A DNA stretch of 64,000 bases. It comes from Patescibacteria group bacterium. GTDB lineage: Bacteria > Patescibacteriota > Patescibacteriia > CAIXNZ01. How positions within the stretch are numbered: position 1 is the stretch's first letter; the number at the start of each line of letters is the position of its first letter. The notes beneath the pieces were generated by a model. It did no database searches. It had not been told where the DNA came from and was given only the letters and a program-made list of their open reading frames with translations. Shown here piece after piece: positions 1-64,000 of this stretch. The stretch is from positions 4,638 to 68,637 of the forward strand of contig JBAZJU010000006.1 of the NCBI GenBank assembly GCA_041651155.1, written 5' to 3'. The translations under genes were made by a program, and so were the position numbers.

Positions 1-399
1 AAATTGCCTTTAGTTTATGGAGACAAAAAGTTGGATAACGAAAAGGTTATCAATGCGATCAAATCAGTCGGGCTTTATCATCGGCTCAATAATTTGTCAA
101 ACCAGCTGTCAGGCGGAGAAAAACAGAGAGTGGCGATTGCCCGAGCCCTGGTCAATGAGCCTTCAATTATTTTTGCAGATGAGCCGACTGGAAATTTGGA
201 CAGTAAATCCGGCAAACAGATCATGGAAATCCTGCAGGATTTAAACGATGAGGGTAAAACAATTGTCTTAGTAACACATGAACAATATACAGCCGAGCAT
301 GCGCAAAGGATTATTAGAATCAGAGATGGAGATATTGTCGGAGATATTCAGGTCGCCGAAAGGCTTTTTGCCAAAATGGAAGACCAACTGACAAAATAA
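1..399 (+). CDS. ABC transporter ATP-binding protein, C-terminal part (5' end outside window); MacB/LolD-like ATPase partner of the downstream FtsX permeases
   Basis: ABC signature LSGGEKQRVAIARAL, Walker B IIFADEPTGNLD, H-loop LVTHE. Reading frame is open from base 1 (aaa precedes first ATG in frame). Confidence 0.9.
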   Translation, partial: KLPLVYGDKKLDNEKVINAIKSVGLYHRLNNLSNQLSGGEKQRVAIARALVNEPSIIFADEPTGNLDSKSGKQIMEILQDLNDEGKTIVLVTHEQYTAEHAQRIIRIRDGDIVGDIQVAERLFAKMEDQLTK

Positions 400-420
400 T
401 GCGAATCTGCGAATAATGCG

Positions 421-524
421 AATTTACGAATGAAGTAATAGAAGTACAATTCGTATATTCGCCTGCCTGCCCTGCCTACCGGCAGGCAGGCGGTAGGCAG
501 GTACAAATTCGTAATTTCGTAGGA
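421..524. repeat. Intergenic repeat family A copy 1: imperfect palindrome of tacgaat/attcgta motifs around a GC-rich interlocked inverted repeat (cctgcctgccctgcctaccggcaggcaggcggtaggcagg), ending in aattcgtaatttcgtagga
   Basis: Seen directly; near-identical copies at 5536-5610 and a shortened copy at 17936-17986, each just upstream of a + strand start codon. Confidence 0.6.
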
Positions 525-579
525 GCATTAACTTGCCAAGCACACAAACCAAGTCCAAGCACAAACAAGCTCAAAACCT

Positions 580-1821
580 ATGCAGTTATCATCCTTACTA
601 AAAATTTCATACACAGCCTTGCTGTCAAAAAAATCCCGAACGTTTTTAACAATGCTCGGGATTATTATTGGCATTGCTTCAGTGATTATTATTATGTCAG
701 TCGGCGCAGGCGCGCAAAGTTTAATTGTAAATCAGATCAAAAGCCAGGGCTCAAACTTGATTGCTATTTTTCCCGGCAAAAGTGATGAAAAAGGACCGCC
801 GCCGAGTGTAATGGGGATTGTAAATACTAGTCTTAAAAATGAAGATATTGATGCGCTAATGAATCCTAATAATGCTCCGCATGTGGTAGCAGCTACAGGC
901 TATAATTCGGGCAGCGCCACATTTTCCTGGCGCGACCAGCAAATGGACGGCACATTCAACGGCGTGAACAGTTTTTTCCCGATTGTGGATGACGCGCCAG
1001 TGGCAGAGGGCAGGTTTTTTACAAAAGAAGAAAATATGTCTTTGGCCAGAGTGGCCATAATCGGCAGCCAGGCTAAGCTTGATCTTTTTGGCGATGCTGA
1101 TCCATTGGGCCAAGAAATAAAAATGAAAAGGGTCTCATTCACAGTTATCGGGGTGATGCCGGCCAGGGGCACGCGAGGCTTTCAAAATCAAGACAGTTTG
1201 ATATTTGTCCCGCAAAATACGGCGCAAAAACTTTTATTAGGCATAAATTATAGTTCTTTGGCCAGGGTCAAAGTGGATAGTGAAAGTAATTTAAATGTAA
1301 CAATCAATGATATTACTTTAACCTTGCGCGAAAGGCATGGCATCACTGATCCTGCCAATGATGATTTTACCATCAGGTCGCAGCAGGATTCTTTAAATGT
1401 GCTGCTATCAGTGACAGATGCTATTAAATTTTTTTTGGCAGCCATTGCCGCCATTTCATTGATAGTTGGCGGCGTGGGCATTATGAATATAATGCTTGTC
1501 TCGGTTTCTGAACGAACTCGGGAAATCGGCCTGAGAAAAGCTGTAGGCGCAAAAAGCAGCTCGATTTCCCTGCAATTTTTAGTTGAATCAGTGATTGTGA
1601 CTTTACTGGGCGGAATTATTGGAATTATTGCCGGCGCAGCGCTCTCGATTTTAGTTGCTTTGGTTGCCCGTTATTTAGGCTATGATTGGGATCTGGCGAT
1701 TTCAATCACTTCTATTTTATTAGCGACTTCTATTTCTATTATAATTGGTTTAATTTTTGGCATTTATCCGGCGCAAAGAGCAGCAAGATTAAATCCGATT
1801 GAGGCTTTGCGTTACGAGTAA
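580..1821 (+). CDS. ABC transporter permease, FtsX/MacB family (N-terminal TM, large periplasmic MacB-like domain, C-terminal FtsX 3-TM bundle)
   Basis: 413 aa. N-terminal TM LTMLGIIIGIASVIIIMSVGAG, conserved REIGLRKAVGA motif before the C-terminal TM helices, downstream of ABC ATPase. Confidence 0.85.
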   Translation: MQLSSLLKISYTALLSKKSRTFLTMLGIIIGIASVIIIMSVGAGAQSLIVNQIKSQGSNLIAIFPGKSDEKGPPPSVMGIVNTSLKNEDIDALMNPNNAPHVVAATGYNSGSATFSWRDQQMDGTFNGVNSFFPIVDDAPVAEGRFFTKEENMSLARVAIIGSQAKLDLFGDADPLGQEIKMKRVSFTVIGVMPARGTRGFQNQDSLIFVPQNTAQKLLLGINYSSLARVKVDSESNLNVTINDITLTLRERHGITDPANDDFTIRSQQDSLNVLLSVTDAIKFFLAAIAAISLIVGGVGIMNIMLVSVSERTREIGLRKAVGAKSSSISLQFLVESVIVTLLGGIIGIIAGAALSILVALVARYLGYDWDLAISITSILLATSISIIIGLIFGIYPAQRAARLNPIEALRYE

Positions 1822-1912
1822 TACTACAGATTACAGATTCTTACAGATATACGAATACAAATTGATAATCAAATCTGTAAATCTGTACGTATCCGTAATC
1901 TGTAGTAGAATT
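1822..1912. repeat. Long imperfect inverted repeat (tactacagattacagattcttacagat ... atctgtaaatctgtacgtatccgtaatctgtagtag) between the two permease genes; possible terminator/attenuator or regulatory palindrome
   Basis: Reverse-complement symmetry is visible by eye around a central tacgaat...attgataatcaaat core. Confidence 0.4.
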
Positions 1913-1927
1913 TAACAAAAAGTAATT

Positions 1928-3196
1928 ATGAACATACCAATCTGGTTAGAACAATTTGAAACGCCAGTTCAGATAGCAAAACAAGCGCTATTAAGAAACA
2001 AGGTCAGAACAATCCTGTCCATTTTAGGCGTGGTCATTGGCATTGCCGCTGTGATTATTGTTTTATCGGTCGGGCAGGGGATAAAGGGGTTTTTAATCGG
2101 ACAACTGACAACATTTGGCACTGATTATGTTGAAGTTGAAGTAAAAGTGCCTTCAACCAGCCATGTTTCAACGGAAAATGCCATTGGCATGGCTACGGGC
2201 ATCCAAATTACAACTCTGAAAGATTCTGACATGAAAGCCATTTTAAAATTAGACAATGTTAAAAATGCTTATTCAGGTTCTTTAACTCAGCAGATAACTT
2301 CTTATCAAAGCCAGAATAAACAGACCTTTATTTTTGCAGTCAGTCCTTCATTTATTGAGATTGATCCGACTAAAATTGAGCAAGGCAGGTTTTTTACTGT
2401 TGATGAAGATAATGCCATGGCCAAAGTGGCTGTCTTGGGTCCGAATTTGAAAAAAACTTTGTTTGGCGATGAAGATGCGATTGGCAAGCAAATCAAAGTC
2501 GGCAAAAATACTTTTAAAGTCATTGGCGTGACAGCTCCAAAAGGCTCTCAGTCGTTTTTTGACTTTGATTCTATGTTGTATCTGCCAATTAATACTGTGC
2601 AAAAATTAATTACCGGCGTTGATTATGTAACCTTTATTTTCGTGCAGTTAAAAGATATTTCACAAGCTGAAATCACGGCTGCTGATATCACTTCCTTAAT
2701 GCGCGATCTGCACAAAATTACTGACCCGAATAAAGATGATTTTGCAGTCGTCACTTCAGCCGAGGCTATGGATATGTTAAATACTGTAGTTGGCGCGATA
2801 ACCTTGTTATTAATTGCTATTGCCGGCATTTCACTGGTTGTGGGCGGCATTGGCATTATGAATATTATGTATGTGTCAGTGGCTGAACGCACTTTTGAAA
2901 TTGGTTTGCGAAAAGCAGTAGGCGCTAAAAGCGCTGACATTTTGCGGCAATTTTTAATGGAAGCGATTTTTGTGACTTTTTCCGGCGGGATTGTGGGCAT
3001 AATTATTGGTTCATTGGTTTCTTATCTGATTGCTGTAATTTCAACTTACTTGGGTTTTAGCTGGCAATTTGTGATGTCGCCATTGTATTTGCTTTTGGCC
3101 TGCGGAGTCTCCATAATGGTTGGCGTAATCTCTGGTTTGTATCCCGCGCGGAGCGCGGCTAAATTGGATCCGATTGTGGCCTTGCGGCAAGAGTAA
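1928..3196 (+). CDS. ABC transporter permease, FtsX/MacB family (paralog of preceding gene)
   Basis: 422 aa. Same architecture and same ERTFEIGLRKAVGAKS motif as 580-1821; tandem paralogs. Confidence 0.85.
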   Translation: MNIPIWLEQFETPVQIAKQALLRNKVRTILSILGVVIGIAAVIIVLSVGQGIKGFLIGQLTTFGTDYVEVEVKVPSTSHVSTENAIGMATGIQITTLKDSDMKAILKLDNVKNAYSGSLTQQITSYQSQNKQTFIFAVSPSFIEIDPTKIEQGRFFTVDEDNAMAKVAVLGPNLKKTLFGDEDAIGKQIKVGKNTFKVIGVTAPKGSQSFFDFDSMLYLPINTVQKLITGVDYVTFIFVQLKDISQAEITAADITSLMRDLHKITDPNKDDFAVVTSAEAMDMLNTVVGAITLLLIAIAGISLVVGGIGIMNIMYVSVAERTFEIGLRKAVGAKSADILRQFLMEAIFVTFSGGIVGIIIGSLVSYLIAVISTYLGFSWQFVMSPLYLLLACGVSIMVGVISGLYPARSAAKLDPIVALRQE

Positions 3197-3230
3197 AAAG
3201 GGAAAGAAGAGTAAAAAGGGTAAAAGGGGT

Positions 3231-3290
3231 GGCGGCTAAGGGCGCTCAATTAATTTAATTAATTGGGTTTAAATCTCGCCCTTAGCCGCC
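3231..3290. terminator. Hairpin element copy 1: 14-bp perfect stem ggcggctaagggcg / cgcccttagccgcc with a 32-nt AT-rich palindromic loop, followed by tttaaattt; part of a ~75-95 bp direct repeat also present at 4520-4600
   Basis: Seen directly; second copy differs by one base in the loop. Confidence 0.5.
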
Positions 3291-3459
3291 TTTAAATTTG
3301 AGGGAAAATTCGTATTATTTGTAGCGGATTTGTAGATTAGTATCCTATTGACTTTTTTGTTTTAAAATGTAAACTTACTTTAATAAGAGTTCTTTGAAAG
3401 CGTCAGTAGGCGCTAAAACTCAAAAAAATGGGTTTTTAACCCAAAGAAGGAGAATGGCG

Positions 3460-4284
3460 ATGGGAGAAAATCGTCAGGAAGATTTGTCTGTACAGGCAGA
3501 TCAAAAGTTTGGTCGGCAACTAAAGGAGATCATCGGCCAGTATCTGGCAGGTGATTTAACAGATAAACATTTACAAGGACTGATTGAGCACCGTAATACT
3601 TTTGACGCAATTGAATATCCTGAGTTGGATTTTGCGGTCAAAGTTTTAGGCGAAAACAAAGTAGTCAGTTCTAATGAAGCAGCTATTGCTTGGGAACTGG
3701 ACCCTGAAGGAAAAATTTGGCCTGTTGAAGTATTGGAAAATTTGGTGAAGATCAGATATTCCAAGGCAACCTTGCGCAAGGCAGCCAAAGAAAACAGAAA
3801 GGGCTTAGCTGATTGGCGACTTATCTATATCCATGGTACGAGCCTGCGTGAACAGCGCGAAAAGCGCGGCACAGACCAAGGCAAACAACCCTGTTTTTAC
3901 AAAGAGGGCATTTGGTGGCTGAAAGCCTCGGAGGACAAATGGGCGACTCATAAGCCCCAAGCCGGATACTACCTCATCAATTGTTGCGGCCAGTTCGGCA
4001 ATCTGGACTGGAAGTCGCAGGAGCAGGAGATAGCCAAACTCGGCAAGGAGTATGAGCGTTGCCATGAAACAGTTTTCAGTGAAGCCATTTTGACCATTTA
4101 TATGGTTTATAATGGTGAGCGGATTGCTGAGAAATGGTATCACTGGGGAATTTCGTTGGCTTCCGATGGCGACCGCGTCTTCGTCGGCGATCTGGTTGCC
4201 ATTGGCCTCGGTGTCAGCAACCGCTGGGATGGCTTCTCCAATCAAGACCTGCGTGTCGCGCTCGCCTGGAAGTTTGACTATTGA
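3460..4284 (+). CDS. Hypothetical protein, conspicuously GC-rich 3' half relative to the surrounding genome; no recognisable domain
   Basis: ORF 3394-4284. Start placed at ATG 3460 (MGENRQ) because GAAGGAG sits 7 nt upstream; ATG 3454 is too close to the SD. Local GC far above neighbours (e.g. gaccgcgtcttcgtcggcgatctggttgccattggcctcgg). Confidence 0.6.
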   Translation: MGENRQEDLSVQADQKFGRQLKEIIGQYLAGDLTDKHLQGLIEHRNTFDAIEYPELDFAVKVLGENKVVSSNEAAIAWELDPEGKIWPVEVLENLVKIRYSKATLRKAAKENRKGLADWRLIYIHGTSLREQREKRGTDQGKQPCFYKEGIWWLKASEDKWATHKPQAGYYLINCCGQFGNLDWKSQEQEIAKLGKEYERCHETVFSEAILTIYMVYNGERIAEKWYHWGISLASDGDRVFVGDLVAIGLGVSNRWDGFSNQDLRVALAWKFDY

Positions 4285-4330
4285 CCCTTGAACACTTGAC
4301 CTTTTTGAATTTTTGAACCTTGAATTTTTT

Positions 4331-4365
4331 CCCCGTTGGATTTATATCTGGCGGGGATTTTTTTG
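4331..4365 (+). terminator. Rho-independent terminator candidate (ccccg ... cgggg stem then T8) after the GC-rich gene
   Basis: Stem ccccgttggatttatatctggcgggg followed by attttttt. Confidence 0.5.
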
Positions 4366-4519
4366 TAATGCGAATGTTTGAATGCTAATGGTGCTAATAT
4401 AGAATTTGAATGTTTTTATGTTATCGCGGACTTTAGTCCGCGAAGTACACGGAGTAATTACGGGGATTAAAGTCCCCTGTAAAGATACCCCTAATTTACT
4501 AATAAGTTATTTTAAATGC

Positions 4520-4579
4520 GGCGGCTAAGGGCGCTCAATTAATTTAGTTAATTGGGTTTAAATCTCGCCCTTAGCCGCC
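4520..4579. terminator. Hairpin element copy 2 (same 14-bp stem and loop as 3231-3290)
   Basis: Near-identical direct repeat of 3231-3300, so the GC-rich gene is bracketed by the two copies. Confidence 0.5.
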
Positions 4580-4634
4580 TTTTTAAATTTAGGGAAATTC
4601 GTATATTTGTATATTATTCGTAATTCGTAGAGCA

Positions 4635-4661
4635 TTAGCAGTCCCACTTGACGAGTGCTAA
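4635..4661. promoter_or_regulatory. CIRCE operator (HrcA binding site) TTAGCAGTC-N9-GAGTGCTAA, one mismatch to consensus TTAGCACTC-N9-GAGTGCTAA; a TATAAT hexamer lies at 4673-4678
   Basis: Inverted repeat read directly upstream of hrcA; CIRCE is the established operator of HrcA-controlled hrcA-grpE-dnaK operons. Confidence 0.7.
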
Positions 4662-4756
4662 CTGGCTAATGTATAATACAAATGTTACGAATCTATGCTA
4701 ATGCTACGAATTATATTCGAGTCATTCGCATAATTCGTAGATTCGCATTTTTATAT

Positions 4757-5452
4757 ATGAACGAGCGTCAAAAAAAGTTATTAAACCTCATCATTAACGA
4801 GCACATTAATACAGCCGAGCCCGTTGGTTCAGGTTTTTTGGTTGAAAGTACTGGCTTAGAGTTGTCATCAGCCACTGTCAGAAATGAAATGGCTGATTTG
4901 GAAAAAGAAGGTTTTATTTATCAGCCGCACACTTCAGCCGGCCGCGTCCCGACTGAAAAGGGCTACCAGTTTTTCGTTGATAATTTTGTGGAAAAGCGGG
5001 CAATTAAAGCGACCTGGTTAAAATCATTTGAACAGGTTTTAAAAGGCAAGTTGCAGAATGACCAGCTTTTAAAACAATTAGCCAAAGAAGTGGTGGAATT
5101 AGCTGATGCCACAGTGATTGTGGCTTTTGATAAAGAAAATATTTATTACACGGGTTTATCCAATTTATTTAAAAAGCCGGAATTTAGCGAGCAGAATTTA
5201 ATTCAGGATATTTCCGAAGTCATTGATCATTTGGATGAGGAAGTGGCCAAAATTTTTGATAAAATAAATAAAGTTGAAATTTTGATAGGCAAGAAAAATC
5301 CATTTGGCAATGATTGTTCGTCAATCATCGGCAAATATCAGTTGAAAGATAAAAAGTCAGGTTTGTTTATAATTCTGGGGCCAAAGAGAATGGATTATGG
5401 GAAAAATTTGGCTTTGGTGGAATATATACGCAATTCGCTAATCAAGATTTAA
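4757..5452 (+). CDS. hrcA: Heat-inducible transcription repressor HrcA
   Basis: Start chosen at MNERQKKLLNLIINEHINTAEPVGSGFLVE, a typical HrcA N-terminus with winged-helix. ORF track extends to 4682, but that region overlaps the CIRCE/promoter. Followed by grpE-dnaK. Confidence 0.8.
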   Translation: MNERQKKLLNLIINEHINTAEPVGSGFLVESTGLELSSATVRNEMADLEKEGFIYQPHTSAGRVPTEKGYQFFVDNFVEKRAIKATWLKSFEQVLKGKLQNDQLLKQLAKEVVELADATVIVAFDKENIYYTGLSNLFKKPEFSEQNLIQDISEVIDHLDEEVAKIFDKINKVEILIGKKNPFGNDCSSIIGKYQLKDKKSGLFIILGPKRMDYGKNLALVEYIRNSLIKI

Positions 5453-5535
5453 TGCTTTTGGATAGATTGAAATGACAAATGACAAAATTCAAATAACAAA
5501 TAAATACTAAATAACAAATTTCAAATCCCAAAACA

Positions 5536-5610
5536 ATTTGTATATTCACCTGCCTGCCCTGCCTACCGGCAGGCAGGCGGCAGGCAGGTACTAATTCGTA
5601 ATTTCGTAGG
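5536..5610. repeat. Intergenic repeat family A copy 2 (ttgtatattcacc-tgcctgccctgcctaccggcaggcaggcggcaggcaggtactaattcgtaatttcgtagga), 6 nt before grpE start
   Basis: Near-identical to 448-524. Confidence 0.6.
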
Positions 5611-5615
5611 AAAAT

Positions 5616-6095
5616 ATGACAGATGAAAAAGAACAACCAAACAACAATCAGCCAACCGAATTAGCCAGGCTCCAGGCCCAATGCGACGAGTATTTAAACG
5701 GCTGGAAAAGGGCCAAGGCTGATTATATTAATTTTAAAAAAGAAACTGAAGATAAACAGGCAATGCTTTTTGAATTTGCCAATGCCACTTTATTAATGGA
5801 AGTTTTGCCGATTTATGATAATTTGAAAAAAGCAATTTTAGTCGCTGGGGAAGAAAAAAATAATTGGCTGGAAGGGATTAAACAAATTAAAAAGCAGCTG
5901 GAAGATTTATTAAAAGATCATGGCGTTGAGGAAATAAAAACTTTGGGTGAGAAATTTAATCCAGAGTTTCACGAAGCGATTTCCAAAGAAAAAAAGGAAG
6001 GCGTTGAAGCTGATACCATTATTGTTGAATTAAGTTCCGGTTATTTATTAAAAGGCAAGGTTTTGGTTGCGGCCAAAGTAATTGTGGCAGAATAA
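5616..6095 (+). CDS. grpE: Nucleotide exchange factor GrpE
   Basis: 159 aa, coiled-coil N-terminus, position between hrcA and dnaK, GrpE-like C-terminal motif (LKGKVLVAAKV). Confidence 0.85.
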   Translation: MTDEKEQPNNNQPTELARLQAQCDEYLNGWKRAKADYINFKKETEDKQAMLFEFANATLLMEVLPIYDNLKKAILVAGEEKNNWLEGIKQIKKQLEDLLKDHGVEEIKTLGEKFNPEFHEAISKEKKEGVEADTIIVELSSGYLLKGKVLVAAKVIVAE

Positions 6096-6271
6096 TAATT
6101 GAAGCCATTGGCCATAAAGCTCGGCCTAGGCTGGTTATTATGTTGTTTTACAAAAACAAGCTAAAACTAGGCCGAAGCCTGGCCATTTGGCATTGGTACT
6201 ATGAAAATTTTATTAAAAAAGAAAAAGCCGTAGTGTTTAGGCTACGGCATAAAGCTGGCGTATAGGTTGAA

Positions 6272-6553
6272 CTAATTGTTTTTCTTTTGGTTATACCAGG
6301 GAATGAGCACTGAGACGAGGTCGGCCGGTGATTGAAGGATTGCTTCTTGCCCAAGAAAGGTAATTTGTTTTTCTTCTCCTGGTACAAGGCAGAACACATG
6401 GTTGGGAATACCCCGCAGTTCTTGTTTGGCGCTTATTTGTTTTTTGCCTTTAAGCAAGTCTGGGTGAACGAAAACCATTCGGCCTTTTGTTGCGGGTTTT
6501 TGCAATCCCACGTACCCCTTTGAATGCAAAGCTCTTACTGTTTCTCCCGGCAT
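6272..6553 (-). CDS. Small hypothetical protein (93 aa) on opposite strand between grpE and dnaK; weak resemblance to HicA-like toxin N-terminal pattern
   Basis: Strong SD (AAGGAGG) 8 nt upstream of ATG at 6553 on minus strand. Pattern ETVRALHSKGYVGL...KGRMVFVHPD loosely resembles HicA (ELIKLLEEDGW...GSHHHFKHP) but lacks GSH; family assignment not reliable. Confidence 0.45.
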   Translation of the reverse strand: MPGETVRALHSKGYVGLQKPATKGRMVFVHPDLLKGKKQISAKQELRGIPNHVFCLVPGEEKQITFLGQEAILQSPADLVSVLIPWYNQKKNN

Positions 6554-6720
6554 TATCCTTTTTCCTCCTTTTTGTTTTTTGGTAGTTTTATAGGATAAGT
6601 ATAAAATACCATTTTTAGGATAACAGGCTGAAATAGATTTGTCAATAAATAAATTTGGAAAATCTGAAATCTGTGTGTTTCAGCTTTCAGCTTTCATAAT
6701 TAATAATTAATAAAAAAAAT

Positions 6721-8649
6721 ATGTCAAAAATTCTAGGTATTGACCTGGGAACTACAAATTCCTGTATGGCCATTATTGAAGGGGGTGAACCAAAAGTTTT
6801 AGAAAATAAAGAAGGTTCAAGAACCACGCCTTCTATTGTGGCGATTTCTAAAACAGGGGAGCGTTTAGTCGGCCAGTTAGCCAAAAGGCAGGCTGTGACC
6901 AATCCCTCTAACACAATTTTTTCCATTAAACGCTTGATTGGCAGGCGCTGGACAGATCCTGAAGTGCAAAAAGATAAAGAAACTTTGCCTTACAAAATCA
7001 TTCAAGCTGGTGATGGCGTTAAGGTGGCCATGAATGGCCAGGAATTTACGCCTCAGGAAATTTCAGCCATGATTTTGCAGAAATTAAAAGCTGATGCTGA
7101 GGAAAAACTGGGTGAAAAAATTACCGAAGCAATTATTACTGTCCCGGCTTATTTTGATGATTCGCAAAGACAGGCAACTAAGGATGCTGGCAGAATCGCT
7201 GGTCTGGAAGTTAAAAGAATTATTAATGAACCAACCGCTGCTGCTTTGGCCTATGGTTTTGATAAAAAAAAGGATCAGCAGATCGCTGTTTATGATTTAG
7301 GCGGCGGTACTTTTGATATTTCCATTTTAGATGTCTCAGCAAATACCGTGGAAGTTAAATCTACTAATGGCGATACTCATTTGGGCGGTGATGATTTTGA
7401 TAAAACAATTATTGATTGGATACTTGCAGAATTTAAAAGGCAAAGCGGGATTGATATTTCCAAAGATCCCATGGCTTTGCAAAGAATTAAAGAAGCTGGT
7501 GAAAAAGCCAAGATTGAATTATCTACTGCCGTGGAAACTGAAATCAACCAGCCTTTTATTACTCAGGGTTCTGATGGCAGTCCTGTTCATTTGGTCATGA
7601 AAATAACCCGCGCCAAACTGGAAGAATTAGTCGGCGATTTGGTGGACAAAACAATGGAGCCGGTGAAAAAAGCCTTGGCTGACGCTGGTTTAAAGCCAGG
7701 CGAAATTGAAGAAGTGGTTATGGTCGGCGGCATGACTCGTATGCCTTTAGTCCAGAAAAAAGTAGAAGAATTTTTTGGCAGAAAGCCACATCTGGGAGTT
7801 AATCCTGATGAAGTGGTCGCTGTTGGCGCTGCTGTCCAGGCCGGTGTTTTGCAGGGCGAAGTTAAAGATGTGCTTTTGCTTGATGTCACGCCTTTGTCAT
7901 TGGGCATTGAAACAATGGGCGGGATTGCCACCAAATTAATAACCAGAAATACTACGATCCCAACTGCCAAATCTCAGATATTTTCCACTGCTGCTGATTC
8001 GCAGACTTCAGTGGAAGTTAATGTTTTACAAGGCGAGCGCGAAATGGCTGCTGATAATAAATCACTTGGCCGCTTTATTTTGTCTGGCATACCTCCAGCG
8101 CCAAGAGGCGTGCCACAAGTTGAAGTGACTTTTGACCTTGATGCTAATGGCATTTTAAATGTTAAGGCAGTTGATAAAGCCACTAATAAAGAGCAGAAAA
8201 TCACAATTACTGCTTCTTCCGGTTTATCCAAGGAAGAAATTGACAAAATGCAAAAAGATGCGGAACTGCATGCTGAAGAAGATAAAAAGAAAAAGGAATT
8301 GATTGAAGCCAAAAATTCCGCTGACACTTTAATTTACTCAACTGAAAAAACCTTAAATGAATTAGGCGACAAGGTTAATGCTGATTTGAAAAAAGAAGTG
8401 CTGGATAAGATTGAGGAATTGAAAAAGGTGAAAGATGGTAATGATGCCGAAGTGATTAAAAAAGCTAATGACGCGGTCATGCAATCTGCACAGAAAGTTG
8501 GAGCGGAAATGTACAAGAACCAGCAGGAAGCCCAGGCAAAAGCTGGCACGCAACCTGGCCAAGGCCAAGGTGAGCCTGGCGCAGAAGAACCTAAGAAAGA
8601 TGAAGAAAAGAAGAGTCCTGAAGAGGGTGAATTTACCGAAAAGAAATAA
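6721..8649 (+). CDS. dnaK: Molecular chaperone DnaK (Hsp70)
   Basis: 642 aa. [19 protein letters not shown], full NBD+SBD, acidic GEP-rich C-terminal tail. Confidence 0.97.
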
Positions 8650-8686
8650 TATTGATTTATTTTTCGGTACTTCATAATAAACCACT

Positions 8687-9388
8687 ATGAAAAAAATTAT
8701 TTTTAGTATCGTGATATTGTTTGTTGCTATCCCAGTTTTAGTAAACGCTAGGTCTGGTTGCTGTTCTCATCATGGTGGTGTCTGCGGATGCTCTTGCTGT
8801 GATGGTTCGGCTTTATCAGCAACATGCGCGCCATATTATCCAGAGTGCAATTCTGCCCCAGTTGCTTATTGTGGCGATTATTTATGTAATAATAACGAAA
8901 CTTGTAATACTTGCCCCAAAGATTGTGGCTCTTGTCCTGCTCCAGTAGAATATTGTGGCGATGGAGTCTGTAATAATAATGAGACATGCCTGTTATGCTC
9001 TAAAGATTGTGGTTCCTGTCCCACCCCAGAACAATATTGTGGTGATGGAACCTGTAATAATGATGAAACCTGTTTATCTTGTTCTAAAGACTGTGGTTTA
9101 TGCCCGACTGCCTCGGTAAAAAATAATTCAGTAAATGTCAATGCGGTAAATAATAATCAAGAGAATTTAAATATTCCGAAACAGGAAACAAATACCTTGT
9201 CCACGGAAAGCGATAGTACCGTGCCTGTAAGTTATTCTAGCAATCCCAGTAATTCCGATTCTGCTACTAGTACTGATGGCTCAGAGGCATCTGGAGGCGT
9301 TATAGGCGCGCTATTCTTGGGCATTGTTTATTGGATATACAGAAGTAATAAGAAAAACAAAATAAATAATAATAAAGAAACGAAATAA
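8687..9388 (+). CDS. Cys-rich secreted, membrane-anchored repeat protein: signal peptide, three near-identical YCGDGxCNNxETCxxCxKDCGSCP modules, Ser/Asn-rich linker, C-terminal TM anchor
   Basis: 233 aa, about 35 Cys. The nucleotide sequence shows the triplicated ~60-bp module at roughly 8860-9110. Confidence 0.7.
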   Translation: MKKIIFSIVILFVAIPVLVNARSGCCSHHGGVCGCSCCDGSALSATCAPYYPECNSAPVAYCGDYLCNNNETCNTCPKDCGSCPAPVEYCGDGVCNNNETCLLCSKDCGSCPTPEQYCGDGTCNNDETCLSCSKDCGLCPTASVKNNSVNVNAVNNNQENLNIPKQETNTLSTESDSTVPVSYSSNPSNSDSATSTDGSEASGGVIGALFLGIVYWIYRSNKKNKINNNKETK

Positions 9389-9410
9389 ATTTAATAATTA
9401 ATTTAAAATT

Positions 9411-9896
9411 ATGGCATGGGATACAATTTTAGCTTCTATAGGAGGCGCGATTATTGGCGCTTTTATAGCAAGTTATATTTCTTACAGAATTTATAAAAAG
9501 CAGGTTTTAAGAGGACATTATAATGATATTGCCCTAAGGATACAAAAAGCTATTACATTATCTCCAATATTGAATAATCCTGGCTTTAAAGATTCTGATA
9601 GATTTAATGCAAAATTAGAGATAGATACACTCTTAAACCAAATTTGGGCCCTTTCCTTGATTGGCTTGCCAGACAAGATTTTTCAAAAATTAGATAATTT
9701 ATTTCCAAAAAGTGGTTCTGCTGCAGTTACTCCTCAAAATTTAAATCAGTTTTATTTTGAACTGAGGAAATCATTAAATAGGTGGACAAAAGTAGATTTA
9801 CAAAATATACTCAATAGGTTTATTTCAATTTCACATAGACCCTCGAAAGAAGAAACTGAAAATGAATCCCAAAAAAATAAAACCGAAAAAGTATAA
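9411..9896 (+). CDS. Hypothetical membrane protein (one N-terminal TM helix)
   Basis: 161 aa. Very AT-rich; precedes the trypsin-like protease with a 26-nt gap. Confidence 0.55.
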   Translation: MAWDTILASIGGAIIGAFIASYISYRIYKKQVLRGHYNDIALRIQKAITLSPILNNPGFKDSDRFNAKLEIDTLLNQIWALSLIGLPDKIFQKLDNLFPKSGSAAVTPQNLNQFYFELRKSLNRWTKVDLQNILNRFISISHRPSKEETENESQKNKTEKV

Positions 9897-9922
9897 TAAT
9901 TTTTTAAGATAATTTTAAATTT

Positions 9923-10636
9923 ATGAACCAATCAAGCCATATCCAACAAATTAATATTTTACCAGTTTGTGCAGGGGTACGCGCGGTAGGATTAGTAAGA
10001 CCCAGATTTGATCCTATACAGCAGGGTTTTTTACCGCCTCAATTAGATGTAATAGGAACAGCCTTTCTGTTAAAAGGCTATGAGGTAATAATCACTTGCG
10101 AGCATGTTGTAAGAGATTTTGTAAATAATCCTACTGAAATAATCGGAATGCTTGTAATAGGGAAACAAGGAATTTATTTTCCAGTTTCGATTGATTCTAC
10201 TGATTTTGCCCACGATTTAGCAATTCTAAGGTTTAGGAAAAATCCTAATATAACAGATGAAAAATTTAAAGAATTTTTAGGTAATGAATTCTCCACTGGT
10301 CTTGAATTAACAGATAGATATCCCGATGTATCAACTAAAGTTGGTTACGCAGGCTACCCTATGGGTACTCAATTATTGAATCAAAAACACGATCCCACAT
10401 ATTCAGAAGGGGTTGTGGGTATAAAATTGTGCGAGACAGATATCAGGAAAGAAATTAGGATAACAGGACCAGTTGCGGGAGGATTTAGTGGCTCGCCAAT
10501 TGTATTGAAAGAAAGTCCACAAAAAGTTATAGCAGCGCTTGCAAATAGCCCAACTAAAGAAGCAGGTGATGCAAATATTTTTTCTGGGATTTCATGGGAA
10601 CATATTAAGGCTATAGCAACCTTGGCAAAGTCATAA
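9923..10636 (+). CDS. Trypsin-like (S1/chymotrypsin-fold) serine protease, apparently cytoplasmic (no signal peptide)
   Basis: Catalytic-triad-like motifs TCEHVV (His), AHDLAIL (Asp), GGFSGSPIV (Ser, cf. GDSGGP). Confidence 0.6.
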   Translation: MNQSSHIQQINILPVCAGVRAVGLVRPRFDPIQQGFLPPQLDVIGTAFLLKGYEVIITCEHVVRDFVNNPTEIIGMLVIGKQGIYFPVSIDSTDFAHDLAILRFRKNPNITDEKFKEFLGNEFSTGLELTDRYPDVSTKVGYAGYPMGTQLLNQKHDPTYSEGVVGIKLCETDIRKEIRITGPVAGGFSGSPIVLKESPQKVIAALANSPTKEAGDANIFSGISWEHIKAIATLAKS

Positions 10637-10741
10637 TAATTAATTTAGATTTTTTTATATTTATTTTTGTCCCAACAAAACCAACCTGGCTTGGGCCAAG
10701 GTAAATCGCAACTAAATTAATATTAAAATAAAATAATTTTT

Positions 10742-10951
10742 ATGCCAATTATTGTAAATTATGAAAAATGCTGCTGGAAAGACGGCAAATGCACAGGTTG
10801 CAGCTGCGGCGGGACTTGTGTAGGCTGCGTTGAAATCTGCGCGAATCAGGCGATTACACGAGAAGATATTGTTAAAATTGATAAGAGCGCTTGCACTGAA
10901 TGCGGGGCATGTATTGCTGCCTGCAAACATGGCGCCTTGTCAATGGAATAA
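10742..10951 (+). CDS. 4Fe-4S ferredoxin-like protein (2 Cys clusters)
   Basis: 69 aa. CTGCSCGGTCVGC and CTECGACIAAC (CxxCxxCxxxC). Confidence 0.7.
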   Translation: MPIIVNYEKCCWKDGKCTGCSCGGTCVGCVEICANQAITREDIVKIDKSACTECGACIAACKHGALSME

Positions 10952-11005
10952 TTTAATTCAAAATAATTTAATTTTACGGATCAGCCTTTAATACTAACTC
11001 AAATT

Positions 11006-11857
11006 ATGCAAAAGCAAATTATTATTAAATTACATAAGAATTTTGAGGATTGCTCCCATGAAAATGACGGTGTGGAGTTTTGGTATGCTAGAGAATTACA
11101 AAGTCTTCTAGGCTATGATCGTTGGGAGAATTTTGAAAATGCCATAAAAAAGGCTAAAATCGCCTGCGAAAACTCAAAACAAAATACTGCTGATCATTTT
11201 CGTGACGTCACGAAAACGATCCCTATGCCCAAAGAAGCGAGCAAGGGAATACCCGATATTATGCTTACCCGTTATGCATGTTATCTTATAGCTCAAAATG
11301 GTGACCCAAGGAAAGATGAAATCGCTTTTGCCATGACCTATTTTGCTGTGCAGACCAGGAAACAAGAAGTTGTGGAACAAAGAATAGAACAATGGGAAAG
11401 ATTGCAGGCGCGAGAAAAGCTTTCATTGTCTGAAAAAGAATTGTCAGGAGTTTTGTTTGAACGAGGAGTAGATGGCGCCGGGTTTGCCCGAATTCGCAGT
11501 AAAGGAGACGCGGCATTATTTGGCGGTCACACGACTCAAGAGATGAAAAGTAAGCTGGGAGTTGCGGATAATAGACCATTAGCTGATTTCTTGCCCCGCG
11601 TGACAATTAAAGCCAAGGATTTGGCGAATGAAATTACCAGTTTTAATGTTAAACGAGATAAGTCTTTGAAGGGCGAAACGCCAATTACCTCTGAACATGT
11701 GAAAAATAACCAAAATATCCGCGAGGTTTTAGACAAAAGCGGAATTAGACCTGAAGCCTTGCCTCCGGAAGAAGATATTAAAAAATTAGAACGGAAATTG
11801 AAATCTGAAGATAAAAAATTGCCAAAGAATGTTAAAAAATTAAGTAATAAAAAATAA
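11006..11857 (+). CDS. DinD (DNA-damage-inducible protein D)/Bro-N-like domain protein with Lys-rich C-terminal tail
   Basis: EFWYARELQSLLGYDRWENFENAIKKAKIACENS ... LTRYACYLIAQNGDPRK resembles the DinD/RhuM-type N-terminal domain as I recall it; not verified by search. Confidence 0.55.
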   Translation: MQKQIIIKLHKNFEDCSHENDGVEFWYARELQSLLGYDRWENFENAIKKAKIACENSKQNTADHFRDVTKTIPMPKEASKGIPDIMLTRYACYLIAQNGDPRKDEIAFAMTYFAVQTRKQEVVEQRIEQWERLQAREKLSLSEKELSGVLFERGVDGAGFARIRSKGDAALFGGHTTQEMKSKLGVADNRPLADFLPRVTIKAKDLANEITSFNVKRDKSLKGETPITSEHVKNNQNIREVLDKSGIRPEALPPEEDIKKLERKLKSEDKKLPKNVKKLSNKK

Positions 11858-11911
11858 TTTAATTTTACGGATCAACCAAATCAAATAATATGCGAATGAT
11901 TATTTAAATTT

Positions 11912-12298
11912 ATGAATAACAAAGAAAATCCAATACCAATCTCGCACGGAAATGAAATAAATATACAAAAGCTAATTGATACTATAAAAGAAAAGTCATC
12001 AATGCTCGAAGAAATGCATACAGATATTGTTAAACAGATAGAAGATAAAGAAGCGCTTTACAATAGAGAGTTTATGAAATCTGCAAGTAAAATAAATTAT
12101 GGCTTGATAGCTGACTTAACTGAAGAAATTGAGACATTAAATGATATAGAAAAGAAAATTTTTGATGATCTACTTGAAGCTGAAGATTTATTGCAAGAAG
12201 GTGCAGAAAGCTTAAGAGATTATCAAGAATTGTCAGATTTGATTGAGAAAATAACTTTTTTAGAAAAATTGCTTAAAGCAGAACCAGGCAATAAATAA
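11912..12298 (+). CDS. Hypothetical coiled-coil protein
   Basis: 128 aa, acidic, heptad-like. Confidence 0.5.
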   Translation: MNNKENPIPISHGNEINIQKLIDTIKEKSSMLEEMHTDIVKQIEDKEALYNREFMKSASKINYGLIADLTEEIETLNDIEKKIFDDLLEAEDLLQEGAESLRDYQELSDLIEKITFLEKLLKAEPGNK

Positions 12299-12332
12299 TC
12301 ATTAATATTAAAAAAAATATTTTTAAAATAAC

Positions 12333-13118
12333 ATGATATTAAAACATCCGGATCTATCTCCTGATTATCCTATAATTGACCGAAGAAGAACTGAAAAATT
12401 ATATAAAGATGAATTTAAAAGGCATTTGCGGGCTTATGATTTAACCCCCGCTGATTTGCAGGGTAAAAGAATTTTGGATATTGCCAGCGGGTTAGAATTG
12501 TATTTTCCCATCGCGGCTGCCATGGCTGGTTTTGAGAATGTCTATTCTCTGGATATTAGAAAAACACCGCTTATTCAAAAAGCAGAGGCTCTGCATTATC
12601 ATGAGGCTAAATTATATCCTCATCTTAGGCGAGTCAAAGAAAACATACCGCCCAAAATTTTAGAAAGTGTTAAACAGAAATATGTTCAGGCCAACGCTGA
12701 GAAGCTGCCATTTAAAGACCAATCATTTGATCTGATTCTTTCCAGATATGCCATTCCATTGATCCTTTTACCTGAAAGAAAAAAAGCGGCCAGGCAGGCA
12801 ATCCAGGAAATTTTGCGGGTTTTAAAAAATAATGGCCAATTCAGATTTTTTAGCGTTGAGGAAAATTTTTCTCTAAAAGAAAATATCCCCAAGGAATTAG
12901 AAAAATTTTTGGTTAAGTTTATGGCCAAAAACGTCGCGCTTAATGAATTATTGGAAAAAATGGCCCAGGAAAAACTTTTAGAATATGAAACAAAAAATGT
13001 CTATCAGAAAACAACCAAATATTTCCGGCCAAAAAATAAAGAGGGATTATTAGCCTATCAAAATATCCGTCAGATGAAGATTATTAGAAAAGTTAAAGCC
13101 ACAGAAAAAAGGAAATAA
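12333..13118 (+). CDS. Class I SAM-dependent methyltransferase-like protein
   Basis: Motif I RILDIASG, post-I SLDI, motif II-like LPFKDQSFDLILS. Confidence 0.55.
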   Translation: MILKHPDLSPDYPIIDRRRTEKLYKDEFKRHLRAYDLTPADLQGKRILDIASGLELYFPIAAAMAGFENVYSLDIRKTPLIQKAEALHYHEAKLYPHLRRVKENIPPKILESVKQKYVQANAEKLPFKDQSFDLILSRYAIPLILLPERKKAARQAIQEILRVLKNNGQFRFFSVEENFSLKENIPKELEKFLVKFMAKNVALNELLEKMAQEKLLEYETKNVYQKTTKYFRPKNKEGLLAYQNIRQMKIIRKVKATEKRK

Positions 13119-13145
13119 ATGTTATAAATAAATAATTTAAAATCC

Positions 13146-13838
13146 ATGAAAAAGCTTCTTATTATTTTCGCTTTCATTGTTTTACTAGCCGGCTGTTCTT
13201 TGCAGTCTATTTTCAAGCCAAATCAACCCATTGCCAATCTTAACCAGCCCCAGTTTATCACAAATTTTAAGGAATGCGCCGCAACTGGTAATCCGGTTAT
13301 GGAAAGTTATCCCAGGCAATGCCGCGCTAATGACCAGACTTTTACGGAAATTTTAGCCAAAGTGGGTGATAGTTGTATTCAAAGCGCTGATTGCCAGTTG
13401 CCTATGGACTATGCTGCTCGTTCCAATTGTCCGTACAAGGCTTATTGTTATAAGCAGAAATGCGCAGTGGGCTGTCCTTCGTGGGCGGAAAAAACCAATA
13501 CCTGGGAGGTAAAATGTCAGACTGATAAAGATTGTAATTGTGCCAGCTGGAATGAACAGACAAATTATATTTGCGCTTGTGTTGACAATCAATGCGCTTC
13601 TATTGTTTCTGAGCCGGGCTCTGAACAACAACCCGGTCCGGTCTCCGGGGATTATGCTGGCGATTGCGTTAAAAATAATGGTACCTGGCTGGATCAATAT
13701 CAGGAATGCGAATATACTAACCAGACATGGTGTGAAAAATTCGGCGGGGTTTTTAAAGAGTGTGAATCAGCTTGCCGTCATGATCCGCAGGCACAAGTGT
13801 GCACCCTGCAATGCGTGCCAGTCTGCCAGTTTAAATAA
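13146..13838 (+). CDS. Cys-rich lipoprotein (lipobox LLAGCS)
   Basis: Signal MKKLLIIFAFIVLLAGCSLQ; 26 Cys in mature part. Confidence 0.65.
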   Translation: MKKLLIIFAFIVLLAGCSLQSIFKPNQPIANLNQPQFITNFKECAATGNPVMESYPRQCRANDQTFTEILAKVGDSCIQSADCQLPMDYAARSNCPYKAYCYKQKCAVGCPSWAEKTNTWEVKCQTDKDCNCASWNEQTNYICACVDNQCASIVSEPGSEQQPGPVSGDYAGDCVKNNGTWLDQYQECEYTNQTWCEKFGGVFKECESACRHDPQAQVCTLQCVPVCQFK

Positions 13839-13852
13839 ATAATTTTAAATCC

Positions 13853-14278
13853 ATGAAAAAGCTTTTTATCATTTTTGCTTTTATTGTTTTGCTAGCCGGC
13901 TGTTCTTTGCAGCCAATCACCAAACCAAATCAGTTGCCTAATAACACCAATCAACGCGCCTGCACTCAGGAAGCTAAACTTTGTCCTGATGGTTCAGCTG
14001 TGGGACGAACTGGCTCTAATTGCGAATTTGCGCCTTGTCCGGAAGTTAATTCTGCACTTTCTGAAGCAGAAGCCCGCGCTATTGCAGAAAAGGCCTGCAT
14101 TAAAGGCGGTGAGGCATTAAGCGCAGGAACTTATAATGCCATTACTAAAACCTGGTGGTTTGATGCTAATTTAAATGCTACCAAGCCAGGCTGCAATCCT
14201 GCTTGCGTGGTCAGTGAAACCACCAAAACTGCTGAAATAAACTGGCGCTGTACTGGCCTAATTCCGCCAAATCAATAA
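13853..14278 (+). CDS. Cys-containing lipoprotein; 5' end including upstream 18 nt is a near-identical duplicate of the preceding gene's signal-peptide region
   Basis: Signal MKKLFIIFAFIVLLAGCSLQ. DNA aataatttaaaatccatgaaaaagct... is repeated at 13128 and 13835. Confidence 0.65.
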   Translation: MKKLFIIFAFIVLLAGCSLQPITKPNQLPNNTNQRACTQEAKLCPDGSAVGRTGSNCEFAPCPEVNSALSEAEARAIAEKACIKGGEALSAGTYNAITKTWWFDANLNATKPGCNPACVVSETTKTAEINWRCTGLIPPNQ

Positions 14279-14323
14279 ATCTAATACCTATTACTAATTA
14301 CTTATTACTAATTACCAACATTT

Positions 14324-14620
14324 ATGGATCAACCTAATCAACAGGGTCAGCAACAAATCAATGTTAAGGCCGTTGACGAAATCCTGGCTGGTAAGTATAC
14401 TAATATGATGCAGGTAGCGCACACTAAAGAAGAATTTGTCCTGGATTTTATGAATATTCTGCCGCCCCAGGGAATTTTAAATGCCAGAGTTATTACCAGC
14501 CCGGGCCACATGAAAAGAATTATTAAAGCCTTACAGGATAATATGGAAAAATATGAGCAGTCATTTGGCTCAATTAATGAGGCTGAGGCGCCTAAAGGCA
14601 CGCCATTTCCGATTATTTAG
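14324..14620 (+). CDS. DUF3467-like small protein
   Basis: 98 aa. Motif YTNMMQVAHTKEEFVLDF as in DUF3467 family members; recollection only. Confidence 0.5.
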   Translation: MDQPNQQGQQQINVKAVDEILAGKYTNMMQVAHTKEEFVLDFMNILPPQGILNARVITSPGHMKRIIKALQDNMEKYEQSFGSINEAEAPKGTPFPII

Positions 14621-14719
14621 GAGAGCTGAACCACTAAATTTTTATCACAAAACTCACTAAAAAAACATTTTGTGTTTTTTGTGAATTAATTTCGTGGTTC
14701 AGAAATTCATTTAAAAACT

Positions 14720-15820
14720 ATGCCTAATTTTGAACCAAAATTTGAACAACCAACAAAAACCAGCTTTGATTATGAGCAAGCGGCTCTTTTGGCGCGACAA
14801 AAAATTGAATTGGAAACCAGCCAGGACAAGCAAAAAAAAGCCCAGGTTAAAAGAGAAATCAAAGAAACTTATGGCGCTGAAGGCCAGGCTGGGCGCAGAA
14901 TTTTTGATTTGGAATTGGCAAAACAAAGATTAGAATTGGAAAAGGAAAAATCATTGGGGGAAGGAGAAATTAAATTAAAGGTTGATAAAAGGCAGATTGA
15001 TTTTGACAAAAATACACAAAGTTTTGATTACCCGACAGAAAAAGGATTTACACAAAAAGTCAGCCAGGGCGATTTACTGGCTGATATTAATTGGGGTTTG
15101 TATTATGGATTAAGTCACGATGTGCCAAAAGAATTTAAGGACCAATACATTGAAGCTGTCTATGATCGGGAAATCGCTAAAATATTTGACCAGCAATTAA
15201 TTATTCAGCGCCGTGAGCTTGAACGCGATCAGATTGATGATCTTTTGGACAGGACGTATCAGATAATCGGCGTTAATCTGGAAAGCAAAGGCAGTGAATC
15301 AGCCGGACTGCTTTTTGAAAAAATGATTAAAAATATTTTAAGCAAAGTAGCAATTGATTTGAAAAAATACGGCTTGAAAATCGAGCCGGCCACAGTTATT
15401 GAAGACGTAGAGGAAAAAATTGATTTTATAATCAAACATAAAAAGAATCGCGGGGTTGGTTTTGAAGAAATAAAAGAATCAGAAGGCGCGGAAGAAACAC
15501 TAGGCATCCAGTTTACTTTGAAAAGCGCCAAATCAGAAGATTTTAAGCATAAGCAAAGACAGGTAGCCAGGGCGCTTGAAAAACCGCATGAAATTGATGA
15601 TTTGGTTTTAATTTCAGTGCCAGTTGAACACGATGTGATTTTTGGCAATTATAAAAAATGGCAAAAGCATGACAAGCTGCCTGGCGGCCCGGAAAATTGT
15701 TTTAAGCCAGAGGTCATTGTTAATTTTATAAAAGAGATATTGAAAAATACAGATTTGGCCAAGGATGATGACTTTTTGCAAGATGTTAAGGAATATTTTG
15801 AAGGGAAAAGGGGGAATTAG
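14720..15820 (+). CDS. Hypothetical protein (366 aa, charged, coiled-coil N-terminus)
   Basis: Long ORF with coding-like composition; no confident domain. The segment DVEEKIDFIIKHKK could be a PD-(D/E)xK-like motif but this is speculative. Confidence 0.55.
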   Translation: MPNFEPKFEQPTKTSFDYEQAALLARQKIELETSQDKQKKAQVKREIKETYGAEGQAGRRIFDLELAKQRLELEKEKSLGEGEIKLKVDKRQIDFDKNTQSFDYPTEKGFTQKVSQGDLLADINWGLYYGLSHDVPKEFKDQYIEAVYDREIAKIFDQQLIIQRRELERDQIDDLLDRTYQIIGVNLESKGSESAGLLFEKMIKNILSKVAIDLKKYGLKIEPATVIEDVEEKIDFIIKHKKNRGVGFEEIKESEGAEETLGIQFTLKSAKSEDFKHKQRQVARALEKPHEIDDLVLISVPVEHDVIFGNYKKWQKHDKLPGGPENCFKPEVIVNFIKEILKNTDLAKDDDFLQDVKEYFEGKRGN

Positions 15821-15825
15821 GTTGG

Positions 15826-15935
15826 GTGAAAAGCCCATTTGTCATTCAGAACGAAGTGAAGAATCTATTACATCCAGTATCCCACGCTATGCTTTGAATG
15901 ACATAAGGACAAAGGGGCTTTTCGCCTTTAATTGA
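15826..15935. repeat. ~110-nt hairpin (MITE/REP-like) repeat family C copy 1, between hypothetical gene and dnaJ
   Basis: Shares ttgtcattcRgaaYgaagtgaRgaatctattacWtccag ... ctgaatgaca ... acaaaRgggc with copy at 25886-25995; arms are reverse complements (aaaagccc/gggctttt). Confidence 0.55.
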
Positions 15936-15941
15936 ATTATT

Positions 15942-17078
15942 ATGGGAAAAGATTACTACAATATTTTAGGCGTGGCAAAAAGCGCTTCCAAAGACGAGAT
16001 TAAAAAAGCCTTTCGCGAGAAGGCTCATGTTTTTCATCCAGATAAACCAGGCGGCGATGAAAAGAAATTTAAAGAAATCAATGAGGCTTACCAGGTTTTG
16101 AATAATGATCAGAAAAGGCAGCAATATGACCAGTTTGGAGCGACTTTTGATCAACAAGGCGGTTTTGGCGGTGGTATGGGTTGGGAAGATTTTATGCGCG
16201 CAGCCAGGCAAGGTGGGGGAACTTACAACAATGTTGATGTGGATATGGGAGATTTAGGTGATATTTTGGGTGATTTGTTTGGCGGTGGTTTTGGGTTTGG
16301 CGGAAATACGCGCAGACGCAAGACGACCACGCGCGGCCGTGACATTGAAGTTGATTTAAATCTTGATTTTAAAGAAGCTGTTTTTGGTACTGATAAAACA
16401 ATTGAATTATACAAATTAACCGCCTGCGATAGGTGTAATGGCAATGGCGCTGAGCCAGACACCAAGATTTCTGAATGCCAGGCCTGCAAGGGCCAGGGCA
16501 ATGTGCGTACTGTCCAGCGCACGATTTTGGGTCATATTCAGACAGTCAGAGATTGTCCTGAGTGCGGAGGCGAAGGCAAAAAGCCGGAAAAAGCCTGCAC
16601 AAAATGTGGCGGTACAGGCAGAACAAAGCAAAAAACAGATATTAATGTAAAAATACCAGCTGGCATTGATAATGGCATGAGTTTGAAAATGTCAGGCGCT
16701 GGCGAGGCTGGGATTAAAGGCGGTAAGGCAGGAGATTTATACCTTCATATTCATGTTAAGCCGGATCCATATTTTAAACGTGAAAATAATAATATTTTAA
16801 CCTCAATTGAAATACCATTTAGCGCTGCTTCCTTAGGCGCAAAAATTCCAGTTAAGACTATTGATGGCGAAGTTGAACTCAAAATTCCTGCTGGAACCCA
16901 GTCAGGCAATGTTTTTATTTTACGGGGCAAAGGCGCGCCTCATTTTCAGCATTATGGCTCGTCTTGGCCGAAGCCAGGCAAAGGCGATCAATTGGTGACA
17001 GTTAATATTAAAACCCCGGAACATTTGAGTAAAAAGCAAAAGGAATTGTTGGAGGAATTGAGGGGCGAGGGGATTTAA
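15942..17078 (+). CDS. dnaJ: Molecular chaperone DnaJ
   Basis: J-domain with HPD, Gly/Phe region, four CxxCxGxG zinc-finger repeats, C-terminal domains. Confidence 0.95.
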   Translation: MGKDYYNILGVAKSASKDEIKKAFREKAHVFHPDKPGGDEKKFKEINEAYQVLNNDQKRQQYDQFGATFDQQGGFGGGMGWEDFMRAARQGGGTYNNVDVDMGDLGDILGDLFGGGFGFGGNTRRRKTTTRGRDIEVDLNLDFKEAVFGTDKTIELYKLTACDRCNGNGAEPDTKISECQACKGQGNVRTVQRTILGHIQTVRDCPECGGEGKKPEKACTKCGGTGRTKQKTDINVKIPAGIDNGMSLKMSGAGEAGIKGGKAGDLYLHIHVKPDPYFKRENNNILTSIEIPFSAASLGAKIPVKTIDGEVELKIPAGTQSGNVFILRGKGAPHFQHYGSSWPKPGKGDQLVTVNIKTPEHLSKKQKELLEELRGEGI

Positions 17079-17234
17079 ATTTTTAGGCAAAAAATGCAAC
17101 GGAACTCTTCTTCTTGTAGGCGCGATATCGTTATCGCGCCTTCGTTGTGGAATAAAGGGCATTTTTTGCCTAGAATTTTGTTTGACAGGTGATTTTATGC
17201 TATAATAAAGCCAAGAAAATTAAATATCCACAGT

Positions 17235-17759
17235 ATGGATTTTTTAACCAATATTAACTGGGCGCAGCCTAATTGGGATTTATTTATAATCTTGTTTTTT
17301 GTGGTGGCTGCCTTTTTATACGGCCTATCTTTAGGCCGCGACCGCGTGATTGTGATTTTGGTCAGCATTTATATGGGCTTGGCCATAGTTAACACAGCTC
17401 CTTATTTAAATGATTTTAGCGCTGAGATCAACTTTAACAATGCCTCAATTTTTAAAGTCACGATTTTTCTGGGCATTTTTATTGCCTTGTTTTTTCTGCT
17501 ATCGCGCAGCGCTTTACTCCACACTATTGCCGCCTCTGACAGCCCTGGACGATGGTGGCAGTCAATTTTGTTTTCTTTTTTCCATGTAGGACTAATGATT
17601 AGCATTGTGATGGCTTATTTGCCTAAAGAGGTAGTTAACAATGTTTCTGAGGGCATGAGGAATTTATTTATTTCTGATCCGGCGAAGTTTTTCTGGCTGG
17701 TTGCGCCGATTGTGGTGATGGTTTTGATTAGGAAGAGTAAGAAGAGTATAGAAGGGTAG
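17235..17759 (+). CDS. Hypothetical integral membrane protein (about 5 TM)
   Basis: 174 aa, hydrophobic. Confidence 0.6.
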   Translation: MDFLTNINWAQPNWDLFIILFFVVAAFLYGLSLGRDRVIVILVSIYMGLAIVNTAPYLNDFSAEINFNNASIFKVTIFLGIFIALFFLLSRSALLHTIAASDSPGRWWQSILFSFFHVGLMISIVMAYLPKEVVNNVSEGMRNLFISDPAKFFWLVAPIVVMVLIRKSKKSIEG

Positions 17760-17787
17760 GATGAGGAAATGACAAATAACAAATACC

Positions 17788-17831
17788 AAACCTTCGTTTG
17801 CCGTAGCAAACTACGGTTTGCAAAGGCAAAT
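17788..17831. repeat. Structured repeat family B copy 1: aaaccttcg-[hairpin ccgtagc/ctacgg]-tttgcaaaggcaaat preceded by caaat-rich tract
   Basis: Second copy at 21226-21270 has identical flanks but a different, still self-complementary stem (gtcccgc/gcgggac). Confidence 0.5.
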
Positions 17832-17935
17832 GACTCGTCTCGGCTTCAGATTTAAAGAGTAGAAATTTAACTTTTTTAAATCCGAGCCGAAGTCGGACAA
17901 AATAAATTCAAATTCCAAATTTTAAATCACAAAAA

Positions 17936-17986
17936 ATTCGTATATTCGCCTGCCGGCAGGCAGGTACTGATCCGTAATTCGTAGGA
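17936..17986. repeat. Intergenic repeat family A copy 3 (short form: ttcgtatattcgcctgccggcaggcaggtactgatccgtaattcgtagga) ending 3 nt before start codon at 17990
   Basis: Shares both flanks and the GC palindrome core with 448-524 and 5536-5610. Confidence 0.55.
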
Positions 17987-17989
17987 TTT

Positions 17990-18664
17990 ATGAGATTAAA
18001 TAGGATTACCATCATTTGTCTGGCAATCGCTGGTTTATTAACGAGCGGAGTTTTGCTTGCCAAGGCTGCTGGATTTGTCAGCTATGAGCCAAATGCTGAT
18101 CCGCAAAAAACAAAAATTATTCTCTGGGATAATGTTAAAATCGCGCCATCAAACAGGGTTGATTGCGCAGCCGATCCAAATAGCAATGACTGCCAGGTTG
18201 GCTTGAATATTTCTGATTCAGGCTCAGCAGTGAGCGCAGGTAATGTTTTTTTGGGCAATGGACGCGATCTTTTTATAAAAAAATCTATGGGTTTTGATTG
18301 CGCTGATTATCCCGCAACTCCCAAATGCAATACGCAAATTGGCGATACGGGCAGTAATATATTTTTGCAGATTGGCCAGATCTCCGGCCAGAATCTGGTA
18401 TTGCAATCTCAAAGCAGCGGGATAAGCCTGGGCGGAACCTCGCTGGAAATAACAGGCAAAATAATTCTGGCTTCAGCTAAAGATTTAATCATGACTGCAA
18501 ATCCCATTACACTCACGCCCAATAGCGTTTTTAGCGATAATTTACAGGTTAATGAAATTATTGATTTGCCAGGCTCGGGCTTGGCTGTCTCGCTTTTAAA
18601 ATTAAATCAAGGCTCATTTTTTTTGACTAATAAGCTGATTCAATACACGCCCCCTTTGCAATAA
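17990..18664 (+). CDS. Secreted hypothetical protein (Sec signal peptide), Gly/Ser/Asn-rich
   Basis: MRLNRITIICLAIAGLLTSGVLLAKA signal; first of three consecutive secreted proteins. Confidence 0.6.
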   Translation: MRLNRITIICLAIAGLLTSGVLLAKAAGFVSYEPNADPQKTKIILWDNVKIAPSNRVDCAADPNSNDCQVGLNISDSGSAVSAGNVFLGNGRDLFIKKSMGFDCADYPATPKCNTQIGDTGSNIFLQIGQISGQNLVLQSQSSGISLGGTSLEITGKIILASAKDLIMTANPITLTPNSVFSDNLQVNEIIDLPGSGLAVSLLKLNQGSFFLTNKLIQYTPPLQ

Positions 18665-18672
18665 TTTTTAAT

Positions 18673-19629
18673 ATGAGAAGAATCTATAAATTTTGCCTTA
18701 TTGCCAGCGCCCTTATTTTAACCATTTTAATCGGTAATTTTGTCTTGGCCGCAGGCCAGGGTTATTTTTTAGAAAAGGGCAATGAAGTTTATATTTATGA
18801 TAATTTGCAGGTCAATGGCTATTTAGCTGCAGCCAAAGATAATTCTAAAATAAGCGGAATAAGCGGTGATATTTTGATCGGAGCAGATTTTAACGCAGAT
18901 ATTAATTCTAATATTTATTTTTGCAAATCCGTTAATGTTACTAATGACTGTCCGCAAAAAGCCATGATCTGGCATGGTGGTCCGGATTTCTCATTAGAGG
19001 CCATTGATCCAAATTTTTATAAAATTCAGACAAATAAAATTTTGGGCATAAATTCAGATCTTAATTTATCTGCAGCTGATGGGAGTGAGATCAGTTCATC
19101 CAGTCCGATAAAAGTTACGGGCTGTTTAGCCGCTGATGGGAGCGCTGATTGTAATCAAGGTGAAGTCAAGACCAGCATAATGTATGTAGATAGTTTAAAT
19201 AGCTTGAATAAGTTTTGCGCTGGCGGGACAAATAGCGGTAAAACTTGTATTCAGCATCTTGATTGCCCAAACAGTGTTTGTCTGTCAATAATTAAATTAA
19301 ATCCAAGCACGCTCGTTTTTGAAGATTTAAATTTAGGTGAAATCGGTACTGCAAGATTAAATAATATAACTTTACCCGATGAAACAGGAGAGCAGAAGAC
19401 AACAGCGCCGCAAATAAATTTGCAGAATGTTTGTTATGTGGCAAGCAGCTTATCATCTGATTGCCTTTCACCTGCAAATGGCGCGGTGGTTGCCCCCAGC
19501 ACGTTTTTAGCGCAAAACCCTTCATGGAATTTCACCAGCACGCTTTATCCCGCCGGTTTTCAAGGCGATAATAATAAAAAAATTTGCTGCAATTTAAGCA
19601 TTATTTATCCTGTAGCGCCTGCACAATAA
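18673..19629 (+). CDS. Secreted hypothetical protein, Cys-containing
   Basis: Signal peptide LIASALILTILIGNFVLAAGQG; 318 aa. Confidence 0.6.
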   Translation: MRRIYKFCLIASALILTILIGNFVLAAGQGYFLEKGNEVYIYDNLQVNGYLAAAKDNSKISGISGDILIGADFNADINSNIYFCKSVNVTNDCPQKAMIWHGGPDFSLEAIDPNFYKIQTNKILGINSDLNLSAADGSEISSSSPIKVTGCLAADGSADCNQGEVKTSIMYVDSLNSLNKFCAGGTNSGKTCIQHLDCPNSVCLSIIKLNPSTLVFEDLNLGEIGTARLNNITLPDETGEQKTTAPQINLQNVCYVASSLSSDCLSPANGAVVAPSTFLAQNPSWNFTSTLYPAGFQGDNNKKICCNLSIIYPVAPAQ

Positions 19630-19665
19630 GACAACCTTTGGCTAAGATATTATTTACACTTAAAT

Positions 19666-20484
19666 ATGCCCAATCATTATAAAATCTGCCTAATTCTTTC
19701 ATTATTTTTACTCTCAGCTACAGCTGCCTGGGCAGGTTTTAATTATGATTCGGCCAATAATAATTTTTTATTTGATTCAATCTTGAGGACAGAAGGCAAT
19801 TATTTGCTGGTCGGCAATGCCTTTAATGAAAATTTAAAAAAGCAAGATAATAGCATTTCCACTAATTTTTTGGCCGTTTCCAATAATTTAATATTTTTAA
19901 ACAGCGGTGATGCGAATAACATTGGCGGCCAATTCTCCAGCGGTTTGCGCCAAGTTAGCAAAAATAATTTTTCCAGCCAGGCCATTACAATTGACAACAG
20001 CCAAAATTTGCAATTAGAGCCGGTTGGCGGCGCGAAATCATTGAGCCTGGAAGCCAACCGCATTTTATTAAATCAAAATTTTAGGCTCAGGAGCGGTTTG
20101 GCTTTTGATGTCCGGAGCGTGAATCAGATTTCAAATAGGACAATTTATGTTGACAAAGTATTGGCCTCTGGTCTGCAAAATTTAACCGCGGATAATCCTT
20201 TGCAGATTTCCAATAGTACTGTCTTGAATATTCCGGCCACAGCCGGAGCTGTTACGGCTGATAAAATTACTTTTGGCGCCAAAGATTTATGCGTGGTTAA
20301 GACCTGGACAGTTGTTGATAATACTTTAAAGCAGGGCGTGGGCGTGGCAGATTCTCCTATTATCACAGCGGATTGTCCTCCCAATTATTTTGTATTTGAT
20401 CTGGATGCTTCAGCAGGCAAAATGGTCTGTTGCCAGGCAGCCAGCGGGCAATTGCAGCTTAGCCAAATCCAGCAAACACCTTAA
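19666..20484 (+). CDS. Secreted hypothetical protein
   Basis: Signal peptide ICLILSLFLLSATAAWAG; 272 aa, Asn/Ser-rich. Confidence 0.6.
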   Translation: MPNHYKICLILSLFLLSATAAWAGFNYDSANNNFLFDSILRTEGNYLLVGNAFNENLKKQDNSISTNFLAVSNNLIFLNSGDANNIGGQFSSGLRQVSKNNFSSQAITIDNSQNLQLEPVGGAKSLSLEANRILLNQNFRLRSGLAFDVRSVNQISNRTIYVDKVLASGLQNLTADNPLQISNSTVLNIPATAGAVTADKITFGAKDLCVVKTWTVVDNTLKQGVGVADSPIITADCPPNYFVFDLDASAGKMVCCQAASGQLQLSQIQQTP

Positions 20485-20501
20485 AAATAAAAAAACAGAT
20501 A

Positions 20502-20975
20502 ATGGACCAAGGCTTTAATTTTAAAATTAACAAGCAAGCTCAAAGCATAGAATTTACCATAAATACTGAAATTTATTCTTTGACAGCGATTTACAATGCC
20601 GCCTATTTATTTTTGGATAAGGCGTATGTTTTTTTAGATGGCGATCCGAAGGCAGAGATCATCGCAATATTTAAAAGGAAAGAAGGGCAAAAAGAGGAAA
20701 ATGGGAGAGAAGGCTTGGAAAAGATTGCCGGAGAATTTTATAATGAACTTTTAAATCAGCTGTTGCGGGAAAAAGTAAGCGAGTCAAATGCAAAAATCAG
20801 GGAATATGTGGTTTCAGCCGCGCTTTATAACGCTGTGCCCAATGAGGTGGATAAGCTTTTGCAGGAAGTTGAGGAGGAAGATTGGCAGGAAGATCCTTTA
20901 GGGATTGCAAAAACATGGGAGGATAATGAGAAGAGCAAAGAGGGTAAGAAGGGAGAAATGGGAAAATGGAAGTAA
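20502..20975 (+). CDS. Hypothetical protein
   Basis: 157 aa; acidic/basic C-terminus. Confidence 0.5.
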   Translation: MDQGFNFKINKQAQSIEFTINTEIYSLTAIYNAAYLFLDKAYVFLDGDPKAEIIAIFKRKEGQKEENGREGLEKIAGEFYNELLNQLLREKVSESNAKIREYVVSAALYNAVPNEVDKLLQEVEEEDWQEDPLGIAKTWEDNEKSKEGKKGEMGKWK

Positions 20976-21166
20976 TTAAGTTTAATAAAAAGATTTATAG
21001 TCTTGAAGCAATTGAAAAGGCGATTAATGAATTTAAAAATTTAGCTGAATTTAAGATAAAAGATGAGGCTGATTACTTTGAAGTGCAAATTGATAAAATT
21101 GATAATGAATATGAAGGTGTTTTGAAAGATGAATTTGGAAATTATGTATTGGGATTGATGAGCTGA
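20966..21166 (+). CDS. Small hypothetical protein (66 aa), start overlaps previous stop
   Basis: ORF only; overlap ATGGAAGTAATTAAG with previous gene end suggests coupling. Confidence 0.35.
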   Translation: MEVIKFNKKIYSLEAIEKAINEFKNLAEFKIKDEADYFEVQIDKIDNEYEGVLKDEFGNYVLGLMS

Positions 21167-21225
21167 TCTATAAGCACCAAAATTCAAATCCCAAATCACA
21201 AATAAATTTCAAAAATCAAATAACA

Positions 21226-21270
21226 AACCTTCGTCCCGCCCAGCGGGACTACGGTTTGCAAAGGCAAATA
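21226..21270. repeat. Structured repeat family B copy 2 (aaaccttcg-gtcccgcccagcgggac-tacggtttgcaaaggcaaat)
   Basis: See 17788-17831; compensatory stem substitution. Confidence 0.5.
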
Positions 21271-21288
21271 AAAAACAAAAACAAAAAT

Positions 21289-21636
21289 ATGGATAAGAAG
21301 TACGATTTAGAAGATCGCACCTTAGAGCTTGGAAAAGAAATAATTCGTTTATGTAAAACTTTACCTGCTAATACTATAAACTTTAGGCTAATAGATCAGT
21401 CTATTCGCTCTGGGACATCAGTTGGCGCCAATTATCGAGAAGCAAATGAAACTGACACAAAGAAAGATTTTAGATTTAAAATTAGAATTTGTTTAAGAGA
21501 AGCTAGGGAAACAATTTATTGGCTTGAGCTTATAAAAGAGGCTAACCAAAATTTTTCTGCCAGGATTGATAAATTGATTAGTGAGACAAGAGAAATAGTT
21601 AAGATTTTTGGTTCAATTTTGGAGAAATCTAAATAG
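21289..21636 (+). CDS. Four-helix-bundle protein (23S rRNA intervening-sequence-type protein family)
   Basis: Start at MDKKYDLEDRTLELGKEI; motif SVGANYREA ... DF ... REA...E typical of this family. Confidence 0.65.
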   Translation: MDKKYDLEDRTLELGKEIIRLCKTLPANTINFRLIDQSIRSGTSVGANYREANETDTKKDFRFKIRICLREARETIYWLELIKEANQNFSARIDKLISETREIVKIFGSILEKSK

Positions 21637-21737
21637 TTTGTGATTTGCTATCTGTGATTTGCTATTTATTTGAAGCTTGCAATTTGGTGCTTGGGATTTG
21701 AAACAAAGATTTAGGGGGTAAATTTTTTAAAATATTC

Positions 21738-23219
21738 ATGTTAGATTTACAAACCATCAACAATTTAGATACCAAGTCAGTAGGATATTTTCGATTTAAA
21801 CAGTTTGGCAATGAATATCTGCTGACTAATGAAACTGGGGAGTATGTTTTTTTACCTGAAAATAATTTCAAGGAATTTTTAACTGGAAAGCTAGATTCTA
21901 AAAGTGAAAATTTTCAGGAGTTACTAAACAAGTCGTTCCTTAAAGATAAAAATTATCTGGCGAATGCAGTTTTAAAGTATCGCGAGCGCTATCATTTTTT
22001 AAAATTCGGGCCGTCTTTGCATATTGTGGTTGTAACTTTAAGATGCAATCATAAGTGTATTTATTGCCATGCCAGCGCCGGTAGCAGCGAGGATAAAGGT
22101 TTAGACATGGATTTGGCAACTGCCAAGAAAGTAGTAGATACGATTTTTCTCACTACCAATGATGCGATTTGTATTGAGTTCCAGGGCGGAGAGCCGCTTC
22201 TAAATTGGCCGGTGGTTAAATTTATCATTTCTTACGCAGCGGAAAAAAATAAGCTGGAAAAGAAAAATTTAATTTTTAGGCTCGTGTCCAATTTTAGCTT
22301 GATGGATGAAGAAAAAATGAAGTTCCTGATGGACAATGAAGTTTACTTCTGCACTTCGCTTGACGGCGACGAGGAAACTCATAATTATAATCGCATTTAT
22401 ACGGAAGGCAATAGCTATCAGAACGCGGTCAACTGGATAAAAAAGATAAACGCCGAATACGAGGAAGTAAATAAGGGCAAGAAAAAAAATTATTATAGAG
22501 TAGGCGCCTTGATAACTGTGACCAAAAAAACACTGGCTAGTTACAAAGAAGTGATAGATACTTATCTTGAGCTTGGCTTTAAAAGCATTTATCTGCGCTA
22601 TTTATATCCTTATGGCTTTGCCAGGCAAGCCAAAGAAAAAATTTGGTACACAGTAGATGAGTATGTTGACTTTTATAAAAAATCTCTTGATTATATTTTA
22701 GCCAAAAATTATCAGGGCCAGCTTTTTTACGAGAACATGGCCGCGACTTATTTGCGCAAGATTTTAGACCAGGAGGAGCCTCATAATCTGGATATGCGTT
22801 CGCCCTGCGGCGCGGTCATCGGCCAATTATCTTACAATTACAATGGTGATGTGTACACTTGTGATGATTCCAGGTCTCTTTCCAGACTAGGTGATGAAAC
22901 ATTTAAACTGGGCAATATTAAGCAAAATACTTTTAGCGAGCTGGTAAATAACAGTTTATGCAAATCAATGTGCGTTGCCTCATGCACCAATGGCTTGCCT
23001 GGCCATAATGAGAGCGTTTACCAGCCATATTGGGGAGCCTGTCCGGTCTACAATTATTGTCTTTCCGGCAATATATTCCCGGCCATGAAGGAAAATTTTA
23101 AATGGCAAATTGATGAGCAAATTCTTGATTATATTTTTGAAAAATTAAAAGATAAAAAAAATAAGGATATTTTTAAGGAATGGTGCAAAGCTTCACGGCC
23201 GAGAGCGAAATATGAATAA
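21738..23219 (+). CDS. Radical SAM/SPASM-domain peptide-maturase-like enzyme (493 aa)
   Basis: CX3CX2C at LRCNHKCIYCHA, GGEPLL motif, C-terminal Cys-rich SPASM-like region (CGAVIG ... CDDS ... CKSMCVASCTNG ... CPVYNYC). N-terminal region YFRFKQFGNEYLLTNETGEYVFL resembles peptide-maturase N-termini. Confidence 0.85.
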   Translation: MLDLQTINNLDTKSVGYFRFKQFGNEYLLTNETGEYVFLPENNFKEFLTGKLDSKSENFQELLNKSFLKDKNYLANAVLKYRERYHFLKFGPSLHIVVVTLRCNHKCIYCHASAGSSEDKGLDMDLATAKKVVDTIFLTTNDAICIEFQGGEPLLNWPVVKFIISYAAEKNKLEKKNLIFRLVSNFSLMDEEKMKFLMDNEVYFCTSLDGDEETHNYNRIYTEGNSYQNAVNWIKKINAEYEEVNKGKKKNYYRVGALITVTKKTLASYKEVIDTYLELGFKSIYLRYLYPYGFARQAKEKIWYTVDEYVDFYKKSLDYILAKNYQGQLFYENMAATYLRKILDQEEPHNLDMRSPCGAVIGQLSYNYNGDVYTCDDSRSLSRLGDETFKLGNIKQNTFSELVNNSLCKSMCVASCTNGLPGHNESVYQPYWGACPVYNYCLSGNIFPAMKENFKWQIDEQILDYIFEKLKDKKNKDIFKEWCKASRPRAKYE

Positions 23220-23300
23220 CTATAACTTTGGTTGTATTTTACGTTTAAAATCGCACAATGCTTTAAAATTTAATAAAAAGATAGTATAATAAAGATAACT

Positions 23301-23801
23301 ATGCTAAACAAACTGCCAAAACTAAAGAAAAAATTTCAGGAATTTCTTAATGATGAAGAAGGCAAGATAACTAAAAAAGATATTATCATGCTTGGCATTG
23401 GCGCAAGCGCGCTTGGCATCATGGCCGAAGGAATCAATGCTGCTCATGCTGCTACGCCCACTTGTAGCGCAGGTGGTGGAGTTTATACCTCACCGCCAAA
23501 TTATGTTCAATGCAATGAAGGTTGGGCAGGAAGTTCAGGCTGCGGACCTCATGATTGCAACGGCGGTGGCTCGGGCTCAACTACCAATCTATGCCAAAAT
23601 AATTTGTCATACCCTTTGGGTTCTTGCACTAATACCCCCGGAGCTATTTGCGGGGTGGATATAGGAGATACTCATTTCGGCCATAATAATTTTGTTCATA
23701 ATGAAGGAGTAGTCGGTTCTCATTGCTCACACGGCTCTCATGGCTCTCACGGCTCACACGGCTCTCATGGCTCTCATGGCTCTCATGGGTTTGCCGGTTA
23801 A
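23301..23801 (+). CDS. Secreted Cys/Gly-rich protein with C-terminal (Ser-His-Gly)x7 = His-Xaa-Ser repeat tail; candidate radical-SAM substrate (HxsA-like)
   Basis: Charged N-terminal ~30 aa, hydrophobic segment MLGIGASALGIMAEGINAAHAA, 10 Cys core, then SHCSHGSHGSHGSHGSHGSHGSHGFAG. Confidence 0.7.
   Translation: MLNKLPKLKKKFQEFLNDEEGKITKKDIIMLGIGASALGIMAEGINAAHAATPTCSAGGGVYTSPPNYVQCNEGWAGSSGCGPHDCNGGGSGSTTNLCQNNLSYPLGSCTNTPGAICGVDIGDTHFGHNNFVHNEGVVGSHCSHGSHGSHGSHGSHGSHGSHGFAG
23726..23789 (+). repeat. Tandem 9-bp repeat (cayggctcw)x7 encoding the His-Gly-Ser repeats; frame-preserving simple sequence repeat
   Basis: Seen directly: cacggctct catggctct cacggctca cacggctct catggctct catggctct catgggttt. 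Confidence 0.8.
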
Positions 23802-23811
23802 ATTATATTTT

Positions 23812-24648
23812 ATGAAAAAAATAATTTTGATATTAGCGATAATAGCCTTATTAATAATTGTTGGTGTAGTTATTTTTTTTATTTATCTCAAAGCACCAGC
23901 GCGGCCAACAAATGTAAATCAGCCAGTGGCGGTTGCCAAAGAAAAAATTATTGGTAATTTTTCATTATTTCTTAATGAGCTAATAAATGTACAAAAAGTA
24001 CAGCCAGTTGCACTCACACCAATATTGGAATACTTAAGTTTTTGTGAATTTAAAAATAATAACATCTCTTTTGATCAGCAATGCATTAAGACCAATGAAA
24101 CATATTATGGCGTAAAAAATAGCTCTGCCGATTGCACCATTAAAGATGGAGATTTTGCTGAAATTGATTTTATCAAAAAAGGAGAACAAGACAATTTTTT
24201 GAAAATTTGCCAAGAATATATTTCTGCTCTTAATACCTATTACAATAATAATTCTCAAGAAAAAACAAGTTTAAACGCCCAAAGGTTTTATCAGTTTTAT
24301 AATGATTGTAATTTGCTTTGGGATAATAAGCTATATGGCGATAACGAATATTGTGATGCTGGAGATAATTGCTATGCAATCTTGCTGCCAGAGGACCAAA
24401 ATTGTCCTAATAAAATAAAGATTGATACCGTCAGTCTTGATAGCATTAAAACGGTTCAATGCCAAACTCAAGTCGGCTTTAGAAGAGCCAGCCAAAAATC
24501 AGATTGTCTGAACATCAAGAATTTAATGGCTCGGCTCTTTTGCCTTGACGCATTTGACAATAATCTTTGCTCAGAAGTCACAGCCAGCGTGGAAAATTTA
24601 AAATTACAAGATTTTGTGACAAAATATCAATTACAAACTGCCCAGTAA
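23812..24648 (+). CDS. Cys-rich membrane-anchored (signal-anchor) extracytoplasmic protein
   Basis: Start at MKKIILILAIIALLIIVGVVIFFIYL (ATG 23812), since the six-frame ORF start at 23740 lies inside the previous gene's repeat; about 14 Cys. Confidence 0.6.
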   Translation: MKKIILILAIIALLIIVGVVIFFIYLKAPARPTNVNQPVAVAKEKIIGNFSLFLNELINVQKVQPVALTPILEYLSFCEFKNNNISFDQQCIKTNETYYGVKNSSADCTIKDGDFAEIDFIKKGEQDNFLKICQEYISALNTYYNNNSQEKTSLNAQRFYQFYNDCNLLWDNKLYGDNEYCDAGDNCYAILLPEDQNCPNKIKIDTVSLDSIKTVQCQTQVGFRRASQKSDCLNIKNLMARLFCLDAFDNNLCSEVTASVENLKLQDFVTKYQLQTAQ

Positions 24649-24741
24649 ATTATGTAAAATTTTACCGATAGGCCATTGCCAAAATGGCTTATTTTTTTTA
24701 TTATTAAGTAACAATGGGGTGAAAAAGCCTTTGGTTTAATT

Positions 24742-25881
24742 ATGGCAAAAACGCTTAAAAACGATAAATTTTGGCTATCAATCAGCACCAGATGCAATAA
24801 TCAGTGCCTTTTTTGCCATGATAAGGAAAATCAGGTAAACGGACGTTTTTTTACATTGGCAGAGGTTCAAGATAAGATTGAACAGGCAAAAAAAGAAGGT
24901 TACAAGCGTTTGATTTTAAGCGGCGGGGAAGCTTCAATTAATCCTGATTTTTTGAAAATAGTCAGATATGCTCACGATTTAGGCTTTAAAGAAATCCAGA
25001 CAATCACTAATGGCCGCTATTTTTATTATTCCAAATTTGCCGCTGAGGCGATTAAAGCCGGTCTGACTGAAATAACTTTTTCTCTGCACGGCCATAACGA
25101 AGAACTGCACGAGGAATTTACCGGAGTTAAGGGTTCTTTTCAGCAGGCTTTAACTGGCCTGGCTAATGTCAGAAAATATCCGCAAATAATTGTTAATATT
25201 GATATAGTGATTAATAAATTGAATTACCCAAAGTTATATGACATAATTCAGTTTTATGCCCAGAATTTCGGGGTCTATGAATTTGATCTTTTACAAGTTG
25301 TCCCTTTTGGCCAAGCCTGGGAAAATCGTGATAAATTATTTTATGATTTTAATGATGCTTTGCCTTATCTGAACAAAGTGTGGGAGCTGGCAAAAAATGA
25401 CCAGAGATTTCATATCTGGACCAATCGTTTCCCGGCGCAATATCTGGAGGGTTATGAATTTTTGATTCAGGATCCGTATAAATATTTTGACGATGTTTTG
25501 GGACGCAAAAAAATGTTTGCGGAATTTATAAATGAAAATAAATTAATGCCTTGTTTTAATCCGGAGCGTTGCAAATCGTGCAACCTAAACGATTTTTGCC
25601 AGAAATTAATTAATTTAACAAAAGGAGATTTGTCAGACAAATTAATGAAATTAACAATGCCGCCTGTTTGTCTTGATTTGCCCCGCGATAATTATGAGAT
25701 TAATTTTTTGAATGCGCAAGGCAGAATCAATTTGGAAAAATTTGTGGATTTTTATATTAATAATTTGTACAACCTTAAATCTTTACGTTGCGATGATTGT
25801 AATAAATTTAAAGATTGTAACGGATTGAATATTAATTTAATTAAGGAAAAGGGTTTTAAAGTTTTAAAGCCAATATCATGA
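24742..25881 (+). CDS. Radical SAM enzyme with C-terminal partial-SPASM/twitch Cys motif; paralog 1 of six tandem copies (379 aa, longest)
   Basis: CX3CX2C at RCNNQCLFCHD (residues 18-25), SGGEASINP, CKSCNLNDFC (CX2CX5C). Confidence 0.85.
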   Translation: MAKTLKNDKFWLSISTRCNNQCLFCHDKENQVNGRFFTLAEVQDKIEQAKKEGYKRLILSGGEASINPDFLKIVRYAHDLGFKEIQTITNGRYFYYSKFAAEAIKAGLTEITFSLHGHNEELHEEFTGVKGSFQQALTGLANVRKYPQIIVNIDIVINKLNYPKLYDIIQFYAQNFGVYEFDLLQVVPFGQAWENRDKLFYDFNDALPYLNKVWELAKNDQRFHIWTNRFPAQYLEGYEFLIQDPYKYFDDVLGRKKMFAEFINENKLMPCFNPERCKSCNLNDFCQKLINLTKGDLSDKLMKLTMPPVCLDLPRDNYEINFLNAQGRINLEKFVDFYINNLYNLKSLRCDDCNKFKDCNGLNINLIKEKGFKVLKPIS

Positions 25882-25885
25882 CCAG

Positions 25886-25995
25886 GGCGAGAACGCCCTT
25901 TTGTCATTCCGAATGAAGTGAGGAATCTATTACTTCCAGGATTCTTCGCTTCGCTCTGAATGACAGTGAAGACAAAAGGGCGTTTTCGCCCGACA
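25886..25995. repeat. ~110-nt hairpin repeat family C copy 2, inserted between radical SAM paralogs 1 and 2
   Basis: Same conserved core as 15826-15935 with compensatory arm changes (acgccc/gggcgt vs agccc/gggct). Confidence 0.55.
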
Positions 25996-26004
25996 ATTAA
26001 TTCT

Positions 26005-26940
26005 ATGGCTAATCTAGGCTACATCCAATTAAACAGAACCTGTAATCAAAAATGCCTTTTTTGTTCTAATCCAGAAAACGGCAATGTTTTGGATTTAGCT
26101 CAAGTCAAATTTTATATTGATGATTTTGCGAATAAAAATTATCAGGGCGTAATTTTAACCGGCGGCGAGCCGACTTTAAATGCAGATTTAGAAAAAGTAA
26201 TTAGTTATGCCAAGTCCAAAGGTTTGGAAGTAAGGATAATTACCAATGGCCAAAAAACAGCTGACTTAGAATATCTAAAGAAACTAAAAAATGTCGGCTT
26301 GGATTTAATTCATGTTTCAGTGCAGTCTTATGACCCGAAAATCCAGGATTATCTGAGCCAAAATCCAGGTTCATTAAAAAATATCCTAAAAACTTTGGTT
26401 AATGCTTGGCGCCTGAATTTGCCTGTAAATATAAATACAGTGATCAATAGTTTTAATGCCAAAAGCCTGGATAAAAATATTAAATTTTTTCTGGTTAAAT
26501 TTCCAGAAATTAATCATTTTGTTTTTAATAATCTAGATCCTGAAATGAATCGGGTAGAGCAAAATAAATTTGTGGTGCCAAGATTAATTGATTTCAAGGA
26601 ATCTTTAAAAAGAGCTTTTGAATCGTTAAGTAAATTTGGCAAAACTTTCCGGGCAGAAAGAGTGCCTTTATGCTATATGGCTGAATATGGAGAATTTTCC
26701 ACCGAAACCAGAAAAATAGTTAAAAATGAAGAAAGAAGCATTTTATTTCTGGATGATAGAAAAGATCCTTATAGCATCCAAAAAAATTTTTATTATAAAA
26801 AAGCAAAACAGTGCGGCCAATGCAGCCTGAATGATATTTGCGCGGGTCTGTATGCCATGGATACGTATTTTGACAGTAGGGAATTGGAGCCGCAGCTGAT
26901 TGATAAGCAACTCATTATTAATAAAATTAAAAATGAATAA
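26005..26940 (+). CDS. Radical SAM twitch-domain enzyme, tandem paralog 2
   Basis: Start at MANLGYIQLNRTCNQKCLFCSNPENG (ORF track start 25960 lies in the repeat element); LTGGEPTLN; CGQCSLNDIC. Confidence 0.8.
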   Translation: MANLGYIQLNRTCNQKCLFCSNPENGNVLDLAQVKFYIDDFANKNYQGVILTGGEPTLNADLEKVISYAKSKGLEVRIITNGQKTADLEYLKKLKNVGLDLIHVSVQSYDPKIQDYLSQNPGSLKNILKTLVNAWRLNLPVNINTVINSFNAKSLDKNIKFFLVKFPEINHFVFNNLDPEMNRVEQNKFVVPRLIDFKESLKRAFESLSKFGKTFRAERVPLCYMAEYGEFSTETRKIVKNEERSILFLDDRKDPYSIQKNFYYKKAKQCGQCSLNDICAGLYAMDTYFDSRELEPQLIDKQLIINKIKNE

Positions 26941-27814
26941 GCGGGTGGAAATTTATATTGGTTTTAAATGCAATAATGATTGTGTTTTTTGCGTTGAAAG
27001 AAATATCCGCCTGCAAAATAAAGATAAAATTTTATACTCCGATCTGACTGCAATTGTCAATAAAATTAAGGATTTGAAAAATCAAGGCTATGGCCATATT
27101 AATTTTTTGGGCGGGGAGCCATTTTTGGAAAAAAACTTTTTGCCTTTTTTGCAGGCCGCTAAACAAAATGGCCTGTCCACCGCAGTCACCACCAATGGCA
27201 GCCTGCTTAGCAATGAAGAAATCGCCAAGTCACATTTGCCTTTGCTTGATGATTTGATTATCTCTATTCATGGCCACAATGAAGAACTGATAAGCCAGCA
27301 ATCAAAAAATCCCGGTTTGTTTAAAAGTTTGCTTGAGGCTTTTGCTAATATAAAAAAATATTTTCAAGGCAGACTGCTTAAAGCCAATTGCGTAATAAAT
27401 AAATTAAATTATAAAGATCTGCCGGAAATTATTGAGTTTATTTGTACTAACGGCATCCACGAAATTAGCCTGACAAATATGTCTCTCAAAGGTTACAATA
27501 ATGAATATGTTGTGCCTTTGAGCGAACTAAAAAAAGTTATACCCAAAATCGCAGATTATGCCAAAGAAAATAATTTGGTTCTTCGTTTTTCTGATTTGCC
27601 CTTTTGTATTTTGGGGGATAATTATTATCTGACTAATGAAATTTTTGCCGATGAGCGCGTTAAATATAATGCGGCCAATAAAGAGGAAAGTTTTTGGCGG
27701 CCCAAGCTTAAAACCGAAAAATGTAATGAGTGCAAGCTCAAGGATCTATGCATGGGAATTGATTTAGAATATTATAAATTATTTGGGGATTGTGAATTGA
27801 ATTCGGTAATATGA
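26933..27814 (+). CDS. Radical SAM twitch-domain enzyme, tandem paralog 3 (start overlaps stop of paralog 2: ATGAATAA)
   Basis: MNKRVEIYIGFKCNNDCVFCVERN; LGGEPFLE; CNECKLKDLC. Confidence 0.8.
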   Translation: MNKRVEIYIGFKCNNDCVFCVERNIRLQNKDKILYSDLTAIVNKIKDLKNQGYGHINFLGGEPFLEKNFLPFLQAAKQNGLSTAVTTNGSLLSNEEIAKSHLPLLDDLIISIHGHNEELISQQSKNPGLFKSLLEAFANIKKYFQGRLLKANCVINKLNYKDLPEIIEFICTNGIHEISLTNMSLKGYNNEYVVPLSELKKVIPKIADYAKENNLVLRFSDLPFCILGDNYYLTNEIFADERVKYNAANKEESFWRPKLKTEKCNECKLKDLCMGIDLEYYKLFGDCELNSVI

Positions 27815-27986
27815 AATTTTTTGTATTTTTGGATCTCCGCCTTTTGATTCTAGACAAAATTACAAATTAGCTACAAATTTAACAAAACAATAACTAGAAA
27901 AAGTCTTTTTGTATGTTTTGTATAAAAATTCGTAATTTTGTAGGAGTCAACCATTTTATACCCCACCTAAAGTTAAATATACCGAT

Positions 27987-28883
27987 ATGAGAAACATTGA
28001 GATTAACATTGGCAATAGCTGCAATAATGAATGTCTTTTTTGTATGGTGGACCACTCCAGCCGTGGTTTTGTTGCTTATAAAACAATTGAAAAAGAGATT
28101 ATCAGGGCAAAACAAAATGGTTTTGAGTCCATTGGTTTTTTAGGCGGGGAATTTACCTTGCATCCTGAGGTTTTAAAAATTGTAAAACTAGCCAAGATTT
28201 TAGGTTTTAAGATTATTCACATCATTAGTAATGGCCGTAAATATCAAGATGAGAATTTTGTCAAACAACTAATTAATAATGGCGTTAATCGCTTCTCAGT
28301 TTCAATCCATAGCCATAAGATGGAAGTTGAAGATTATTTAACGCAAAGGCCGGGAGGATTTGCAGAAAAAATTCAGGGCTTGAAAAATTTGGTAAAAATG
28401 AATCAGCCTGTTTCAGCTAATTTAGTCATCAACAACTTGAATTATCAGGATATTGCGGAAACTTTAAATTTTTTAAACGGGCTAGGAATTATTGATTTTC
28501 GTTTGAATTTTATCTGGTTGCATGGCCGGGCTTTAGCTAACCAAAATTTATTTCTTAAATTTAATGACTTTTTGCCTTTGGTGGATAAAATTATTAATCT
28601 GGCAAAAGAGAAAAATCTTACCATTGCTTTTGAAGGAATACCCGCTTGTTTAATTAAAGATAACAATAAATTGGATTACATCGGCGAATTAAGAGATTTA
28701 AAAACAGAAGTGGTAGCTTTTAATAATCCGCAAAAAGAAAGAGAAAATTTTAATTGGCAGGAAAGGAAGACCAATGAATTTAAAATTAAGCATGAAAAAT
28801 GCCTGGAGTGCGTTTATAATAATTCTTGCGAGGGTGTATGGAGAGATTATATTAACTTCTTTGGCTGGAAGGAATTTTTTTAA
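27987..28883 (+). CDS. Radical SAM twitch-domain enzyme, tandem paralog 4
   Basis: IGNSCNNECLFCMVDHS; LGGEFTLHP; CLECVYNNSCEGVW; ends FGWKEFF. Confidence 0.8.
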   Translation: MRNIEINIGNSCNNECLFCMVDHSSRGFVAYKTIEKEIIRAKQNGFESIGFLGGEFTLHPEVLKIVKLAKILGFKIIHIISNGRKYQDENFVKQLINNGVNRFSVSIHSHKMEVEDYLTQRPGGFAEKIQGLKNLVKMNQPVSANLVINNLNYQDIAETLNFLNGLGIIDFRLNFIWLHGRALANQNLFLKFNDFLPLVDKIINLAKEKNLTIAFEGIPACLIKDNNKLDYIGELRDLKTEVVAFNNPQKERENFNWQERKTNEFKIKHEKCLECVYNNSCEGVWRDYINFFGWKEFF

Positions 28884-28937
28884 ATATCAATCCGAAGAAG
28901 CGATTGGCCAATCGCTTCTTCGGACAAGTTTTATCCT

Positions 28938-29786
28938 ATGTCTTTAATCCGCTTAACAAATTTATGCAATGCAAAATGTTTATTCTGCAATTTCCCAGAT
29001 GATTGCCGAGTTTTAAGTTTGGACGAAGCAAAAAAAGAAATTGATACTATTACTGATGATTCGGTTGCTTTTACTGGCGGTGAGCCAACGATTCATCCGT
29101 TTCTTAAAGAGACAATTAGTTATGCCAAGCAAAAAGGGATTAAAAACATTGAACTGCAAAGCAATTGTTTTTTGCTTGAAAATTTAGATTTGGTTAAGGA
29201 ATTAAAAGCATTGGGTTTGACCGGAGTTTTTGTTACAGTTCATTCTGAGCAAAAAGAAGTTTTTGAAAAAATCACCCAGGTGCCCGGGAGTTTTGAAAAA
29301 GTTTTGCAAGGAATCGCTAATTTAATTTCCTTAGGGGTTAAAGTGCGAATCAATATTGTTATTAATTTTTTAAATTATAAGAATCTAGAAGAAATCACTA
29401 AATTTATTTACAGCCAATTTCCACAAATAAAAAGTATTGATTATTCTTTTGTCGTACCGGTTGAAAAAGTTTTAAAGCAGCCAGAATTATTGCCAAAAAT
29501 AAGCGAGGTTGTACCATTTTTAAAAAAAGCCTTTAAATATTGCCAGGAAAATAAAATTAGTTTTTCTAATCCAGGCTGTGGCCTGCCTTTATGTTTTATT
29601 CCCGAATATAAAGAAAATAGTTTGGAATATAATTTTTTAAAAAAACAAATAGAAAATGGGTTAATTTCTGATAATCGTTTTGAAAAGATTAAGTTTGCTA
29701 AATGCAAAACCTGTGAATTTGATGAATTTTGTCTGGGCTTTTGGCCAAATTATGTTAAAATTCACGGTGAGCAGGAATTTATTTAA
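28938..29786 (+). CDS. Radical SAM twitch-domain enzyme, tandem paralog 5
   Basis: RLTNLCNAKCLFCNFPDD; FTGGEPTIHP; CKTCEFDEFCLGFW. Confidence 0.8.
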   Translation: MSLIRLTNLCNAKCLFCNFPDDCRVLSLDEAKKEIDTITDDSVAFTGGEPTIHPFLKETISYAKQKGIKNIELQSNCFLLENLDLVKELKALGLTGVFVTVHSEQKEVFEKITQVPGSFEKVLQGIANLISLGVKVRINIVINFLNYKNLEEITKFIYSQFPQIKSIDYSFVVPVEKVLKQPELLPKISEVVPFLKKAFKYCQENKISFSNPGCGLPLCFIPEYKENSLEYNFLKKQIENGLISDNRFEKIKFAKCKTCEFDEFCLGFWPNYVKIHGEQEFI

Positions 29787-29797
29787 TTTTATTATTT

Positions 29798-30691
29798 ATG
29801 GACAGAGTTGATATAAAAATCGGCTTTAAGTGCAATAACAATTGCCAGTTTTGCGTCCAGGGTGAAAAAAGGTATAAACATGAGAACAGAACATTGGATG
29901 AGATTAGGAACGCTTTAGCAGAGGCCAAAGGACAAGGCGCCGCAGGCGTGGTTTTTACCGGAGGTGAGCCGACCATTCATCCTGATATTTTGGCAGCCGT
30001 AAAATCCGCCCGTGATTTGGGTTTTAAAAATATCCAGATTCAATCAAACGGCCGGATGTTTGCCTATTTGGATTTTTGCAAAAAGTTAGTTTTGGCCGGG
30101 GCAAATGAATTTTCCCCGGCTTTGCACGGCTCAAACCCAGAAATCCATGATGAATTAACCAGCAGTCCTGGCGCGTGGCAGCAAGTGGTGCAGGGGATTA
30201 AAAATTTAAAATCACTGGGGCAGCATGTTTTGACCAATACAGTAATTAATTCTGAAAATTATCAGGATTTGCCAAAGCTGGCCCAGCTTTTTGTTGATTT
30301 GGGCGTTGACCAATTCCAATTTGCCTTTGTCCATATTTTGGGTACGGCAGAAAAAAATAAAGATTGGATTGTGCCAAAGATGAGTGAAGTGATGCCTTTT
30401 GTAAAACAAGGCTTGGAGATCGGGATTAAGGCAGGGAAGGTTGTGATGACTGAAGCTATCCCTTTTTGTTTAATGCAGGGCTATGAAGATTTTATTGCCG
30501 AAAGGATAATGCCTGAAACAAAAATTGTTGATGCCGAAGGCGTAATTGAAAATTTTGCTGACTATCGTTGGAATCAGGGGAAAGTTAAAAGGGAAGAATG
30601 CAAGGTGTGTAAATTTTTTAAGCTTTGCGAAGGCCCCTGGAAAGAATACCCGGAAATTTTTGGCTGGGATGAATTCCAGCCGATCTTATAA
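29798..30691 (+). CDS. Radical SAM twitch-domain enzyme, tandem paralog 6
   Basis: IGFKCNNNCQFCVQGEKR; FTGGEPTIHP; CKVCKFFKLCEGPW; ends FGWDEFQPIL. Confidence 0.8.
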   Translation: MDRVDIKIGFKCNNNCQFCVQGEKRYKHENRTLDEIRNALAEAKGQGAAGVVFTGGEPTIHPDILAAVKSARDLGFKNIQIQSNGRMFAYLDFCKKLVLAGANEFSPALHGSNPEIHDELTSSPGAWQQVVQGIKNLKSLGQHVLTNTVINSENYQDLPKLAQLFVDLGVDQFQFAFVHILGTAEKNKDWIVPKMSEVMPFVKQGLEIGIKAGKVVMTEAIPFCLMQGYEDFIAERIMPETKIVDAEGVIENFADYRWNQGKVKREECKVCKFFKLCEGPWKEYPEIFGWDEFQPIL

Positions 30692-30693
30692 AT

Positions 30694-32175
30694 ATGCAAA
30701 ATCCATTTGAAGTTATTTTTTTAGCTTTTTTATTTATCTTTGGCATCATAATCTGCTATGAGGATTTTAGGTTTGACAAAATCAGGAATAAATGGATTAA
30801 ATGGGGTTTTATAATCGGCGTTGCTTTGTACTTGTTGCAGATTATTTATTTAATTTTTTCATCTCAAACAATTGAATTGCATAATTATTGGCAGATAATT
30901 TTAAATACCTTGATTGCCTTTGTTTTGGGGTTTACCCTCTGGTATTTTAAGCTTTGGTCAGGAGGTGATGCGAAACTATTTACTCTCTTTGTTTTTTTAC
31001 TGCCGATCAGCTTCTATTCTGAATGGAATTTTATTTATTGGCCGCCTTTAAATTTATTGATAAATATTACAATTCCGATTTTTATTTATTTGCTGATTAA
31101 ATTTTTACTTTATCCCTTTCAATTGCTGATAAATTATCTAAAAAATCCCCATTTACTTAAAGAATATTATCGCAATTATAAAAGCAGGAATAAGCTTGAT
31201 AAGAAAAAAATCAATGAATATTTGGCTGCGGCCTTGAGCTTTGTTATAATTTTGATATTTTTTCAAATTATAAGAGTGCGGTTGGGCGATTTTTTGCATC
31301 CTTATCTCGGCAGCCTGATGATTGCTTTTTACTTTTTTATGGGTTTTGTAGTTTTTCAGCCCTTGCGGAAATTAATGCAAAAAAGAATTATTTTGGCTTT
31401 AATTTCAGTGATTGCGTACTTTGTGGCTGGAATCATATTTTTTCGTAATTTGGTTTTCGCTGATTTGCACAATTTATTTGCCGTGCAGTTAATTTTTATG
31501 CTTTCTTATTATTATATCTTCAAATACGGCAAAGCCCTGATTATGTTTTTGTATAATTCAGCTGAAGTAAGAATGATTCCGGTAGAAGAACTGCAGGCCG
31601 GAGTTTACATTAACAAAGATTATGTCAGTAATGTTTTAGGCAATCGTTTTAATCTGGAAAATTTTAAAAACAGCCTGGATGCAACTTTGGCTAATGAGGA
31701 CAAGGAACAATTATGGAGCCTGCTTAAGCAAAAATCAGACAAAAGCCATAAGGAAAAACAATATATTCAGCTGGTTGCTTATTTGAATCCGCAAAGTTGG
31801 CCGTATTTAATCAAGCAAATTTTTCAGATAAGAAAACAAAAAAAGGCTGGCCAAGACCTGTTGGAAAAAATTTCCGCCAAGTTAAATTTAGAACAAAAAT
31901 CAGAATTAGAAAATATTTTAAATCACACGGATGAATTTAAAAAATTTTTAAAGTCAATTCGCGGAAAATTAACTGCAGAGCAAGCAGACAAACTAAAGGC
32001 CATGATAATGCAAAGAAACGAAGAGATTAAAGCCCATGGCTTGCAGCCGATTGATAAAATTATTTTGCATAAAACCTTTGCTTTTGCGCCTTTTATGCTT
32101 TTGGGCGTGATTATAACTCTCGTCACAAAAAGTTCTTTAATTCATTTAATTTACGTTTACATTTTGCACAAGTAG
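30694..32175 (+). CDS. Prepilin-peptidase (A24 aspartyl protease)-like polytopic membrane protein fused to a ~330-aa C-terminal TM/coiled-coil extension
   Basis: Motifs CYEDFRFDKIRNKW (first Asp region) and LWSGGDAKLFTLFVFLLP (cf. GxGDVKL second catalytic Asp of PilD/FlaK/TadV); starts 3 nt after paralog 6. Confidence 0.6.
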   Translation: MQNPFEVIFLAFLFIFGIIICYEDFRFDKIRNKWIKWGFIIGVALYLLQIIYLIFSSQTIELHNYWQIILNTLIAFVLGFTLWYFKLWSGGDAKLFTLFVFLLPISFYSEWNFIYWPPLNLLINITIPIFIYLLIKFLLYPFQLLINYLKNPHLLKEYYRNYKSRNKLDKKKINEYLAAALSFVIILIFFQIIRVRLGDFLHPYLGSLMIAFYFFMGFVVFQPLRKLMQKRIILALISVIAYFVAGIIFFRNLVFADLHNLFAVQLIFMLSYYYIFKYGKALIMFLYNSAEVRMIPVEELQAGVYINKDYVSNVLGNRFNLENFKNSLDATLANEDKEQLWSLLKQKSDKSHKEKQYIQLVAYLNPQSWPYLIKQIFQIRKQKKAGQDLLEKISAKLNLEQKSELENILNHTDEFKKFLKSIRGKLTAEQADKLKAMIMQRNEEIKAHGLQPIDKIILHKTFAFAPFMLLGVIITLVTKSSLIHLIYVYILHK

Positions 32176-32187
32176 GCCTTTACATCT

Positions 32188-32559
32188 ATGGGTTTTAAGC
32201 CTATAATAAAGATATCAAAATTAATTAAAGATATGGAAAACGAACAAAAATATTTAACTAAAACTGAATTAGCTGAATTTACTGAAGAAACTTTATTGCC
32301 GGCTGTGGAAAAAATTGTTGATGATAAGCTCGAGGAAAAACTAGAAAATAAGCTAAATGCAAAGTTTGGTGAATTTAAGCATGAAATAAAAAGCTATATT
32401 GATGATAAGCTAGCTGATACAAAAGGCGATATTATAGCGGTAATAAAGGGCGAAAAGGAAAGAGACAGGAGTTTTAAAGAAAAAGTGGTTGAAATTTTTA
32501 AAAGAAATAAATTGGCAGATAGAAAGGAAGCTGAATTATTAGAATCTTTGATTCATTAA
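32188..32559 (+). CDS. Hypothetical coiled-coil protein
   Basis: 123 aa, repetitive DDKL/EEKL heptads. Confidence 0.5.
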   Translation: MGFKPIIKISKLIKDMENEQKYLTKTELAEFTEETLLPAVEKIVDDKLEEKLENKLNAKFGEFKHEIKSYIDDKLADTKGDIIAVIKGEKERDRSFKEKVVEIFKRNKLADRKEAELLESLIH

Positions 32560-32593
32560 GCTTGTATTTTAAAGCTATAAAAAGGATATAAAT

Positions 32594-32875
32594 TTGATTA
32601 ATTTAAAATATATGTTAGAAAAAAATGATTTATTACAACTTGAGCAACTTTTAGATAGAAAGCTGGATGAAAAATTAGATGAAAAGCTTGATCCTATCAT
32701 GCAAAGGCTAAATTCTATTGAGGAAGAAATTGCTGATATTAAAATAATATTAGCGAGAATTGATAAAAGGACAGATGAGGATGTTAGTGCGGCCTATAAA
32801 GAAATTGAGAAATTAAAAGATAGAGTCAGCGACTTAGAAAATCAAGTAAAAATGCTTAAAATTCAAAGTGCTTGA
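32594..32875 (+). CDS. Hypothetical coiled-coil protein (paralogous repeats KLDEKLDEKLD to preceding gene)
   Basis: 93 aa. Confidence 0.5.
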   Translation: MINLKYMLEKNDLLQLEQLLDRKLDEKLDEKLDPIMQRLNSIEEEIADIKIILARIDKRTDEDVSAAYKEIEKLKDRVSDLENQVKMLKIQSA

Positions 32876-32961
32876 TTTTTTATTTAGTCATAGTATCTTT
32901 AGGGCCTCTTTAATAGAGGCTTTTTGATTTTTTTTAAAATTTAAGTTAAGATAAAAGTATT

Positions 32962-34338
32962 ATGATAAAGCTATACAATACTTACTCTAAAAAAATTGAA
33001 GAATTTAAAGCCCTAAATGACAAAAAGGTGAGCATGTACACTTGTGGCGTGACTGTTTATGATTATGATCACCTTGGCCATGCCTGGACTTATACTTACG
33101 CAGATTTATTGCGCCGGATGTTTGAATATAATGGCTATAAAGTAAAACAAGCCTTGAATATCACAGATGTCGGGCATTTAACCAGTGATGCTGATACTGG
33201 CGAGGACAAGCTGGAGAAAAAAGCCCGCGAACAGGGCAAAACAGCCTGGGAAATTGCAGAATTTTTTACTAAAGTTTACTTAGACAATCGCCAGAAATTA
33301 AATCTGGAAAAACCAGAGATTATTTGCAAGGCCACAGATCATATCAAAGAAATGATTAAATTAGTCCAGGTTTTGCTGGATAAGGGTTATGCTTATGAAA
33401 TCAGCGACGGCATATATTTTGATACTTCAAAATTTAAAGATTATGGCAAATTATCAGGCAATACCTTGGCCAGTTTAATGGAAGGAGCCAGAGTTGAAAT
33501 CAACCCAGAAAAGAAAAACCCGACTGATTTTGCTGTCTGGAAATTCTCATCTCAGAGCCAAAAACGCCAGATGGAATGGCAGGCTTTTGGGCATAAAGGT
33601 TTTCCAGGCTGGCATATAGAATGTTCTGCCATGAGCATGGCTTATTTAGGCCCATCTTTAGATGTGCACACTGGCGGTGAAGATAATATCTTTCCCCATC
33701 ATGAATGCGAAATTGCCCAGTCAGAAAGCTCAACTGGCCAGAAATTTGTGGACTATTGGTTTCATACCAGATTTTTATTAATTGAAGGCCAGAAAATGTC
33801 CAAATCCTTAAAGAATTTTTTTACGATTAAGGATCTTGAAGCTAAAGGTTTTTCTGCTTTGGATTTGCGCTATTTATTTTTAACTGCTCATTACCGCTCC
33901 CAGCTGAATTTTACCTGGCCAAGTTTAGAAGCAGCCAAAACCGCGCGCCAGAAAATGAATGATTTTGTTTTGAGCATTAAAGTTAAAGGCAAAGTTAATA
34001 AAGAATACAAGGAAAAATTTACTGAAAAAATTAATAATGATTTGGATTTGCCAGGGGCTTTAGCCATTGCCTGGCTAATGATTAAAAATAATAATATCAG
34101 CGCCGAAGATAAAAAAGCGACTCTGCTTGATTTTGATAAAGTCCTGGGCTTGAATTTAGCCAAAGTGAAAAAAGAAAAAATTAATATTACCAAGGATGTT
34201 GAGAAATTGGTTAAGCAAAGGGAAATTGCGCGCAAAAAGAAAGATTTTAAAAAATCCGATGAATTAAGAGATAAAATTGAAGGTTTTGGTTATTTGGTTG
34301 AGGATACCGCCGATGGTTCATTAGTTAAGAAAAAGTAA
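32962..34338 (+). CDS. cysS: Cysteine--tRNA ligase
   Basis: HIGH motif as HLGHAWTY, KMSKS present, zinc-binding Cys (CGVTVYD, HIEC). Confidence 0.93.
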   Translation: MIKLYNTYSKKIEEFKALNDKKVSMYTCGVTVYDYDHLGHAWTYTYADLLRRMFEYNGYKVKQALNITDVGHLTSDADTGEDKLEKKAREQGKTAWEIAEFFTKVYLDNRQKLNLEKPEIICKATDHIKEMIKLVQVLLDKGYAYEISDGIYFDTSKFKDYGKLSGNTLASLMEGARVEINPEKKNPTDFAVWKFSSQSQKRQMEWQAFGHKGFPGWHIECSAMSMAYLGPSLDVHTGGEDNIFPHHECEIAQSESSTGQKFVDYWFHTRFLLIEGQKMSKSLKNFFTIKDLEAKGFSALDLRYLFLTAHYRSQLNFTWPSLEAAKTARQKMNDFVLSIKVKGKVNKEYKEKFTEKINNDLDLPGALAIAWLMIKNNNISAEDKKATLLDFDKVLGLNLAKVKKEKINITKDVEKLVKQREIARKKKDFKKSDELRDKIEGFGYLVEDTADGSLVKKK

Positions 34339-34361
34339 ATTTAAAGAAGTAAACAAGTTGT

Positions 34362-35522
34362 ATGGATTTAGAAAGCTATAAGAAATTAGTTGAGGAATTA
34401 GATGATAAAATTGGGAAAAAAAGAAATTCGATTAGAATATTATTTTTCATTGCTTTATTCATAGTTTTGTTTATTTTAGCTAATAAATATTCTTGGGCTG
34501 AAACTTTGGGCTGGAAGTTTGCATTAGCTTTTATTTATACTTGCTATCCAGGCTTTATGCTATGGGCTCCATGGGATTTTAACTGGATTTTGCAGTATTT
34601 TAAAAGCTATAGGGAATTATTGCAAAAAATAAAAAGTTATAAGGAGGAAATAAAAAAAATAGAAGAAACAAATAAAGTAGTGAAAAATAAGGAAGGGATT
34701 GAGAAGCTTGAAAGATTGAGAACTGTTTATTCAGAAATTTTTAATAGAAGAATAAGCGTTGAATCTTTGGAAGAATATGAGGAGTTTATTAGTATTGATA
34801 AAGATTTGTCAACCAATAATTATTACTTTGATTATGAGACTCGTAGGAAATATGAATTACTGCACAAATATTCAAAACAATTACAAGAAAGAATAATAAA
34901 TTTTAATCAAGATAAAAGAATCGGGGTGGTAAAAACGTTTATTGGTATAAAAAATGAAAATATTTCTAATGAATCTGATGTAAAAATAAATTTTAATGCT
35001 GAACAAAAAGTAAGATTAGTAAATATTGAAAGTTTTAAAAATAAATATAAGCAGTATAAGATTCGAGACGGAAAAGAGGATTGGAGGTCTGGTAGAAAGA
35101 TCAAAATTGATTATTTAAAGAAAAATTTGCAAAACATTAATCTTGGGTTACAAGGCGAATTAATTGTATTGGATTGGGAGAGAGATAATCTAATTCAATG
35201 CGGTCTTAACAATTTAGCTGAAAAAGTTCGGCACATATCGCAAGAGCTTGGAGACGGAGTAGGATTCGACATACTTTCTTATGACGAAAATGGTAACGAA
35301 AAATTTATAGAAGTAAAAACTACAAAAAGTGGCATGAATACTCAGTTTTATTATTCTGAAGGTGAATTGAATTTTATTAATAATACACAAAATTATTATT
35401 TATATCGTTTGAATTTAGAAAATGAGGATGAAGCGGAATTGACGATTATTAGTAAGGACGAATTTTTGAATAAGTTTGAAGTTTTACCTTATCAATATAG
35501 TGTTAAATTTAAAAATGAATGA
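34362..35522 (+). CDS. Membrane-anchored protein with C-terminal DUF3883-like (PD-(D/E)xK nuclease-fold) domain
   Basis: Two N-terminal TM helices, coiled-coil middle, C-terminus GELIVLDWERD...GFDILSYDENGNEKFIEVKTT...YLYRL matching DUF3883/NOV C-terminal signature (D...E-V-K). Confidence 0.6.
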   Translation: MDLESYKKLVEELDDKIGKKRNSIRILFFIALFIVLFILANKYSWAETLGWKFALAFIYTCYPGFMLWAPWDFNWILQYFKSYRELLQKIKSYKEEIKKIEETNKVVKNKEGIEKLERLRTVYSEIFNRRISVESLEEYEEFISIDKDLSTNNYYFDYETRRKYELLHKYSKQLQERIINFNQDKRIGVVKTFIGIKNENISNESDVKINFNAEQKVRLVNIESFKNKYKQYKIRDGKEDWRSGRKIKIDYLKKNLQNINLGLQGELIVLDWERDNLIQCGLNNLAEKVRHISQELGDGVGFDILSYDENGNEKFIEVKTTKSGMNTQFYYSEGELNFINNTQNYYLYRLNLENEDEAELTIISKDEFLNKFEVLPYQYSVKFKNE

Positions 35523-35642
35523 CAAAAATATAAAACTTATGTAAAATGTCGCACTTTAGTTCGACTAAGCTCAATGTAAACTTTTGACTAAGTTCTGAGC
35601 TGGCCGAATGACCAATGTGGCATTTTTTTGATTTTATAGTTT

Positions 35643-36587
35643 ATGAAAAAGAATTTCTGGAACAATTTAAAAAAGCCGATTATTGCTTTGGCGCCAATGG
35701 CGGGAATTACTGATTCTTCTTTTCGGCAGATTTGTAAAAAGTTTGGCGCAGACGTAGTATATTCGGAAATGATTTCCGTTGACGGCTTGAATTATTTGTC
35801 AGCAAAAACTTTTGAATTGCTTAAATTTGAGCAAAAAGAAAAGCCAATCGTTATTCAGCTATTTGGTTCTAAACCTGAATTTTTCGCCAAAGCAGCCCAA
35901 GTAGTGCAGGAAGTCGGAGCTGACGGGGTGGATATTAATTTTGGCTGTCCGGCGCCCAAGGTTTTTAAATGCGGCGGGGGAGCGAGCTTAATGAAAGATT
36001 TGGATTTATGTTATGAAATTATTAAGGCAACTTGTTCTGCGGTTAAAATTCCGGTTTCCATAAAAATTAGAAGTTCAGTTGGCAAAGTCACGGCTTTGGA
36101 TTTGGTTAAAAAGATTAAGAACTTACCAGTAGCAGCGATTATGGTTCATGGACGGCGTTATGAGCAAGTTTTTAGCGGGGAAGTTGATTTGGCTATGATC
36201 AAGAAAGTAAAAGAAAATTTCAGGAACATTGTTTTGGGTAATGGGGGAATTATAAATCCACACAAGGCCAAAGAACTGTTGGTTCAGACCAAAGTTGATG
36301 GTCTTGGTTTGGCTCAAGGTATTTTGGGTAAACCCTGGCTGTTTAAGCAAATTAAGGATTATTTAAAAACTGGCAAGTTTAAGGAAATTAAATTAGCTCA
36401 AATAAAAAAAGTCGCTTTGGAACACGCGGCTTTGAATTATAAATTAAAAGGCAAACAAGGGATTTTGGAAATGCGCAAGCATTTGGCTTGGTATTTCAAA
36501 GGTTTTAGCGGAGCCCATGATTTACGGCAAAAATTAATTCAGGTAAATAGTTTAAAAGAAGTCAAAGACATTTTAGGCAATCTTTAA
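35643..36587 (+). CDS. dus: tRNA-dihydrouridine synthase (DusB-like)
   Basis: ALAPMAGITDSSFR, FMN-binding TIM-barrel motifs, catalytic Cys in NFGCPAPKV. Confidence 0.88.
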   Translation: MKKNFWNNLKKPIIALAPMAGITDSSFRQICKKFGADVVYSEMISVDGLNYLSAKTFELLKFEQKEKPIVIQLFGSKPEFFAKAAQVVQEVGADGVDINFGCPAPKVFKCGGGASLMKDLDLCYEIIKATCSAVKIPVSIKIRSSVGKVTALDLVKKIKNLPVAAIMVHGRRYEQVFSGEVDLAMIKKVKENFRNIVLGNGGIINPHKAKELLVQTKVDGLGLAQGILGKPWLFKQIKDYLKTGKFKEIKLAQIKKVALEHAALNYKLKGKQGILEMRKHLAWYFKGFSGAHDLRQKLIQVNSLKEVKDILGNL

Positions 36588-37519
36588 ATCCATTTTTTAC
36601 CTCTAAAATAGAAATACATCATAAGAGAGAAAAAGAGCATTAAGCTTAATATTTTCCAAAAATCCAGATATGAGCCGGCAATGGGCATATGGTTGACATT
36701 CATGCCAAAAATTGCCGCCATTAAAGTCAGGGGAAAAACAATTACTGAAAAAATAGTCAGGGTTCTCATGATGTCATTTAATTTAAAAGTAACTAAGGAG
36801 CTATTAGTATCTTCCAAAGCATTAATCGTTTGTTGATAATTTTCCAGTAAGTCCCAGATATTCTGGGTATGGTCAATCAAATCATTGTAATAAGATTGTA
36901 TCTTGGCCGCCTGGCCATTGAATAGATTCATTTCCTGCTTTACCAATTTTTGTAAAACTACCCGGTGGACTTGCATGATTTTGCGGAAATAAACAATATT
37001 TCTTTTAACTACTAAAATTTCACTGACCATTTCGCGCTCTTTGCCGGCAAAGATGTTTTTTTCAATATTGCTAATGTCCAGGCTGATATGATCAAGCATG
37101 GGGAAAATGGAAACATAAATGCGATCCAGAATCTCATAAAGCAGCATGGCCGGCGAATTATTCAGATATTTTTCTCTGGTTGCCTTGGCAGTCAGGCAGG
37201 CATCAAAAAGATCTCGCAGCGGCTGAAGCTGGTTATAATGAATGGTGATTAGATCATTTTTAGCCAAATAAATATCAATCTCAGCTGGCGTTATCTCTCT
37301 TGTTCTGCGATTATAAACCGGAAAAAGTAAAACCAAAAAGTAATAATTTGGCCTGACGTTTAGTTTCGGCCTTTGGGCATGTTTATGAGAATATGAATCA
37401 TCCAGATCAAGCTGGTCAAATTTATATTTTTTCTTTAAATTTGAGATTTCTTTTTCTGAAGCATTAAGGATGTTAATCCAGCTTGATTTTGAGCCATTGA
37501 TTATTTGGGTTTGAGGCAT
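36584..37519 (-). CDS. corA: Magnesium/cobalt transporter CorA
   Basis: GMN motif (FGMNVNHMP) before two C-terminal TM helices; convergent 4-nt overlap with dus. Confidence 0.85.
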   Translation of the reverse strand: MPQTQIINGSKSSWINILNASEKEISNLKKKYKFDQLDLDDSYSHKHAQRPKLNVRPNYYFLVLLFPVYNRRTREITPAEIDIYLAKNDLITIHYNQLQPLRDLFDACLTAKATREKYLNNSPAMLLYEILDRIYVSIFPMLDHISLDISNIEKNIFAGKEREMVSEILVVKRNIVYFRKIMQVHRVVLQKLVKQEMNLFNGQAAKIQSYYNDLIDHTQNIWDLLENYQQTINALEDTNSSLVTFKLNDIMRTLTIFSVIVFPLTLMAAIFGMNVNHMPIAGSYLDFWKILSLMLFFSLMMYFYFRGKKWI

Positions 37520-37729
37520 GGGTTTTATTTAATATTTGTTTGAATATATTATAGCATAGAAAAGGAATTAGCTATAGGTTTTTAGTCGGGGCAACCAGTT
37601 TAGTCTTCCGGCTTATGCCTTAAGTTCTTGATAAAGACCAGCTACTATTTACCAAGCTGGCAGTTAAGACTTATAACCAAAGCCCATTTTCTTTTTTTTC
37701 CCAAAATATGCTATTATAAATACAAGTTT

Positions 37730-38269
37730 ATGCCCCAGAAAATAACAGATATTACCAAGAAAATTGAAGATCCTCAGGAGAAAGAGGTTAAAATCCAGCC
37801 AGAGCATACACAAGAAGCTCCGCGCATAATTGAAGTTGAAAAAAAAATAGAAGCCGCGCCTTCTGCTGAAATTTTGGTTACCCAGATTGTAAAAGAAGAA
37901 AAGGGAGAACCGCCTGTTTCTGCCGGGATCAGACAGGCGCCGGCCGAACCGGTAAAAAGCCCCATTCTGGAAAAAATTGAAGATGTTTTGCAGGAAGATT
38001 TGGAAGATATTTATTTTCAGCTGACTCCGGAAAAACAGGAAGAATTCAGGCAAACAGGCGAACAAACCGCCTCACAAATTGCGGTTTTAATGGGCGCAGT
38101 TAAAATTCAGGTCACTAAAATATTAGGCCTGATTATCAAATGGCTCAGAATTATACCTCACGTCAATAGATATTTTTTAGAACAGGAAGCAAAAATTAAG
38201 ACTGATAAGCTTATAGAGCTTAGAAATAAGGGAGAGATTATTAGTCCTGAAAATCAAAACAAAATCTAG
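37730..38269 (+). CDS. Hypothetical protein (Glu/Lys-rich)
   Basis: Start at MPQKITDITKK; upstream portion of the six-frame ORF overlaps corA promoter region. Confidence 0.5.
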   Translation: MPQKITDITKKIEDPQEKEVKIQPEHTQEAPRIIEVEKKIEAAPSAEILVTQIVKEEKGEPPVSAGIRQAPAEPVKSPILEKIEDVLQEDLEDIYFQLTPEKQEEFRQTGEQTASQIAVLMGAVKIQVTKILGLIIKWLRIIPHVNRYFLEQEAKIKTDKLIELRNKGEIISPENQNKI

Positions 38270-38278
38270 TAAAAACAA

Positions 38279-40834
38279 ATGGATAATTTTTTCATTCAAT
38301 TAGCTAATTTTGAAATCAGCGGCCCTAAATTATACATCCTTTTAGGCTTAGTTATATTTGTCGGTGTTTTGATCCTGTGGCTGCTGTTTTTTTTAATTAA
38401 AAAAATATTAAAGAAAATTTTAAAAAATTCAGCCAGCTTTAAGCAGGCAGTACTTTTAATCCAGGTGCCAAAATATGAAATCGTGGAAACAGGCGAGCGG
38501 ACTCAGCCAAAAACCCAGGAAGATTTAGCAGAAAAGATTGCGACCATGGAAGCCTTTTTTGCCAATATCGCAGGTTTGCCGGCGCAGAAAGGCTTGAAAT
38601 ACGAATTTATTAACCGCACTGATCATTTATCTTTGGAAATAGTTTTGAAAGATGGCTTGATTTATTTTTATGCGGTGGTGCCGCAAAATTGGAAAGATTT
38701 TATTGAACAGCAGATAATGGCCCAGTTCCCCAAGGCTTTTGTGGCAGAAGTAGAAGATTATAATATTTTTAGCCCGCAGGGCGTGATAGCCGGCTCTATG
38801 CTCAAATTCAGGAAAGAATATATTTACCCTATTAAAACTTATAGAAAATTGGAAACAGATTCTTTGAATGCTTTAACCGGCGCCTTAAGCAAACTGGATA
38901 AAAATTCAGGCGCGGCTATTCAGGTCGTGCTCAGATCAGCCAACCCCAAATGGCATAGGTGGGGTCGCCAGGCTGCTTCAATCGCGCATCAGGGCAAAAA
39001 AGTCAGCGAAGCAATCTCAGAAGCAGGGGGCAGTTTTTTCTCACTAGATAAAATCTTAAAGTTTTTTCAGGGCTGGAGCAGTCCGCCAAAACCTGTGGCA
39101 GGTCAGGAGCCGCTCAAACCTTACCAGTTGTCTTCCCTGGAAGAGGAAATTCTGAAAGGCATTGAAGAAAAATCAGCCAAGGGCGGCTTGGAAGCAAACA
39201 TCAGGGTCATTGTCTCCGCAGAAAATCAAGAAAAGGCGAATATGTATCTGGAAAATATTTTAAATAGTTTCGGCCAGTTTAATATTTATGAATACGGCAA
39301 TGCTTTTAAAAGATATTCACCGAATAAAAATAAATTAATCAAAGATTTTATTTTTCGTGAGTTTGATGATAAAGCTAAGATGATCATGAATACAGAAGAG
39401 ATCACCTCTGTTTATCATTTTCCTTTGGGTCACACTGAAACGCCGAATATCATCTGGTTGCAGGCCAGAAAAGCTGCTCCGCCGGCTGAATTGCCCAGCG
39501 AAGGACTTTTAATCGGCTATAATGATTTTCGCGGCATAAATAGAGAAATACGCTTAACAGATGATGATCGCCGCCGCCATGTTTATATTATAGGTCAAAC
39601 TGGTACTGGTAAATCGCAGTTGCAAATTAATATGATCATCCAGGATATTGCTAATGGCAAAGGCGTTTGTTTCATTGATCCTCATGGTGATACAATTGAC
39701 ACGATCATGCAATATATCCCCAAAGAAAGGGCTGAAGATGTAATTCTTTTTGATCCTTCAGATACGCAAAGGCCAATGGCTTTAAATATGATGGAATTTG
39801 AAAATCCTGAACAAAAGACAATGGTGATAAATGAAATGATGAATGTCTTTGATAAATTGTATGATTTAAAAACAACCGGCGGTCCGATTTTTGAACAGTA
39901 TATGAGAAACACCATGCTTTTAAACATGGAAGATCCTGAATCAGGCTCTACTTTGTTAGAAGTTTCCAAAGTTTTATCAGATGAAGATTTTAGAAAATAT
40001 AAATTGTCCAAAACCAAAACTCAGGTAGTTAAAGATTTCTGGGAAAAAGAAGCAGAAAAGGCAGGCGGTGAAGCTGCTTTAGCTAATATGGTGCCTTATA
40101 TTACTTCCAAATTAACTTCATTTATTGCCAATGACGTGATGAGGCCAATTATCGCCCAGCAAAAAAGCGCATTCAGCTTCAGAAAAGCCATGGATGAACA
40201 AAAGATTATTATGGTGAAATTGTCTAAGGGCTTGCTTGGCGAAATTAATGCTAATTTATTAGGCATGGTAATTGTGGGGAAAATCCTTTTGGCTGCTTTA
40301 AGCCGAGTAGACCAGCCTGAGGCATCAAGAAAAGATTTTTATTTATATATTGATGAGTTCCAGAATTTTTTAACTGAGGGCATTCAGGTGATTTTATCAG
40401 AAGCCAGGAAGTATAGATTGTGCTTAACGATTGCCCATCAATTTATCGGCCAATTGGTAAAGAATAATGACACGCGATTTAAAGACGCGATTTTTGGCAA
40501 TGTGGGCAGCAAAGTAGCTTTCCGAGTAGGCGTGGAAGATGCGGAAATTTTTGCCAAAGAATTTGCGCCGGTTTTCAACCAATATGATGTGATGAACGTG
40601 CCGAATTTAAACGGCTTTATTAAGCCTCTGATTTTGGGCAAAGTTGTGCCGCCTTTTAGTTTTCAGCTGATGCCGTTTGAAACAAGGCCAAAAGCTAATC
40701 CTGAATTAGCCCAGGCCATTAAAGAACTTTCCCGTTTGAAATACGGCCGAGACAGAAATATTGTGGAAGCGGAAATTATTGAAAGAACAAAAAAGACAGT
40801 GGCTAAAGAAGAAAATGAGGATATCTTCGCTTAA
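38279..40834 (+). CDS. Membrane-anchored P-loop ATPase, VirD4/TraG-coupling-protein or HerA/DUF87-like (851 aa)
   Basis: N-terminal TM, Walker A IIGQTGTGKSQL, Walker B YIDEFQNF; architecture common in CPR type IV secretion/competence-like loci. Confidence 0.65.
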   Translation: MDNFFIQLANFEISGPKLYILLGLVIFVGVLILWLLFFLIKKILKKILKNSASFKQAVLLIQVPKYEIVETGERTQPKTQEDLAEKIATMEAFFANIAGLPAQKGLKYEFINRTDHLSLEIVLKDGLIYFYAVVPQNWKDFIEQQIMAQFPKAFVAEVEDYNIFSPQGVIAGSMLKFRKEYIYPIKTYRKLETDSLNALTGALSKLDKNSGAAIQVVLRSANPKWHRWGRQAASIAHQGKKVSEAISEAGGSFFSLDKILKFFQGWSSPPKPVAGQEPLKPYQLSSLEEEILKGIEEKSAKGGLEANIRVIVSAENQEKANMYLENILNSFGQFNIYEYGNAFKRYSPNKNKLIKDFIFREFDDKAKMIMNTEEITSVYHFPLGHTETPNIIWLQARKAAPPAELPSEGLLIGYNDFRGINREIRLTDDDRRRHVYIIGQTGTGKSQLQINMIIQDIANGKGVCFIDPHGDTIDTIMQYIPKERAEDVILFDPSDTQRPMALNMMEFENPEQKTMVINEMMNVFDKLYDLKTTGGPIFEQYMRNTMLLNMEDPESGSTLLEVSKVLSDEDFRKYKLSKTKTQVVKDFWEKEAEKAGGEAALANMVPYITSKLTSFIANDVMRPIIAQQKSAFSFRKAMDEQKIIMVKLSKGLLGEINANLLGMVIVGKILLAALSRVDQPEASRKDFYLYIDEFQNFLTEGIQVILSEARKYRLCLTIAHQFIGQLVKNNDTRFKDAIFGNVGSKVAFRVGVEDAEIFAKEFAPVFNQYDVMNVPNLNGFIKPLILGKVVPPFSFQLMPFETRPKANPELAQAIKELSRLKYGRDRNIVEAEIIERTKKTVAKEENEDIFA

Positions 40835-40957
40835 GGAGGTTTTATGAAGTTTTATGACGTTTATGATGCTGCATAAAACCAGAAGCAACCTCATAAAACT
40901 TAATATAACATTATATAACCTCATATAACCTAAACAATATAAATAAAAAATAAACCC

Positions 40958-41542
40958 ATGAAAAACAAAAATCAAAACTCAGAGTCAATTATTTTGTCGC
41001 AAAGCAAATATCTGCTGATCCAAAAAATTTTAAGGAACATCCATGAGAATTTGGGCAAGGTTATCCAGATTTTAGAACAAGGCCCGGAAGAAATGGAAGA
41101 CTGGGACAATTCTTTACAGGGAATTTCTCAGACTTTAAAAGAGGCTGAAAGAGATTTAGAGGTCATGGGTGGAGAAAGAGTAATTGAAGGTGTTTTTGAC
41201 GGAGAAAAAATGATTGGACCCGATGGCCAGGAATATGCCGTGCCAGCCAATTATGCTTCCAAATCAAAATTAGTTGAAGGCGATATTCTAAAATTAACGA
41301 TCAATGGCCGGGGGGATTTCCTTTATAAACAAATAGGCCCGGTGGAAAGAAAAAAGATCCTGGGTACGATTGGTCTGGATAAAAATGGGGATTATTTTGT
41401 AGCTGCTGAAAAAAAGAAATGGAAAGTACTGCCAGCCAGTGTCACTTATTTTAAAGGCCAGCCTGGCGATGAAGCAGTAATTCTGGTGCCTAAAGATGCT
41501 GTCAGTAAATGGGCGGCTGTGGAAAATGTGGTAAAAAAGTAA
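40958..41542 (+). CDS. Hypothetical protein
   Basis: 194 aa; immediately downstream of ATPase. Confidence 0.5.
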   Translation: MKNKNQNSESIILSQSKYLLIQKILRNIHENLGKVIQILEQGPEEMEDWDNSLQGISQTLKEAERDLEVMGGERVIEGVFDGEKMIGPDGQEYAVPANYASKSKLVEGDILKLTINGRGDFLYKQIGPVERKKILGTIGLDKNGDYFVAAEKKKWKVLPASVTYFKGQPGDEAVILVPKDAVSKWAAVENVVKK

Positions 41543-41662
41543 GTCAAACCACAGATTTTTTATCACAGATAACACTGATACATTTAAATCCCGGGGAACT
41601 GGGATTTTTATAACTGTAACAAAAATTTGGCTTTGGCGTTTAATAAGTTATAACGAAAGATT

Positions 41663-42199
41663 ATGAATCTTTCAGAAAAAGAAATACAAAATTTAATATT
41701 GCAGGCCCAGCAAGGGGACCAGAGTTCTTTTACGCAAATTTATAATTTGTTTTTTGAACGTGTGTATAAATTCATCTTTTTTAGGACTAAAATAAGGGAA
41801 GAAGCTGAAGATCTGACCAGCCGCGTTTTTCTGAAAGTCTGGCAGAATCTGACTAAATATAAAGAGCAAAAAACAGCGAAATTTTCCACTTGGCTATTTC
41901 AAATCGCCAGGTTCACAGTGATTGATTATTATCGGCAGGCAAAAACTAAAGTTTCTTTGACTGAAGTTGAAAATTATATTGGCAGTGAATTTAATCAAGC
42001 TGAGCAGGAAATTGCCGAGGTTAAAAGGAGCATCCATAATTTGCCTGTTGAATGGCAAAATATAATCACGCTGCGCTATTTTGATGGTTTGGATTATGCG
42101 CAGATAGCTAAAATTACAGGCAAAACTGCAGTCGGAGTACGGGTGATTGCGCATCGGGCGATAAAAAGATTGGGTAAATTATTAAAAATATATGAATAA
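41663..42199 (+). CDS. RNA polymerase sigma-70 factor, ECF subfamily
   Basis: Region 2 (FERVYKFIFFR...AEDLTSRVFLKVW) and region 4 HTH (LRYFDGLDYAQIAKITGKTAVGVRVIAHRAIKRL). Confidence 0.85.
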   Translation: MNLSEKEIQNLILQAQQGDQSSFTQIYNLFFERVYKFIFFRTKIREEAEDLTSRVFLKVWQNLTKYKEQKTAKFSTWLFQIARFTVIDYYRQAKTKVSLTEVENYIGSEFNQAEQEIAEVKRSIHNLPVEWQNIITLRYFDGLDYAQIAKITGKTAVGVRVIAHRAIKRLGKLLKIYE

Positions 42200-42947
42200 T
42201 AAAAAAGCCAAAATTGAAAATTTATTAACCAAAACAAACCAGCAGTTTGTAGTTTTAGATTTGCCGCAGAATGCCACCAGAGACAAATTAATGCGGCAAA
42301 TTAATCAGCCTGTAACAAATTTATCAGCCGATCGATTAAATATAGGCAAAGAGCTTTTTAAATTAAAAATTTTTAGATTGGCAAGCTCTGGCACAATTGT
42401 TTTGGTTGCCATGCTACTTTTAGGCGGTTCAAGTGTTTACGCAGCGACCCAATCATTGCCCGGCGATATGCTTTATCCGGTCAATAGAAAAATAGAGGAT
42501 TTTAATCTGGCCCTGGCCAGAAATCAGGTCCAAAGGCATCAGATTATTATTATTCATTTGCAAAAACGGGCAACTGAATGGGAAAAAATAAAAGCCCACA
42601 ATAATGATGTTCAGGTTTTAACAACTCAGGAAAAGCTGGCAATGGAAAACATGAAAGCAGCTTTTGCTCAGACTATTAATGAGTTGCGGGCACAAAAGCA
42701 AAATTATCTTAATGATAATTTTGACCAATTAACCGAGAAACAGCAATTTGAGCAGGAGATTATCAGAATGAATGAGATTATGGTCCAGCATCTGCAATTT
42801 TTAAAAAATCGTGAAAGTGAAATTGAACAAGGCATAAATTCCGTGCAGGATGATAAAAAGGAAATTGAAGATTTGGTTAATTCAATGAATGCGCAGATGG
42901 CTGAACATAAGCAGATGATGCAGGCAGCCCAGATGATTTCCCAATAA
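42192..42947 (+). CDS. Putative anti-sigma factor (single TM, coiled-coil periplasmic part); start overlaps sigma gene stop
   Basis: Position after the ECF sigma, one TM helix (GTIVLVAMLLLGGSSVYA). Confidence 0.5.
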   Translation: MNNKKAKIENLLTKTNQQFVVLDLPQNATRDKLMRQINQPVTNLSADRLNIGKELFKLKIFRLASSGTIVLVAMLLLGGSSVYAATQSLPGDMLYPVNRKIEDFNLALARNQVQRHQIIIIHLQKRATEWEKIKAHNNDVQVLTTQEKLAMENMKAAFAQTINELRAQKQNYLNDNFDQLTEKQQFEQEIIRMNEIMVQHLQFLKNRESEIEQGINSVQDDKKEIEDLVNSMNAQMAEHKQMMQAAQMISQ

Positions 42948-43103
42948 TTTTTAGCAAAAAGGTCGAAAAATAATAATATTTAAGCATGGCAAAGAATTCC
43001 CTTGGCAAATGTCCGGGGATTCTTTGTTTTTATTCGCCTTGATTTTCTGATCCGTTTGGCTTAAAATAGAGTTAGACGCAAAGATAAAAACACTCAAAAT
43101 AAT

Positions 43104-43724
43104 ATGCCTAAAAAAGAAACTCAGATATTTTATATACATGGAGGAATGACTTTTAAAAATAAAAGGGATTATTTGCATTTTTTAAAAAACAGAGATGTAA
43201 CTATCGAAAAGAAGATGAAGTGGAGCGACGCCTACTTGGAAAAAAAACTAGGCAGAAATTTCCAGATTATAAGACCCAGAATGCCACTTCAGGATAATGC
43301 TAAATATTACGATTGGGCGACTCACTTTGAAAGATATATCCCAAAATTAAAAAACAATATTATTTTGATTGGCGAATCTCTTGGCGGTATATTTTTGGCC
43401 AAATATTTATCTGAAAATACATTTCCCAAAAAGATAAGGGCAACATATTTAATCTGTCCTCCATTTGACAACTCGCTTCCGGGCGAAGATTTGGTTGGCG
43501 GGTTTACTTTGAAAAAAGATATATCAAAAATCGAAAAAAATTCTAAAAAGCTTTATCTGCTTTTTTCAAAGAACGACCCCGTGGTTCCTCCGTCTCAAGC
43601 TAAAAAATATGCCGCCAAGTTAAAAAATGCAAATATTATTATATATGACCACATTGCAGGACATTTTCAAATATCTGAGTTTCCAGAAATTATAAAAATT
43701 ATTAAAGCGGATGTAAGAAAGTAG
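43104..43724 (+). CDS. Alpha/beta-fold serine hydrolase (YdeN/RBBP9-like esterase family)
   Basis: GXSXG nucleophile elbow IGESLGG; catalytic His near C-terminus (HIAGHF); ~200 aa. Confidence 0.6.
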   Translation: MPKKETQIFYIHGGMTFKNKRDYLHFLKNRDVTIEKKMKWSDAYLEKKLGRNFQIIRPRMPLQDNAKYYDWATHFERYIPKLKNNIILIGESLGGIFLAKYLSENTFPKKIRATYLICPPFDNSLPGEDLVGGFTLKKDISKIEKNSKKLYLLFSKNDPVVPPSQAKKYAAKLKNANIIIYDHIAGHFQISEFPEIIKIIKADVRK

Positions 43725-43933
43725 TGTTTTTATTGCAGCAAATAACAAGTTCTATCGGGTTCCAGGAATTTGCCATAATACAATATATAAAACCCCGGGA
43801 AACTGGGGTTTTTCGCCCTTGCTTTTATCCCATAATTCGCTTAAAATAGAGTTATCAATTAAGAGCTAAAACGTTAAAATCTCTAAACTTATACACATTT
43901 AGCTCCTCTTAAACCTCTAAAACCTATTATCAC

Positions 43934-45607
43934 ATGTCTTTAGCTTTATACAGAAAATACAGGCCGCAGACCTGGCAGGAATTAACCGGCCAGAATCACA
44001 TTAAAGTGACCTTGCAGCATGAAATTGAAACTGGCAAAGTTAGCCATGCTTATCTTTTTACTGGCCCGCGCGGGATCGGTAAAACTACCACGGCGCGGCT
44101 TTTAGCCAAGGCAATTAATTGCGAAAAGCGCCAGGAAGGCGAAAGCGAACCTTGCGGTCAGTGTGATTCATGCTTGGAATTAACTGCTGGCAATGATTTG
44201 GATATTTTGGAAATAGATGCAGCTTCGCATACAGGAGTTGATAATGTGCGCGAGAATATTATTGCCAACGCGCGTTTTACTCCTGCTAAAAGAAAATTCA
44301 AAGTGTTTATCATTGATGAAGTGCACATGCTGTCAATCTCGGCTTTTAATGCGCTTTTAAAAACCCTGGAAGAACCGCCGGCTCATGCCATATTTATTTT
44401 AGCTACGACTGAAGTGCATAAAGTGCCAGCCACTATTATTTCCCGCTGCCAGAGATTTGATTTTAAAAAAGTTAATGCTGATGATTTAATTAAGCGCTTA
44501 AGCTGGATGTGCCAGCAGGAAAACGTGAAAGTCACTAGTGATGTCTTAACTGATATCGCCCGCTTTAGCGAAGGTTCTTTGCGCGATGCTGAGAGCTTGC
44601 TCGGACAAATTCTCTCGCTTGGTGAAAAGGAAATTGGCAGGGCAGAAGCCAGCTTAATCATTCCTGCTTCAAATTATAATTTGGTTCTAGAGCTTGTTGA
44701 ATATTTAGTCTATAAAAATTTGGAAGCCAGCATTACCTTAATTAATAAATTAGTGCAGGAAGGCGTTGATCTTAATAAGTTTGTTGATGACTTGGTGGAA
44801 TTTTTACGCAAAATAATTTTGGCAAAAATCAGCGGAAGTTTAAAATCGTATTCTTTTGAATTGGATGAAAAAATGGAAAAAGCCATACTGGAGGTCTCGC
44901 AGAAATTTGAAGCGGCAGAACTGGTTGATTTGATTAATTCATTTAGCTCAAAAAAATTTGAAATAAAAACAGCGGCTATTCCTCAGCTGCCTTTAGAAAT
45001 CGCAGTGATAGAGTATTGCGGCAAAGGTTCCTCCTTTGCTTCTGGCGAAGCTTCGGAGGACAAGAAAGATGGGAAATTCCCGCCGGGCGGAGGAGCAATT
45101 TCAGGCAGCAAATTGGCAGACAAAGGAAAAGAAAATACAGGTGGTGCGAACAGCGCCACTTTAAAAAATTCAATTTCTGTGAATAAAGGCGACTTAAACA
45201 AAAAGATAAATATAAGTCTTGACAAAATAAAAAATAAATGGCATAATTTTTTAGTAAAACTCCAGGAGACCAATGCATCTTTAGTTTTTATTCTAAAAGT
45301 ATCAGAACCTTTAGAATTAAACGGTAATATCTTAAAGATCGGCTTTAAATATCCTTTTCATGAACAGCGTGTGAACCAGGCTAAAGTTAAAGACGCAGTG
45401 GAAAATATTTTAGCAGAATTTTTTAATGAGCAAATTATTGTTGCGACCAGCCTTTTGCCCAAGGATTATGAAAGTGATTTTATTAAAGAAGAAACTAAGT
45501 CTGATGAGGTTGAATTAGTGGAAGAAATATCCAGCCCTGTTAACGGTGAACAGCAAGCTATGATTGATAATTTGGTTAAGACGTTTGGAGGGAAGGTGGT
45601 GGAATAA
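43934..45607 (+). CDS. dnaX: DNA polymerase III subunit gamma/tau
   Basis: LYRKYRPQTWQEL, Walker A GPRGIGKTT, zinc module CGQCDSC, DEVHML, SRCQ sensor motif. Confidence 0.92.
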   Translation: MSLALYRKYRPQTWQELTGQNHIKVTLQHEIETGKVSHAYLFTGPRGIGKTTTARLLAKAINCEKRQEGESEPCGQCDSCLELTAGNDLDILEIDAASHTGVDNVRENIIANARFTPAKRKFKVFIIDEVHMLSISAFNALLKTLEEPPAHAIFILATTEVHKVPATIISRCQRFDFKKVNADDLIKRLSWMCQQENVKVTSDVLTDIARFSEGSLRDAESLLGQILSLGEKEIGRAEASLIIPASNYNLVLELVEYLVYKNLEASITLINKLVQEGVDLNKFVDDLVEFLRKIILAKISGSLKSYSFELDEKMEKAILEVSQKFEAAELVDLINSFSSKKFEIKTAAIPQLPLEIAVIEYCGKGSSFASGEASEDKKDGKFPPGGGAISGSKLADKGKENTGGANSATLKNSISVNKGDLNKKINISLDKIKNKWHNFLVKLQETNASLVFILKVSEPLELNGNILKIGFKYPFHEQRVNQAKVKDAVENILAEFFNEQIIVATSLLPKDYESDFIKEETKSDEVELVEEISSPVNGEQQAMIDNLVKTFGGKVVE

Positions 45608-45703
45608 GTTTAAAATTCAAAGTTAAAAGTTTAAATTTGCAGTTCAAAATTAAAAATTTTAATTTTTTTGTCATTTGTTATTTGTCATTTGATATTTCTA
45701 TAT

Positions 45704-45775
45704 TGGGGAGTAGCCAAGTGGTAAGGCACCTGCCTCTGGAGCAGGCATTCGTAGGTTCGATCCCTACCTCCCCAG
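45704..45775 (+). tRNA. tRNA-Gln (anticodon CTG)
   Basis: Cloverleaf by eye: acceptor tggggag/ctcccca, D arm gcc-aagtggtaa-ggc, anticodon stem cctgc/gcagg with loop ctCTGga, T arm gtagg-ttcgatc-cctac, discriminator g; CCA not encoded. Confidence 0.8.
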
Positions 45776-45951
45776 TCCTATATTTATCCGCAGAAGGTAT
45801 GCTTAAGCGCACATTTTTTCTCTTGGCAAGAATGATTTATGTTCAACAATATTTTATAAACGAATTAATATATGTCTATCGATAAGGAACTTAAATGTTG
45901 AAATGGCGCTGATATCAATTTAAAATTCTAACCGAATCGTAAAATTATTTT

Positions 45952-46851
45952 ATGCCCGAAATAAAGAGACCCGATATCAGTGAATTCAAAAATTTCGTTC
46001 TGCTCCGCGCGATAAGCGATAAACTTTTATTATCTGATATTCAATTAAAAGAAATTCAGTCCAACATCTTATTGGTTAATGGGACGAATAAGTTGGGACA
46101 AAAAGAAAATTTTATTTTCAAAAAGCAACGTAATCGCAGTCCGTTACTTGGGGACAATACTAACAATAGAGAGGCGCTATTTTATCATGTCATGGCAGAT
46201 GAGGTCACTTTTGATTTACCGCGGTATTTCGGGAGGGTTAATGATTTTGAAGTTTTTTCTTTTTTAAAAAAAGATGAAATGGAAATTAACACTGAGCAGA
46301 TGTTAAGTCCGCTCGAGAAATTGCAGAGAATTGGCATTGCAAAACAGGACAAGGTCATGTTTGCGGGGGAATACAGAGACAAAGACAAAATTATCCATTT
46401 TATAGACAAATTGCTTATTGATATTAGGAGGAATCCTTTGTTAAAGCCGACTGCGGATAAAATTTCTGAGAATATGGATTTATTTGTTCAAGCAATTGAT
46501 TACTTGAGCCAGTTACCCCAGGTTTTTGTTCATGGAGATTACTGGAGAAATAATTTGATTGTTTCGAACGGAAGAGTATATATTATTGATTGGGAAAACT
46601 GTCAGATAAATAACAACTACTACGATTTAACAACGTTATTCTATACTGAAAAAATCATGTTTGCTAATGAAAAATTTGATCCGACAATAAATGGTCATAA
46701 TGACATTCGGGCGATGGATTATAATTTTTTGCTTCAAACAGTATCGCAAATAATCCCGGAATTGGCGGGAAAGAAGGGTTCCCCCCACGACTGGGAGAAA
46801 AATTGGCTCGATGCCTTTATTGATATTATGAATAAATACGGTGTAAAATAA
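45952..46851 (+). CDS. Aminoglycoside-phosphotransferase (APH)-fold kinase family protein
   Basis: VFVHGDYWRNNLIV ... YIIDWENCQ (Brenner motif HGD, DxxxxN and IDWE motif). Confidence 0.65.
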   Translation: MPEIKRPDISEFKNFVLLRAISDKLLLSDIQLKEIQSNILLVNGTNKLGQKENFIFKKQRNRSPLLGDNTNNREALFYHVMADEVTFDLPRYFGRVNDFEVFSFLKKDEMEINTEQMLSPLEKLQRIGIAKQDKVMFAGEYRDKDKIIHFIDKLLIDIRRNPLLKPTADKISENMDLFVQAIDYLSQLPQVFVHGDYWRNNLIVSNGRVYIIDWENCQINNNYYDLTTLFYTEKIMFANEKFDPTINGHNDIRAMDYNFLLQTVSQIIPELAGKKGSPHDWEKNWLDAFIDIMNKYGVK

Positions 46852-46864
46852 TAAACTTATTTTT

Positions 46865-47557
46865 ATGATTAGAGCTACAAATCTTTTGTCTAAATACTAT
46901 GGGGAGACAGGCGGATACCTGAGGGAGCATGACACATTTTTACGTTCGGCGGATATCAAAAAGGATCTGCTTTTCTTAATTAGGGCGCTTGATATAAAAA
47001 AGAGTGATGTCATTTTAGATATTGCTTGCGGCCAGGGGCGTCATAGCAACGCTTTGGCGGAAAAGGGTTATCAAGTAGACGGTGTTGATTTTTCCCAATA
47101 CTTGCTTGATAAGGCAAGGGCAGGGGAAAAAGAATTATCAAGGGGAAGACCTAATTATTATAAAGCTAATGTTGAACAACTAAATTTGAAAAAAAAGTAT
47201 AGCAAAGCCTATTGGTTTTTTTCTGATTTGGCGGATATTGATTTGCCCAAGGCAATTGTCTCTATAAGTCATAATATGAAAGTAGGGGGAATGGTTCTTC
47301 TCGACACGGATAATATTTTCAGAATCCTTGCCTACCTTTCTAAAAATCACGATTCGGGTTTTGATTTTGACGCTAGCCGCTTGGAGCTTATTGTTAAAAA
47401 AAACAATTTGCGCATAAAATACCCCGTCTTACCTTTGTGGGAACAATGGCTGAGGGCATCTGGTTTTTTCATTAAAGATTTTTGGGGAGATTATAAATTT
47501 AGCAAGTATTCGGTTAAAAGCCCCAGATTAATAATATTAGCAAAAAAAATCGCTTAG
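46865..47557 (+). CDS. Class I SAM-dependent methyltransferase
   Basis: Motif I VILDIACGQGRH, post-I VDGVDFS, motif II-like MVLLDTD. Confidence 0.65.
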   Translation: MIRATNLLSKYYGETGGYLREHDTFLRSADIKKDLLFLIRALDIKKSDVILDIACGQGRHSNALAEKGYQVDGVDFSQYLLDKARAGEKELSRGRPNYYKANVEQLNLKKKYSKAYWFFSDLADIDLPKAIVSISHNMKVGGMVLLDTDNIFRILAYLSKNHDSGFDFDASRLELIVKKNNLRIKYPVLPLWEQWLRASGFFIKDFWGDYKFSKYSVKSPRLIILAKKIA

Positions 47558-47591
47558 GTTCTTGAACTTAAGCGATTTATGTTTGCGAGCT

Positions 47592-49025
47592 TTATGCTGT
47601 TGTCGCATGGGAATTAACTGTAGCATATAGCTGGTTGACTTTGCACTTGAAAAGATCAGGTTCTTCAGTAAGTATCCACATTAATTCCAGTATTGAATCG
47701 TGAATTTCTTCGCATTTAAAGTGCGGGCTTTTGAGTTCTCCAGTCGTCTGGTAATTTTCTCCGCGACAATTACCGGCGCACAAATACCGCACATCGCATG
47801 CCGAACATTTGGGGTTTAAAGAATCTATGTTTAAAGTGCGGAGTTCCTTTAAAATGGGTGAGGTTTCCCAAATATCGGCAAGATTAGTATCCAGAAGGTT
47901 CCCCAGCTTAAAGTCCTGTAATGCTGTGTCTGCGCAGGGGTAAAGGGTTCCATCAGCTTTGACGTAAACAGCTCGATTCGTGCCGATGCCACAACTATAG
48001 CTTTTCACTCCTCCCGCAATGCCCATGATTTGATTAGCAAAAGTAGAACACATCATCAACTCTTGCAATCTTGGCTCATTGCGAATCGCTTCAAACACTT
48101 TTCGGTAGAAAGTGGCTAAAGGCACTGGAATTAGAAGTTGTTTGGTTTTCTTGCTATTGCCTCGGCCTACATGCATCATATTTAGGCAATTAAACCCTTC
48201 CACGCCAAGCGAGTTGGCTAAAATCATCGTTCCTTTCATGTCGTCAATGTTTTCAGCATGAACGAACATATTTATAGCCACAGACACACCGCTTTGGCAA
48301 AGTGCTCTTATATTTTTTATGGTGAGATTAAAGGTATCTTTGCCCCTGATGTACTCATGTGTGGCTTTTTGGCAGCCATCAAGCGAAATTGACATCTTTA
48401 GTCTTGGATACTCAGCCAGCTTGGCGATTTGGTTTTTCGTAAGCAGTGTGGCGTTGGTATTGACTTGGACAAAAAAACCTTGGTTGTGGACATATTCAAT
48501 TAAGTCTAGGGCATCTGGACGCGTAAATAGCTCGCCACCTGTTAGAGCTACGCGTGAAATGCCGTTTTGCCAAGGCATTTTAGTGAGTTGATCGACAACC
48601 ATTTTTATTTGTTTAGTTGTCATTTCACTTGGCATCTTTTGGCTGGCCATTGCATAGCACATCGGACAGGTCATATTGCATTGCTGGGTAGTAGCAATGA
48701 CCAATACATTTTCTACTTCATTAACCTGGAAGTCGGGGGAATATTCTTTAGCTTGAGCCATTTCGCCGTCAATAGCCAAAACTCCCGAGGAATAAAGCAA
48801 ATCTTTTAGATCGGAATAGACAACTTCCGCATCTATTATTGAAACAGACAAAATGCTAGCAATTTTTTCAATGATTTGCGATGACTCCCCAAGATTAAAA
48901 GCTTTGAGGATATCAATGACTTCATTAGATGCCGAAAACCAGTAAGGTCTTGAAGGAAAAATTACTATAGCATTGTCATCTCGGCTATAGCACGAAGGTT
49001 CTTCGGACATTGTCACTTTACTCAT
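47592..49025 (-). CDS. Radical SAM/SPASM peptide maturase with N-terminal PqqD-like RRE (~110 aa)
   Basis: CX3CX2C at CNMTCPMCYA, LTGGELF, C-terminal SPASM Cys cluster (CSTFANQ ... CGIGTN ... CADTALQ ... CSACDVRYLCAGNC). N-terminal IVIFPSRPYWFSASNEVIDILKAF resembles RiPP recognition element. Confidence 0.85.
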   Translation of the reverse strand: MSKVTMSEEPSCYSRDDNAIVIFPSRPYWFSASNEVIDILKAFNLGESSQIIEKIASILSVSIIDAEVVYSDLKDLLYSSGVLAIDGEMAQAKEYSPDFQVNEVENVLVIATTQQCNMTCPMCYAMASQKMPSEMTTKQIKMVVDQLTKMPWQNGISRVALTGGELFTRPDALDLIEYVHNQGFFVQVNTNATLLTKNQIAKLAEYPRLKMSISLDGCQKATHEYIRGKDTFNLTIKNIRALCQSGVSVAINMFVHAENIDDMKGTMILANSLGVEGFNCLNMMHVGRGNSKKTKQLLIPVPLATFYRKVFEAIRNEPRLQELMMCSTFANQIMGIAGGVKSYSCGIGTNRAVYVKADGTLYPCADTALQDFKLGNLLDTNLADIWETSPILKELRTLNIDSLNPKCSACDVRYLCAGNCRGENYQTTGELKSPHFKCEEIHDSILELMWILTEEPDLFKCKVNQLYATVNSHATTA

Positions 49026-49088
49026 CGATATTTCTCCTTTTTTTAAAAAATGGCAGGGAGGTTGAACCCACCCTGCCTGGCCATTGAG

Positions 49089-49181
49089 TCACTGACCCCG
49101 ATAGTACATCACGCCCTGCGATTCTTTGGTCAGGACGATGACGCCACAATTGCCGCGATTCAGAATCCGGAATCGTTTCAT
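49089..49181 (-). CDS. Candidate precursor peptide (30 aa) MKRFRILNRGNCGVIVLTKESQGVMYYRGQ immediately upstream of the RRE-radical SAM/SPASM gene
   Basis: AGGAGG 5 nt upstream of ATG (49181). Stop followed by hairpin ggcagggtgg-gttcaa-cctccctgcc plus T-tract, then SD and radical SAM start. The overlapping 70-aa six-frame ORF (49018-49230) reads through this hairpin and the next gene start, so it is less plausible. Confidence 0.55.
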   Translation of the reverse strand: MKRFRILNRGNCGVIVLTKESQGVMYYRGQ

Positions 49182-49563
49182 GTGTACCTCCTTTCATAGA
49201 ATTTGGTAATGAGATATGCTTTACTGCCATATTTCATCCATTCATAACTTAACACTAATTTAGTTAGGTTGTCAAAAGAAGCGCTTTAGCGCTTTTTATA
49301 GTGTCTCATTTTGTGCTTAAATAGCCCGACCCAGGTGCCTCAAATCAGCTCTTGAAAAGAATCTCAAAATTCCTTAAAATATCCCTATAACACAGGTCCT
49401 AGACCGGATTGTTCAGCCTTCGCTCTCCGAAGCGAAAAGTGCTCACGCACTTTTTGCATAGGCGAGCCACTACTCAATTTAAGCTTGGCGAGCTACGGCT
49501 GGTGATGACCAGCCAAATGCACCAAATCTAGAAGATTAATCGTAATATATTATAATAGCTAGA

Positions 49564-50250
49564 GTGCAAATGTCTCCAAGATTTAATTACGATTCTATCA
49601 CTACTTATTATCAAAAAATTAACAAAATTTATTTTTCAAAACATTTCTATTATATTGTAGCGGGTGTTTTTTTATTTTGTGTTGCAGGTTTATTTTTGTA
49701 TGTAAATTATCTGCGGGATAATAGAGATTTGGCTCAAAAAAATATGTGTGATGCAGTGACACAATCATTTGCTCCTTTACCGACAGAAATAAATCCTAAC
49801 TTTTTAACCCAGATAAATGATTGTTTCATCCCCAGCGCTGCTGTTTATGGCTATTCTTTGCGGATTACTTCAGGATTTCGGACAGTAGCGGAGCAGAATC
49901 AAATATATAATCAAGGACGAAATGATGATGGTGATATTGTGACCGAGGCGCCAGGCGGCAGAAGCATTCACAACTTTGGCTATGCCGCAGACGTGGTTGA
50001 TAGCAATCATGAATACAATATAAACTGGAAAAGACTGGCCAAGATTGGAGCATTCTGCGGGCTTGAAGCAGGTGATGATTGGGATTTTGCCCATTACGAA
50101 TATCGGGGCGGCCTAACCACGGCTGATTTTGTCACTGGCAGCCGACCCTCGCCGCTTATGTTGCCATGTGCTGTAATGCAAAAGCGGGCAAAAGACGGCC
50201 AGCCTCTAACACTTAAGGATTTACAAAATTGTGGAGCTCCTAAGTTTTAA
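49564..50250 (+). CDS. Peptidase M15 (VanY/D-alanyl-D-alanine carboxypeptidase-like) family protein with N-terminal TM anchor
   Basis: SGFRTVAEQNQIY, SIHNFGYAADV, DWDFAHYEY match the zinc-binding H/D/H motifs of the M15 family. Confidence 0.7.
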   Translation: MQMSPRFNYDSITTYYQKINKIYFSKHFYYIVAGVFLFCVAGLFLYVNYLRDNRDLAQKNMCDAVTQSFAPLPTEINPNFLTQINDCFIPSAAVYGYSLRITSGFRTVAEQNQIYNQGRNDDGDIVTEAPGGRSIHNFGYAADVVDSNHEYNINWKRLAKIGAFCGLEAGDDWDFAHYEYRGGLTTADFVTGSRPSPLMLPCAVMQKRAKDGQPLTLKDLQNCGAPKF

Positions 50251-50313
50251 TAATAAATATTTTAATAATTTTTAATAATTTCCGTCTTTGGCGGGAAATT
50301 TAACCTTAATTTT

Positions 50314-51024
50314 ATGGATAATGAAACAAGTCAAGCTCAACCAGGCAATGCTCAAAATTTACAGCCAGAAGCGGAGAAAATAACAATTTTGCCAGAAGCT
50401 CACAGTAAGCAGATAAAAAAAGGGGAAGCAATAAAAAAATTTATTAAAGATAACCTGAGAATAGTTATTATAATTGCGGTGATTGTAGTTGTGGGCATTT
50501 TGGCGTATTTTTTTAGAGGTTTAGTTATTGCCGCTACTGTTGATGGCAGTCCCATTAGCCGCTTGGCCGTGATTCAAAAGTTGGAAAAAGAATCAGGCAA
50601 AAATTTATTAGATTCTTTGATTACGCAAAAGCTGGTGCAAAACGCAGCCAGCGCGAATAAGCTCAGTGTCAGCGATGATGATGTCAATGGCGAGATTAAA
50701 AAAATAGAAGATCAGGTCGCCTCAATGGGCAGCACGATGGATGAGGCTCTCTCAGCGCAAGGCATGACCATGGCTGATTTAAAAGAGCGGATTGTTTTGC
50801 AAAAAGAATTGGAAAAATTGCTGGCAGACAAAATTAATGTGGCTGATGAAGAAATTGCGCAATACATTAAAGATAATAATATTACGGTTCCAACAGGGCA
50901 GGAAGCAGCTACCAATGACCAGATAAAAAGTGAAATAAGTTCGCAAAAGTTTAATAGCGAAGCCGAGACTTATATTGCAGAATTAAAAGCCAAGGCCAAT
51001 ATCCAATACTTTGTAAATTACTAG
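50314..51024 (+). CDS. SurA N-terminal-domain-like periplasmic chaperone-type protein (single TM anchor, no obvious PPIase domain)
   Basis: TM IVIIIAVIVVVGILAYFF then GSPISRLAVIQKLEKESGKNLLDSLITQKLV, the typical SurA_N pattern. Confidence 0.45.
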   Translation: MDNETSQAQPGNAQNLQPEAEKITILPEAHSKQIKKGEAIKKFIKDNLRIVIIIAVIVVVGILAYFFRGLVIAATVDGSPISRLAVIQKLEKESGKNLLDSLITQKLVQNAASANKLSVSDDDVNGEIKKIEDQVASMGSTMDEALSAQGMTMADLKERIVLQKELEKLLADKINVADEEIAQYIKDNNITVPTGQEAATNDQIKSEISSQKFNSEAETYIAELKAKANIQYFVNY

Positions 51025-51119
51025 ATATAGCATAATATAAAAAACCGTCCTGATACTCAGAACGGTTTTTTAGTTTTATGGTATAATTAGGTTAGATTTA
51101 TATTATAAATGACATTTTT

Positions 51120-52028
51120 ATGCAATGGTTTTGGATTTCTTTGGCAGCGTCTGCTATTTGGGCGCTAGTCAATCATGCTGACAAATACATTATCTCCAAA
51201 TACTTTGTAGGCAAAGGCGTTGGCTCGCTTGTGATTTTTACGAGTTTAAGCGGCTTTATCTTTGCTCTTTTTATTCTACTCTTTGACCGCAGCGTTTTGG
51301 CTTTTGATTTTTTAAGCGCTGTGATTATTGCGATTAGCGGCGCGATTTTAGTGGCTTCGTTTATCCCATATCTTTATGCCCTGGAAAAAGAAGAGGCTTC
51401 CATGGTTTCTACGCTTTTTCAATTGATTCCAGTTTTTAGTTATTTTTTAGCTTTATTTTTTCTTAATGAAACACTAAGCCTTAAGCAAATTTTTGCCTCG
51501 CTTCTAATACTTTTAGGCGCGGTTATTATTTCTCTGGATCTTTCAAAAAAAATAAATTTAAAATTAAGGCCTTTTCTGCTGATGGTTGTTTCTTCATTTA
51601 TGAGCGCTTTAAGCGCGCTTATTTTTAAAATAATTGCGCTGGAGCAAAATTACTGGGGGACTGCTTTTTGGGAATATATCGGTGGCGCGTTTTTTGGCTT
51701 ATTTTTGTTCACCTGTATTGGTTTATACCGAAAACAATTTTTAGCCACGATTGCGAAAGGCAGGCTAGTTGTTTTTAGCATAAATTTTTTGGCTGAACTT
51801 TTAAATATCATTGCCAAGCTTTTAGTCAATTTCGCCAGCCTTTTAGCGCCGCTGACTCTGGTTTTGGTGGTTAATGGCTTTCAGCCTCTTTTTGTTTTTG
51901 TCTACGGAATTTTGATTACGATTTTTTTGCCGAAAATCGGCAAGGAAACTTTGACGAAAAAAGTGATTGTCCAAAAGCTAATTGCGATTTTTGTTATTTT
52001 TATCGGGGTATATTTTCTTTTTGTATAG
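51120..52028 (+). CDS. EamA/DMT-family transporter (10 TM)
   Basis: 302 aa, two repeated 5-TM halves. Confidence 0.6.
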   Translation: MQWFWISLAASAIWALVNHADKYIISKYFVGKGVGSLVIFTSLSGFIFALFILLFDRSVLAFDFLSAVIIAISGAILVASFIPYLYALEKEEASMVSTLFQLIPVFSYFLALFFLNETLSLKQIFASLLILLGAVIISLDLSKKINLKLRPFLLMVVSSFMSALSALIFKIIALEQNYWGTAFWEYIGGAFFGLFLFTCIGLYRKQFLATIAKGRLVVFSINFLAELLNIIAKLLVNFASLLAPLTLVLVVNGFQPLFVFVYGILITIFLPKIGKETLTKKVIVQKLIAIFVIFIGVYFLFV

Positions 52029-52102
52029 AATTATTGATTGAGATGCAAGTGTTAATTGACATTAACCATTTCACCTGATAATTTCACCTCAAGGAGGATC
52101 CA

Positions 52103-52594
52103 ATGAAAAAAGTAGTTTTTGTTTGTTTGCTGGTCAGCACCTTGTTAATTTCGGGAAACTTCATCTATTCAAAAACAACTGCGACAGTTATTTTTGGAAC
52201 CTGCCAGATGCAGGACAGGTTGCCTGATCCAGTTTGCACGCCAGGTGCGATTTTTCAGGTGACTGAAGAGGATATTTGCGTCAAAGGGTACACTAAAAAA
52301 GTGCGCAATGTGACTGCCAAAACAAAAAACTTGGTCTTTCAGGAATATGGCATTACCACGCACGCCAAAGGCGAATACGAGGTTGATCACTTTATTCCCC
52401 TGGAATTAGGCGGATCCAATGACCTCAAAAACCTCTGGCCTGAACCAGCCGAACCTCGGCCAGGGTTTCATGAAAAAGACAGGGTGGAGAATTATTTGCA
52501 CAGGCAAGTCTGCACAGGCCAGATGACTTTGGCTGAAGCGCAAAAACAAATACAGACAAACTGGCTTGAAGTTTACGAGCAAATCATAAAATAA
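52103..52594 (+). CDS. Secreted HNH-motif nuclease family protein
   Basis: Signal peptide; EYEVDHFIPLELGGSNDLKNLWPE resembles the HNH beta-beta-alpha metal-finger motif. Confidence 0.5.
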   Translation: MKKVVFVCLLVSTLLISGNFIYSKTTATVIFGTCQMQDRLPDPVCTPGAIFQVTEEDICVKGYTKKVRNVTAKTKNLVFQEYGITTHAKGEYEVDHFIPLELGGSNDLKNLWPEPAEPRPGFHEKDRVENYLHRQVCTGQMTLAEAQKQIQTNWLEVYEQIIK

Positions 52595-52776
52595 GTCAGA
52601 CGCTCCTGCATTGGGGCGTTTTTTTTAATACCTGCTTAATTGTAAAATTTATTATTGAGAAGGCAATTAGTGAGATTTAATAAATTTTTAACCAAAATTT
52701 AATTAGTTTTTTTATATCTTATTAAGACAGGCTGTATTTTGACAAAACAGCAAAAAACCAAAAAAGAGGAGGAATT

Positions 52777-53484
52777 ATGGAGTTGTTTAAGGTCTTAGAT
52801 TTGAGCAGGCAGGATTTGTCCGCAATTTGCAGGCAAATTACCATTCCGCTCAGCCACAGTTTTAGTCTGCGGCAAGCCACCCTGGCTGACATCCCCCGCA
52901 TAGTGGAAGTGGATAAAAAGAGTTTTGGCGCAGAAGATCTGGCCATGACTGAGGAAATGATGACCAGTCGCATCAAGATTTTTCCCGAAGGCAATTGGGT
53001 TCTGCAAAAGGAAAAGGAAATTGTCGGCGTCGGCTGCAGCATGCTAATCAGCGATGATGAAGACAAAATCACTTCCTGGTCCGAGCTTACCGGCAATGGA
53101 ACCATTAGCACGCATAAGCCTGACGGCAAAGCGCTTTTAGGCATAAATGTGAGCCTGCTGCCGGATGTCCATGGTTTTGGTTCGGCTTTTTTAAATGAGT
53201 TTACCCACATTTTAGTCGTGGGCTTAAAACTGAAATTGGCTTTTGGGGTGGGCAGGCTGCTTGGCTATAAAGAGTTTGCTGACAAAATGAGCCCGCAGGA
53301 ATTCCTCTGCCTTTGCGTCGCAGAAAATAATATTCTGCCAGTTTCGCCGGTTGTCTCATTTTTAATGAGAGCTGGCGGCAAACTAATTAAATTGGTGCCG
53401 AATTATTGGCCTGTTGACACTGACAGCCTTGGCTACGGCGTCTTGATGGAATGGGTAAATCCCTATTGGCGGTTTTTAAGCTAA
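52777..53484 (+). CDS. GNAT-family N-acetyltransferase-like protein (higher local GC)
   Basis: RQATLADIPRIVEVDKKSFG N-terminal motif typical of GNAT; rest unassigned. Confidence 0.45.
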   Translation: MELFKVLDLSRQDLSAICRQITIPLSHSFSLRQATLADIPRIVEVDKKSFGAEDLAMTEEMMTSRIKIFPEGNWVLQKEKEIVGVGCSMLISDDEDKITSWSELTGNGTISTHKPDGKALLGINVSLLPDVHGFGSAFLNEFTHILVVGLKLKLAFGVGRLLGYKEFADKMSPQEFLCLCVAENNILPVSPVVSFLMRAGGKLIKLVPNYWPVDTDSLGYGVLMEWVNPYWRFLS

Positions 53485-53528
53485 TAAAAAAAGCCTGACT
53501 TCTTTTTAGCAGTCAGGCTTAAATCTTT

Positions 53529-54569
53529 TTAAATATTACATTTTTCCAGCCATTCTTTTTTGCAGGCGCAAGTCAGATTGCTTAGCAAATTTAGGTCTGG
53601 CATTTGGCGATAATTTTTTAGCTGCTTGTAAATCGCAGCGGAACAGCGCGGACAGTTTTTGGGCACGGCCAAAGGCAGGGGATATTCATTTTCAAAATTG
53701 CCGATTTGAATCGGACCCAAATGGTGAGTTTTTTTCAGCACTTCAATGATGCTCCACAGCCAGGGCGGCTGATACATTCCCTGCTCGTAGATTACAGCCA
53801 TTTTTGTGCCCGGCTGGACAAAGGCAGACTCCAGACCGACACTGTCGCTGCCTGATTGAAAAGCAAATTCAATCGTTTTAATCGCTTCAGCGATGGCCAG
53901 GCGTTCGTTGACGCCAACAGGCTTTAAAAATACATAAGTTGAAACTAGGACATCCTGGGCTTTTAGCACTTTAACAGCCTTTTGATAATCAGCCCGGCTA
54001 AAGCCTTTGTTAATGCATTTTTGCCTGATTTCATCATCTTGAGTTTCCAGGCCAATAGCCACTTCCAGCTGTTTTGGGCCTAATTGCTTTTTCAGCGCCA
54101 TGATTTTTTCAAGACTGATCAGCTCTGCTCTAGACTCAATTAAAATATGCCGGCAGCTTGCGTCATCTTTCAGAGAAGTGAGAATTTTTTTCTGGGCAGT
54201 CAAGGGCAGATCCAGGAAACTTCCGCCGGTAAAAATCATAATTTTTCTCGGACCCGAGATCAGCTGCAGGCCCAGCTGAAACATCAAGGCCAAATTTTTG
54301 CCTGAGAAAGGGATATCCTGGGTGAATTCCTTGACAGCCTGCTGGAATCCGCACATCGTGCATTTTCCCCAGGAACAAGGACCTGGTAAAAGCACATACC
54401 CGACGCTTTCGGCTTTATTTGTCTCCGGACAGTACAGAGATTCCAGGTAAGCAAACTCTTCGCCCCGGGTTAAGAAGAAAACTATTTTTCTGCATATTTT
54501 TTTGCCCAGGACGATTTTTAAGAAAATGAGAATCCTAAAAAGAAGATTGCGGCTGAAATTTTTCATCAT
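53529..54569 (-). CDS. Radical SAM-like protein with noncanonical CX4CX2C cluster
   Basis: GPCSWGKCTMCGF near N-terminus; FTGGSF; C-terminal CPRCSAAIY ... CACKKEW. Family not assigned. Confidence 0.55.
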   Translation of the reverse strand: MMKNFSRNLLFRILIFLKIVLGKKICRKIVFFLTRGEEFAYLESLYCPETNKAESVGYVLLPGPCSWGKCTMCGFQQAVKEFTQDIPFSGKNLALMFQLGLQLISGPRKIMIFTGGSFLDLPLTAQKKILTSLKDDASCRHILIESRAELISLEKIMALKKQLGPKQLEVAIGLETQDDEIRQKCINKGFSRADYQKAVKVLKAQDVLVSTYVFLKPVGVNERLAIAEAIKTIEFAFQSGSDSVGLESAFVQPGTKMAVIYEQGMYQPPWLWSIIEVLKKTHHLGPIQIGNFENEYPLPLAVPKNCPRCSAAIYKQLKNYRQMPDLNLLSNLTCACKKEWLEKCNI

Positions 54570-54676
54570 GCCTCCTTTCTATTTTTTTCAAGGTCCGCTA
54601 AGCTCTGTCTGATTATTTATAAATTTAACCTATTACTATTTTCTTGGCAAGTAAAAGAGAAGTGTAAATTAATTTT

Positions 54677-56854
54677 TTGGACTTATTTATGGCTTTTATT
54701 ATCAGCTTAATTATTACCGTGCTTTTGGATATCCTGATCCTTTATTTGGGACTGCTGGTATTTAAAAAAAATCCTCAGGGCAAGATTAATCAAATTTTTT
54801 TCATTCTGGCTTTTGCCATTTTAAGCTGGATAGTTTTTAATTTTTTGGAAAACGAAATCAGTTATTTGCCGCTGGCCGCTTTTTTTTTAAAGCTTGATTT
54901 TTCAACCGGCCCTTTGATTGTCAGTTTTTTCCTGCTATTTGCGGTTTATTTCCCTGACCGGGCGGAAATTTTGGCAATCTGGAAAAAAATATTATTAGCC
55001 GCGGTCTGCGCTCTGTTTGCCATTTTGCCGTTTAGCAATCTGCTGCTTAATAATTTTACGATCAAAAATCGCGGCATCCGTTACGAGGAGGGGAGCCTGT
55101 ATGAAGCGTATGCAATCTTTTTGCTGGGCATGATCATGTGGGGCAGTTATATCCTAATAAAAAAATACTTGAGCTATACCGGCCAAAAAAGATTGCAAGT
55201 CATCTACGTTTTAGTAAGTTTCGGCCTAACTGGCCTGATTACCGCAGTGATAAATTTATTTTTTTCAAACAGCCTGCCGATTGAAGTCTCAAGAATCGGC
55301 ATCTATTGCTTTATTATATTTATCGGCAGTACAACTTATGCCATGGTGCGCCATCATCTGATGGATATCAGGGTGATTATCCAAAAAAGCTTGGTTTTTA
55401 CTTTTTTGCTGGTAATAATTTCTGTCCTTTACGCGCTGATAGTTTTTTCCGTTAATTTTATTGCTAAGGGTTTGTCCCTGAATTGGTTGATATTTTCCGC
55501 CGCCCTCACCGTGATTATCCTCTCTTTTACTTTGCCTGTTTTAGAAAAAAAATTCACAAAACTGACTGACAAAATTTTTTTTAAGGCTCCCATTGATTAC
55601 AAGGAGGCGCTGAAAACATTAAGCTATATTTTTGCCACGGAAATAAAACTGCCCGAACTAGTCAAAAAAACCCGGCAATTTCTGCAAAAAACATTTAAAA
55701 TTGACTTGGTCAGCTTTTATTTTTCGGCCAGCATAAAAAAATATTACCGCATTTCCTCTGCTGATAAGAATAAGATTTATTTTTTGCCTGCCAAGGGCAG
55801 TTATCTGGCTAAATATTTTACCAGCCAGTCAAGCGTTTCCAAAATTATTGCCAGAGACGATTTAGAATGGCAGGCAGCGGCGGATAAAACTAAAATCGCG
55901 CGCAAGATGATTTTAGAAATGGACGCGCTTAAAGGTGATTTAGTTATCGCGATTTTCGGCCAAAAAGAGCTTTTAGGCATAATTTGTCTGGGACATAAGC
56001 TTGATGACAATCCATATTTCAGCCAGGATATTGAGTGGTTTGACATTATTGCAAAGCAATTAGGCCTGGCGTTGGAAACTTCATTGCTTTATGAAAATTT
56101 GGAGGATTTAGTGGCGGAAAGGACAGAACAATTAAAACAGGCGAATCAAAAATTAAAGCAAATCAGCGCGGCCAAATCAGAATTCGTTTCTGTGGCCTCG
56201 CACCAGTTAAAGACTCCTTTGTCAGTCATCAGAAATATTTTTTCTTTGCTAAAAGACGGGGATTTGGGCAAAGTCACAGCGAAGCAGTCTGATTATGGGC
56301 AAAGAGGCTTTAAGCAAAGCGAGAAATTAATCAAATTAGTCAAAATGCTTTTAAATATCAGCAGGATTGAAACAGGCAGACTTAATCTTGAGCTGAGCAA
56401 AAGTAATCTTGATCCTATCATTAAAGAGCACCTGCCAATGTTTGAGACTTTAGCCAAACAAAAGAAAATACAAATTCAGTTTTCGCCGGGTTTAGACAAC
56501 AGGCTGTTTAATTTTGATAAGAATTTAATAGGCGAGGTCATAGATAATTTACTTGATAATGCAATTAAATACACGCCTCAAGGCAAGATTATAATTAAAA
56601 GCCAAAAAATCGGCAAACTGGCCAGAGTCAGCATTAGCGACACTGGCCTGGGCATCAAGCCTGACAATCTTAAGGAATTATTTCAAAGGTTTATCCGCGG
56701 CAGCGACAAAAAAAAGATCGCGATTGCCGGCACGGGCTTGGGCTTATATTTTTGCCGGCGCGTGATTGAGGTCCACAATGGCAAAATTTGGGCTGAAAGC
56801 CCTGGCCTGGACAAAGGCGCTGTTTTTATTTTTGAATTGCCCATGATCAAATAA
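54677..56854 (+). CDS. Sensor histidine kinase with ~10 TM N-terminal domain, GAF-like linker, HisKA and HATPase_c
   Basis: H-box VASHQLKTPLSVI, N box DNLLDNAIKY, G boxes DTGLGI and GTGLGL. Confidence 0.85.
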   Translation: MDLFMAFIISLIITVLLDILILYLGLLVFKKNPQGKINQIFFILAFAILSWIVFNFLENEISYLPLAAFFLKLDFSTGPLIVSFFLLFAVYFPDRAEILAIWKKILLAAVCALFAILPFSNLLLNNFTIKNRGIRYEEGSLYEAYAIFLLGMIMWGSYILIKKYLSYTGQKRLQVIYVLVSFGLTGLITAVINLFFSNSLPIEVSRIGIYCFIIFIGSTTYAMVRHHLMDIRVIIQKSLVFTFLLVIISVLYALIVFSVNFIAKGLSLNWLIFSAALTVIILSFTLPVLEKKFTKLTDKIFFKAPIDYKEALKTLSYIFATEIKLPELVKKTRQFLQKTFKIDLVSFYFSASIKKYYRISSADKNKIYFLPAKGSYLAKYFTSQSSVSKIIARDDLEWQAAADKTKIARKMILEMDALKGDLVIAIFGQKELLGIICLGHKLDDNPYFSQDIEWFDIIAKQLGLALETSLLYENLEDLVAERTEQLKQANQKLKQISAAKSEFVSVASHQLKTPLSVIRNIFSLLKDGDLGKVTAKQSDYGQRGFKQSEKLIKLVKMLLNISRIETGRLNLELSKSNLDPIIKEHLPMFETLAKQKKIQIQFSPGLDNRLFNFDKNLIGEVIDNLLDNAIKYTPQGKIIIKSQKIGKLARVSISDTGLGIKPDNLKELFQRFIRGSDKKKIAIAGTGLGLYFCRRVIEVHNGKIWAESPGLDKGAVFIFELPMIK

Positions 56855-56892
56855 ACAATTAAATATTTTTTAACAATTTAATTTTTAAATCT

Positions 56893-57279
56893 ATGAAACT
56901 GGAAGAGAAAACTATTTTAATAATTGAAGATGAGCAGGATTTGGCCGACACTTATAAATTAAAGCTAAAAAATGCGGGTTACAATGTCATTATTGCTGCT
57001 GACGGGCTAAAAGCCTTGGCAGCGGTCAAGGAAAACAAGCAGATAGATTTGATTCTTTTGGATCTTATCCTGCCCCAAAGAAGCGGGTTTTCCCTATTAA
57101 AAGATTTTAAAGAAAATCCCGAATCTGAGAAGATCCCGATTTTTATTTTGTCTAATTTGAGCCTGGAAAAGGAAATTGACCAGGGGCTGAAATTGAAAGC
57201 TGACAAATACCTGATAAAAACAGATTATACTCCGGAAAAAATCGTCAATCTGGTGAATGAATATTTTGCCGGCAAATAA
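56893..57279 (+). CDS. Response regulator, stand-alone receiver domain
   Basis: IEDEQDL, phospho-acceptor D in LILLDLILP, K in conserved position (KADKYLIK). Confidence 0.8.
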   Translation: MKLEEKTILIIEDEQDLADTYKLKLKNAGYNVIIAADGLKALAAVKENKQIDLILLDLILPQRSGFSLLKDFKENPESEKIPIFILSNLSLEKEIDQGLKLKADKYLIKTDYTPEKIVNLVNEYFAGK

Positions 57280-57342
57280 GCAGCTTAAAAATGGATTTTA
57301 AAAAAAATCGCTGTTATGGCGATTTTTTGTTATAATTAAGCC

Positions 57343-59097
57343 ATGAACAAAAGGTTTTTTATATATTTAGTATTCATAAGTTTACTGGCAGTAATTGCGC
57401 CCATTACTGTCGCTTTTTATTATTTGCCAAAATTAAGCCAGGCTGTAATTAATGTTGAGTCAACACCAAAAAGCGCGCCTGCTAAGAGCTTATCAATTGC
57501 CGGAGGCATTGTGCCGCATCATTTGGCTGCGAAGCCAATTATTGACCAGTTTTGGCAAAAAATTGGAGAACAAAAACCAGATACAATAATTTTAATTAGC
57601 CCTGATCATTTTAAAAAAGGTGAACTAAGCGAGACGCCTAAAATAATTACTGTTGGTTTGGCAGAAAGTAAATTTGGCGATTTAATAATTGCGCAGGATC
57701 TTTTGGCAAAACTTGACCCAAAAATATTTGTTTTCAATTCCGCTGATTTAGATCTGGATCATGGCATTATGGCTCATTTGGATTTTATAAAAAAGTATTT
57801 GCCCGAGGTTAAGATTTTGCCTTTTTTAGTTCCGGCTGACATTAATCAAACGCAGATCGCAGATTTTACTAAACAATTAGCTCAGCATGCAGATTCTAAG
57901 GTCGTGGTGATTGCCAGCGTTGATTTTTCCCATTATCTGCCCAGGCAGGCAGCTGATTTGCATGATGCCAAGAGTTTGGCTGCAATTGTAAATTTTGACG
58001 AGCCGCAATTCCCTAAGCTGGAAGTTGATTGCTGGCAATGCCTTTACTCAAGCTGTTTATATGCGCAATTAGAAAAAAAAGATAAGCCTGAAGTTTTAGA
58101 ACATAAAAATTCTTTAGATTTTTTAGCTCCGCTTGATCTGAATAAAACCACTTCATATTTTACTATTATTTTTAAGCAGTCTAATTTATCCATTAAAAAA
58201 ATAGGCGCTAAAACTATTTTATTTGTCGGCGATATGATGCTGGATCGCAATGTAGAGGCTTTAATGAACAAAAATAGCTTTAATTATCCCTTTGAGAAAA
58301 TTGGTCAGTTTTTTAAAGGCCTGGATTTGGTTTTTGCCAATCTGGAAGGGCCAATCGTTAAAAACCCGACCCAGTTTCCAGCTCATTCTTTGCAGTTCGC
58401 TTTTTCTCCCAAAGTAACCACAGCTTTGAACTTCAACGGCATTAATTTGGTTTCCTTAGCCAATAACCATATTTTAAATATGGGCTCTGACGGCTTAAAT
58501 CAAACTCGGGAATTTTTAAAAGACAGCAAGATAAATTTCGCAGGCGATCCCAATAGTTGCGACAAAAAGTTTGCCTATCAGAACGATTATCTGGTGATGC
58601 TGGCTTTTAATAAAACAAATTCTGCCTGCACCAGCGAAGATATTATAAAAACTATTACTGAAATTAAAGCTGAAAATAAAATCAAGTTTTTAGCAGTTTC
58701 AATTCATTGGGGCAATGAATATCAAACAAATAATACTGATTTTCAGCAGAAAGCGGGCAGGCAAATGATTGAAGCCGGTGCCGATGTGATTATTGGCCAT
58801 CATCCTCACGTGGTAGAAAATATTGAAGTTTATAAAAATAAATTAATTTTTTATTCTTTGGGAAATTTTGTTTTTGACCAGTATTTTTCCAAAAATACCC
58901 AGCAAGGCCTGGCAGTGGGCTTGGAAATTAATAATGATAAGCTTGTTTATAGATTATTTCCTTTGCAGTCTAAACTTTCTCAGCCGCAGCTAATGGAAAA
59001 ATCTGAGGCCGATAAATTTTTAGCTGATTTGGCTAATAGATCTAGTCTTGGATTAAAGGAAAAGATTAGGAATGGTATAATTAAAATGAATTTTTAA
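57343..59097 (+). CDS. Fusion protein: N-terminal MEMO1/AmmeMemoRadiSam-system-protein-B-like domain plus C-terminal CapA (poly-gamma-glutamate/capsule biosynthesis, metallophosphatase-like) domain
   Basis: GGIVPHHL and SPDHF (Memo family); FVGDMMLDRNVE, ANLEGPI, ANNHILNMG, HWGNEYQ, IIGHHPHV (CapA family). Confidence 0.6.
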   Translation: MNKRFFIYLVFISLLAVIAPITVAFYYLPKLSQAVINVESTPKSAPAKSLSIAGGIVPHHLAAKPIIDQFWQKIGEQKPDTIILISPDHFKKGELSETPKIITVGLAESKFGDLIIAQDLLAKLDPKIFVFNSADLDLDHGIMAHLDFIKKYLPEVKILPFLVPADINQTQIADFTKQLAQHADSKVVVIASVDFSHYLPRQAADLHDAKSLAAIVNFDEPQFPKLEVDCWQCLYSSCLYAQLEKKDKPEVLEHKNSLDFLAPLDLNKTTSYFTIIFKQSNLSIKKIGAKTILFVGDMMLDRNVEALMNKNSFNYPFEKIGQFFKGLDLVFANLEGPIVKNPTQFPAHSLQFAFSPKVTTALNFNGINLVSLANNHILNMGSDGLNQTREFLKDSKINFAGDPNSCDKKFAYQNDYLVMLAFNKTNSACTSEDIIKTITEIKAENKIKFLAVSIHWGNEYQTNNTDFQQKAGRQMIEAGADVIIGHHPHVVENIEVYKNKLIFYSLGNFVFDQYFSKNTQQGLAVGLEINNDKLVYRLFPLQSKLSQPQLMEKSEADKFLADLANRSSLGLKEKIRNGIIKMNF

Positions 59098-59148
59098 TTT
59101 ATAATTTATAATTTTTAAATATAAAGTTTTAATTTTTAATTATTTACT

Positions 59149-61758
59149 ATGCTTAAACAAAAAGGGATATTATTAATTATTTTGATAATTGTTATTGTTG
59201 TTTTAGCCAGTGCAGGATTGGCTATTTATTATTTAAAGATTGGCTGGCCAATTTTGAAGCAAAATGCCAATACAAATGCTACAGTAAATTTAGAGCCGAT
59301 TACTGCAAATTTGGCAGTAGCTAATAAAAATCTAATTTCCAAAGATGATTTAGAATTAAAAAAAGCAGTAATTGAGCCAAAGATTCCTAAGTACGATTTG
59401 CCATTAGAAGCTGACCAGGATATTAAAAATTATTCGGACGTGGTTAAAAAGATCGGCCTGAGTTTGGCAGCCAATGACCTTTTGCAGAAAAATGGCTTTG
59501 TGGTGATTGATACCCCTGCGGATTTTTTAGCCAAAGCCGATGATTTTGCAGATTATTATGGCCAATTAGAATCAAAAGAATTGCCTGTTTTTATCACCTC
59601 AGACAGCATGCTTCATTATTATCACATTTTTTTTGATACGACTTTAATGAAATTAGAACGAGATTTATTCTATGATGATGTCTGGCAGATGAGCCAGGAA
59701 TTATACAATGAATCGCTGGCTGTTTATAGCAATTCAACAGGCGATTTGCAGGAAGCAGCCAAGCGCAACCTGGCTTATCTAAGCGTGGCCATGGAACTTT
59801 TAAAACCAAAGCCAGACCAGGTGGCTACTGATAAAACCTTAAAAGCCGAATACTGCGAGCAATATATGGATGAGGCGACTTGCCAGATGGTCATTAAAGG
59901 CGTGAAAGAGCAGTATGGCGATAAAACCAGCTTTAAATATTTTTCCAATGAAGATGTACAAAAATATAATTTTCAAACCTCGGATATTGTCACAGATACT
60001 GTGGCTGCTGAATTAGATTTAATCAGCCGGCATGAGGGCTGGAAAAATTCGCCGCTTTTTGTTTATAAAGAAGATTACTCCCAGTATGTGCCGCGCGGAC
60101 ATTATACCAAGTCAGAAAAGCTGAAAAATTATTTCCAGGCAATGATTTGGTTTGGCCGCATGACTGATTTATTAAATGGCACTGACCAATTGCAACCAAA
60201 TGATTCAGCTTGTGATGGCCGCTGGACAGGCATTGTCTCAGACTATGATGCTAAGATTCAGACTTTGCAGGCAGAATTAATCGCCGCGAAATTTTTAGGC
60301 AGCCAGGATTTGCAAAACCATTGGCAGAGAATGTATGCTATTACTGGTTTTTTTGCCGGGTTTTCCGATGATTTAGGCCCTTATGAATATGGCCAAGCCA
60401 TTGAAGCTGTTTTGGGCAAAAATTTTTCAGTGCAGGATTTAGAAACAAAATTTACTGAGCTAAAAAATAAGCTAAATGAATTAAATTATGCGCCGAAAAT
60501 TTATAGCGGTTTGGGAGCATGTCAAATGATCATGTCTTGTCCGCCGCTTTTGGCTTCTGAAGTGCAAAATCTTAAAGTTCAGGCCAAGACTTTATTAAAT
60601 CAGACCAAAGGATTTCGGTTAATGGGGCAAAGATTTGCCCTGGACTCATATTTATTTTCTGAAATTGTTTCGCCATATTCTGGCCAGTATTCAGGTGAAA
60701 TTTCACCTTTGCCAACGCAGGAATTGCCTTTAACATTTTCTTGGGATGATCCTTTTACTGCAGCGCAAAAAAACAGGCCTTTCACCTGGGTTAAAACACA
60801 GGTAGCCGGCTGTTCAGAAGGCAGGGAGGTGAGAGGCTTTCCCACAGGCTTGGATGTTTTGGCAATCTTTGGTTCAGACCGAGCCAAAGAAGTTATCAGC
60901 CAAATAGGTGATGATAAATACAGTGATTATCAAACCAAGTTTGACCAGCTGAAAAAAGAAATTGAGGCTATGCCACAAGAGGATTGGTATAAAAATATAT
61001 ATAATAATTGGCTGTATGTTTTAAATAGTTTGCCGGTTAAATATGGCCAAGGTTATCAGTCATTTATGCAGACTGCTGCCTGGCAAGACAAAGAATTAAA
61101 TACCAGCTTGGCGTCCTGGTCTGAATTAAGGCATGATACTATTTTGTATGTTAAGCAAAGCTATACGATTGCTGAATTGGGAGCAGGGGAACCGCCTCCA
61201 ATTGTCGGCTATGTTGAACCAGTGCCAGAATTTTATGTGCGTTTATTAAATTTAACCAATCTGACTAAAAAAGGCCTGGATAAATTAGTGCCGCAGGATA
61301 CTATGGATAATTTAAAAATTGACGCGGCTTTGACAAATTTTTCCAGTATTTTAGAAAAACTTCAGACCATGTCACAAAAAGAATTGGCCAATCAGGCTTT
61401 AAGCGATCAAGAAAATGAATTCATCAGGAATTTTGGCGATTCACTGGTAAATTTAATCAGCACCTTAAGCGGCGGTGATGTTGATCCGCAGATTTTCAAA
61501 TCAGTGATGGTGGCTGATGTGCATACTGAAGGCAATGTTAAAAAAGTTCTGGAAGAAGGTGTTGGCTATATTAAAACATTGTTAGCAGCTTATAAATTGC
61601 CTGATAATCGCATCTTACTCGGAGTCGGACCGGTATTTAGCTATTATGAATTTAAACAAGACATGGATAATCGTTTAACTGATGAAGCCTGGAGGCAAAT
61701 GCTAGACAGTGATAAGCACCCAGCTTTGCCGAGTTGGACACAAAGTTTTACTGAATAA
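59149..61758 (+). CDS. Large membrane-anchored extracytoplasmic hypothetical protein (869 aa)
   Basis: N-terminal TM ILLIILIIVIVVLASAGLAIYYL; long Trp/Tyr-rich ectodomain; no family assigned. Confidence 0.6.
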   Translation: MLKQKGILLIILIIVIVVLASAGLAIYYLKIGWPILKQNANTNATVNLEPITANLAVANKNLISKDDLELKKAVIEPKIPKYDLPLEADQDIKNYSDVVKKIGLSLAANDLLQKNGFVVIDTPADFLAKADDFADYYGQLESKELPVFITSDSMLHYYHIFFDTTLMKLERDLFYDDVWQMSQELYNESLAVYSNSTGDLQEAAKRNLAYLSVAMELLKPKPDQVATDKTLKAEYCEQYMDEATCQMVIKGVKEQYGDKTSFKYFSNEDVQKYNFQTSDIVTDTVAAELDLISRHEGWKNSPLFVYKEDYSQYVPRGHYTKSEKLKNYFQAMIWFGRMTDLLNGTDQLQPNDSACDGRWTGIVSDYDAKIQTLQAELIAAKFLGSQDLQNHWQRMYAITGFFAGFSDDLGPYEYGQAIEAVLGKNFSVQDLETKFTELKNKLNELNYAPKIYSGLGACQMIMSCPPLLASEVQNLKVQAKTLLNQTKGFRLMGQRFALDSYLFSEIVSPYSGQYSGEISPLPTQELPLTFSWDDPFTAAQKNRPFTWVKTQVAGCSEGREVRGFPTGLDVLAIFGSDRAKEVISQIGDDKYSDYQTKFDQLKKEIEAMPQEDWYKNIYNNWLYVLNSLPVKYGQGYQSFMQTAAWQDKELNTSLASWSELRHDTILYVKQSYTIAELGAGEPPPIVGYVEPVPEFYVRLLNLTNLTKKGLDKLVPQDTMDNLKIDAALTNFSSILEKLQTMSQKELANQALSDQENEFIRNFGDSLVNLISTLSGGDVDPQIFKSVMVADVHTEGNVKKVLEEGVGYIKTLLAAYKLPDNRILLGVGPVFSYYEFKQDMDNRLTDEAWRQMLDSDKHPALPSWTQSFTE

Positions 61759-61836
61759 ACCTGTAACTTTTTGGCTAATTTTACGTCCTATATATAGTAG
61801 TACTCCGCAGATTACTGTGGAGTATTTACTTATTTT

Positions 61837-63597
61837 ATGAAATATAATACCAAACAAACCCTGAAAATTTATTGGCAATATGCCATGCGCTACAAAATAG
61901 CGGTTTTTTTCGTTGTTCTGACTACAATTGGCGCATCTATAATAAACGTGGTTACGCCTTTGTATTACAAGAAATTTTTTGATGTTATTTCCAGCGGACT
62001 GGATAAACAGTCACTTGGTTCTCAGCTTATAACTATAATTATTTATGTTTTAGTTTTGGATGTGGTTAGCTGGATTTGCTGGCGCGTGGCGACTTTTACT
62101 GCTTCATATTTTCAGGCTCATGTTATGGCTGACTTGTCAAATTATTGCTTTGCTTATTTACATAAGCATTCTTTTGCTTACTTTAATAATAACTTTGTTG
62201 GCTCATTAGTTAAAAGAGTAAAATGGTTTACTGCTGCTTTTGAAGATATTAGCGATAGAATAATATGGGATATAATTGTTTTAATAGTTAATTTGGTTGG
62301 AATCTTGTATGTTCTTTATACCCGTAATGCTCTTTTGGCGCTAGCCATGATTATTTGGGTGGCAATTTTTATGGTGTTTAACTGGGTATTTGTCAGATAT
62401 AAATATAAATTTGATGTGGCGAGAAATGAAGCGGAAACAGAATCAAGCGGGCTTTTGGCTGATACAATTACCAATAATGCCAATGTCAAGCTTTTTAACG
62501 GTTATAAAAAAGAACTTAAAAGCTTTGCTCTAATCACGAAAAAATTGCGCGATTTGCGCAAATTTGCCTGGTATTTAGGCGGTTATTTTGAATCAGCGCA
62601 AGGCGCCATGGGCGTAATTTTGGATTTTGTCATTTTTTATATTGCCATAAAATTGTGGCAGAAAAATTTGTTGACTATTGGCGATTTTGTCCTGATCCAG
62701 GCTTATATTATAAATATTATCAGCCGTGTTTGGGGTTTTGGCCGAATGATTCAAAAAGTTTATGAAAAGTTGTCAGACGCTGAAGAAATGACGGTGGTCT
62801 TAACTACGCCTCATGAGATTCAGGATATCCCGGAGGCTAAGGATCTAATTGTTAAACAAGGCAAAATAGAATTTCAAAATGTTAATTTTAATTATCACCA
62901 GACTCGCAAGGTCTTGTCTAATTTTAATTTAACAATTATGCCCGGTGAAAAAATCGCTTTGGTCGGGCCTTCAGGCGCTGGCAAAACCACCATCGCCAGA
63001 GTGCTATTGCGCATGTATGATTTGACCAGCGGCAAGATTTTGATTGATGGGCAAAATATTGCCAAGGTGACCCAGGAAAGTTTGTGGCGCAACATCAGCA
63101 AAGTGCCGCAAGACCCGATTTTGTTTCATCGCAGTTTAATGGAAAATATCCGTTATGGAAATTTTAAGGCTACGGACAAAGAAGTTATTCAGGCATCTAA
63201 ATTAGCCTATTGTCATGAATTTATCAGCAAACTCTCAGACGGTTATAGTACTTTTGTCGGCGAACGGGGGATTAAGCTTTCGGGCGGAGAACGCCAGCGC
63301 GTAGCAATTGCGCGGGCGATTTTGCACAATACGCCGATTTTAATCCTGGATGAAGCAACTTCCAGCTTGGATTCTGAATCTGAAATGCTGATTCAAAAAG
63401 CTTTGGATGAATTAATGAAAGATAAAACCGTGATTGCTATTGCTCATCGCTTGTCCACGATTAGAAAAATGGACAGGATTATTGTGATTGGTGAAAAGGG
63501 GATAATTGAAGAGGGGACTCATGAATCTTTAATTGCGCAAAAAGAAGGACTCTATAAAAAACTTTGGGGATTGCAGGCCGGTGGGTTTATACAATGA
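61837..63597 (+). CDS. ABC transporter, fused permease/ATP-binding protein (MsbA-type exporter)
   Basis: 6-TM domain then Walker A GPSGAGKTT, LSGGERQRVAIARA, Walker B ILILDEATS, H-loop IAHRL. Confidence 0.9.
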   Translation: MKYNTKQTLKIYWQYAMRYKIAVFFVVLTTIGASIINVVTPLYYKKFFDVISSGLDKQSLGSQLITIIIYVLVLDVVSWICWRVATFTASYFQAHVMADLSNYCFAYLHKHSFAYFNNNFVGSLVKRVKWFTAAFEDISDRIIWDIIVLIVNLVGILYVLYTRNALLALAMIIWVAIFMVFNWVFVRYKYKFDVARNEAETESSGLLADTITNNANVKLFNGYKKELKSFALITKKLRDLRKFAWYLGGYFESAQGAMGVILDFVIFYIAIKLWQKNLLTIGDFVLIQAYIINIISRVWGFGRMIQKVYEKLSDAEEMTVVLTTPHEIQDIPEAKDLIVKQGKIEFQNVNFNYHQTRKVLSNFNLTIMPGEKIALVGPSGAGKTTIARVLLRMYDLTSGKILIDGQNIAKVTQESLWRNISKVPQDPILFHRSLMENIRYGNFKATDKEVIQASKLAYCHEFISKLSDGYSTFVGERGIKLSGGERQRVAIARAILHNTPILILDEATSSLDSESEMLIQKALDELMKDKTVIAIAHRLSTIRKMDRIIVIGEKGIIEEGTHESLIAQKEGLYKKLWGLQAGGFIQ

Positions 63598-63760
63598 GAA
63601 TAAATTTAACGATGGAAAAACTTTTAAAGAATATTTGGTAAAACTGTGGTAATAAAGTGGTAAAAAGTAGTAAGACATTGTTTTACAACTGTCTTACTAT
63701 CGTCTTCCAGCCATTACATTTCTATTTATGCTTTGAGCTAAAATTTGGAAATAAAAAAAA

Positions 63761-63815
63761 GCGGCCTGCACTCCGTAGCTTTAACGAAGGATGTGGCCGC
63801 TTGTTTTGTTTGTTT
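63761..63815. terminator. Bidirectional rho-independent terminator candidate (A8-gcggcc...ggccgc-ttgttttgtttgttt)
   Basis: Stem gcggcctgcactccgtagctttaacgaaggatgtggccgc flanked by A-run and T-rich run. Confidence 0.5.
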
Positions 63816-64000
63816 ATCCTCTAATCCGAAAGGAGTTTACGATAATCCGACCCATTTTTGAATCGGAAAATTTCAATTTTAAATTCTCCGTGGTCAAGTT
63901 CCTTTCTTACAACTGCAATATTTTTGAGGAAAGAATCTTTCCCCAAGGAAGGCGAAAATCTCTTAATGACAGCCTTCAATGACGTTAGCAAATAATCTTC

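What the first reader, a model, noticed from the sequence alone, without database searches (positions are those of the whole stretch)
3228..4600. GC-rich orphan gene bracketed by two near-identical ~75-95-bp direct repeats carrying a long-stem hairpin
The element ggcggctaagggcg-(32-nt palindromic AT loop)-cgcccttagccgcc-tttaaattt occurs at 3231-3300 and again at 4520-4600, with a single base difference. The gene between them (3460-4284) has clearly higher GC than any neighbour and no recognisable homology. Downstream of the gene lie two further short hairpins (cgcggactttagtccgcg at ~4425-4442, ggggattaaagtcccc at ~4466-4481). The pattern looks like a cassette inserted next to the transporter-operon terminator, with duplication of the terminator/target. 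It may be an integron-like or MITE-mobilised cassette.
Basis: seen in the sequence. Interest (0 to 1): 0.5.

Follow-up and report, generated by a model that had tools for sequence, protein, structure and literature searches.

The report
Hypervariable-protein gene flanked by twin hairpins
The "orphan" gene belongs to a family of lectin-fold proteins that candidate-phyla bacteria diversify with a reverse-transcriptase system (DGR); it is an inserted, partly recombined gene, and its two flanking hairpins are probably copies of a terminator-like module, with no sign of integron or MITE ends.

Summary
A 60-nt hairpin (14-bp perfect outer stem) occurs at 3231-3290 and 4520-4579 with one base difference. 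The gene between the copies is the GC-richest ORF in the window.

- The gene is not an orphan. It belongs to a Patescibacteria family of at least 518 clusters. Its C-terminal domain has the C-type-lectin/FGE fold of DGR variable proteins.
- In one relative, the last 124 nt form a variable region (VR) next to a template repeat, Avd and reverse transcriptase. 18 of 20 differences lie at template adenines. A second copy in that genome is a remote target.
- The window's VR shows the same adenine bias. No template repeat, reverse transcriptase or Avd partner lies within the 64 kb.
- The gene was inserted. Two relatives have permease 2 directly followed by hrcA, with one unrelated hairpin between them.
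- The GC excess is confined to a roughly 500-bp recombinant patch (about 3840-4345) that resembles DGR-linked alleles.
- The hairpins are best read as terminator-like modules. They are conserved at both flanks in a distant relative, with a compensatory stem change and a flipped loop. They lack attC or MITE features.

This is a new member of a known kind, of moderate interest.

The parts
3231..3290 (+). Hairpin copy A: 14-bp perfect outer stem plus 10-bp inner stem with a 9-nt bulge, 35 nt after the permease-2 stop codon
3291..3331 (+). Tail of repeat unit A (TTTAAATTTGAGGGAAAATTCGTATTATTTGTAG): an interrupted T-run followed by an A/T-rich spacer
3348..3375 (+). The gene's own promoter-like site (TTGACT, 16 nt, TAAACT); the -35 hexamer and the bases after it are conserved in L001 and L009, the -10 region is not
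3387..3459 (+). Conserved 5' leader (GAGTTCTTTGAAA, a 6-bp hairpin, ACTCAAA, a second hairpin GGGTTTTTAACCC, then the RBS AAGGAG)
3460..4284 (+). CDS of 274 aa: an N-terminal helical part followed by a C-terminal C-type-lectin/FGE-fold domain of the DGR variable-protein type
3840..4345 (+). GC-rich recombinant patch. It is closer to DGR-linked alleles (L004, L006, L010: 65-90%) than to the syntenic L001 allele (25-73%). Outside the patch, L001 is 82-98% identical. Boundaries are accurate to about 30 nt.
4151..4274 (+). Equivalent of the variable region (VR). Mismatches to the L004 template repeat fall at 20 of 35 template adenines against 17 of 89 other positions (p = 6e-5).
4330..4364 (+). 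The gene's own intrinsic terminator (12-bp stem, T7); conserved in L001, L004, L006, L008 and L009
4425..4477 (+). Twin short hairpins (4425-4442 and 4462-4477) sharing the loop motif GACTTTARTC in opposite orientations. They are absent from L001, L008 and L009 at this point.
4520..4579 (+). Hairpin copy B, differing from copy A at one base (G4546)
4580..4634 (+). Tail of repeat unit B; it runs up to the CIRCE operator and resembles the tail upstream of the gene in L009
4635..4677 (+). CIRCE operator (TTAGCAGTC-N9-GAGTGCTAA, 4635-4661) overlapping the hrcA promoter (4648-4677, 11 of 12 consensus positions); marks the right-hand native flank

Best explanation
The gene 3460-4284 is a stand-alone member of a Patescibacteria family of DGR variable (target) proteins. 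It has a variable N-terminal helical part and a C-type-lectin/FGE-fold domain. In DGR-linked relatives, the last ~40 codons of that domain (the VR) are rewritten by adenine-specific mutagenic retrohoming from a template repeat.

The gene arrived as a self-contained module (promoter, leader, CDS, terminator) between the terminator of a MacB-type ABC-transporter operon and the CIRCE-controlled hrcA-grpE-dnaK promoter. Since then it has been exchanged among related lineages by recombination.

In the window's lineage, a patch of about 500 bp (about 3840-4345) was replaced by a DGR-type allele. The patch holds most of the lectin-fold domain, the VR and the start of the 3' UTR. This replacement accounts for the GC jump.

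The two ~100-nt repeats are copies of one terminator-like module: a 24-bp bulged hairpin, a T-run and an A/T spacer.
- Copy A ends the transporter operon.
- Copy B shields the heat-shock promoter.

Their near-identity within this genome is inferred to come from gene conversion or a recent re-duplication. The flipped loop seen in a relative is inferred to come from recombination between the 14-bp arms.

Shown here: family membership, DGR linkage in relatives, the fold, the insertion, the mosaic structure, and conservation of the hairpin.

Inferred: terminator activity, how the duplication arose, and whether the VR is still being diversified by a DGR elsewhere in the genome.
For: Family:
- 19 close homologues, all from Patescibacteria or unnamed metagenome contigs.
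- A profile search finds 518, 351 and 168 representative clusters at E <= 1e-3, 1e-10 and 1e-30.

DGR link:
- In L004 the homologue's last 124 nt are repeated 513 nt downstream, next to bAvd and an RVT_1 reverse transcriptase.
- L004 VR versus TR: 96 matches, 18 mismatches at template adenines, 2 elsewhere.
- The paralogue on another contig of the same assembly (L006) matches that template at 97 positions, with 16 adenine mismatches and 3 others (ungapped scan). It is therefore a remote target.
- L007 also has an adjacent reverse transcriptase.
- The window's VR shows the adenine bias against the L004 template (20/35 versus 17/89, p = 6e-5). The syntenic L001 allele does not (p = 0.43).

Fold:
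- AF2 model, mean pLDDT 80.6.

Insertion:
- Empty sites in L013 and L014.
- At least 6 genomic contexts.
- Homologues have GC 0.50-0.54 against flanks of 0.30-0.42.

Exchange among lineages:
- dS of the gene's first 120 codons, window versus L001, is 0.24. Five flanking genes give 0.71-1.54.
- dS falls towards the junction in both perm2 and hrcA.

Mosaic: sliding identity and dS.

Hairpin:
- Strong fold followed by T-runs on the + strand in every copy that can be read past the stem.
- Orthologous copy in L009 is 88.5% identical, while perm2 is 68%.
- 14 of 14 outer pairs are kept in 5 copies, with one G-C to U-A compensatory change.
- Empty-site relatives have one hairpin plus T-run at this position.

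Literature: Patescibacteria (CPR) DGRs are cell-encoded, their targets lack known domains, targets are modular, and remote targets are missed by surveys (PMC8144416).
Against: - No template repeat, reverse transcriptase or cognate Avd was found in the 64-kb window. DGR targeting of this particular copy is therefore unproven.
- The four database copies of the protein are identical, so no VR polymorphism is seen. They may come from one sample.
- The consensus terminator scan does not call the long hairpins. The T-run of copy A is interrupted (TTTAAATTT). The gene already has a canonical terminator, which makes copy B redundant.
- The closest relative, L001, has a different hairpin family at both flanks plus a third copy elsewhere. 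A second hairpin family in the window (446-524 and 5533-5611) sits in spacers that are only 2-51 nt long in L013 and L014. This suggests such hairpins can spread on their own.
- The low dS of the gene's 5' part could reflect constraint on synonymous sites rather than recent exchange.
Confidence: 0.65

Rival explanations
1. The hairpin units are small, self-spreading palindromic repeats of the REP/REPIN or MITE type. They colonised the spacers on both sides of the gene independently of its insertion. Their bracketing of the gene is incidental.
For: - A second hairpin family has two 95%-identical copies nested outside the first pair (446-524 and 5533-5611). They lie in spacers that are 2-51 nt long in L013 and L014.
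- L001 has three copies of another twin-hairpin element in 12.8 kb, including one before dnaK.
- The window has an extra twin hairpin at 4425-4477 that relatives lack.
- The size and shape (14-bp inverted arms, 60 nt in total) resemble a REPIN. Y1_Tnp genes occur in related genomes.
Against: - Only two copies occur in 64 kb.
- Exact-stem scans of 596 Gb of genomes and of JGI metagenomes hit one contig each, both next to this gene.
- Both flanks carry the hairpin in L009, whose permease 2 is only 64% identical to the window's. The arrangement is therefore old and stable.
- There is no target-site duplication. Pfam found no Y1 transposase in the window ORFs scanned.
Confidence: 0.22
2. This is an integron-like cassette, or another cassette bounded by recombination sites. 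The hairpins would be attC-like or att sites recognised as folded DNA by a site-specific or HUH recombinase that moves the gene.
For: - Direct repeats of a long imperfect palindrome bracket a single foreign gene.
- Similarity between the window and L009 starts exactly at the 5' edge of hairpin A.
- The asymmetric bulge block AATTGGGTTYAAATYT is conserved even in the flipped copy.
- The gene occupies many different sites across the phylum.
Against: - Pfam found no integrase, transposase or HUH gene in the window ORFs scanned.
- No RYYYAAC/GTTRRRY core sites are present (read from the sequence).
- The gene has its own promoter, a 230-nt upstream region and a terminator, unlike promoterless cassettes.
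- Homologues at the other sites (L003-L007, L010-L012) lack these hairpins.
- One copy in L009 has the loop inverted, which a strand-specific folded site should not tolerate.
Confidence: 0.06
3. This is a fossil target. The gene's family is DGR-derived, but this genome no longer has a cognate DGR, so the VR is frozen and the protein now works as an ordinary, invariant binding protein.
For: - No TR, RT or cognate Avd within 64 kb.
- The protein sequence is identical in four assemblies.
- The syntenic alleles in L001, L009 and L008 have lost the adenine-bias signature and drifted to native GC, so loss of diversification has happened at this very locus.
Against: - The window allele keeps the adenine-bias pattern, an intact ORF and high GC.
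- It appears to have been refreshed recently by a DGR-type patch.
- Remote targets on other contigs are documented in a relative (L006 with L004).
- DGR reverse transcriptases are extremely common in this phylum (more than 6,444 homologues).
Confidence: 0.4

Closest known systems
DGR variable proteins with solved structures: TvpA (Treponema denticola, 2Y3C), Mtd (Bordetella phage BPP-1, 1YU0), TaqVP (Thermus aquaticus, 5VF4)
   Different: No detectable sequence similarity: no Pfam, PDB-sequence, PHROG or PADLOC hit. The N-terminus is helical and I saw no obvious hydrophobic stretch in it (read by eye, not predicted). This copy has no adjacent TR, Avd or RT.
Cell-encoded Patescibacteria (CPR) DGRs ('clade 2' of Roux et al. 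2021, PMC8144416) and their remote targets
   Same: Same phylum. Targets lack recognisable domains. Targets are modular, with variable N-termini on a conserved C-terminal domain. One DGR serves an adjacent and a remote target (L004 and L006).
   Different: Here the target stands alone between housekeeping operons. Its lectin-fold and VR part has been swapped in by intragenic recombination. Roux et al. proposed such recombination but did not show it for a specific locus.
DGR target-site hairpin/cruciform (Guo et al. 2011, PMC3240598)
   Same: A GC-rich stem-loop lies downstream of the VR: the gene's own terminator at 4330-4357.
   Different: The known element has a 7-10-bp stem and a 4-nt GRNA loop, 4-34 bp from the VR. 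Here the nearest hairpin is about 56 nt from the end of the VR and its loop is not GRNA. The long repeated hairpins lie 170 nt upstream and 236 nt downstream of the coding sequence, so they do not fit.
Intrinsic (rho-independent) terminators; REP/REPIN elements
   Same: A stable GC-rich hairpin followed by a T-run, directly after the last gene of an operon. The sequence is palindromic and repeated.
   Different: The stem is unusually long (24 bp with a 9-nt bulge) and the T-run is interrupted. Copy number is two, where REP elements have tens to hundreds.
Integron attC sites and gene cassettes
   Same: Imperfect palindromes of about 60 nt bracket a single ORF.
   Different: No integrase, no R''/R' core sites, the cassette has its own promoter, and the palindrome stems are perfect with no extrahelical bases.

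Membership tests
DGR variable (target) protein | C-terminal C-type-lectin/FGE-type fold that carries the variable region | tested here: met
DGR variable (target) protein | A VR paired with a template repeat that differs from it almost only at template adenines | tested here: inconclusive
   Met in homologues: L004, 18 of 20 mismatches at TR adenines; L006 against the L004 TR, 16 of 19 in the ungapped scan. One search, over a slightly different span, gives 16 of 20 for L006. The window's VR shows the adenine bias against the L004 TR (p = 6e-5). No cognate TR exists in the 64-kb window, and the rest of the genome was not available.
DGR variable (target) protein | A DGR-type reverse transcriptase (and usually Avd) in the same genome | tested here: inconclusive
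   There is no RT in the window (tblastn; Pfam). A 23S_rRNA_IVP/Avd-like ORF at 21256-21636 is not next to any RT or TR, and BLASTP finds no similarity to the L004 Avd. Other contigs of the genome could not be reached; the RT search could not be tied to this genome.
DGR variable (target) protein | IMH plus a GC-rich hairpin (7-10-bp stem, GRNA loop) 4-34 bp after the VR | tested here: not met
   The nearest hairpin (4330-4357) is about 56 nt past the VR end, has a 12-bp stem and a non-GRNA loop. The rule was derived from phage DGRs and may not hold for Patescibacteria.
Integron gene cassette / attC | Integron integrase, or an array of attC sites with R''/R' cores (RYYYAAC and GTTRRRY), and promoterless ORFs | tested here: not met
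   Pfam found no integrase in the ORFs scanned. No core motifs are present in either unit (sequence). The gene has its own promoter and terminator.
MITE | Terminal inverted repeats, a target-site duplication, and many dispersed copies | tested here: not met
   The inverted arms are the hairpin itself. The flanks share no duplication (AAGGGGT|..|TTTAAAT versus TAAATGC|..|TTTTTAA). There are 2 copies in 64 kb, and collection scans hit one contig each.
REP/REPIN | Tens to hundreds of intergenic copies per genome and a cognate RAYT (Y1 transposase) | tested here: inconclusive
   Two copies, and no Y1_Tnp among the window ORFs scanned. The whole genome was not available. Other hairpin families at this locus do behave like spreading elements.
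Intrinsic terminator | A stable GC-rich stem-loop immediately followed by a U-tract, at the 3' end of a transcription unit | tested here: inconclusive
   dG is -37 and -38 kcal/mol. U3-5 follows the stem in every copy that can be read past it. Copy A lies 35 nt after the perm2 stop. The consensus scan does not list either copy, because of the bulged long stem. No transcript data were available.

The most novel reading that the evidence does not exclude
The hairpin-to-hairpin segment (3231-4579) may be a discrete transferable unit. It would be a hairpin-bounded cassette that carries DGR target genes between Patescibacteria genomes, inserted or excised by recombination at the folded 60-nt palindromes, either by an unknown hairpin-recognising enzyme or by recombination between the direct repeats. 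Three observations fit this reading but do not prove it. Similarity between the window and the distant relative L009 begins exactly at the hairpin's 5' edge. The bulge block is conserved even in a flipped copy. Synonymous divergence is 3-6 times lower inside the unit than in the flanking genes.
Probability: 0.08. Interest if true: 0.7.

Novelty: new member of a known kind. Interest (0 to 1): 0.35.

Why it matters
- It assigns an unannotated protein family (no Pfam model, at least 518 clusters) to the DGR variable-protein class.
- It shows a case in which a DGR target sits alone between housekeeping operons. Surveys that require an adjacent reverse transcriptase miss such targets.
- It documents, at one locus, three layers of turnover in ultra-small genomes: presence or absence of the gene, replacement of the lectin-fold and VR part by intragenic recombination, and replacement of the flanking hairpin elements.
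- This supports the proposal that DGR targets evolve as modules.
- The hairpin bracket is mainly a caution: repeated palindromes around a foreign gene need not be recombination sites.

Tried and rejected
- Pfam, PHROGs, PADLOC and PDB-sequence searches of the protein gave nothing.
- Rfam on 1-10000 gave only sub-threshold chance hits at the hairpins and leader.
- BLASTN, an adenine-tolerant ungapped scan and tblastn for TR, RT and Avd in the window found none.
- The direct repeat at 13125/13832 was considered as a possible VR/TR pair. I set it aside without a direct test. It lies at the 5' ends of adjacent ORFs, neither the VR nor the L004 template repeat matched that region, and no RT is nearby.
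- The second GC-rich ORF, 52777-53484, is unrelated to the gene.
- The TR in L007 was not found despite the adjacent RT.
- VR polymorphism among cluster members: all four are identical.
- An RT homologue search meant to find this genome's RT returned more than 6,444 hits, and none could be tied to this genome.
- Viral contigs hold no relative of the protein.
- Phage and plasmid collections hold no match to the repeat unit.
- Flanking direct repeats around homologues at other sites: only L006 has one, a 37-nt promoter duplicate at 100% identity. L003, L004, L005 and L010-L012 have none.
- My first covariation count was mis-registered by one column and was redone.
- Native-gene explanation: rejected because of the empty sites and the mosaic structure.
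Full report
OBSERVATION

The hairpin GGCGGCTAAGGGCG-N32-CGCCCTTAGCCGCC is present at 3231-3290 and 4520-4579. The arm occurs four times, counting both strands, against 0.24 expected, and no shuffle reaches that number. The two 60-nt hairpins differ at one base.

The repeat continues for another 40-65 nt, with three indels and further mismatches. Folding shows a 24-bp stem with a 9-nt 3' bulge, at -37 and -38 kcal/mol (z -4.8 and -5.8).

The ORF 3460-4284 has the highest GC of the 50 ORFs of at least 150 aa (0.477 against 0.379 +/- 0.042). The stretch 3820-4284 is in the top 0.1% of windows of that size. The first 45% of the gene is near-native at 0.415. The two short hairpins are at 4425-4442 and 4462-4477.

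SETTING

The neighbours are:
- an ABC ATPase (4-399);
- two MacB/FtsX permeases (580-1821 and 1928-3196);
- the gene itself;
- hrcA (4757-5452), grpE and dnaK.

A CIRCE operator (4635-4661) overlaps the best promoter match of the region (4648-4677). The gene has its own promoter-like site (3348-3375), a leader conserved in relatives, and the best terminator match of the region (4330-4357 followed by T7).

WHAT THE GENE IS

The gene is not an orphan.
- The word-indexed search gave 19 homologues at 39-66% identity. All are from Patescibacteria or unnamed metagenome contigs.
- A profile search of 1.84 billion representatives gave 518, 351 and 168 clusters at E <= 1e-3, 1e-10 and 1e-30. The conserved part is the C-terminal ~210 residues, and N-termini vary.

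In L004 (GCA_964590345.1) the homologue lies next to a bAvd gene and an RVT_1 reverse transcriptase. Its last 124 nt are repeated 513 nt downstream. The two copies differ at 20 positions, of which 18 are adenines in the downstream copy. This is the signature of a diversity-generating retroelement (DGR).

A paralogue on another contig of the same assembly (L006) matches that template at 97 positions, with 16 adenine mismatches and 3 others (ungapped scan). One DGR therefore serves an adjacent target and a remote one. L007 also has an adjacent RT.

The window's equivalent segment (4151-4274) differs from the L004 template at 20 of 35 adenines but at only 17 of 89 other positions (p = 6e-5). The syntenic allele in L001 shows no such bias (p = 0.43).

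The window holds no template repeat, reverse transcriptase or cognate Avd. The only related item is a 23S_rRNA_IVP/Avd-like ORF at 21256-21636, which has no detectable similarity to the L004 Avd. All four database copies of the protein are identical. Whether this copy is still diversified from elsewhere in the genome is therefore open.

Roux et al. 2021 (PMC8144416) describe the matching background. Patescibacteria (CPR) DGRs are cell-encoded, their targets lack known domains, targets are modular, and remote targets are missed by surveys.

IT IS AN INSERTION, AND A MOSAIC

Two relatives show an empty site. L013 (HrcA 83% identical) and L014 (77%) have the same synteny, but perm2 is followed after 136 and 201 nt by hrcA. 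Between them lies a single compound hairpin plus T-run of unrelated sequence, directly before CIRCE.

Homologues occupy at least six other chromosomal positions. Everywhere except the L001/L009 group they are far more GC-rich than their flanks (0.50-0.54 against 0.30-0.42).

Divergence between the window and its closest relative L001 is uneven.
- Five flanking genes have dS 0.71-1.54.
- The first 120 codons of the gene have dS 0.24.
- dS falls towards the junction within both perm2 and hrcA.

This pattern fits recent exchange of the segment by homologous recombination. Constraint on synonymous sites cannot be excluded, and the segments are short.

Sliding identity shows the mosaic.
- Up to about 3820 the window matches L001 at 82-98%.
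- From about 3850 to 4330 it matches L001 at only 25-73%, but the DGR-linked alleles of L004, L006 and L010 at 65-90%.
- From about 4360 it matches L001 again at 83%.

dS gives the same picture: window-L006 0.75 and window-L004 0.89, against window-L001 1.88 for this part. The patch includes a ~45-nt 3'-UTR segment (TTGAAC...TTGAAT) that is present in L003, L004 and L006 but absent from L001, L008 and L009. The GC anomaly coincides with this patch.

THE HAIRPINS

Scans for the exact stems with any 20-45-nt loop hit one contig each, in 596 Gb of species-representative genomes and in the JGI metagenomes. Both contigs carry a homologue of the gene.

L009 has this layout:
- the 3' end of perm2;
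- a hairpin with a compensatory G-C to U-A change in its stem;
- the same tail, promoter and leader, then the gene and its terminator;
- a second hairpin whose loop is inverted.

L008 has the gene, the terminator, the hairpin and tail, then an IS-like element.

By perm2, L009 is as distant from the window as the empty-site genomes are (64% aa against 65-68%). Yet its upstream hairpin is 88.5% identical to the window's, while perm2 is 68% at the nucleotide level. All 14 outer pairs are kept in all five copies. This is a small sample, and two of the copies were selected by the search pattern itself.

The closest relative, L001, instead has an unrelated twin-hairpin element at both flanks and a third copy before dnaK.

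The window has a second repeated hairpin (446-524 and 5533-5611, 95% identical), nested outside the first pair. It lies in spacers that are only 2-51 nt long in L013 and L014.

This clade therefore accumulates and replaces intergenic hairpins. The pair around the gene, however, is old, conserved and tied to this locus.

I read each unit as a terminator-like module: a stable stem followed by a T-run on the + strand in every copy that can be read past the stem. Copy A sits after the operon's last gene. Copy B sits where the empty-site genomes have their single terminator, before the hrcA promoter.

The near-identity of the two copies in this genome must then be secondary, from gene conversion or re-duplication, because the arrangement predates the split from L009.

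Integron and MITE readings fail their defining features:
- Pfam found no integrase or transposase in the ORFs scanned;
- no attC core sites and no target-site duplication;
- the gene has its own promoter;
- no hairpins around homologues at other sites;
- no match to the repeat unit in phage or plasmid collections.

VERDICT

The feature is real, and the gene is foreign. It is a stand-alone, recombinant member of a DGR variable-protein family that is already known in kind for this phylum. The hairpin bracket is most likely a duplicated terminator-like module.

What remains open:
- whether a DGR elsewhere in the genome still rewrites 4151-4274;
- whether the hairpins have any role in moving the gene (I put this at about 8%).

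Noticed in passing
window 446-524 and 5533-5611: A second repeated hairpin (core CGCCTGCCTGCC...GGCAGGCAGGCG; 95% identical over 79 nt). It lies in the ABC-ATPase/permease-1 spacer and the hrcA/grpE spacer, nested outside the first pair. Relatives L013 and L014 have spacers of only 2-51 nt at these two places, so both copies look like insertions.
   Followed up: partly
window 1822-1907; L009 1500-1530: A 31-nt-arm inverted repeat (TACTACAGATTACAGAT...) fills the permease-1/permease-2 spacer, which is 17 nt in L013. A similar TACAGATTACAGAT motif lies downstream of the gene in L009.
   Followed up: no
window 398-435, 4367-4400, 4596-4740; L009 340-375; L001 6870-6935: Intergenic spacers are filled with GCGAAT/ACGAAT/ATTCGTA motifs repeated every 10-11 nt. 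AATTCGTA occurs 12 times against 2.2 expected. The helical phasing suggests curved DNA or a binding-site array.
   Followed up: partly
window 3387-3424; L006 1130-1170: A 5' leader (GAGTTCWTTGAAA followed by a 6-bp hairpin) is identical or nearly so (one mismatch in L001) upstream of the gene in the window, L001 and L009. It also precedes a different gene in L006, where 3 of the 6 pairs changed on both sides and stayed paired. It may be a shared cis-regulatory RNA.
   Followed up: partly
window 21256-32175 (also 47592-49025 and 53529-54569): A cluster of eight radical-SAM/SPASM genes, plus an ORF (23301-23801) with a 9-nt tandem repeat encoding a collagen-like stretch and a peptidase-A24-like protein. 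An Avd-like 23S_rRNA_IVP ORF (21256-21636) lies just upstream. It looks like a peptide-modification cluster.
   Followed up: no
L001 7221-8379; L008 about 205-1330: An IS-like element with a 334-aa ORF that has no Pfam hit, and termini GGGATGTTATAATTAATTTGGTTGG / CCAACCAAATTAATTATATCTACC. Apparently identical copies (compared by eye) sit in two different contexts. In L001 it separates the CIRCE/promoter from hrcA. In L008 it sits in the tail of the downstream hairpin.
   Followed up: partly
L006 68-104 and 1093-1129: At another insertion site, the homologue is flanked by a 37-nt promoter sequence repeated at 100% identity, once before the gene and once before the next gene. This is a second case of duplicated regulatory DNA around this gene family.
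   Followed up: partly
window 8853-9072: Three 84-nt tandem repeats encode a Cys-rich motif (YCGD..CNNNE) inside ORF 8687-9388, which has no Pfam match.
   Followed up: no
window 38279-40834 and 11006-11857: A TrwB/VirD4-type coupling-protein homologue and a Bro-N domain protein: mobile-element-like genes in an otherwise housekeeping window.
   Followed up: no
window 1928-3196 and 4757-5452, compared with L001: Synonymous divergence falls towards the gene on both sides: perm2 2.1, then 0.87, then 0.58; hrcA 0.54, then 0.68, then 0.99 moving away. This looks like the footprint of a recombination tract centred on the inserted gene.
   Followed up: partly

Follow-up and report, generated by a model that had tools for sequence, protein, structure and literature searches.

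Extent and identity of the locus

Does a closely packed run of radical SAM genes in a Patescibacteria genome represent a new protein-maturation system, or a version of one already described? The run lies within the window, ie the whole 64-kb stretch of DNA that was analysed. The first-pass annotation had placed ten co-directional genes there, and all ten ORFs were confirmed at their coordinates on the + strand, as are all the features described here. It had recognised no described system, and it had missed two upstream genes which belong to the block and identify the locus, HxsD (20502-20975) and an HxsD-like gene (20966-21166). Because HxsD, the HxsD-like protein and HxsB score above their NCBIfam cut-offs and an HxsA-type protein is encoded with them, the locus is, by its predicted products, a Patescibacteria version of the known His-Xaa-Ser (HXS) system, for which a function has been published (PMC13128918).

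The true extent of the locus is approximately 18.7-32.2 kb, beginning upstream of the ten-gene block. Judged by their conservation upstream in relatives, two secreted-protein genes (18673-19629 and 19666-20484) probably also form part of it. The genes run in the order D-D'-B-A-…-C-like x6, and the spacing from HxsD to the last gene is operon-like, -10 to 172 nt. In place of the single enzyme HxsC there are six HxsC-like enzymes, each of them old and separately conserved, and after them comes a prepilin-peptidase-like membrane protease; no description of this layout was found in the literature. The reading favoured here, with moderate confidence and including the mechanism proposed below, is that the whole locus is an expanded Patescibacteria HXS protein-maturation system.

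Upstream genes

HxsD (20502..20975) matched NCBIfam TIGR03976 with 63.7 bits (cut-off 50) and carries LLNQLLRE, a version of the LLNDYxLRE motif. Orthologs 56-75% identical lie upstream of HxsB in the related loci L001-L008. The HxsD-like gene (20966..21166) shares 10 nt with the end of HxsD and encodes a small protein of 66 amino acids, which scored 78.8 bits with NF038315 (cut-off 41); it adjoins HxsD in L001-L010 and in the Omnitrophota locus L033.

Further upstream, up1 (18673..19629) and up2 (19666..20484) encode secreted proteins with signal peptides and the C-terminal motifs KKICCN and KMVCCQ, respectively, and neither matched a Pfam or NCBIfam family. A homolog of up1, 28-36% identical, is found upstream of HxsD in L001-L007, and in L033 a similar secreted protein with a CC tail (6525-7115) lies directly upstream of HxsD. 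Up2 is kept directly upstream of HxsD in L001-L008 (24-44% identity). Both are probable accessory parts of the cassette, the functional link of up1 being suggested by synteny only.

A four-helix-bundle / 23S rRNA intervening-sequence protein is encoded at 21256..21636 (TIGR02436, 90 bits; PF05635, 67.9 bits). Inverted repeats of 33 nt (21170-21202 and 21637-21669) border its gene, which occupies the same site in L001 and L002 and is absent from L003-L008. It is probably a passenger insertion, outside the system.

HxsB, the HxsA-type substrate and the membrane protein

TIGRFAMs and Pfam profile searches, as the first-pass annotation had suggested, identified the gene at 21738..23219 as HxsB, a radical SAM/SPASM maturase of 493 amino acids (TIGR03978, 500.4 bits against a cut-off of 370, residues 17-482). 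Pfam Radical_SAM matched all seven radical SAM genes, with E-values of 2e-14 to 2e-27, and Pfam SPASM matched HxsB only.

The gene at 23301..23801 encodes an HxsA-type His-Xaa-Ser repeat protein of 166 amino acids, assigned from its leader, its repeats and sub-threshold matches to HxsA3 (40.9 against a cut-off of 65, at the N-terminus) and HxsA4 (41.6 against 55, at the C-terminus). It consists of a Lys-rich leader, a hydrophobic segment with an AxA site, a Gly/Cys-rich middle, GHNNFVHNEG and HCS(HGS)6, and contains 8 Cys and 31 Gly. The (SHG)x7 ending described previously is present, preceded by SHC, and amounts to seven H-x-S units. Gly at every third residue gave a weak Pfam Collagen match. 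The gene adjoins HxsB in all 12 bacterial relatives having downstream sequence. When 13 orthologs were aligned, leader residues P6, K9, K10, F15, L16, E19, G21 and K25 and the repeat residues were invariant, and the middle was hypervariable; one ortholog, P0242, has Trp in place of the leader Gly, which counts against the reading favoured here. It had been proposed that the Cys-rich proteins are the targets of modification, but in HxsA conservation is confined to the leader and the HxS repeats. Since the Cys residues of the middle region are not conserved, Cys modification is not the likely chemistry. The AxA site is an ordinary signal-peptidase-I site, which means that HxsA export can be explained without the A24 protease.

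The third gene, Memb (23812..24648), encodes a membrane-anchored protein of 278 amino acids with 12 Cys in its outer part. The gene and its Cys-rich character were as annotated at first pass; its start is most likely the ATG at 23812, not 23740. No family match was obtained in NCBIfam or Pfam. Homologs were found by tblastn beside HxsA in L002, L004, L008 and L019, and the same position in L001, L007, L009, L010 and L033 is taken by Cys-rich ORFs with an N-terminal hydrophobic segment. Memb is a conserved partner of HxsA.

Six HxsC-like radical SAM paralogs

The best NCBIfam matches of all six paralogs, R1 to R6, were HxsC4 or HxsC. Scores with these two models, respectively, were 104 (cut-off 500) and 98 bits (cut-off 268) for R1 (24742..25881), 90 and 70 bits for R3 (26933..27814), 141 and 85 bits for R4 (27987..28883), 91 and 90 bits for R5 (28938..29786), and 166.5 and 99 bits for R6 (29798..30691). 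The best match of R2 (25960..26940) was TIGR03977 HxsC, at 93.5 bits over nearly the whole model. None of the six reached an HxsC-type cut-off, the top scores being 166 of 500 and 99 of 268. The overlap of R2 and R3 was confirmed, and is 8 nt with the likely ATG at 26933 or 41 nt with a TTG at 26900.

The paralogs carry the PxC…CX2CX5CxG motif of HxsC, R1 lacking the PxC Cys, and the N-terminal domain of about 100 residues found in canonical HxsC is missing from all six. CX3CX2C had been reported within the first 25 residues of each; it starts at residues 18, 28, 13, 12, 10 and 12 in R1 to R6, so that the statement holds for five and fails for R2. Similarly, GGEP is present in four of the six, R1 having GGEA and R4 GGEF, and only GGE is common to all. 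The C-terminal CX2CX5C is indeed found in every paralog, with two copies in R1. R2-R6 share one conserved set of four C-terminal Cys, which is consistent with a single auxiliary cluster of the 'twitch' type.

Pairwise identity among the six is 25-32%, compared to 41-88% with their own orthologs, and each forms its own clade of orthologs in related genomes; by this measure the six diverged anciently. Orthologs of R1 are 41-73% identical (L001-L008, L019), those of R2 55-85%, R3 46-78%, R4 49-88% and R5 48-72% (L004, L019). In L011, a Polyangiaceae MAG, an R2 ortholog of 48% identity is found close to HxsD-HxsB-HxsA. The most conserved paralog is R6, the likely HxsC equivalent, with homologs about 57-87% identical in Patescibacteria, Woesearchaeota, Elusimicrobiota and Omnitrophota. 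Conservation at this level is unusually high for a defence gene, a point against a defence role. The AlphaFold model of R6 (pLDDT 95.5) has BlsE, SkfB and SuiB as its nearest solved folds, and its structural neighbours also include DesII, viperin and MoaA. BlsE, the closest, is a sugar-nucleoside enzyme, a point against the HXS reading.

The A24-like membrane protein

The last gene, 30694..32175, encodes an A24-family prepilin-peptidase-like polytopic membrane protein (PF01478, 27.2 bits against a cut-off of 26.5, residues 12-128). It was correctly placed immediately after R6, its ATG lying 2 nt past the R6 stop codon. The product had been termed an A24 fusion; it is an A24 peptidase whose catalytic core is separated from the conserved last helix by an insertion of about 320 residues. 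The insertion is itself conserved and consists of extra helices and a soluble helical domain. D24, GGDAK (D92) and the HKTFxFAPxMLxG at the C-terminus do not vary among 18 orthologs. No other Pfam domain was found at an E-value below 0.001, and comparison with solved A24 structures gave no match by fold or profile. In the loci examined the gene is always the last in a radical SAM array, and in L009 (Saccharibacteria) and L015 (Elusimicrobiota) it is found in linkage with an HxsB locus.

Conservation and proposed mechanism

Gene-neighbourhood comparison, another suggestion made at first pass, showed that the cassette is syntenic in related Patescibacteria genomes, ie over Parcubacteria-type MAGs, fully so in L019 and in L004/L034, and partially in Omnitrophota, Elusimicrobiota and Saccharibacteria. 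Outside Patescibacteria, R6- or R2-type enzymes lie beside HxsB/HxsD in L011, L013, L014, L015, L025 and L033. The cassette and the HxsA-type protein are co-conserved in every bacterial relative examined (L001-L011, L019, L033), in agreement with the earlier proposal of one functional unit of radical SAM maturases and the adjacent repeat protein. The first-pass annotation had named absence of such co-conservation, and membership of the paralogs in MoaA or QueE, as results that would speak against it; with co-conservation found and low MoaA scores (see below), neither is the case. The cassette is conserved vertically, along with the housekeeping genes that flank it. In the window, a defence-type gene (PDC-S36 / PD-T4-1 / NOV_C) is located 2 kb further downstream.

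The following mechanism is proposed. In the cytoplasm, HxsB and/or the HxsD-type adaptors would bind the Lys-rich leader of HxsA, and HxsB and the HxsC-like enzymes would place radical-mediated modifications in or next to the GHNNFxHNxG / HCS(HGS)n region. R6 would be the most likely true HxsC equivalent, with R1-R5 as added tailoring enzymes of distinct sites or chemistries. The precursor would enter the membrane via its hydrophobic segment, after which the A24-like protease may remove the cytoplasmic leader and/or signal peptidase I the signal sequence. The modified His-rich repeat protein would be presented on the outer side of the membrane, alongside the Cys-rich membrane protein, and, by analogy with E. 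coli HXS, may hinder phage DNA entry. Each of the six enzymes may act on the adjacent proteins, and the leader of these may be cleaved off by the A24 protein. The action of all six on HxsA is put no more strongly because the radical SAM array and A24-like module also occur in genomes which lack HxsA, HxsB and HxsD (L030-L032). The activity, modification and antiphage effect of this variant are predicted from sequence and by analogy.

Alternative explanations

The same occurrence without Hxs genes points to the strongest alternative, a combination of two modules, which is nevertheless rather unlikely. HxsD, the HxsD-like protein, HxsB, HxsA and one HxsC-like enzyme (R6, perhaps R2) would constitute HXS, and the remaining array and A24-like protein would be a separate, widespread Patescibacteria machine with another substrate, such as a cell-surface glycan or lipid precursor, or envelope proteins like up1/up2 and the Cys-rich membrane protein. 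R6 orthologs of about 60% identity occur without HxsB, HxsD or HxsA in clusters of radical SAM and glycosyltransferase genes (L027-L029) rich in GT2, GT4, GT28, PMT_2 and DUF483 genes, and in L024 one lies beside NrdD/NrdG with no Hxs gene. The sugar and nucleotide enzymes among the nearest solved folds (BlsE, DesII, viperin, MoaA) fit such a role, as do the extra variable genes within the arrays of relatives, among them those for a radical SAM-HD fusion and for an unknown protein of 410 aa. However, searches of the ORF list with NCBIfam and Pfam found no glycosyltransferase or sugar-nucleotide gene in the window cassette, and among the loci fetched, R1-R5 orthologs (at least 41% identity) occurred only where HxsB is present. 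The operon-like spacing, and the same multi-enzyme layout after HxsA4 in Omnitrophota, also favour a single system.

A less likely alternative retains HXS-type chemistry but gives it a non-defence role, the (His-Gly-Ser)n protein being a metal-binding or redox surface factor, or a structural or attachment factor of episymbionts. Poly-His/Ser repeats are good metal ligands, and the Gly at every third residue of HxsA, with its weak Pfam Collagen match, is a further point in favour. The vertical conservation with housekeeping flanks (CysS lies downstream in L018, L019 and L034), the flat GC content over the 64-kb window and the very high conservation of R6 point the same way. Against this, the hypervariable HxsA middle and the nearby defence-type gene fit an arms race, and antiphage defence is the only function found by experiment for any Hxs system (PMC13128918).

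A role of the A24-like protein as an ordinary type IV prepilin peptidase, serving pilins whose genes lie elsewhere, is very unlikely; its link to the array would then be only positional, or the radical SAM enzymes would modify pilins. NCBI names the protein 'prepilin peptidase', and in L031 and L032 the A24-like gene is succeeded by type IV pilin-like genes carrying G-F-T-L/I-I/F-E sites. However, the 64-kb window contains no prepilin motif at all, and the conserved insertion, constant position at the end of a radical SAM array and the lone A24 domain found by Pfam argue otherwise.

An identity of the six paralogs as cofactor-biosynthesis enzymes (MoaA, QueE, NirJ or AhbD type) is effectively refuted: MoaA, NirJ and AhbD models matched at E-values of 1e-15 to 1e-25 and MoaA is a structural neighbour, but MoaA scores were only 53-88 bits against cut-offs of 231-325 and below the HxsC-type models in all six, profile searches found no further cofactor-pathway gene in the block, and the paralogs are co-conserved with HxsA, HxsB and HxsD.

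Comparison with known systems

Like peptidase A24 (PilD / TadV / FlaK), the window protein reaches the Pfam domain threshold and has both Asp motifs (…EDFxxxKIxN… and GGDAK) and the C-terminal FAPFMLLG helix invariant; unlike them, it has the large insertion, no nearby pilin substrate and a constant tie to a radical SAM array. Among twitch/partial-SPASM enzymes (BlsE, SkfB, BtrN, MoaA), the best solved matches of the R6 model are BlsE and SkfB, but their substrates, a sugar nucleoside and a peptide thioether, are not transferable to R6, and sequence identity is only 15-20%. R6 also lacks an RRE or N-terminal domain of the SkfB kind.

The canonical system is HxsD-HxsB-HxsC-HxsA (TIGR03976/03978/03977). 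In E. coli it provides antiphage defence: HxsC binds HxsD, a +8 Da modification is made within an HxS repeat, and mature HxsA, working outside the cytoplasm, keeps phage DNA from entering (Li et al. 2026, PMC13128918). The window resembles it in having HxsB and HxsD above curated cut-offs, an adjacent gene for a tandem His-Xaa-Ser substrate with an export signal, and enzymes with the auxiliary-cluster motif of HxsC. It differs in its six short, sub-cut-off HxsC-like enzymes in place of one HxsC, its two HxsD-type proteins, and its gene order, which is D-B-C-A in the canonical system. Its HxsA has a long conserved Lys-rich leader, no peptidoglycan-binding domain, and C-terminal repeats in which Xaa is mostly Gly. 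The Cys-rich membrane protein, the A24-like protease and the upstream secreted proteins are additions, and the host belongs to Patescibacteria, whereas 99.7% of known HXS systems are in Pseudomonadota.

The 'rare' NCBIfam variants HxsA3, HxsA4, HxsC4 and HxsD-like (NF038309, NF038313, NF038332 and NF038315) are known only as database models, no published description having been found. The window HxsA falls below the HxsA3 and HxsA4 cut-offs and no enzyme attains that of HxsC4, but the HxsD-like protein exceeds its cut-off and the leader is of the same type (…LPKxKKxxxxFLxxEEGKxSKK…) as in rare variants such as the Omnitrophota locus L033. The tailoring set of L033 differs, with PapB-like and B12-type radical SAM enzymes that are missing from the window. 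The layout is otherwise held in common: a CC-tail secreted protein, HxsD, HxsD-like, HxsB, a Cys-rich membrane protein, HxsA and many radical SAM genes, which include an R6 ortholog of 58% identity.

Identity of the locus

The gene at 21738-23219 encodes HxsB. Residues 17-482 of its product match NCBIfam model TIGR03978 with 500.4 bits, against a cut-off of 370 (E 4.6e-150). Beside it lies HxsD, at 20502-20975 (TIGR03976, 63.7 bits, cut-off 50), which is overlapped by an HxsD-like gene at 20966-21166 (NF038315, 78.8 bits, cut-off 41). Since HxsB, HxsD and the HxsD-like protein all score above their cut-offs, and a repeat protein of the HxsA type is adjacent, the locus is assigned to the His-Xaa-Ser (HXS) systems; that it is an Hxs-type system equipped with HxsC-like paralogs is, in our judgement, very probable. 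The first-pass annotation had described a ten-gene radical SAM block at 21738-32175. The ten open reading frames are indeed present, co-directional and tightly packed, but the block was drawn too short, with HxsD and the HxsD-like gene lying just upstream of it. Gene spacing from HxsD to the A24-like gene ranges from -10 to 172 nt.

Between the HxsD-like gene and HxsB, at 21256-21636, is a gene for a four-helix-bundle/23S rRNA intervening-sequence protein (NCBIfam and Pfam). Inverted repeats of 33 nt flank it, at 21170-21202 and 21637-21669, and it occurs at the same site in two related loci (L001 and L002) and is missing from six others (L003-L008). The bracketing repeats and the presence in some relatives only mark it as a passenger, and together with its repeats it has the look of a small insertion, mobile or IVS-like.

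The six radical SAM paralogs

The Pfam Radical_SAM domain was found in seven open reading frames of the cassette (E 2e-14 to 2e-27), and SPASM only in the 493-aa HxsB. The other six, designated R1-R6 (24742-30691, forward strand), can be aligned over their full length with pairwise identities of 25-32%. CNxxCxFC, GGE and a C-terminal CX2CX5C followed by Gly are invariant among them. An upstream PxC cysteine is present in five of the six, and the C-terminal PxC…CX2CX5CxG arrangement is complete in R2-R6. Two motifs had been ascribed to every paralog at the outset: GGEP holds for four of the six, not for the other two, and the placing of CX3CX2C within the first 25 residues fails for R2, where the motif begins at residue 28.

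None of R1-R6 reaches the equivalog cut-off for HxsC (TIGR03977, 267.9 bits) or HxsC4 (NF038332, 500 bits). HxsC4 and/or HxsC are nevertheless the top NCBIfam models for all six, with E values of 1e-20 to 8e-49 at scores far under the cut-offs, the highest being those of R6 (166.5 bits for HxsC4, 99.2 for HxsC). These models outscore those for MoaA, NirJ, AhbD and viperin. Membership of the MoaA or QueE families, named in the first-pass annotation as the case that would tell against its reading, was looked at directly: MoaA models give 53-88 bits against cut-offs of 231-325, and QueE is absent among the top 25 NCBIfam matches listed for each paralog. Canonical HxsC proteins from Klebsiella and Nostoc plasmids are 23-28% identical to R1-R6 and have the PxC…CX2CX5CxG motif in common with them. 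They differ in possessing a domain of about 100 residues ahead of the radical SAM motif, which is missing from R1-R6; CX3CX2C accordingly starts at residues 10-28 in the paralogs, compared with residue 101 in HxsC of Klebsiella and residue 123 in that of Nostoc.

The description of the paralogs as twitch-type enzymes is borne out by a radical SAM core with one short C-terminal set of cysteines, the lack of a Pfam SPASM match in R1-R6, and the fold of R6. The predicted structure of R6 (pLDDT 95.5) is nearest to BlsE and SkfB among solved folds, followed by SuiB, GDGT-MAS, viperin and MoaA. BlsE and SkfB each carry one auxiliary cluster. The modelled fold thus supports the twitch type, and is compatible with peptide and small-molecule substrates alike. 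R6 is probably the HxsC equivalent, and R1-R5 would be added tailoring enzymes.

Each paralog has its own ortholog in other genomes, at 41-88% identity, the paralogs themselves being about 70% different from one another, and a neighbour-joining tree resolves six separate ortholog clades. That tree was rooted with HxsB only and left out other radical SAM families, so that monophyly with HxsC lies beyond its reach. The gap between ortholog and paralog identities, and the six clades, indicate that the duplications are old and that each copy has been retained, which argues for distinct roles for the six.

HxsA and its membrane partner

HxsA (23301-23801, 166 aa) carries an AxA site in a hydrophobic signal segment and ends in SHC(SHG)7, that is, seven consecutive HxS units (23721-23783). 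Its NCBIfam scores fall under the curated cut-offs for HxsA3 (40.9 bits, cut-off 65) and HxsA4 (41.6 bits, cut-off 55). A homolog search by word index was of use only for the HxsA4-named proteins from Omnitrophota; the close orthologs escaped it, owing to the low complexity of the sequence. In 13 HxsA orthologs the Lys-rich leader is invariant at P6, K9, K10, F15, L16, E19, G21 and K25 (…LPKLKKKFQEFLNDEEGKITKKD…), the region after the AxA segment is hypervariable in both length and sequence, and the C-terminal GHNNFxHNxG…HCS(HGS)n is kept. The first-pass annotation had placed the modifications on the adjacent Cys/His-rich secreted proteins, but the cysteines in the middle of HxsA are not conserved among these orthologs. 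The His/Ser/Gly repeats are therefore the likelier place of modification, as they are in E. coli. A diversity-generating retroelement (DGR) behind the hypervariable middle was considered on account of the Avd-like four-helix-bundle gene, and was rejected when no template/variable repeat pair was found at 15-38 kb of the window.

The gene for a Cys-rich, membrane-anchored protein follows HxsA, and such a protein accompanies HxsA in most loci. Its start has been revised from that first annotated, the most likely one being 23812, so that the gene occupies 23812-24648.

The A24-like membrane protein

The gene at 30694-32175 (forward strand) gives a marginal pass with PF01478 (27.2 bits against a gathering score of 26.5, residues 12-128), and a precomputed PF01478 match is recorded for some of its orthologs only. 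Catalysis in the A24 family relies on a pair of aspartates, of which the second lies in a GxGD-type motif, and its members cleave on the cytoplasmic side, N-terminal to a hydrophobic segment. Among 18 orthologs (46-81% identity) D24, KLW[AS]GGDAKLF (containing D92) and a C-terminal HKTFxFAPxMLxG helix are invariant. Their invariance indicates an A24 member that has a conserved insertion, about 320 residues long, rather than the A24 fusion first proposed. A likeness to the solved A24 member FlaK was looked for: a Foldseek search of the PDB with the predicted structure (pLDDT 72, pTM 0.53) gave no match of any kind at E <1, and a profile search of PDB sequences returned nothing relevant. All but one of the homologs with a source name come from MAGs of the Patescibacteria group, and the gene closes the radical SAM array in every context examined.

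Weak HEPN-like matches were observed over residues 387-455 (Cas_Cas02710 in Pfam, E 0.005; CARF_HEPN in PADLOC, E 5e-4). An HEPN RNase domain in this C-terminal part was rejected, as the Arg-Asn pair is kept in the 18 orthologs and His448 is not.

A substrate for the protease was also sought by its cleavage site. No class III prepilin site, G-[FMILVA]-[TS]-[LIF]-[ILVF]-E, occurs in any frame of the 64-kb window. The HxsA leader, FLNDEEG-KITKKD-hydrophobic, bears a loose resemblance to a Flp-type site only, FLNDEEG being the part similar to the Flp prepilin site. Pfam Flp_Fap does not match HxsA even at E <= 10 and the Gly is missing in one ortholog; a Flp/TadV-type leader was accordingly set aside, and is kept as a weak lead.

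Conservation of the cassette

Conservation was assessed with HxsB-centred loci from 17 genomes, together with A24-centred metagenome loci. The shared order is two upstream genes for secreted proteins (up1, 18673-19629, and up2, 19666-20484), HxsD, HxsD-like, HxsB, HxsA, the Cys-rich membrane protein, R1-R6 and A24-like, and the same cassette is found in Parcubacteria-, Falkowbacteria- and Buchananbacteria-type MAGs. The block is thus kept as a unit in relatives, HxsA included, which answers the neighbourhood comparison that the first-pass annotation had proposed. The closest syntenic relative, L019, shows full synteny at 72-87% identity per gene, running on into CysS. On one further contig (L004/L034) the order is unchanged, with three genes inserted. 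In DPANN archaea, Elusimicrobiota and Omnitrophota, HxsB/HxsD have R6-type enzymes as neighbours, and in a Polyangiaceae MAG an R2-type enzyme is found close to HxsD-HxsB-HxsA.

Several variations were seen in individual loci. The R6 ortholog of L019 (8163-9854) continues in frame into an additional domain of about 265 residues at its C-terminus, which is not in the window. In L034 (4325-9996) a 410-aa protein is inserted between R5 and R6; the other two insertions, a radical SAM + HD-domain fusion of 889 aa and a protein of 294 aa, separate R6 from the A24-like gene. A passenger-type insertion, an open reading frame of 128-152 aa (MEDKVIYKELSYKIVGILF…GxxExxY-like), separates HxsB from HxsA in two loci (L002, 11666-12052; L008, 3264-3722). 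The secreted proteins upstream of HxsD have a CC tail in common: KKICCN (19570-19629) and GKMVCCQ (20400-20484) in the window, and GSMMCCET in an Omnitrophota locus (L033, 6525-7115).

Radical SAM arrays without Hxs genes

R6 has >2,000 homologs at E <= 1e-10, and those with names among the best 120 are called 'radical SAM protein' or something similarly generic. Orthologs about 60% identical to R6, and A24-like homologs, also occur at loci without HxsB, HxsD or HxsA. In three loci (L027-L029) the radical SAM genes number 8-12 and are clustered with glycosyltransferases, PMT_2 and DUF483, and in two others (L031 and L032) radical SAM and A24-like genes are followed by type IV pilin-like genes. 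This occurrence indicates that the radical SAM array plus A24-like gene is a separable module, which was combined with Hxs genes in the lineage of the window. R1-R5-type orthologs are always accompanied by HxsB in the fetched loci, a sample gathered via HxsB and so biased. The large radical SAM proteins ahead of R6 in the non-Hxs clusters were considered as HxsB-like and rejected; they are NirJ2/AhbD-like SPASM proteins.

The genes after A24-like in L031 (11267-14374) and L032 (11310-14568) encode a PKD/Ig secreted protein, several type IV pilin-like proteins with G-F-T-L/I-I/F-E sites, and a protease of the trypsin type. A Trypsin_2 gene is present in the window too, at 9923-10636. In a Gracilibacteria MAG (L024, 6921-11390) an R6 ortholog of about 56-60% identity is flanked by NrdD-NrdG on one side and NrdR on the other, and its surroundings contain no Hxs gene.

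Other features of the window

A 386-aa NOV_C protein (Pfam, 4.6e-14) is encoded at 34362-35522, 2 kb downstream of the cassette, and is matched strongly in PADLOC by PDC-S36 (6.9e-36) and PD-T4-1 (2.6e-22), both of them candidate defence families. This defence-type gene is weak context for an antiphage reading. In the PADLOC 2023 release no Hxs-type model matched the cassette proteins, the matches being to generic viperin-type radical SAM models only.

Hairpins occur at several points within the operon: a perfect one of 15-16 bp between R4 and R5 (28891-28924), and terminator-like ones after the membrane-protein gene (24667-24693) and after R1 (25884-25899). They may be internal attenuators or RNA-processing sites. 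A 74-nt intergenic repeat is present before dnaJ (15830-15903) and in the gap between R1 and R2 (25892-25965); the copies are 82% identical, contain an internal inverted repeat, TGTCATTC…GAATGACA, and have no Rfam match. Over 15-36 kb of the window Rfam detected no RNA family at E <= 0.1. The gene at 8687-9388 encodes a secreted protein extremely rich in Cys, in which a unit of about 30 residues (YCGD[GY]xCNNxETCxxCxKDCGxCP) occurs three times.

Proposed pathway

What the analysis shows directly is gene content, motifs and synteny. In the pathway we envisage, the HxsA leader would be recognised in the cytoplasm by HxsB and the HxsD-type adaptors, and the conserved C-terminal region of HxsA would be modified by HxsB, R6 and R1-R5. 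The precursor would then enter the membrane, where the leader would be cut off by the A24-like protease and/or signal peptidase I. The mature His-rich repeat protein would lie on the outer side of the membrane, along with the Cys-rich membrane protein, and, by analogy with E. coli, might impede the entry of phage DNA. The chain as a whole, from the action of all six enzymes on HxsA through A24 processing to an antiphage function, is tentative, and we put it at somewhat under an even chance. A more specific version, a 'mega-HXS', is rather unlikely. It would have one ribosomally made HGS repeat protein tailored serially by at least six dedicated single-auxiliary-cluster radical SAM enzymes, each with its own site or chemistry, and the leader released by a dedicated, insertion-bearing A24 intramembrane aspartyl protease, in Patescibacteria and partly in Omnitrophota and Elusimicrobiota. 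If true, it would bring together radical SAM maturation and processing of the prepilin-peptidase type in a new combination, and would build a cell-surface barrier to phage DNA entry in ultra-small monoderm bacteria.

Comparison with known HXS systems

The HXS kind is already known, and is partly covered by the NCBIfam models for HxsD-like, HxsA3/A4 and HxsC4. In a full-text literature search with related terms, no description was found of an array of six short HxsC-like enzymes, each conserved in its own right, in place of HxsC, nor of an insertion-bearing A24 protein attached to such an array. [quoted passage not shown] The antiphage activity and the radical-SAM-dependent processing and modification come from that one experimental study, on E. 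coli HXS only (PMC13128918). The four-gene layout HxsD-HxsB-HxsC-HxsA accounts for >99% of described systems, and >99.8% have exactly four genes (PMC13128918). Compared with this canonical D-B-C-A order, the window has D, D-like, the insertion, B, A, the membrane protein, six C-like genes and A24. A counterpart is the Omnitrophota locus annotated by NCBI as HxsA4, which follows the same overall plan with at least nine radical SAM genes, and in which, as in the window, no enzyme reaches the HxsC4 cut-off.

The variant has the function of HxsC split over six conserved enzymes, with a candidate processing protease, and offers a natural dissection of the HXS pathway, in which the job of each enzyme and the cleaver of the leader might be separated. 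It also points to the large unannotated R6 family, and to the radical SAM array and A24-like module in Hxs-less genomes. Pseudomonadota hold 99.7% of the HXS systems described to date (PMC13128918), and the loci compared here widen the range of this defence system to Patescibacteria, Omnitrophota, Elusimicrobiota and DPANN archaea.

What the first reader, a model, noticed from the sequence alone, without database searches (positions are those of the whole stretch)
23301..23801. HxsA-like precursor: secreted Cys/Gly-rich protein with a C-terminal His-Gly-Ser x7 tail encoded by a 9-bp tandem DNA repeat
The C-terminus SHCSHGSHGSHGSHGSHGSHGSHGFAG is a perfect His-Xaa-Ser repeat. In-silico work (TIGRFAMs HxsA-D) linked His-Xaa-Ser repeat proteins to pairs of radical SAM maturases. 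Here the repeat protein sits beside a SPASM maturase and a six-member radical SAM array, in a phylum where that system has not, to my knowledge, been noted. The underlying 9-bp repeat at 23726-23789 is a potential slipped-strand contingency locus that would change repeat number without changing frame.
Basis: partly seen in the sequence, partly recalled or inferred. Interest (0 to 1): 0.7.

Follow-up and report, generated by a model that had tools for sequence, protein, structure and literature searches.

The report
Variant His-Xaa-Ser repeat precursor protein
This small gene encodes the His/Ser-repeat substrate protein of a little-studied, expanded version of the radical-SAM "Hxs" system (recently shown in E. 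coli to block phage DNA entry), here conserved in ultra-small Patescibacteria with six extra radical-SAM enzymes and a membrane protease.

Summary
ORF 23301-23801 (+) encodes a 166-aa protein ending in SHC(SHG)7FAG, over an imperfect 9-bp repeat at 23718-23789.

It is the precursor of a variant Hxs system. Three neighbours pass NCBIfam cut-offs: HxsD (20502-20975), an HxsD-like protein (20966-21166) and HxsB (21738-23219). The precursor misses canonical HxsA (TIGR03979) and scores below cut-off for HxsA3 and HxsA4. It nevertheless belongs to their large family: 1,732 representatives, sharing the leader PKLKKKxxxFLxxEEGKITKK. In every locus with enough flank, the precursor follows HxsD, HxsD-like and HxsB.

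In seven close Parcubacteria-type relatives the leader is about 84% identical, the core about 21%, and the tail is conserved. That pattern is typical of modified-peptide precursors.

The six downstream radical-SAM genes are ancient HxsC-core paralogs with one-to-one orthologs. A GxGD (A24) protease closes the cluster. That array-plus-protease module also occurs without Hxs genes nearby, so its action on this protein is inferred.

The contingency-locus idea is weak because synonymous codons are scrambled. NCBI already labels HxsB and HxsD in this MAG. Function is unknown: the mature part has no Lys or Arg, unlike E. coli HxsA.

Verdict: new variant of a known kind.

The parts
20502..20975 (+). 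HxsD (157 aa), the small accessory protein of the Hxs system. It carries an LLNQLLRE motif, matching the family's LLNDYxLRE.
   Evidence: TIGR03976 scores 63.7 bits against a cut-off of 50. GenBank names it 'His-Xaa-Ser system protein HxsD', MFA5188671.1. It is present upstream of HxsB in nearly all related loci.
20966..21166 (+). HxsD-like protein (66 aa), a second small accessory protein. It overlaps the end of hxsD by 10 nt.
   Evidence: NF038315 scores 78.8 bits against a cut-off of 41. A 64-77 aa ortholog lies between HxsD and HxsB in Parcubacteria, Saccharibacteria, Omnitrophota, code-25 and DPANN loci.
21738..23219 (+). HxsB (493 aa), a radical-SAM/SPASM maturase with an N-terminal extension of about 95 aa.
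   Evidence: TIGR03978 scores 500.4 bits against a cut-off of 370. Pfam finds Radical_SAM and SPASM. It is 37% identical to the HxsB proteins of Aeromonas and Nostoc. The closest solved relative is PDB 5wgg, a SPASM peptide maturase. GenBank names it HxsB, MFA5188674.1.
23262..23290 (+). Promoter-like site (TTTAAA-17-TATAAT) ending 11 nt before the precursor's ATG.
   Evidence: The consensus scan gives 10 of 12 matches. Such sites are not enriched over shuffles (70 found, 59 expected), so this is only suggestive.
23301..23801 (+). HxsA3/HxsA4-type precursor (166 aa). Its five segments are: a Lys-rich helical leader (aa 1-24); a hydrophobic helix plus AHA (aa 25-50); a hypervariable Gly/Cys-rich core (aa 51-126); a conserved GHNNFVHNEGVVGS motif (aa 127-140); and SHC(SHG)7 followed by FAG (aa 140-166).
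   Evidence: Translation. Sub-threshold hits: HxsA3 to aa 5-50 and HxsA4 to aa 134-163. Family: 144 homologs, and 1,732 representatives by profile search. In seven close relatives the leader is 84% identical, the core 21% and the pre-repeat motif 69%. The AlphaFold2 model has helices at 2-17 and 25-49 (pLDDT about 80-87) and a disordered core.
23718..23789 (+). Imperfect 9-bp tandem repeat encoding the eight S-H-x units.
   Evidence: TRF reports 7.9 copies at 85% matches. There are 5 distinct 9-mers, and the longest perfect tract is 29 bp.
23812..24648 (+). Membrane-anchored, Cys-rich protein (278 aa) with one N-terminal transmembrane segment. It is a fast-evolving, recurrent neighbour of the precursor.
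   Evidence: It has no hit above cut-off in Pfam or NCBIfam. Proteins of the same type lie next to the precursor in L001, L002, L004, L007, L008, L009, L010, L020 and L022. They are only 25-33% identical in close relatives. GenBank calls it a hypothetical protein, WC460_04925.
24667..24693 (+). Terminator-like hairpin (11-bp stem followed by a T-run) after the precursor and membrane-protein pair.
   Evidence: Consensus scan; suggestive only.
24742..25881 (+). R1, an HxsC-core-like radical-SAM enzyme (379 aa). It has an extra C-terminal CxxCx5C module.
   Evidence: Best NCBIfam hits are HxsC4 (104 bits against 500) and HxsC (98 against 268). Alignment A1. One-to-one orthologs score 315-656 bits.
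25960..26940 (+). R2, an HxsC-core-like radical-SAM enzyme (326 aa).
   Evidence: Best hit is HxsC TIGR03977 at 93.5 bits against 268. Orthologs score 249-584 bits.
26933..27814 (+). R3, an HxsC-core-like radical-SAM enzyme (293 aa from the ATG at 26933). It overlaps the end of R2 by 8 nt.
   Evidence: Best hit is HxsC4 at 90 bits. Orthologs are 293 aa and score 281-521 bits.
27987..28883 (+). R4, an HxsC-core-like radical-SAM enzyme (298 aa).
   Evidence: HxsC4 scores 141 bits and HxsC 85 bits. Orthologs score 324-465 bits.
28938..29786 (+). R5, an HxsC-core-like radical-SAM enzyme (282 aa).
   Evidence: HxsC4 scores 91 bits and HxsC 90 bits. The ortholog in L004 scores 288 bits.
29798..30691 (+). 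R6, the most conserved HxsC-core-like radical-SAM enzyme (297 aa). It is the likely equivalent of the single HxsC.
   Evidence: HxsC4 scores 166.5 bits and HxsC 99 bits. Orthologs score 410-491 bits in Parcubacteria, an Elusimicrobiota MAG and other loci. The single rSAM next to HxsB in DPANN loci is closest to R6.
30694..32175 (+). GxGD-type (peptidase A24-like) polytopic membrane protein (493 aa) that closes the cluster. It is a candidate leader peptidase.
   Evidence: Pfam Peptidase_A24 scores 27.2 bits against 26.5. D24 and G91-D92 (AGDAKLF) are invariant in five homologs from Hxs-type loci. GenBank names it 'prepilin peptidase'. It holds the same terminal position in L042.

Best explanation
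ORF 23301-23801 is a real gene. It encodes the substrate (precursor) protein of a variant His-Xaa-Ser (Hxs) radical-SAM maturation system in a Patescibacteria genome of the Parcubacteria type.

Anatomy (shown). The protein has five parts:
- a near-invariant Lys-rich helical leader (PKLKKKFQEFLNDEEGKITKK);
- a hydrophobic helix ending in AHA that looks like a signal or anchor sequence;
- a hypervariable Gly/Cys-rich core;
- a conserved GHNNFVHNEG..GSHC motif;
- seven SHG repeats.

It is encoded directly after HxsD, an HxsD-like protein and HxsB. It is followed by a Cys-rich membrane-anchored protein, six HxsC-core radical-SAM paralogs and a GxGD (A24-like) membrane protease.

Mechanism (inferred):
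1. The leader is bound in the cytoplasm by HxsB and/or the two HxsD-type proteins.
2. HxsB and at least one HxsC-like enzyme (most likely R6) install radical-mediated covalent modifications on the His/Ser tail, and perhaps on the adjacent Cys.
3. The other paralogs add further or position-specific modifications.
4. The hydrophobic segment then directs export.
5. The leader is removed either by signal peptidase after AHA50 or by the cluster's own GxGD protease near the invariant Gly21.
6. The mature, acidic, His-rich product stays at the cell surface, possibly held by the neighbouring Cys-rich membrane protein.

Function (guess). My rough split is: envelope-level barrier against phage, by analogy with E. 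coli HXS, about 0.35; metal binding or acquisition about 0.25; surface or host-interaction structure about 0.2; other about 0.2.
For: Family membership of the neighbours:
- HxsB, HxsD and HxsD-like all pass NCBIfam cut-offs. GenBank names them the same way in this MAG.

Family of the precursor:
- Its leader matches HxsA3 and its tail matches HxsA4.
- Of 82 aligned family members, 79 hit HxsA3 and 76 hit HxsA4 at E<=1e-5.
- A profile search finds 1,732 representatives at E<=1e-3 and 361 at E<=1e-10.

Co-location:
- The precursor lies directly downstream of HxsB in 10 of the 11 genome loci that carry one (L001-L011); L003 scores as a short overlap (11449 versus HxsB end 11485), an ORF-start artefact.
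- The same holds in the three contexts of distant homologs (L020-L022) and in the metagenome loci with enough upstream flank. L033 is a looser case (HxsB 3429-4880, precursor 9992). In L040 the phmmer pass did not call the precursor, whose position comes from the tblastn match.

Precursor-like conservation:
- In seven close relatives the leader is 84% identical, the core 21% and the pre-repeat motif 69%.
- Synonymous codon scrambling of the repeat shows selection on the peptide rather than the DNA.

The downstream enzymes:
- R1-R6 share four features with canonical HxsC: CxxxCxxC, GGE, PxC and the C-terminal CxxCx5CxG motif.
- HxsC4 or HxsC is the best NCBIfam hit for each.
- Each has a one-to-one ortholog in relatives.

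The A24-like protein:
- It keeps both catalytic Asp residues.
- It recurs inside Hxs-type loci of four other lineages: L009, L015, L020 and L022.

Structure and inheritance:
- The AlphaFold2 model shows two N-terminal helices followed by disorder.
- HxsB identity to relatives (65-71%) equals that of the neighbouring DnaJ (65-70%). The exported proteins diverge fast: HxsA 39-49%, membrane protein 25-33%.

Experimental precedent in E. coli:
- A +8 Da modification maps to an HxS motif.
- The mature protein is exported (PMC13128918).
Against: - The precursor does not hit TIGR03979 and is below the cut-offs of HxsA3 and HxsA4.
- None of R1-R6 reaches the HxsC or HxsC4 cut-off. All lack the roughly 110-aa N-terminal domain of canonical HxsC.
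- The radical-SAM array plus A24 module occurs in other loci with no HxsD, HxsB or HxsA within 10 kb upstream (L043-L045). Its action on this protein is therefore not established.
- In L043 the A24-like gene is followed by a pilin-like (N_methyl) gene, so it may be an ordinary prepilin peptidase.
- The predicted mature part has 0 Lys/Arg and 5 Asp/Glu. Across the family the X residue is Gly, Ser or Ala. The 'basic repeats bind incoming DNA' model proposed for E. coli HxsA does not carry over.
- No peptidoglycan-binding domain is present.
- No modification, export or cleavage has been observed for this variant.
Confidence: 0.8

Rival explanations
1. Only HxsD, HxsD-like, HxsB and perhaps one HxsC-like enzyme act on the repeat protein. 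On this reading the R1-R6 array plus the A24-like protein is a separate module with another substrate, such as a lipid, a glycan, pilins or another peptide. It simply lies next to the Hxs genes in this lineage.
For: Distant A24-like homologs sit at the 3' end of 5-8-gene radical-SAM arrays, which include strong R6 orthologs (419-445 bits). No HxsD, HxsB or HxsA lies within 10 kb upstream of them. Glycosyltransferase, methyltransferase or pilin-like genes lie nearby (L043-L045). A terminator-like hairpin separates the precursor and membrane-protein pair from R1. R1-R6 are far below the HxsC and HxsC4 cut-offs.
Against: HxsC-core-like enzymes, A24-like genes or both are interleaved with HxsD, HxsB and HxsA in several lineages: Parcubacteria-type, Saccharibacteria, Omnitrophota and two unassigned metagenome contigs. 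They also sit beside HxsB in an Elusimicrobiota MAG (L015), where no HxsD or HxsA was detected. Canonical systems need an HxsC, and here only the R genes can supply one. R1-R6 share the HxsC-specific C-terminal Cys motif.
Confidence: 0.3
2. The His-rich tail is simply a metal-binding tag on a secreted protein, and its position next to radical-SAM genes is incidental.
For: The mature part has 12 His and 8 Cys and no basic residues, which is the composition of a metal-binding protein. No modification has been observed.
Against: Every informative locus places this protein family directly after HxsD, HxsD-like and HxsB. Ser is as conserved as His, at exact 3-residue spacing, under synonymous codon drift. 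A conserved cytoplasmic-type leader precedes the export signal.
Confidence: 0.05
3. The 9-bp repeat is a slipped-strand contingency locus that varies repeat number at high frequency within populations.
For: The unit is in frame. Unit number differs between species, from 6 to 20 S/T-H-x units in the close clade and from 2 to 45 across the family. L006 and L011 show recent expansions of an 18-bp double unit.
Against: The window tract has 5 distinct 9-mers in 8 units, and only 29 bp of it is perfectly periodic. Relatives mix TCN and AGY serine codons, which points to old units under peptide-level selection. The window, L001, L004 and L008 all have exactly 8 units.
Confidence: 0.1
4. The (Gly-Ser-His)n tail is a short collagen-like Gly-X-Y triple-helix segment.
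For: Pfam Collagen gives a weak hit, 19.7 bits at E=7e-4. A few family members hit collagen-like adhesin models.
Against: The hit is below the Pfam cut-off of 27.2. There are only 7-8 triplets. In the family Gly is often replaced by Ser or Ala, while His and Ser stay invariant, which breaks Gly-X-Y periodicity.
Confidence: 0.02

Closest known systems
Canonical HXS antiphage system (HxsD-HxsB-HxsC-HxsA; TIGR03976-03979; Li et al., Nat Commun 2026, PMC13128918)
   Same: HxsB and HxsD are true family members, above cut-off. The substrate is a small exported protein with tandem His-Xaa-Ser repeats and is encoded in the same operon-like cluster. At least one HxsC-type radical-SAM enzyme with the same C-terminal CxxCx5C motif is present. 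N-terminal processing of the substrate is expected.
   Different: - The gene order is D, D-like, B, A, membrane protein, R1-R6, A24 rather than D-B-C-A.
- A second HxsD-like protein is present.
- There are six HxsC-core paralogs that lack the roughly 110-aa N-terminal domain.
- The substrate has a long conserved leader, a hypervariable Cys-rich core, X = Gly rather than Arg/Ser, no basic residues and no peptidoglycan-binding domain.
- A dedicated GxGD protease and a Cys-rich membrane protein are present.
- The host is a single-membrane Patescibacterium.
- The locus is syntenic and evolves at the rate of the adjacent DnaJ gene (seen in four relatives), rather than sitting on plasmids or islands.
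NCBIfam variant models HxsA3 (NF038309), HxsA4 (NF038313), HxsD-like (NF038315) and HxsC4 (NF038332)
   Same: The HxsD-like protein passes its cut-off. The precursor's leader aligns to HxsA3 and its tail to HxsA4. R1-R6 have HxsC4 as their best or second-best hit.
   Different: The precursor is below both cut-offs because an insertion of about 78 aa of Gly/Cys-rich core and a GHNNFVHNEG motif separates leader and tail. R1-R6 score 90-166 bits against an HxsC4 cut-off of 500. These models have no description in the searchable literature.
SPASM radical-SAM peptide maturation pathways (SCIFF/CteB-type thioether formation, ranthipeptides such as PapB)
   Same: HxsB's next-best matches are PapB, the nif11-type maturase, CcpM and the SCIFF maturase, and its closest solved relative is PDB 5wgg. 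The precursor shows the conserved-leader, variable-core logic.
   Different: The substrate is a 116-aa exported protein domain rather than a short peptide. The target motif is His/Ser repeats. The chemistry is unknown; only a +8 Da shift has been reported, for the E. coli system.
Type IV prepilin peptidases (peptidase family A24, GxGD aspartyl proteases)
   Same: The Pfam A24 domain and both catalytic Asp motifs are conserved. The candidate substrate has a charged leader ending in an invariant Gly, followed by a hydrophobic helix.
   Different: The protein has no methyltransferase domain and carries a roughly 300-aa extra C-terminal region. The residues around Gly21 (EEG-KITKKD) do not match the prepilin consensus ([KR]G-F/M...E). 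Cleavage has not been tested.
Simple-sequence contingency loci of host-adapted bacteria
   Same: A short tandem repeat lies inside a gene for a surface or exported protein, and changes in unit number keep the reading frame.
   Different: The repeat units are not identical at the DNA level, and there is no evidence of within-population length variation.

Membership tests
Hxs system (TIGRFAMs/NCBIfam HxsA-D) | HxsB radical-SAM/SPASM maturase above the TIGR03978 cut-off | tested here: met
   500.4 bits against 370.
Hxs system (TIGRFAMs/NCBIfam HxsA-D) | HxsD small protein above the TIGR03976 cut-off, with an LLNDYxLRE-type motif | tested here: met
   63.7 bits against 50. The sequence contains LLNQLLRE.
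Hxs system (TIGRFAMs/NCBIfam HxsA-D) | HxsC radical-SAM partner above the TIGR03977 cut-off | tested here: not met
   The best of the six is 99.2 bits against 267.9 (R6). All lack the N-terminal domain of canonical HxsC.
Hxs system (TIGRFAMs/NCBIfam HxsA-D) | HxsA repeat protein matching TIGR03979 | tested here: not met
   No hit at E<=0.01. Only 1 of 82 family members hits it.
Hxs system (TIGRFAMs/NCBIfam HxsA-D) | Tandem His-Xaa-Ser repeats in a small exported protein encoded beside the maturases | tested here: met
   Seven H-x-S units, a hydrophobic N-terminal helix plus AHA, and a position directly after hxsB.
Hxs system as characterised in E. coli (PMC13128918) | Gene order HxsD-HxsB-HxsC-HxsA, a peptidoglycan-binding domain, and basic residues in the repeats | tested here: not met
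   The order is D, D-like, B, A and onwards. Pfam finds no such domain. The mature part has 0 Lys/Arg.
Hxs system as characterised in E. coli (PMC13128918) | rSAM-dependent N-terminal processing, a +8 Da modification, and antiphage activity | not testable with these tools
   This needs expression, mass spectrometry and phage assays.
HxsA3/HxsA4 variant (NCBIfam NF038309, NF038313, NF038315, NF038332) | HxsD-like protein above the NF038315 cut-off | tested here: met
   78.8 bits against 41.
HxsA3/HxsA4 variant (NCBIfam NF038309, NF038313, NF038315, NF038332) | Precursor above the HxsA3 or HxsA4 cut-off | tested here: not met
   HxsA3 40.9 against 65 and HxsA4 41.6 against 55. Close relatives are also below (50 and 42.3). 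A Saccharibacteria member passes, 61.2 against 55.
HxsA3/HxsA4 variant (NCBIfam NF038309, NF038313, NF038315, NF038332) | Shared leader P-x-[LI]-K-K-x-[ILVF]-x-x-F-L-x-x-E-E-G-K | tested here: met
   P6, K9, K10, F15, L16, E19 and G21 are at least 90% conserved in 39- and 82-sequence alignments that include the window protein.
HxsA3/HxsA4 variant (NCBIfam NF038309, NF038313, NF038315, NF038332) | HxsC4 radical-SAM protein above the NF038332 cut-off | tested here: not met
   90-166.5 bits against 500. The radical-SAM genes next to an NCBI-named HxsA4 in Omnitrophota also fail, at 159 and 208 bits.
Slipped-strand contingency locus | Long, perfectly homogeneous repeat tract | tested here: not met
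   5 distinct 9-mers in 8 units; the longest perfect tract is 29 bp.
Slipped-strand contingency locus | Repeat-number variation within a population or between strains | not testable with these tools
   Only between-species variation was seen, 6-20 units. Reads are not available here.
Peptidase A24 (GxGD prepilin peptidase) | Pfam PF01478 above cut-off and two conserved catalytic Asp residues | tested here: met
   27.2 bits against 26.5. D24 and G91-D92 are invariant in 5 homologs.
Bacterial collagen-like protein | Pfam Collagen above cut-off with uninterrupted Gly-X-Y | tested here: not met
   19.7 bits against 27.2. Gly is replaced by Ser or Ala in homologs.

The most novel reading that the evidence does not exclude
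In Parcubacteria-type Patescibacteria the Hxs system is not a mobile defence island. It is a vertically inherited locus that evolves at the rate of a neighbouring housekeeping gene and takes up more than 10 kb of a small genome. Between seven and about eleven radical-SAM enzymes, two HxsD-type chaperones and a dedicated GxGD protease together hyper-modify and process one fast-evolving, exported His/Ser-repeat protein. This implies a core cell-surface structure of these episymbionts, possibly a phage or DNA gatekeeper or a host-contact element. It would also name the leader protease that is still missing from the E. coli system.
Probability: 0.3. Interest if true: 0.75.

Novelty: new variant of a known kind. 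Interest (0 to 1): 0.55.

Why it matters
The Hxs system received an experimental function only in 2026: a periplasmic block of phage DNA entry in E. coli. That study reported it as 99.7% confined to Pseudomonadota.

This locus shows a much larger and older relative:
- The precursor family has at least 1,732 sequence clusters. Members named or placed by the sources come from Patescibacteria and Omnitrophota.
- HxsB, HxsD and HxsD-like genes also occur in DPANN-type archaeal MAGs, with no precursor seen nearby.
- The leader, the repeat chemistry (no basic residues) and the accessory genes all differ from the canonical system.
- In reduced Patescibacteria genomes the maturases are kept as tightly as the adjacent DnaJ gene, while the exported parts evolve fast.

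If confirmed, this gives three things:
- tractable material for working out what radical-SAM enzymes do to His-Xaa-Ser motifs, using several paralogs and a natural series of substrates;
- a candidate protease for the unexplained N-terminal processing;
- a test of whether the 'DNA-entry gatekeeper' function is general or specific to the proteobacterial branch.

Tried and rejected
- PADLOC 2023 has no Hxs model. The rSAMs hit only generic viperin profiles.
- The Pfam Collagen hit is below cut-off and was rejected.
- Rfam and tRNA scans find nothing near the locus.
- Viral contigs: the HxsB query found no relative. The precursor profile found one contig that matches only the repeat. There is no sign of phage carriage.
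- The metagenome scan used only the repeat as its pattern and returned 18 loci. These were useful for co-location but are not a census.
- Exact-product look-ups for the precursor, HxsB and the membrane protein returned nothing. I could not read the public gene calls around the precursor, although the cluster look-up shows its neighbours are in GenBank.
- The AlphaFold2 model of the precursor is confident only for the two N-terminal helices (mean pLDDT 58.7), so I did no fold search.
- I looked for HxS-type precursors in the DPANN and Elusimicrobiota loci and found none among ORFs of 45-200 aa.
- The membrane protein has only 3 detectable homologs, too few for a useful structure prediction.
- My regular expression for the leader was too strict, finding 154 of 252 sequences, so I used it only for rough family statistics.
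Full report
**Observation.** The ORF at 23301-23801 (+) is present and translates to a 166-aa protein ending GSHCSHGSHGSHGSHGSHGSHGSHGFAG. Tandem Repeats Finder reports a 9-bp period at 23718-23788: 7.9 copies, 85% matches, score 100. It also reports a 27-bp period at 92% matches. The peptide repeat is perfect, with one SHC and seven SHG units. The DNA repeat is not: there are five distinct 9-mers among eight units, and only 29 bp is perfectly periodic. Apart from the reverse-strand reading of the same tract, no other H-x-S run of three or more units exists in any frame of the window. A radical-SAM/SPASM gene lies at 21738-23219. Six radical-SAM ORFs with intact CxxxCxxC motifs lie at 24742-30691.

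**What the neighbours are.**
- The upstream SPASM enzyme is HxsB (TIGR03978, 500.4 bits against a cut-off of 370).
- Further upstream are HxsD (20502-20975; TIGR03976, 63.7 against 50) and a 66-aa HxsD-like protein (20966-21166; NF038315, 78.8 against 41).
- An unrelated four-helix-bundle gene (21256-21636) is inserted between them.
- Directly after the precursor comes a 278-aa protein with one N-terminal membrane segment and a Cys-rich body (23812-24648). It has no hit above cut-off in Pfam or NCBIfam.
- Then come the six radical-SAM genes, here called R1-R6.
- Last is a 493-aa polytopic membrane protein with a peptidase A24 domain (30694-32175; 27.2 against 26.5).

The window comes from a GenBank MAG labelled 'Patescibacteria group bacterium' (contig of 88,896 bp). 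There PGAP already names HxsB, HxsD and the HxsD-like protein. It calls R1 and R6 'radical SAM protein' and the last gene 'prepilin peptidase'. The exact precursor sequence is not in the 15-billion-protein collection, although the accession numbering leaves one slot (MFA5188675) between HxsB and the membrane protein.

**What the precursor is.** It does not match canonical HxsA (TIGR03979). Its N-terminus (aa 5-50) matches HxsA3 (NF038309, 40.9 against 65). Its tail (aa 134-163) matches HxsA4 (NF038313, 41.6 against 55). Both scores are below cut-off.

A sequence search found 144 homologs. All share four features:
- the leader P-K-L-K-K-K-x-x-x-F-L-x-x-E-E-G-K-I-T-K-K;
- a hydrophobic stretch;
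- a variable middle;
- a C-terminal (S-H-x)n tail, usually ending in Trp or Tyr.

Of 82 aligned members, 79 hit HxsA3, 76 hit HxsA4 and only one hits TIGR03979. A profile search of 1.84 billion representatives gives 1,732 hits at E<=1e-3 and 361 at E<=1e-10. On a regex-selected subset of 154 of the 252 sequences retrieved, the median length is about 104 aa and the median number of H-x-S units is 7 (interquartile range 5-9). In the same subset X is Gly, then Ser, then Ala in frequency, with no basic residue among the ten commonest. A few members are named HxsA4 by NCBI in Omnitrophota MAGs. A Saccharibacteria member passes the HxsA4 cut-off.

The window protein is a long member of this family. 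An insertion of about 78 aa, rich in Gly and Cys, plus a GHNNFVHNEG motif separates the leader from the tail. That insertion explains the sub-threshold scores.

**Co-location test.**
- Relatives of the window's HxsB in GTDB genomes are Parcubacteria, Falkowbacteria and Buchananbacteria MAGs (65-85% identity). More distant relatives include Saccharibacteria, a 'Cyanobacteriota' MAG, a Polyangiaceae MAG, DPANN archaea and an Elusimicrobiota MAG.
- In 10 of the 11 genome loci that carry a precursor, it lies directly after HxsB. L003 scores as a short overlap, an ORF-start artefact.
- The contexts of three distant homologs show the same order: HxsD, a small ORF of about 65 aa, HxsB, then the precursor. 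These are an Omnitrophota locus, a code-25 genome and an unassigned contig.
- So do the metagenome loci with enough flank. L033 is a looser case, and in L040 the precursor position comes only from the tblastn match.
- No member was seen without HxsB where the flank allowed a look.

The metal-tag reading with incidental neighbours is therefore rejected.

**Precursor-like conservation.** Across seven close relatives the leader plus hydrophobic segment is 84% identical on average. The core is 21% identical and varies from 32 to 91 aa in length. The pre-repeat motif is 69% identical. HxsB identity to these relatives (65-71%) equals that of the adjacent housekeeping DnaJ (65-70%). The exported proteins diverge much faster: precursor 39-49%, membrane protein 25-33%, and three upstream secreted proteins 24-40%.

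The locus is syntenic from DnaJ to CysS in these genomes. GC content is even across it. This points to vertical inheritance rather than an island.

An AlphaFold2 model built on the family alignment gives two confident helices, aa 2-17 and 25-49. The core is disordered, and a weak hairpin sits at the GHNNF motif. The hydrophobic maximum is aa 28-42 and is followed by AHA at aa 48-50. That is consistent with a signal or anchor sequence preceded by a cytoplasmic recognition leader.

**The six radical-SAM genes.** Each has HxsC4 (NF038332) or HxsC (TIGR03977) as its best NCBIfam hit. All are far below cut-off: 90-166 bits against 500, and 70-99 against 268.

Aligned with canonical HxsC from an Aeromonas plasmid and a Nostoc plasmid, they share CxxxCxxC, GGE, a PxC motif and the C-terminal CxxCx5CxG motif. 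They lack the roughly 110-aa N-terminal domain. They are 25-34% identical to each other, yet each has a clear one-to-one ortholog in relatives: 249-656 bits, against 40-170 bits for cross-paralog matches. The array is therefore old, and each copy is kept.

R6 is the most conserved. It scores 410 bits in an Elusimicrobiota MAG and 419-491 bits in other loci. It is also closest to the single radical-SAM gene next to HxsB in DPANN loci. Relatives carry up to four further radical-SAM genes in the cluster, including small SPASM, HemN-like and B12-binding types.

**The A24-like protein.** Five homologs from Hxs-type loci keep D24 and the G-D of AGDAKLF, the two catalytic Asp motifs of GxGD proteases. 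In the window and in L042 it is the last gene of the cluster, just before CysS. It lies inside Hxs-type loci in Saccharibacteria, Elusimicrobiota, Omnitrophota and one further contig.

The reverse test is mixed. Three distant homologs all sit at the 3' end of 5-8-gene radical-SAM arrays. However, no HxsD, HxsB or HxsA lies within 10 kb upstream, and one is followed by a pilin-like gene. The radical-SAM array plus A24 may therefore be a separable module. I give that rival 0.3.

**Comparison with the known system.** The E. coli HXS system (PMC13128918) consists of HxsD, HxsB, HxsC and HxsA.
- A +8 Da change maps to an SHRSS motif.
- The mature protein is periplasmic and anchored by a peptidoglycan-binding domain.
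- It is proposed to bind incoming phage DNA through basic repeats.
- Of the systems surveyed, 99.7% were in Pseudomonadota and 99.6% had the order D-B-C-A.

The present locus shares HxsB, HxsD and the repeat-substrate logic. It differs in gene order, in having a second HxsD-type protein, in the multiplied and truncated HxsC type, and in the substrate. The predicted mature part has 0 Lys/Arg, 5 Asp/Glu, 12 His and 8 Cys, and no peptidoglycan-binding domain. The electrostatic DNA-binding model cannot simply be transferred, so the function stays open.

No paper in the searchable library mentions HxsA3, HxsA4 or HxsC4. The variant exists only as NCBIfam models and automatic annotations.

**Contingency locus.** Unit number changes over evolutionary time: 6-10 S/T-H-x units in eight of the nine closest relatives examined, 20 in L006, and up to 45 in L010. 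L006 and L011 show expansions of an 18-bp double unit. In contrast, the window tract and most relatives use scrambled synonymous codons, including TCN against AGY for serine. The window, L001, L004 and L008 all have exactly eight units. This looks like selection on the peptide, not a hypermutable tract. Within-population variation could not be tested.

**Verdict.** It is wrong or weak on three points: the TIGR03979 test, the claim that the phylum is new for the system, and the contingency locus.

The feature is a new variant of a known kind. It is a Cys-rich, long-core subfamily of the HxsA3/HxsA4 precursor family, inside an expanded Hxs locus that looks vertically inherited in Parcubacteria-type Patescibacteria. 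Confidence is about 0.8 in the identity and in the maturation logic. Confidence in the role of R1-R5 and the A24-like protein is much lower, and lower still for the biological function.

Noticed in passing
window 34362-35522 (+): A 386-aa protein with a NOV_C (PF13020) domain and strong hits to the PADLOC candidate-defence models PDC-S36 (6.9e-36) and PD-T4-1 (2.6e-22). It lies just after CysS, about 2 kb downstream of the Hxs-type cluster, in the lowest-GC stretch of the window (0.305).
   Followed up: partly
L021:10001-10435 and the Trp-rich homologs P0002, P0005-P0007, P0012 and others: Many homologs appear to have 'SHW' repeats and an 'SRW' end. L021 makes sense only under genetic code 25 (UGA = Gly), which restores SHGSHGSHG. 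Summed phmmer scores are 683 bits under code 25 against 23 under code 11. The Trp-rich database entries are therefore probably mistranslations from Gracilibacteria- or Absconditabacteria-type genomes.
   Followed up: partly
window 21256-21636 (+): A four-helix-bundle protein gene (TIGR02436, 90 bits against a cut-off of 24) is inserted between the HxsD-like gene and hxsB. L001 and L002 have an ortholog at the same spot, L004 has a different 117-aa gene there, and other relatives have none.
   Followed up: partly
window 17235-20484 (+): A 174-aa membrane protein is 76-87% identical in relatives. Three fast-evolving secreted proteins follow it (24-40% identical, no family hit). All four always lie between DnaJ and HxsD in the Parcubacteria-type loci and are absent from more distant Hxs-type loci. 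They may be linked to the system or may simply be lineage-specific neighbours.
   Followed up: partly
L013:3265-6535 and L014:9124-12535 (DPANN archaeal MAGs): HxsD, a 77-aa HxsD-like ORF, HxsB (35-38% identical to the window's) and a single R6-like radical-SAM gene occur together in Woesearchaeota and Nanoarchaeota MAGs. No His-Xaa-Ser ORF is visible nearby.
   Followed up: partly
window 23301-23801; GenBank accessions MFA5188674 and MFA5188676: The exact precursor sequence is absent from the 15-billion-protein collection, and no near-identical hit was returned. All seven neighbours that were checked are present. The accession numbering leaves one slot between HxsB and the membrane protein, so the gene was probably called in GenBank but is not held here.
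   Followed up: partly
window 8885-9098 (+): An 84-bp tandem repeat (2.5 copies, 75% matches) encodes repeated Cys-rich modules of the form NETCxxCxKDCGSCP.
   Followed up: no
window 13146-14278 (+): Two adjacent Cys-rich lipoprotein-like genes have nearly identical signal peptides (MKKL[LF]IIFAFIVLLAGCSLQ) but different mature parts.
   Followed up: no
window 28891-28924: A 15-16-bp perfect palindromic hairpin (7 GC pairs) lies in the short gap between R4 and R5. It reads the same on both strands.
   Followed up: no
L010:4137-4733 and downstream: In a MAG labelled Cyanobacteriota the precursor carries 45 S-H-x units. After the Cys-rich membrane protein come adenylation/NRPS-like and ABC-transporter genes instead of a radical-SAM array.
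   Followed up: no
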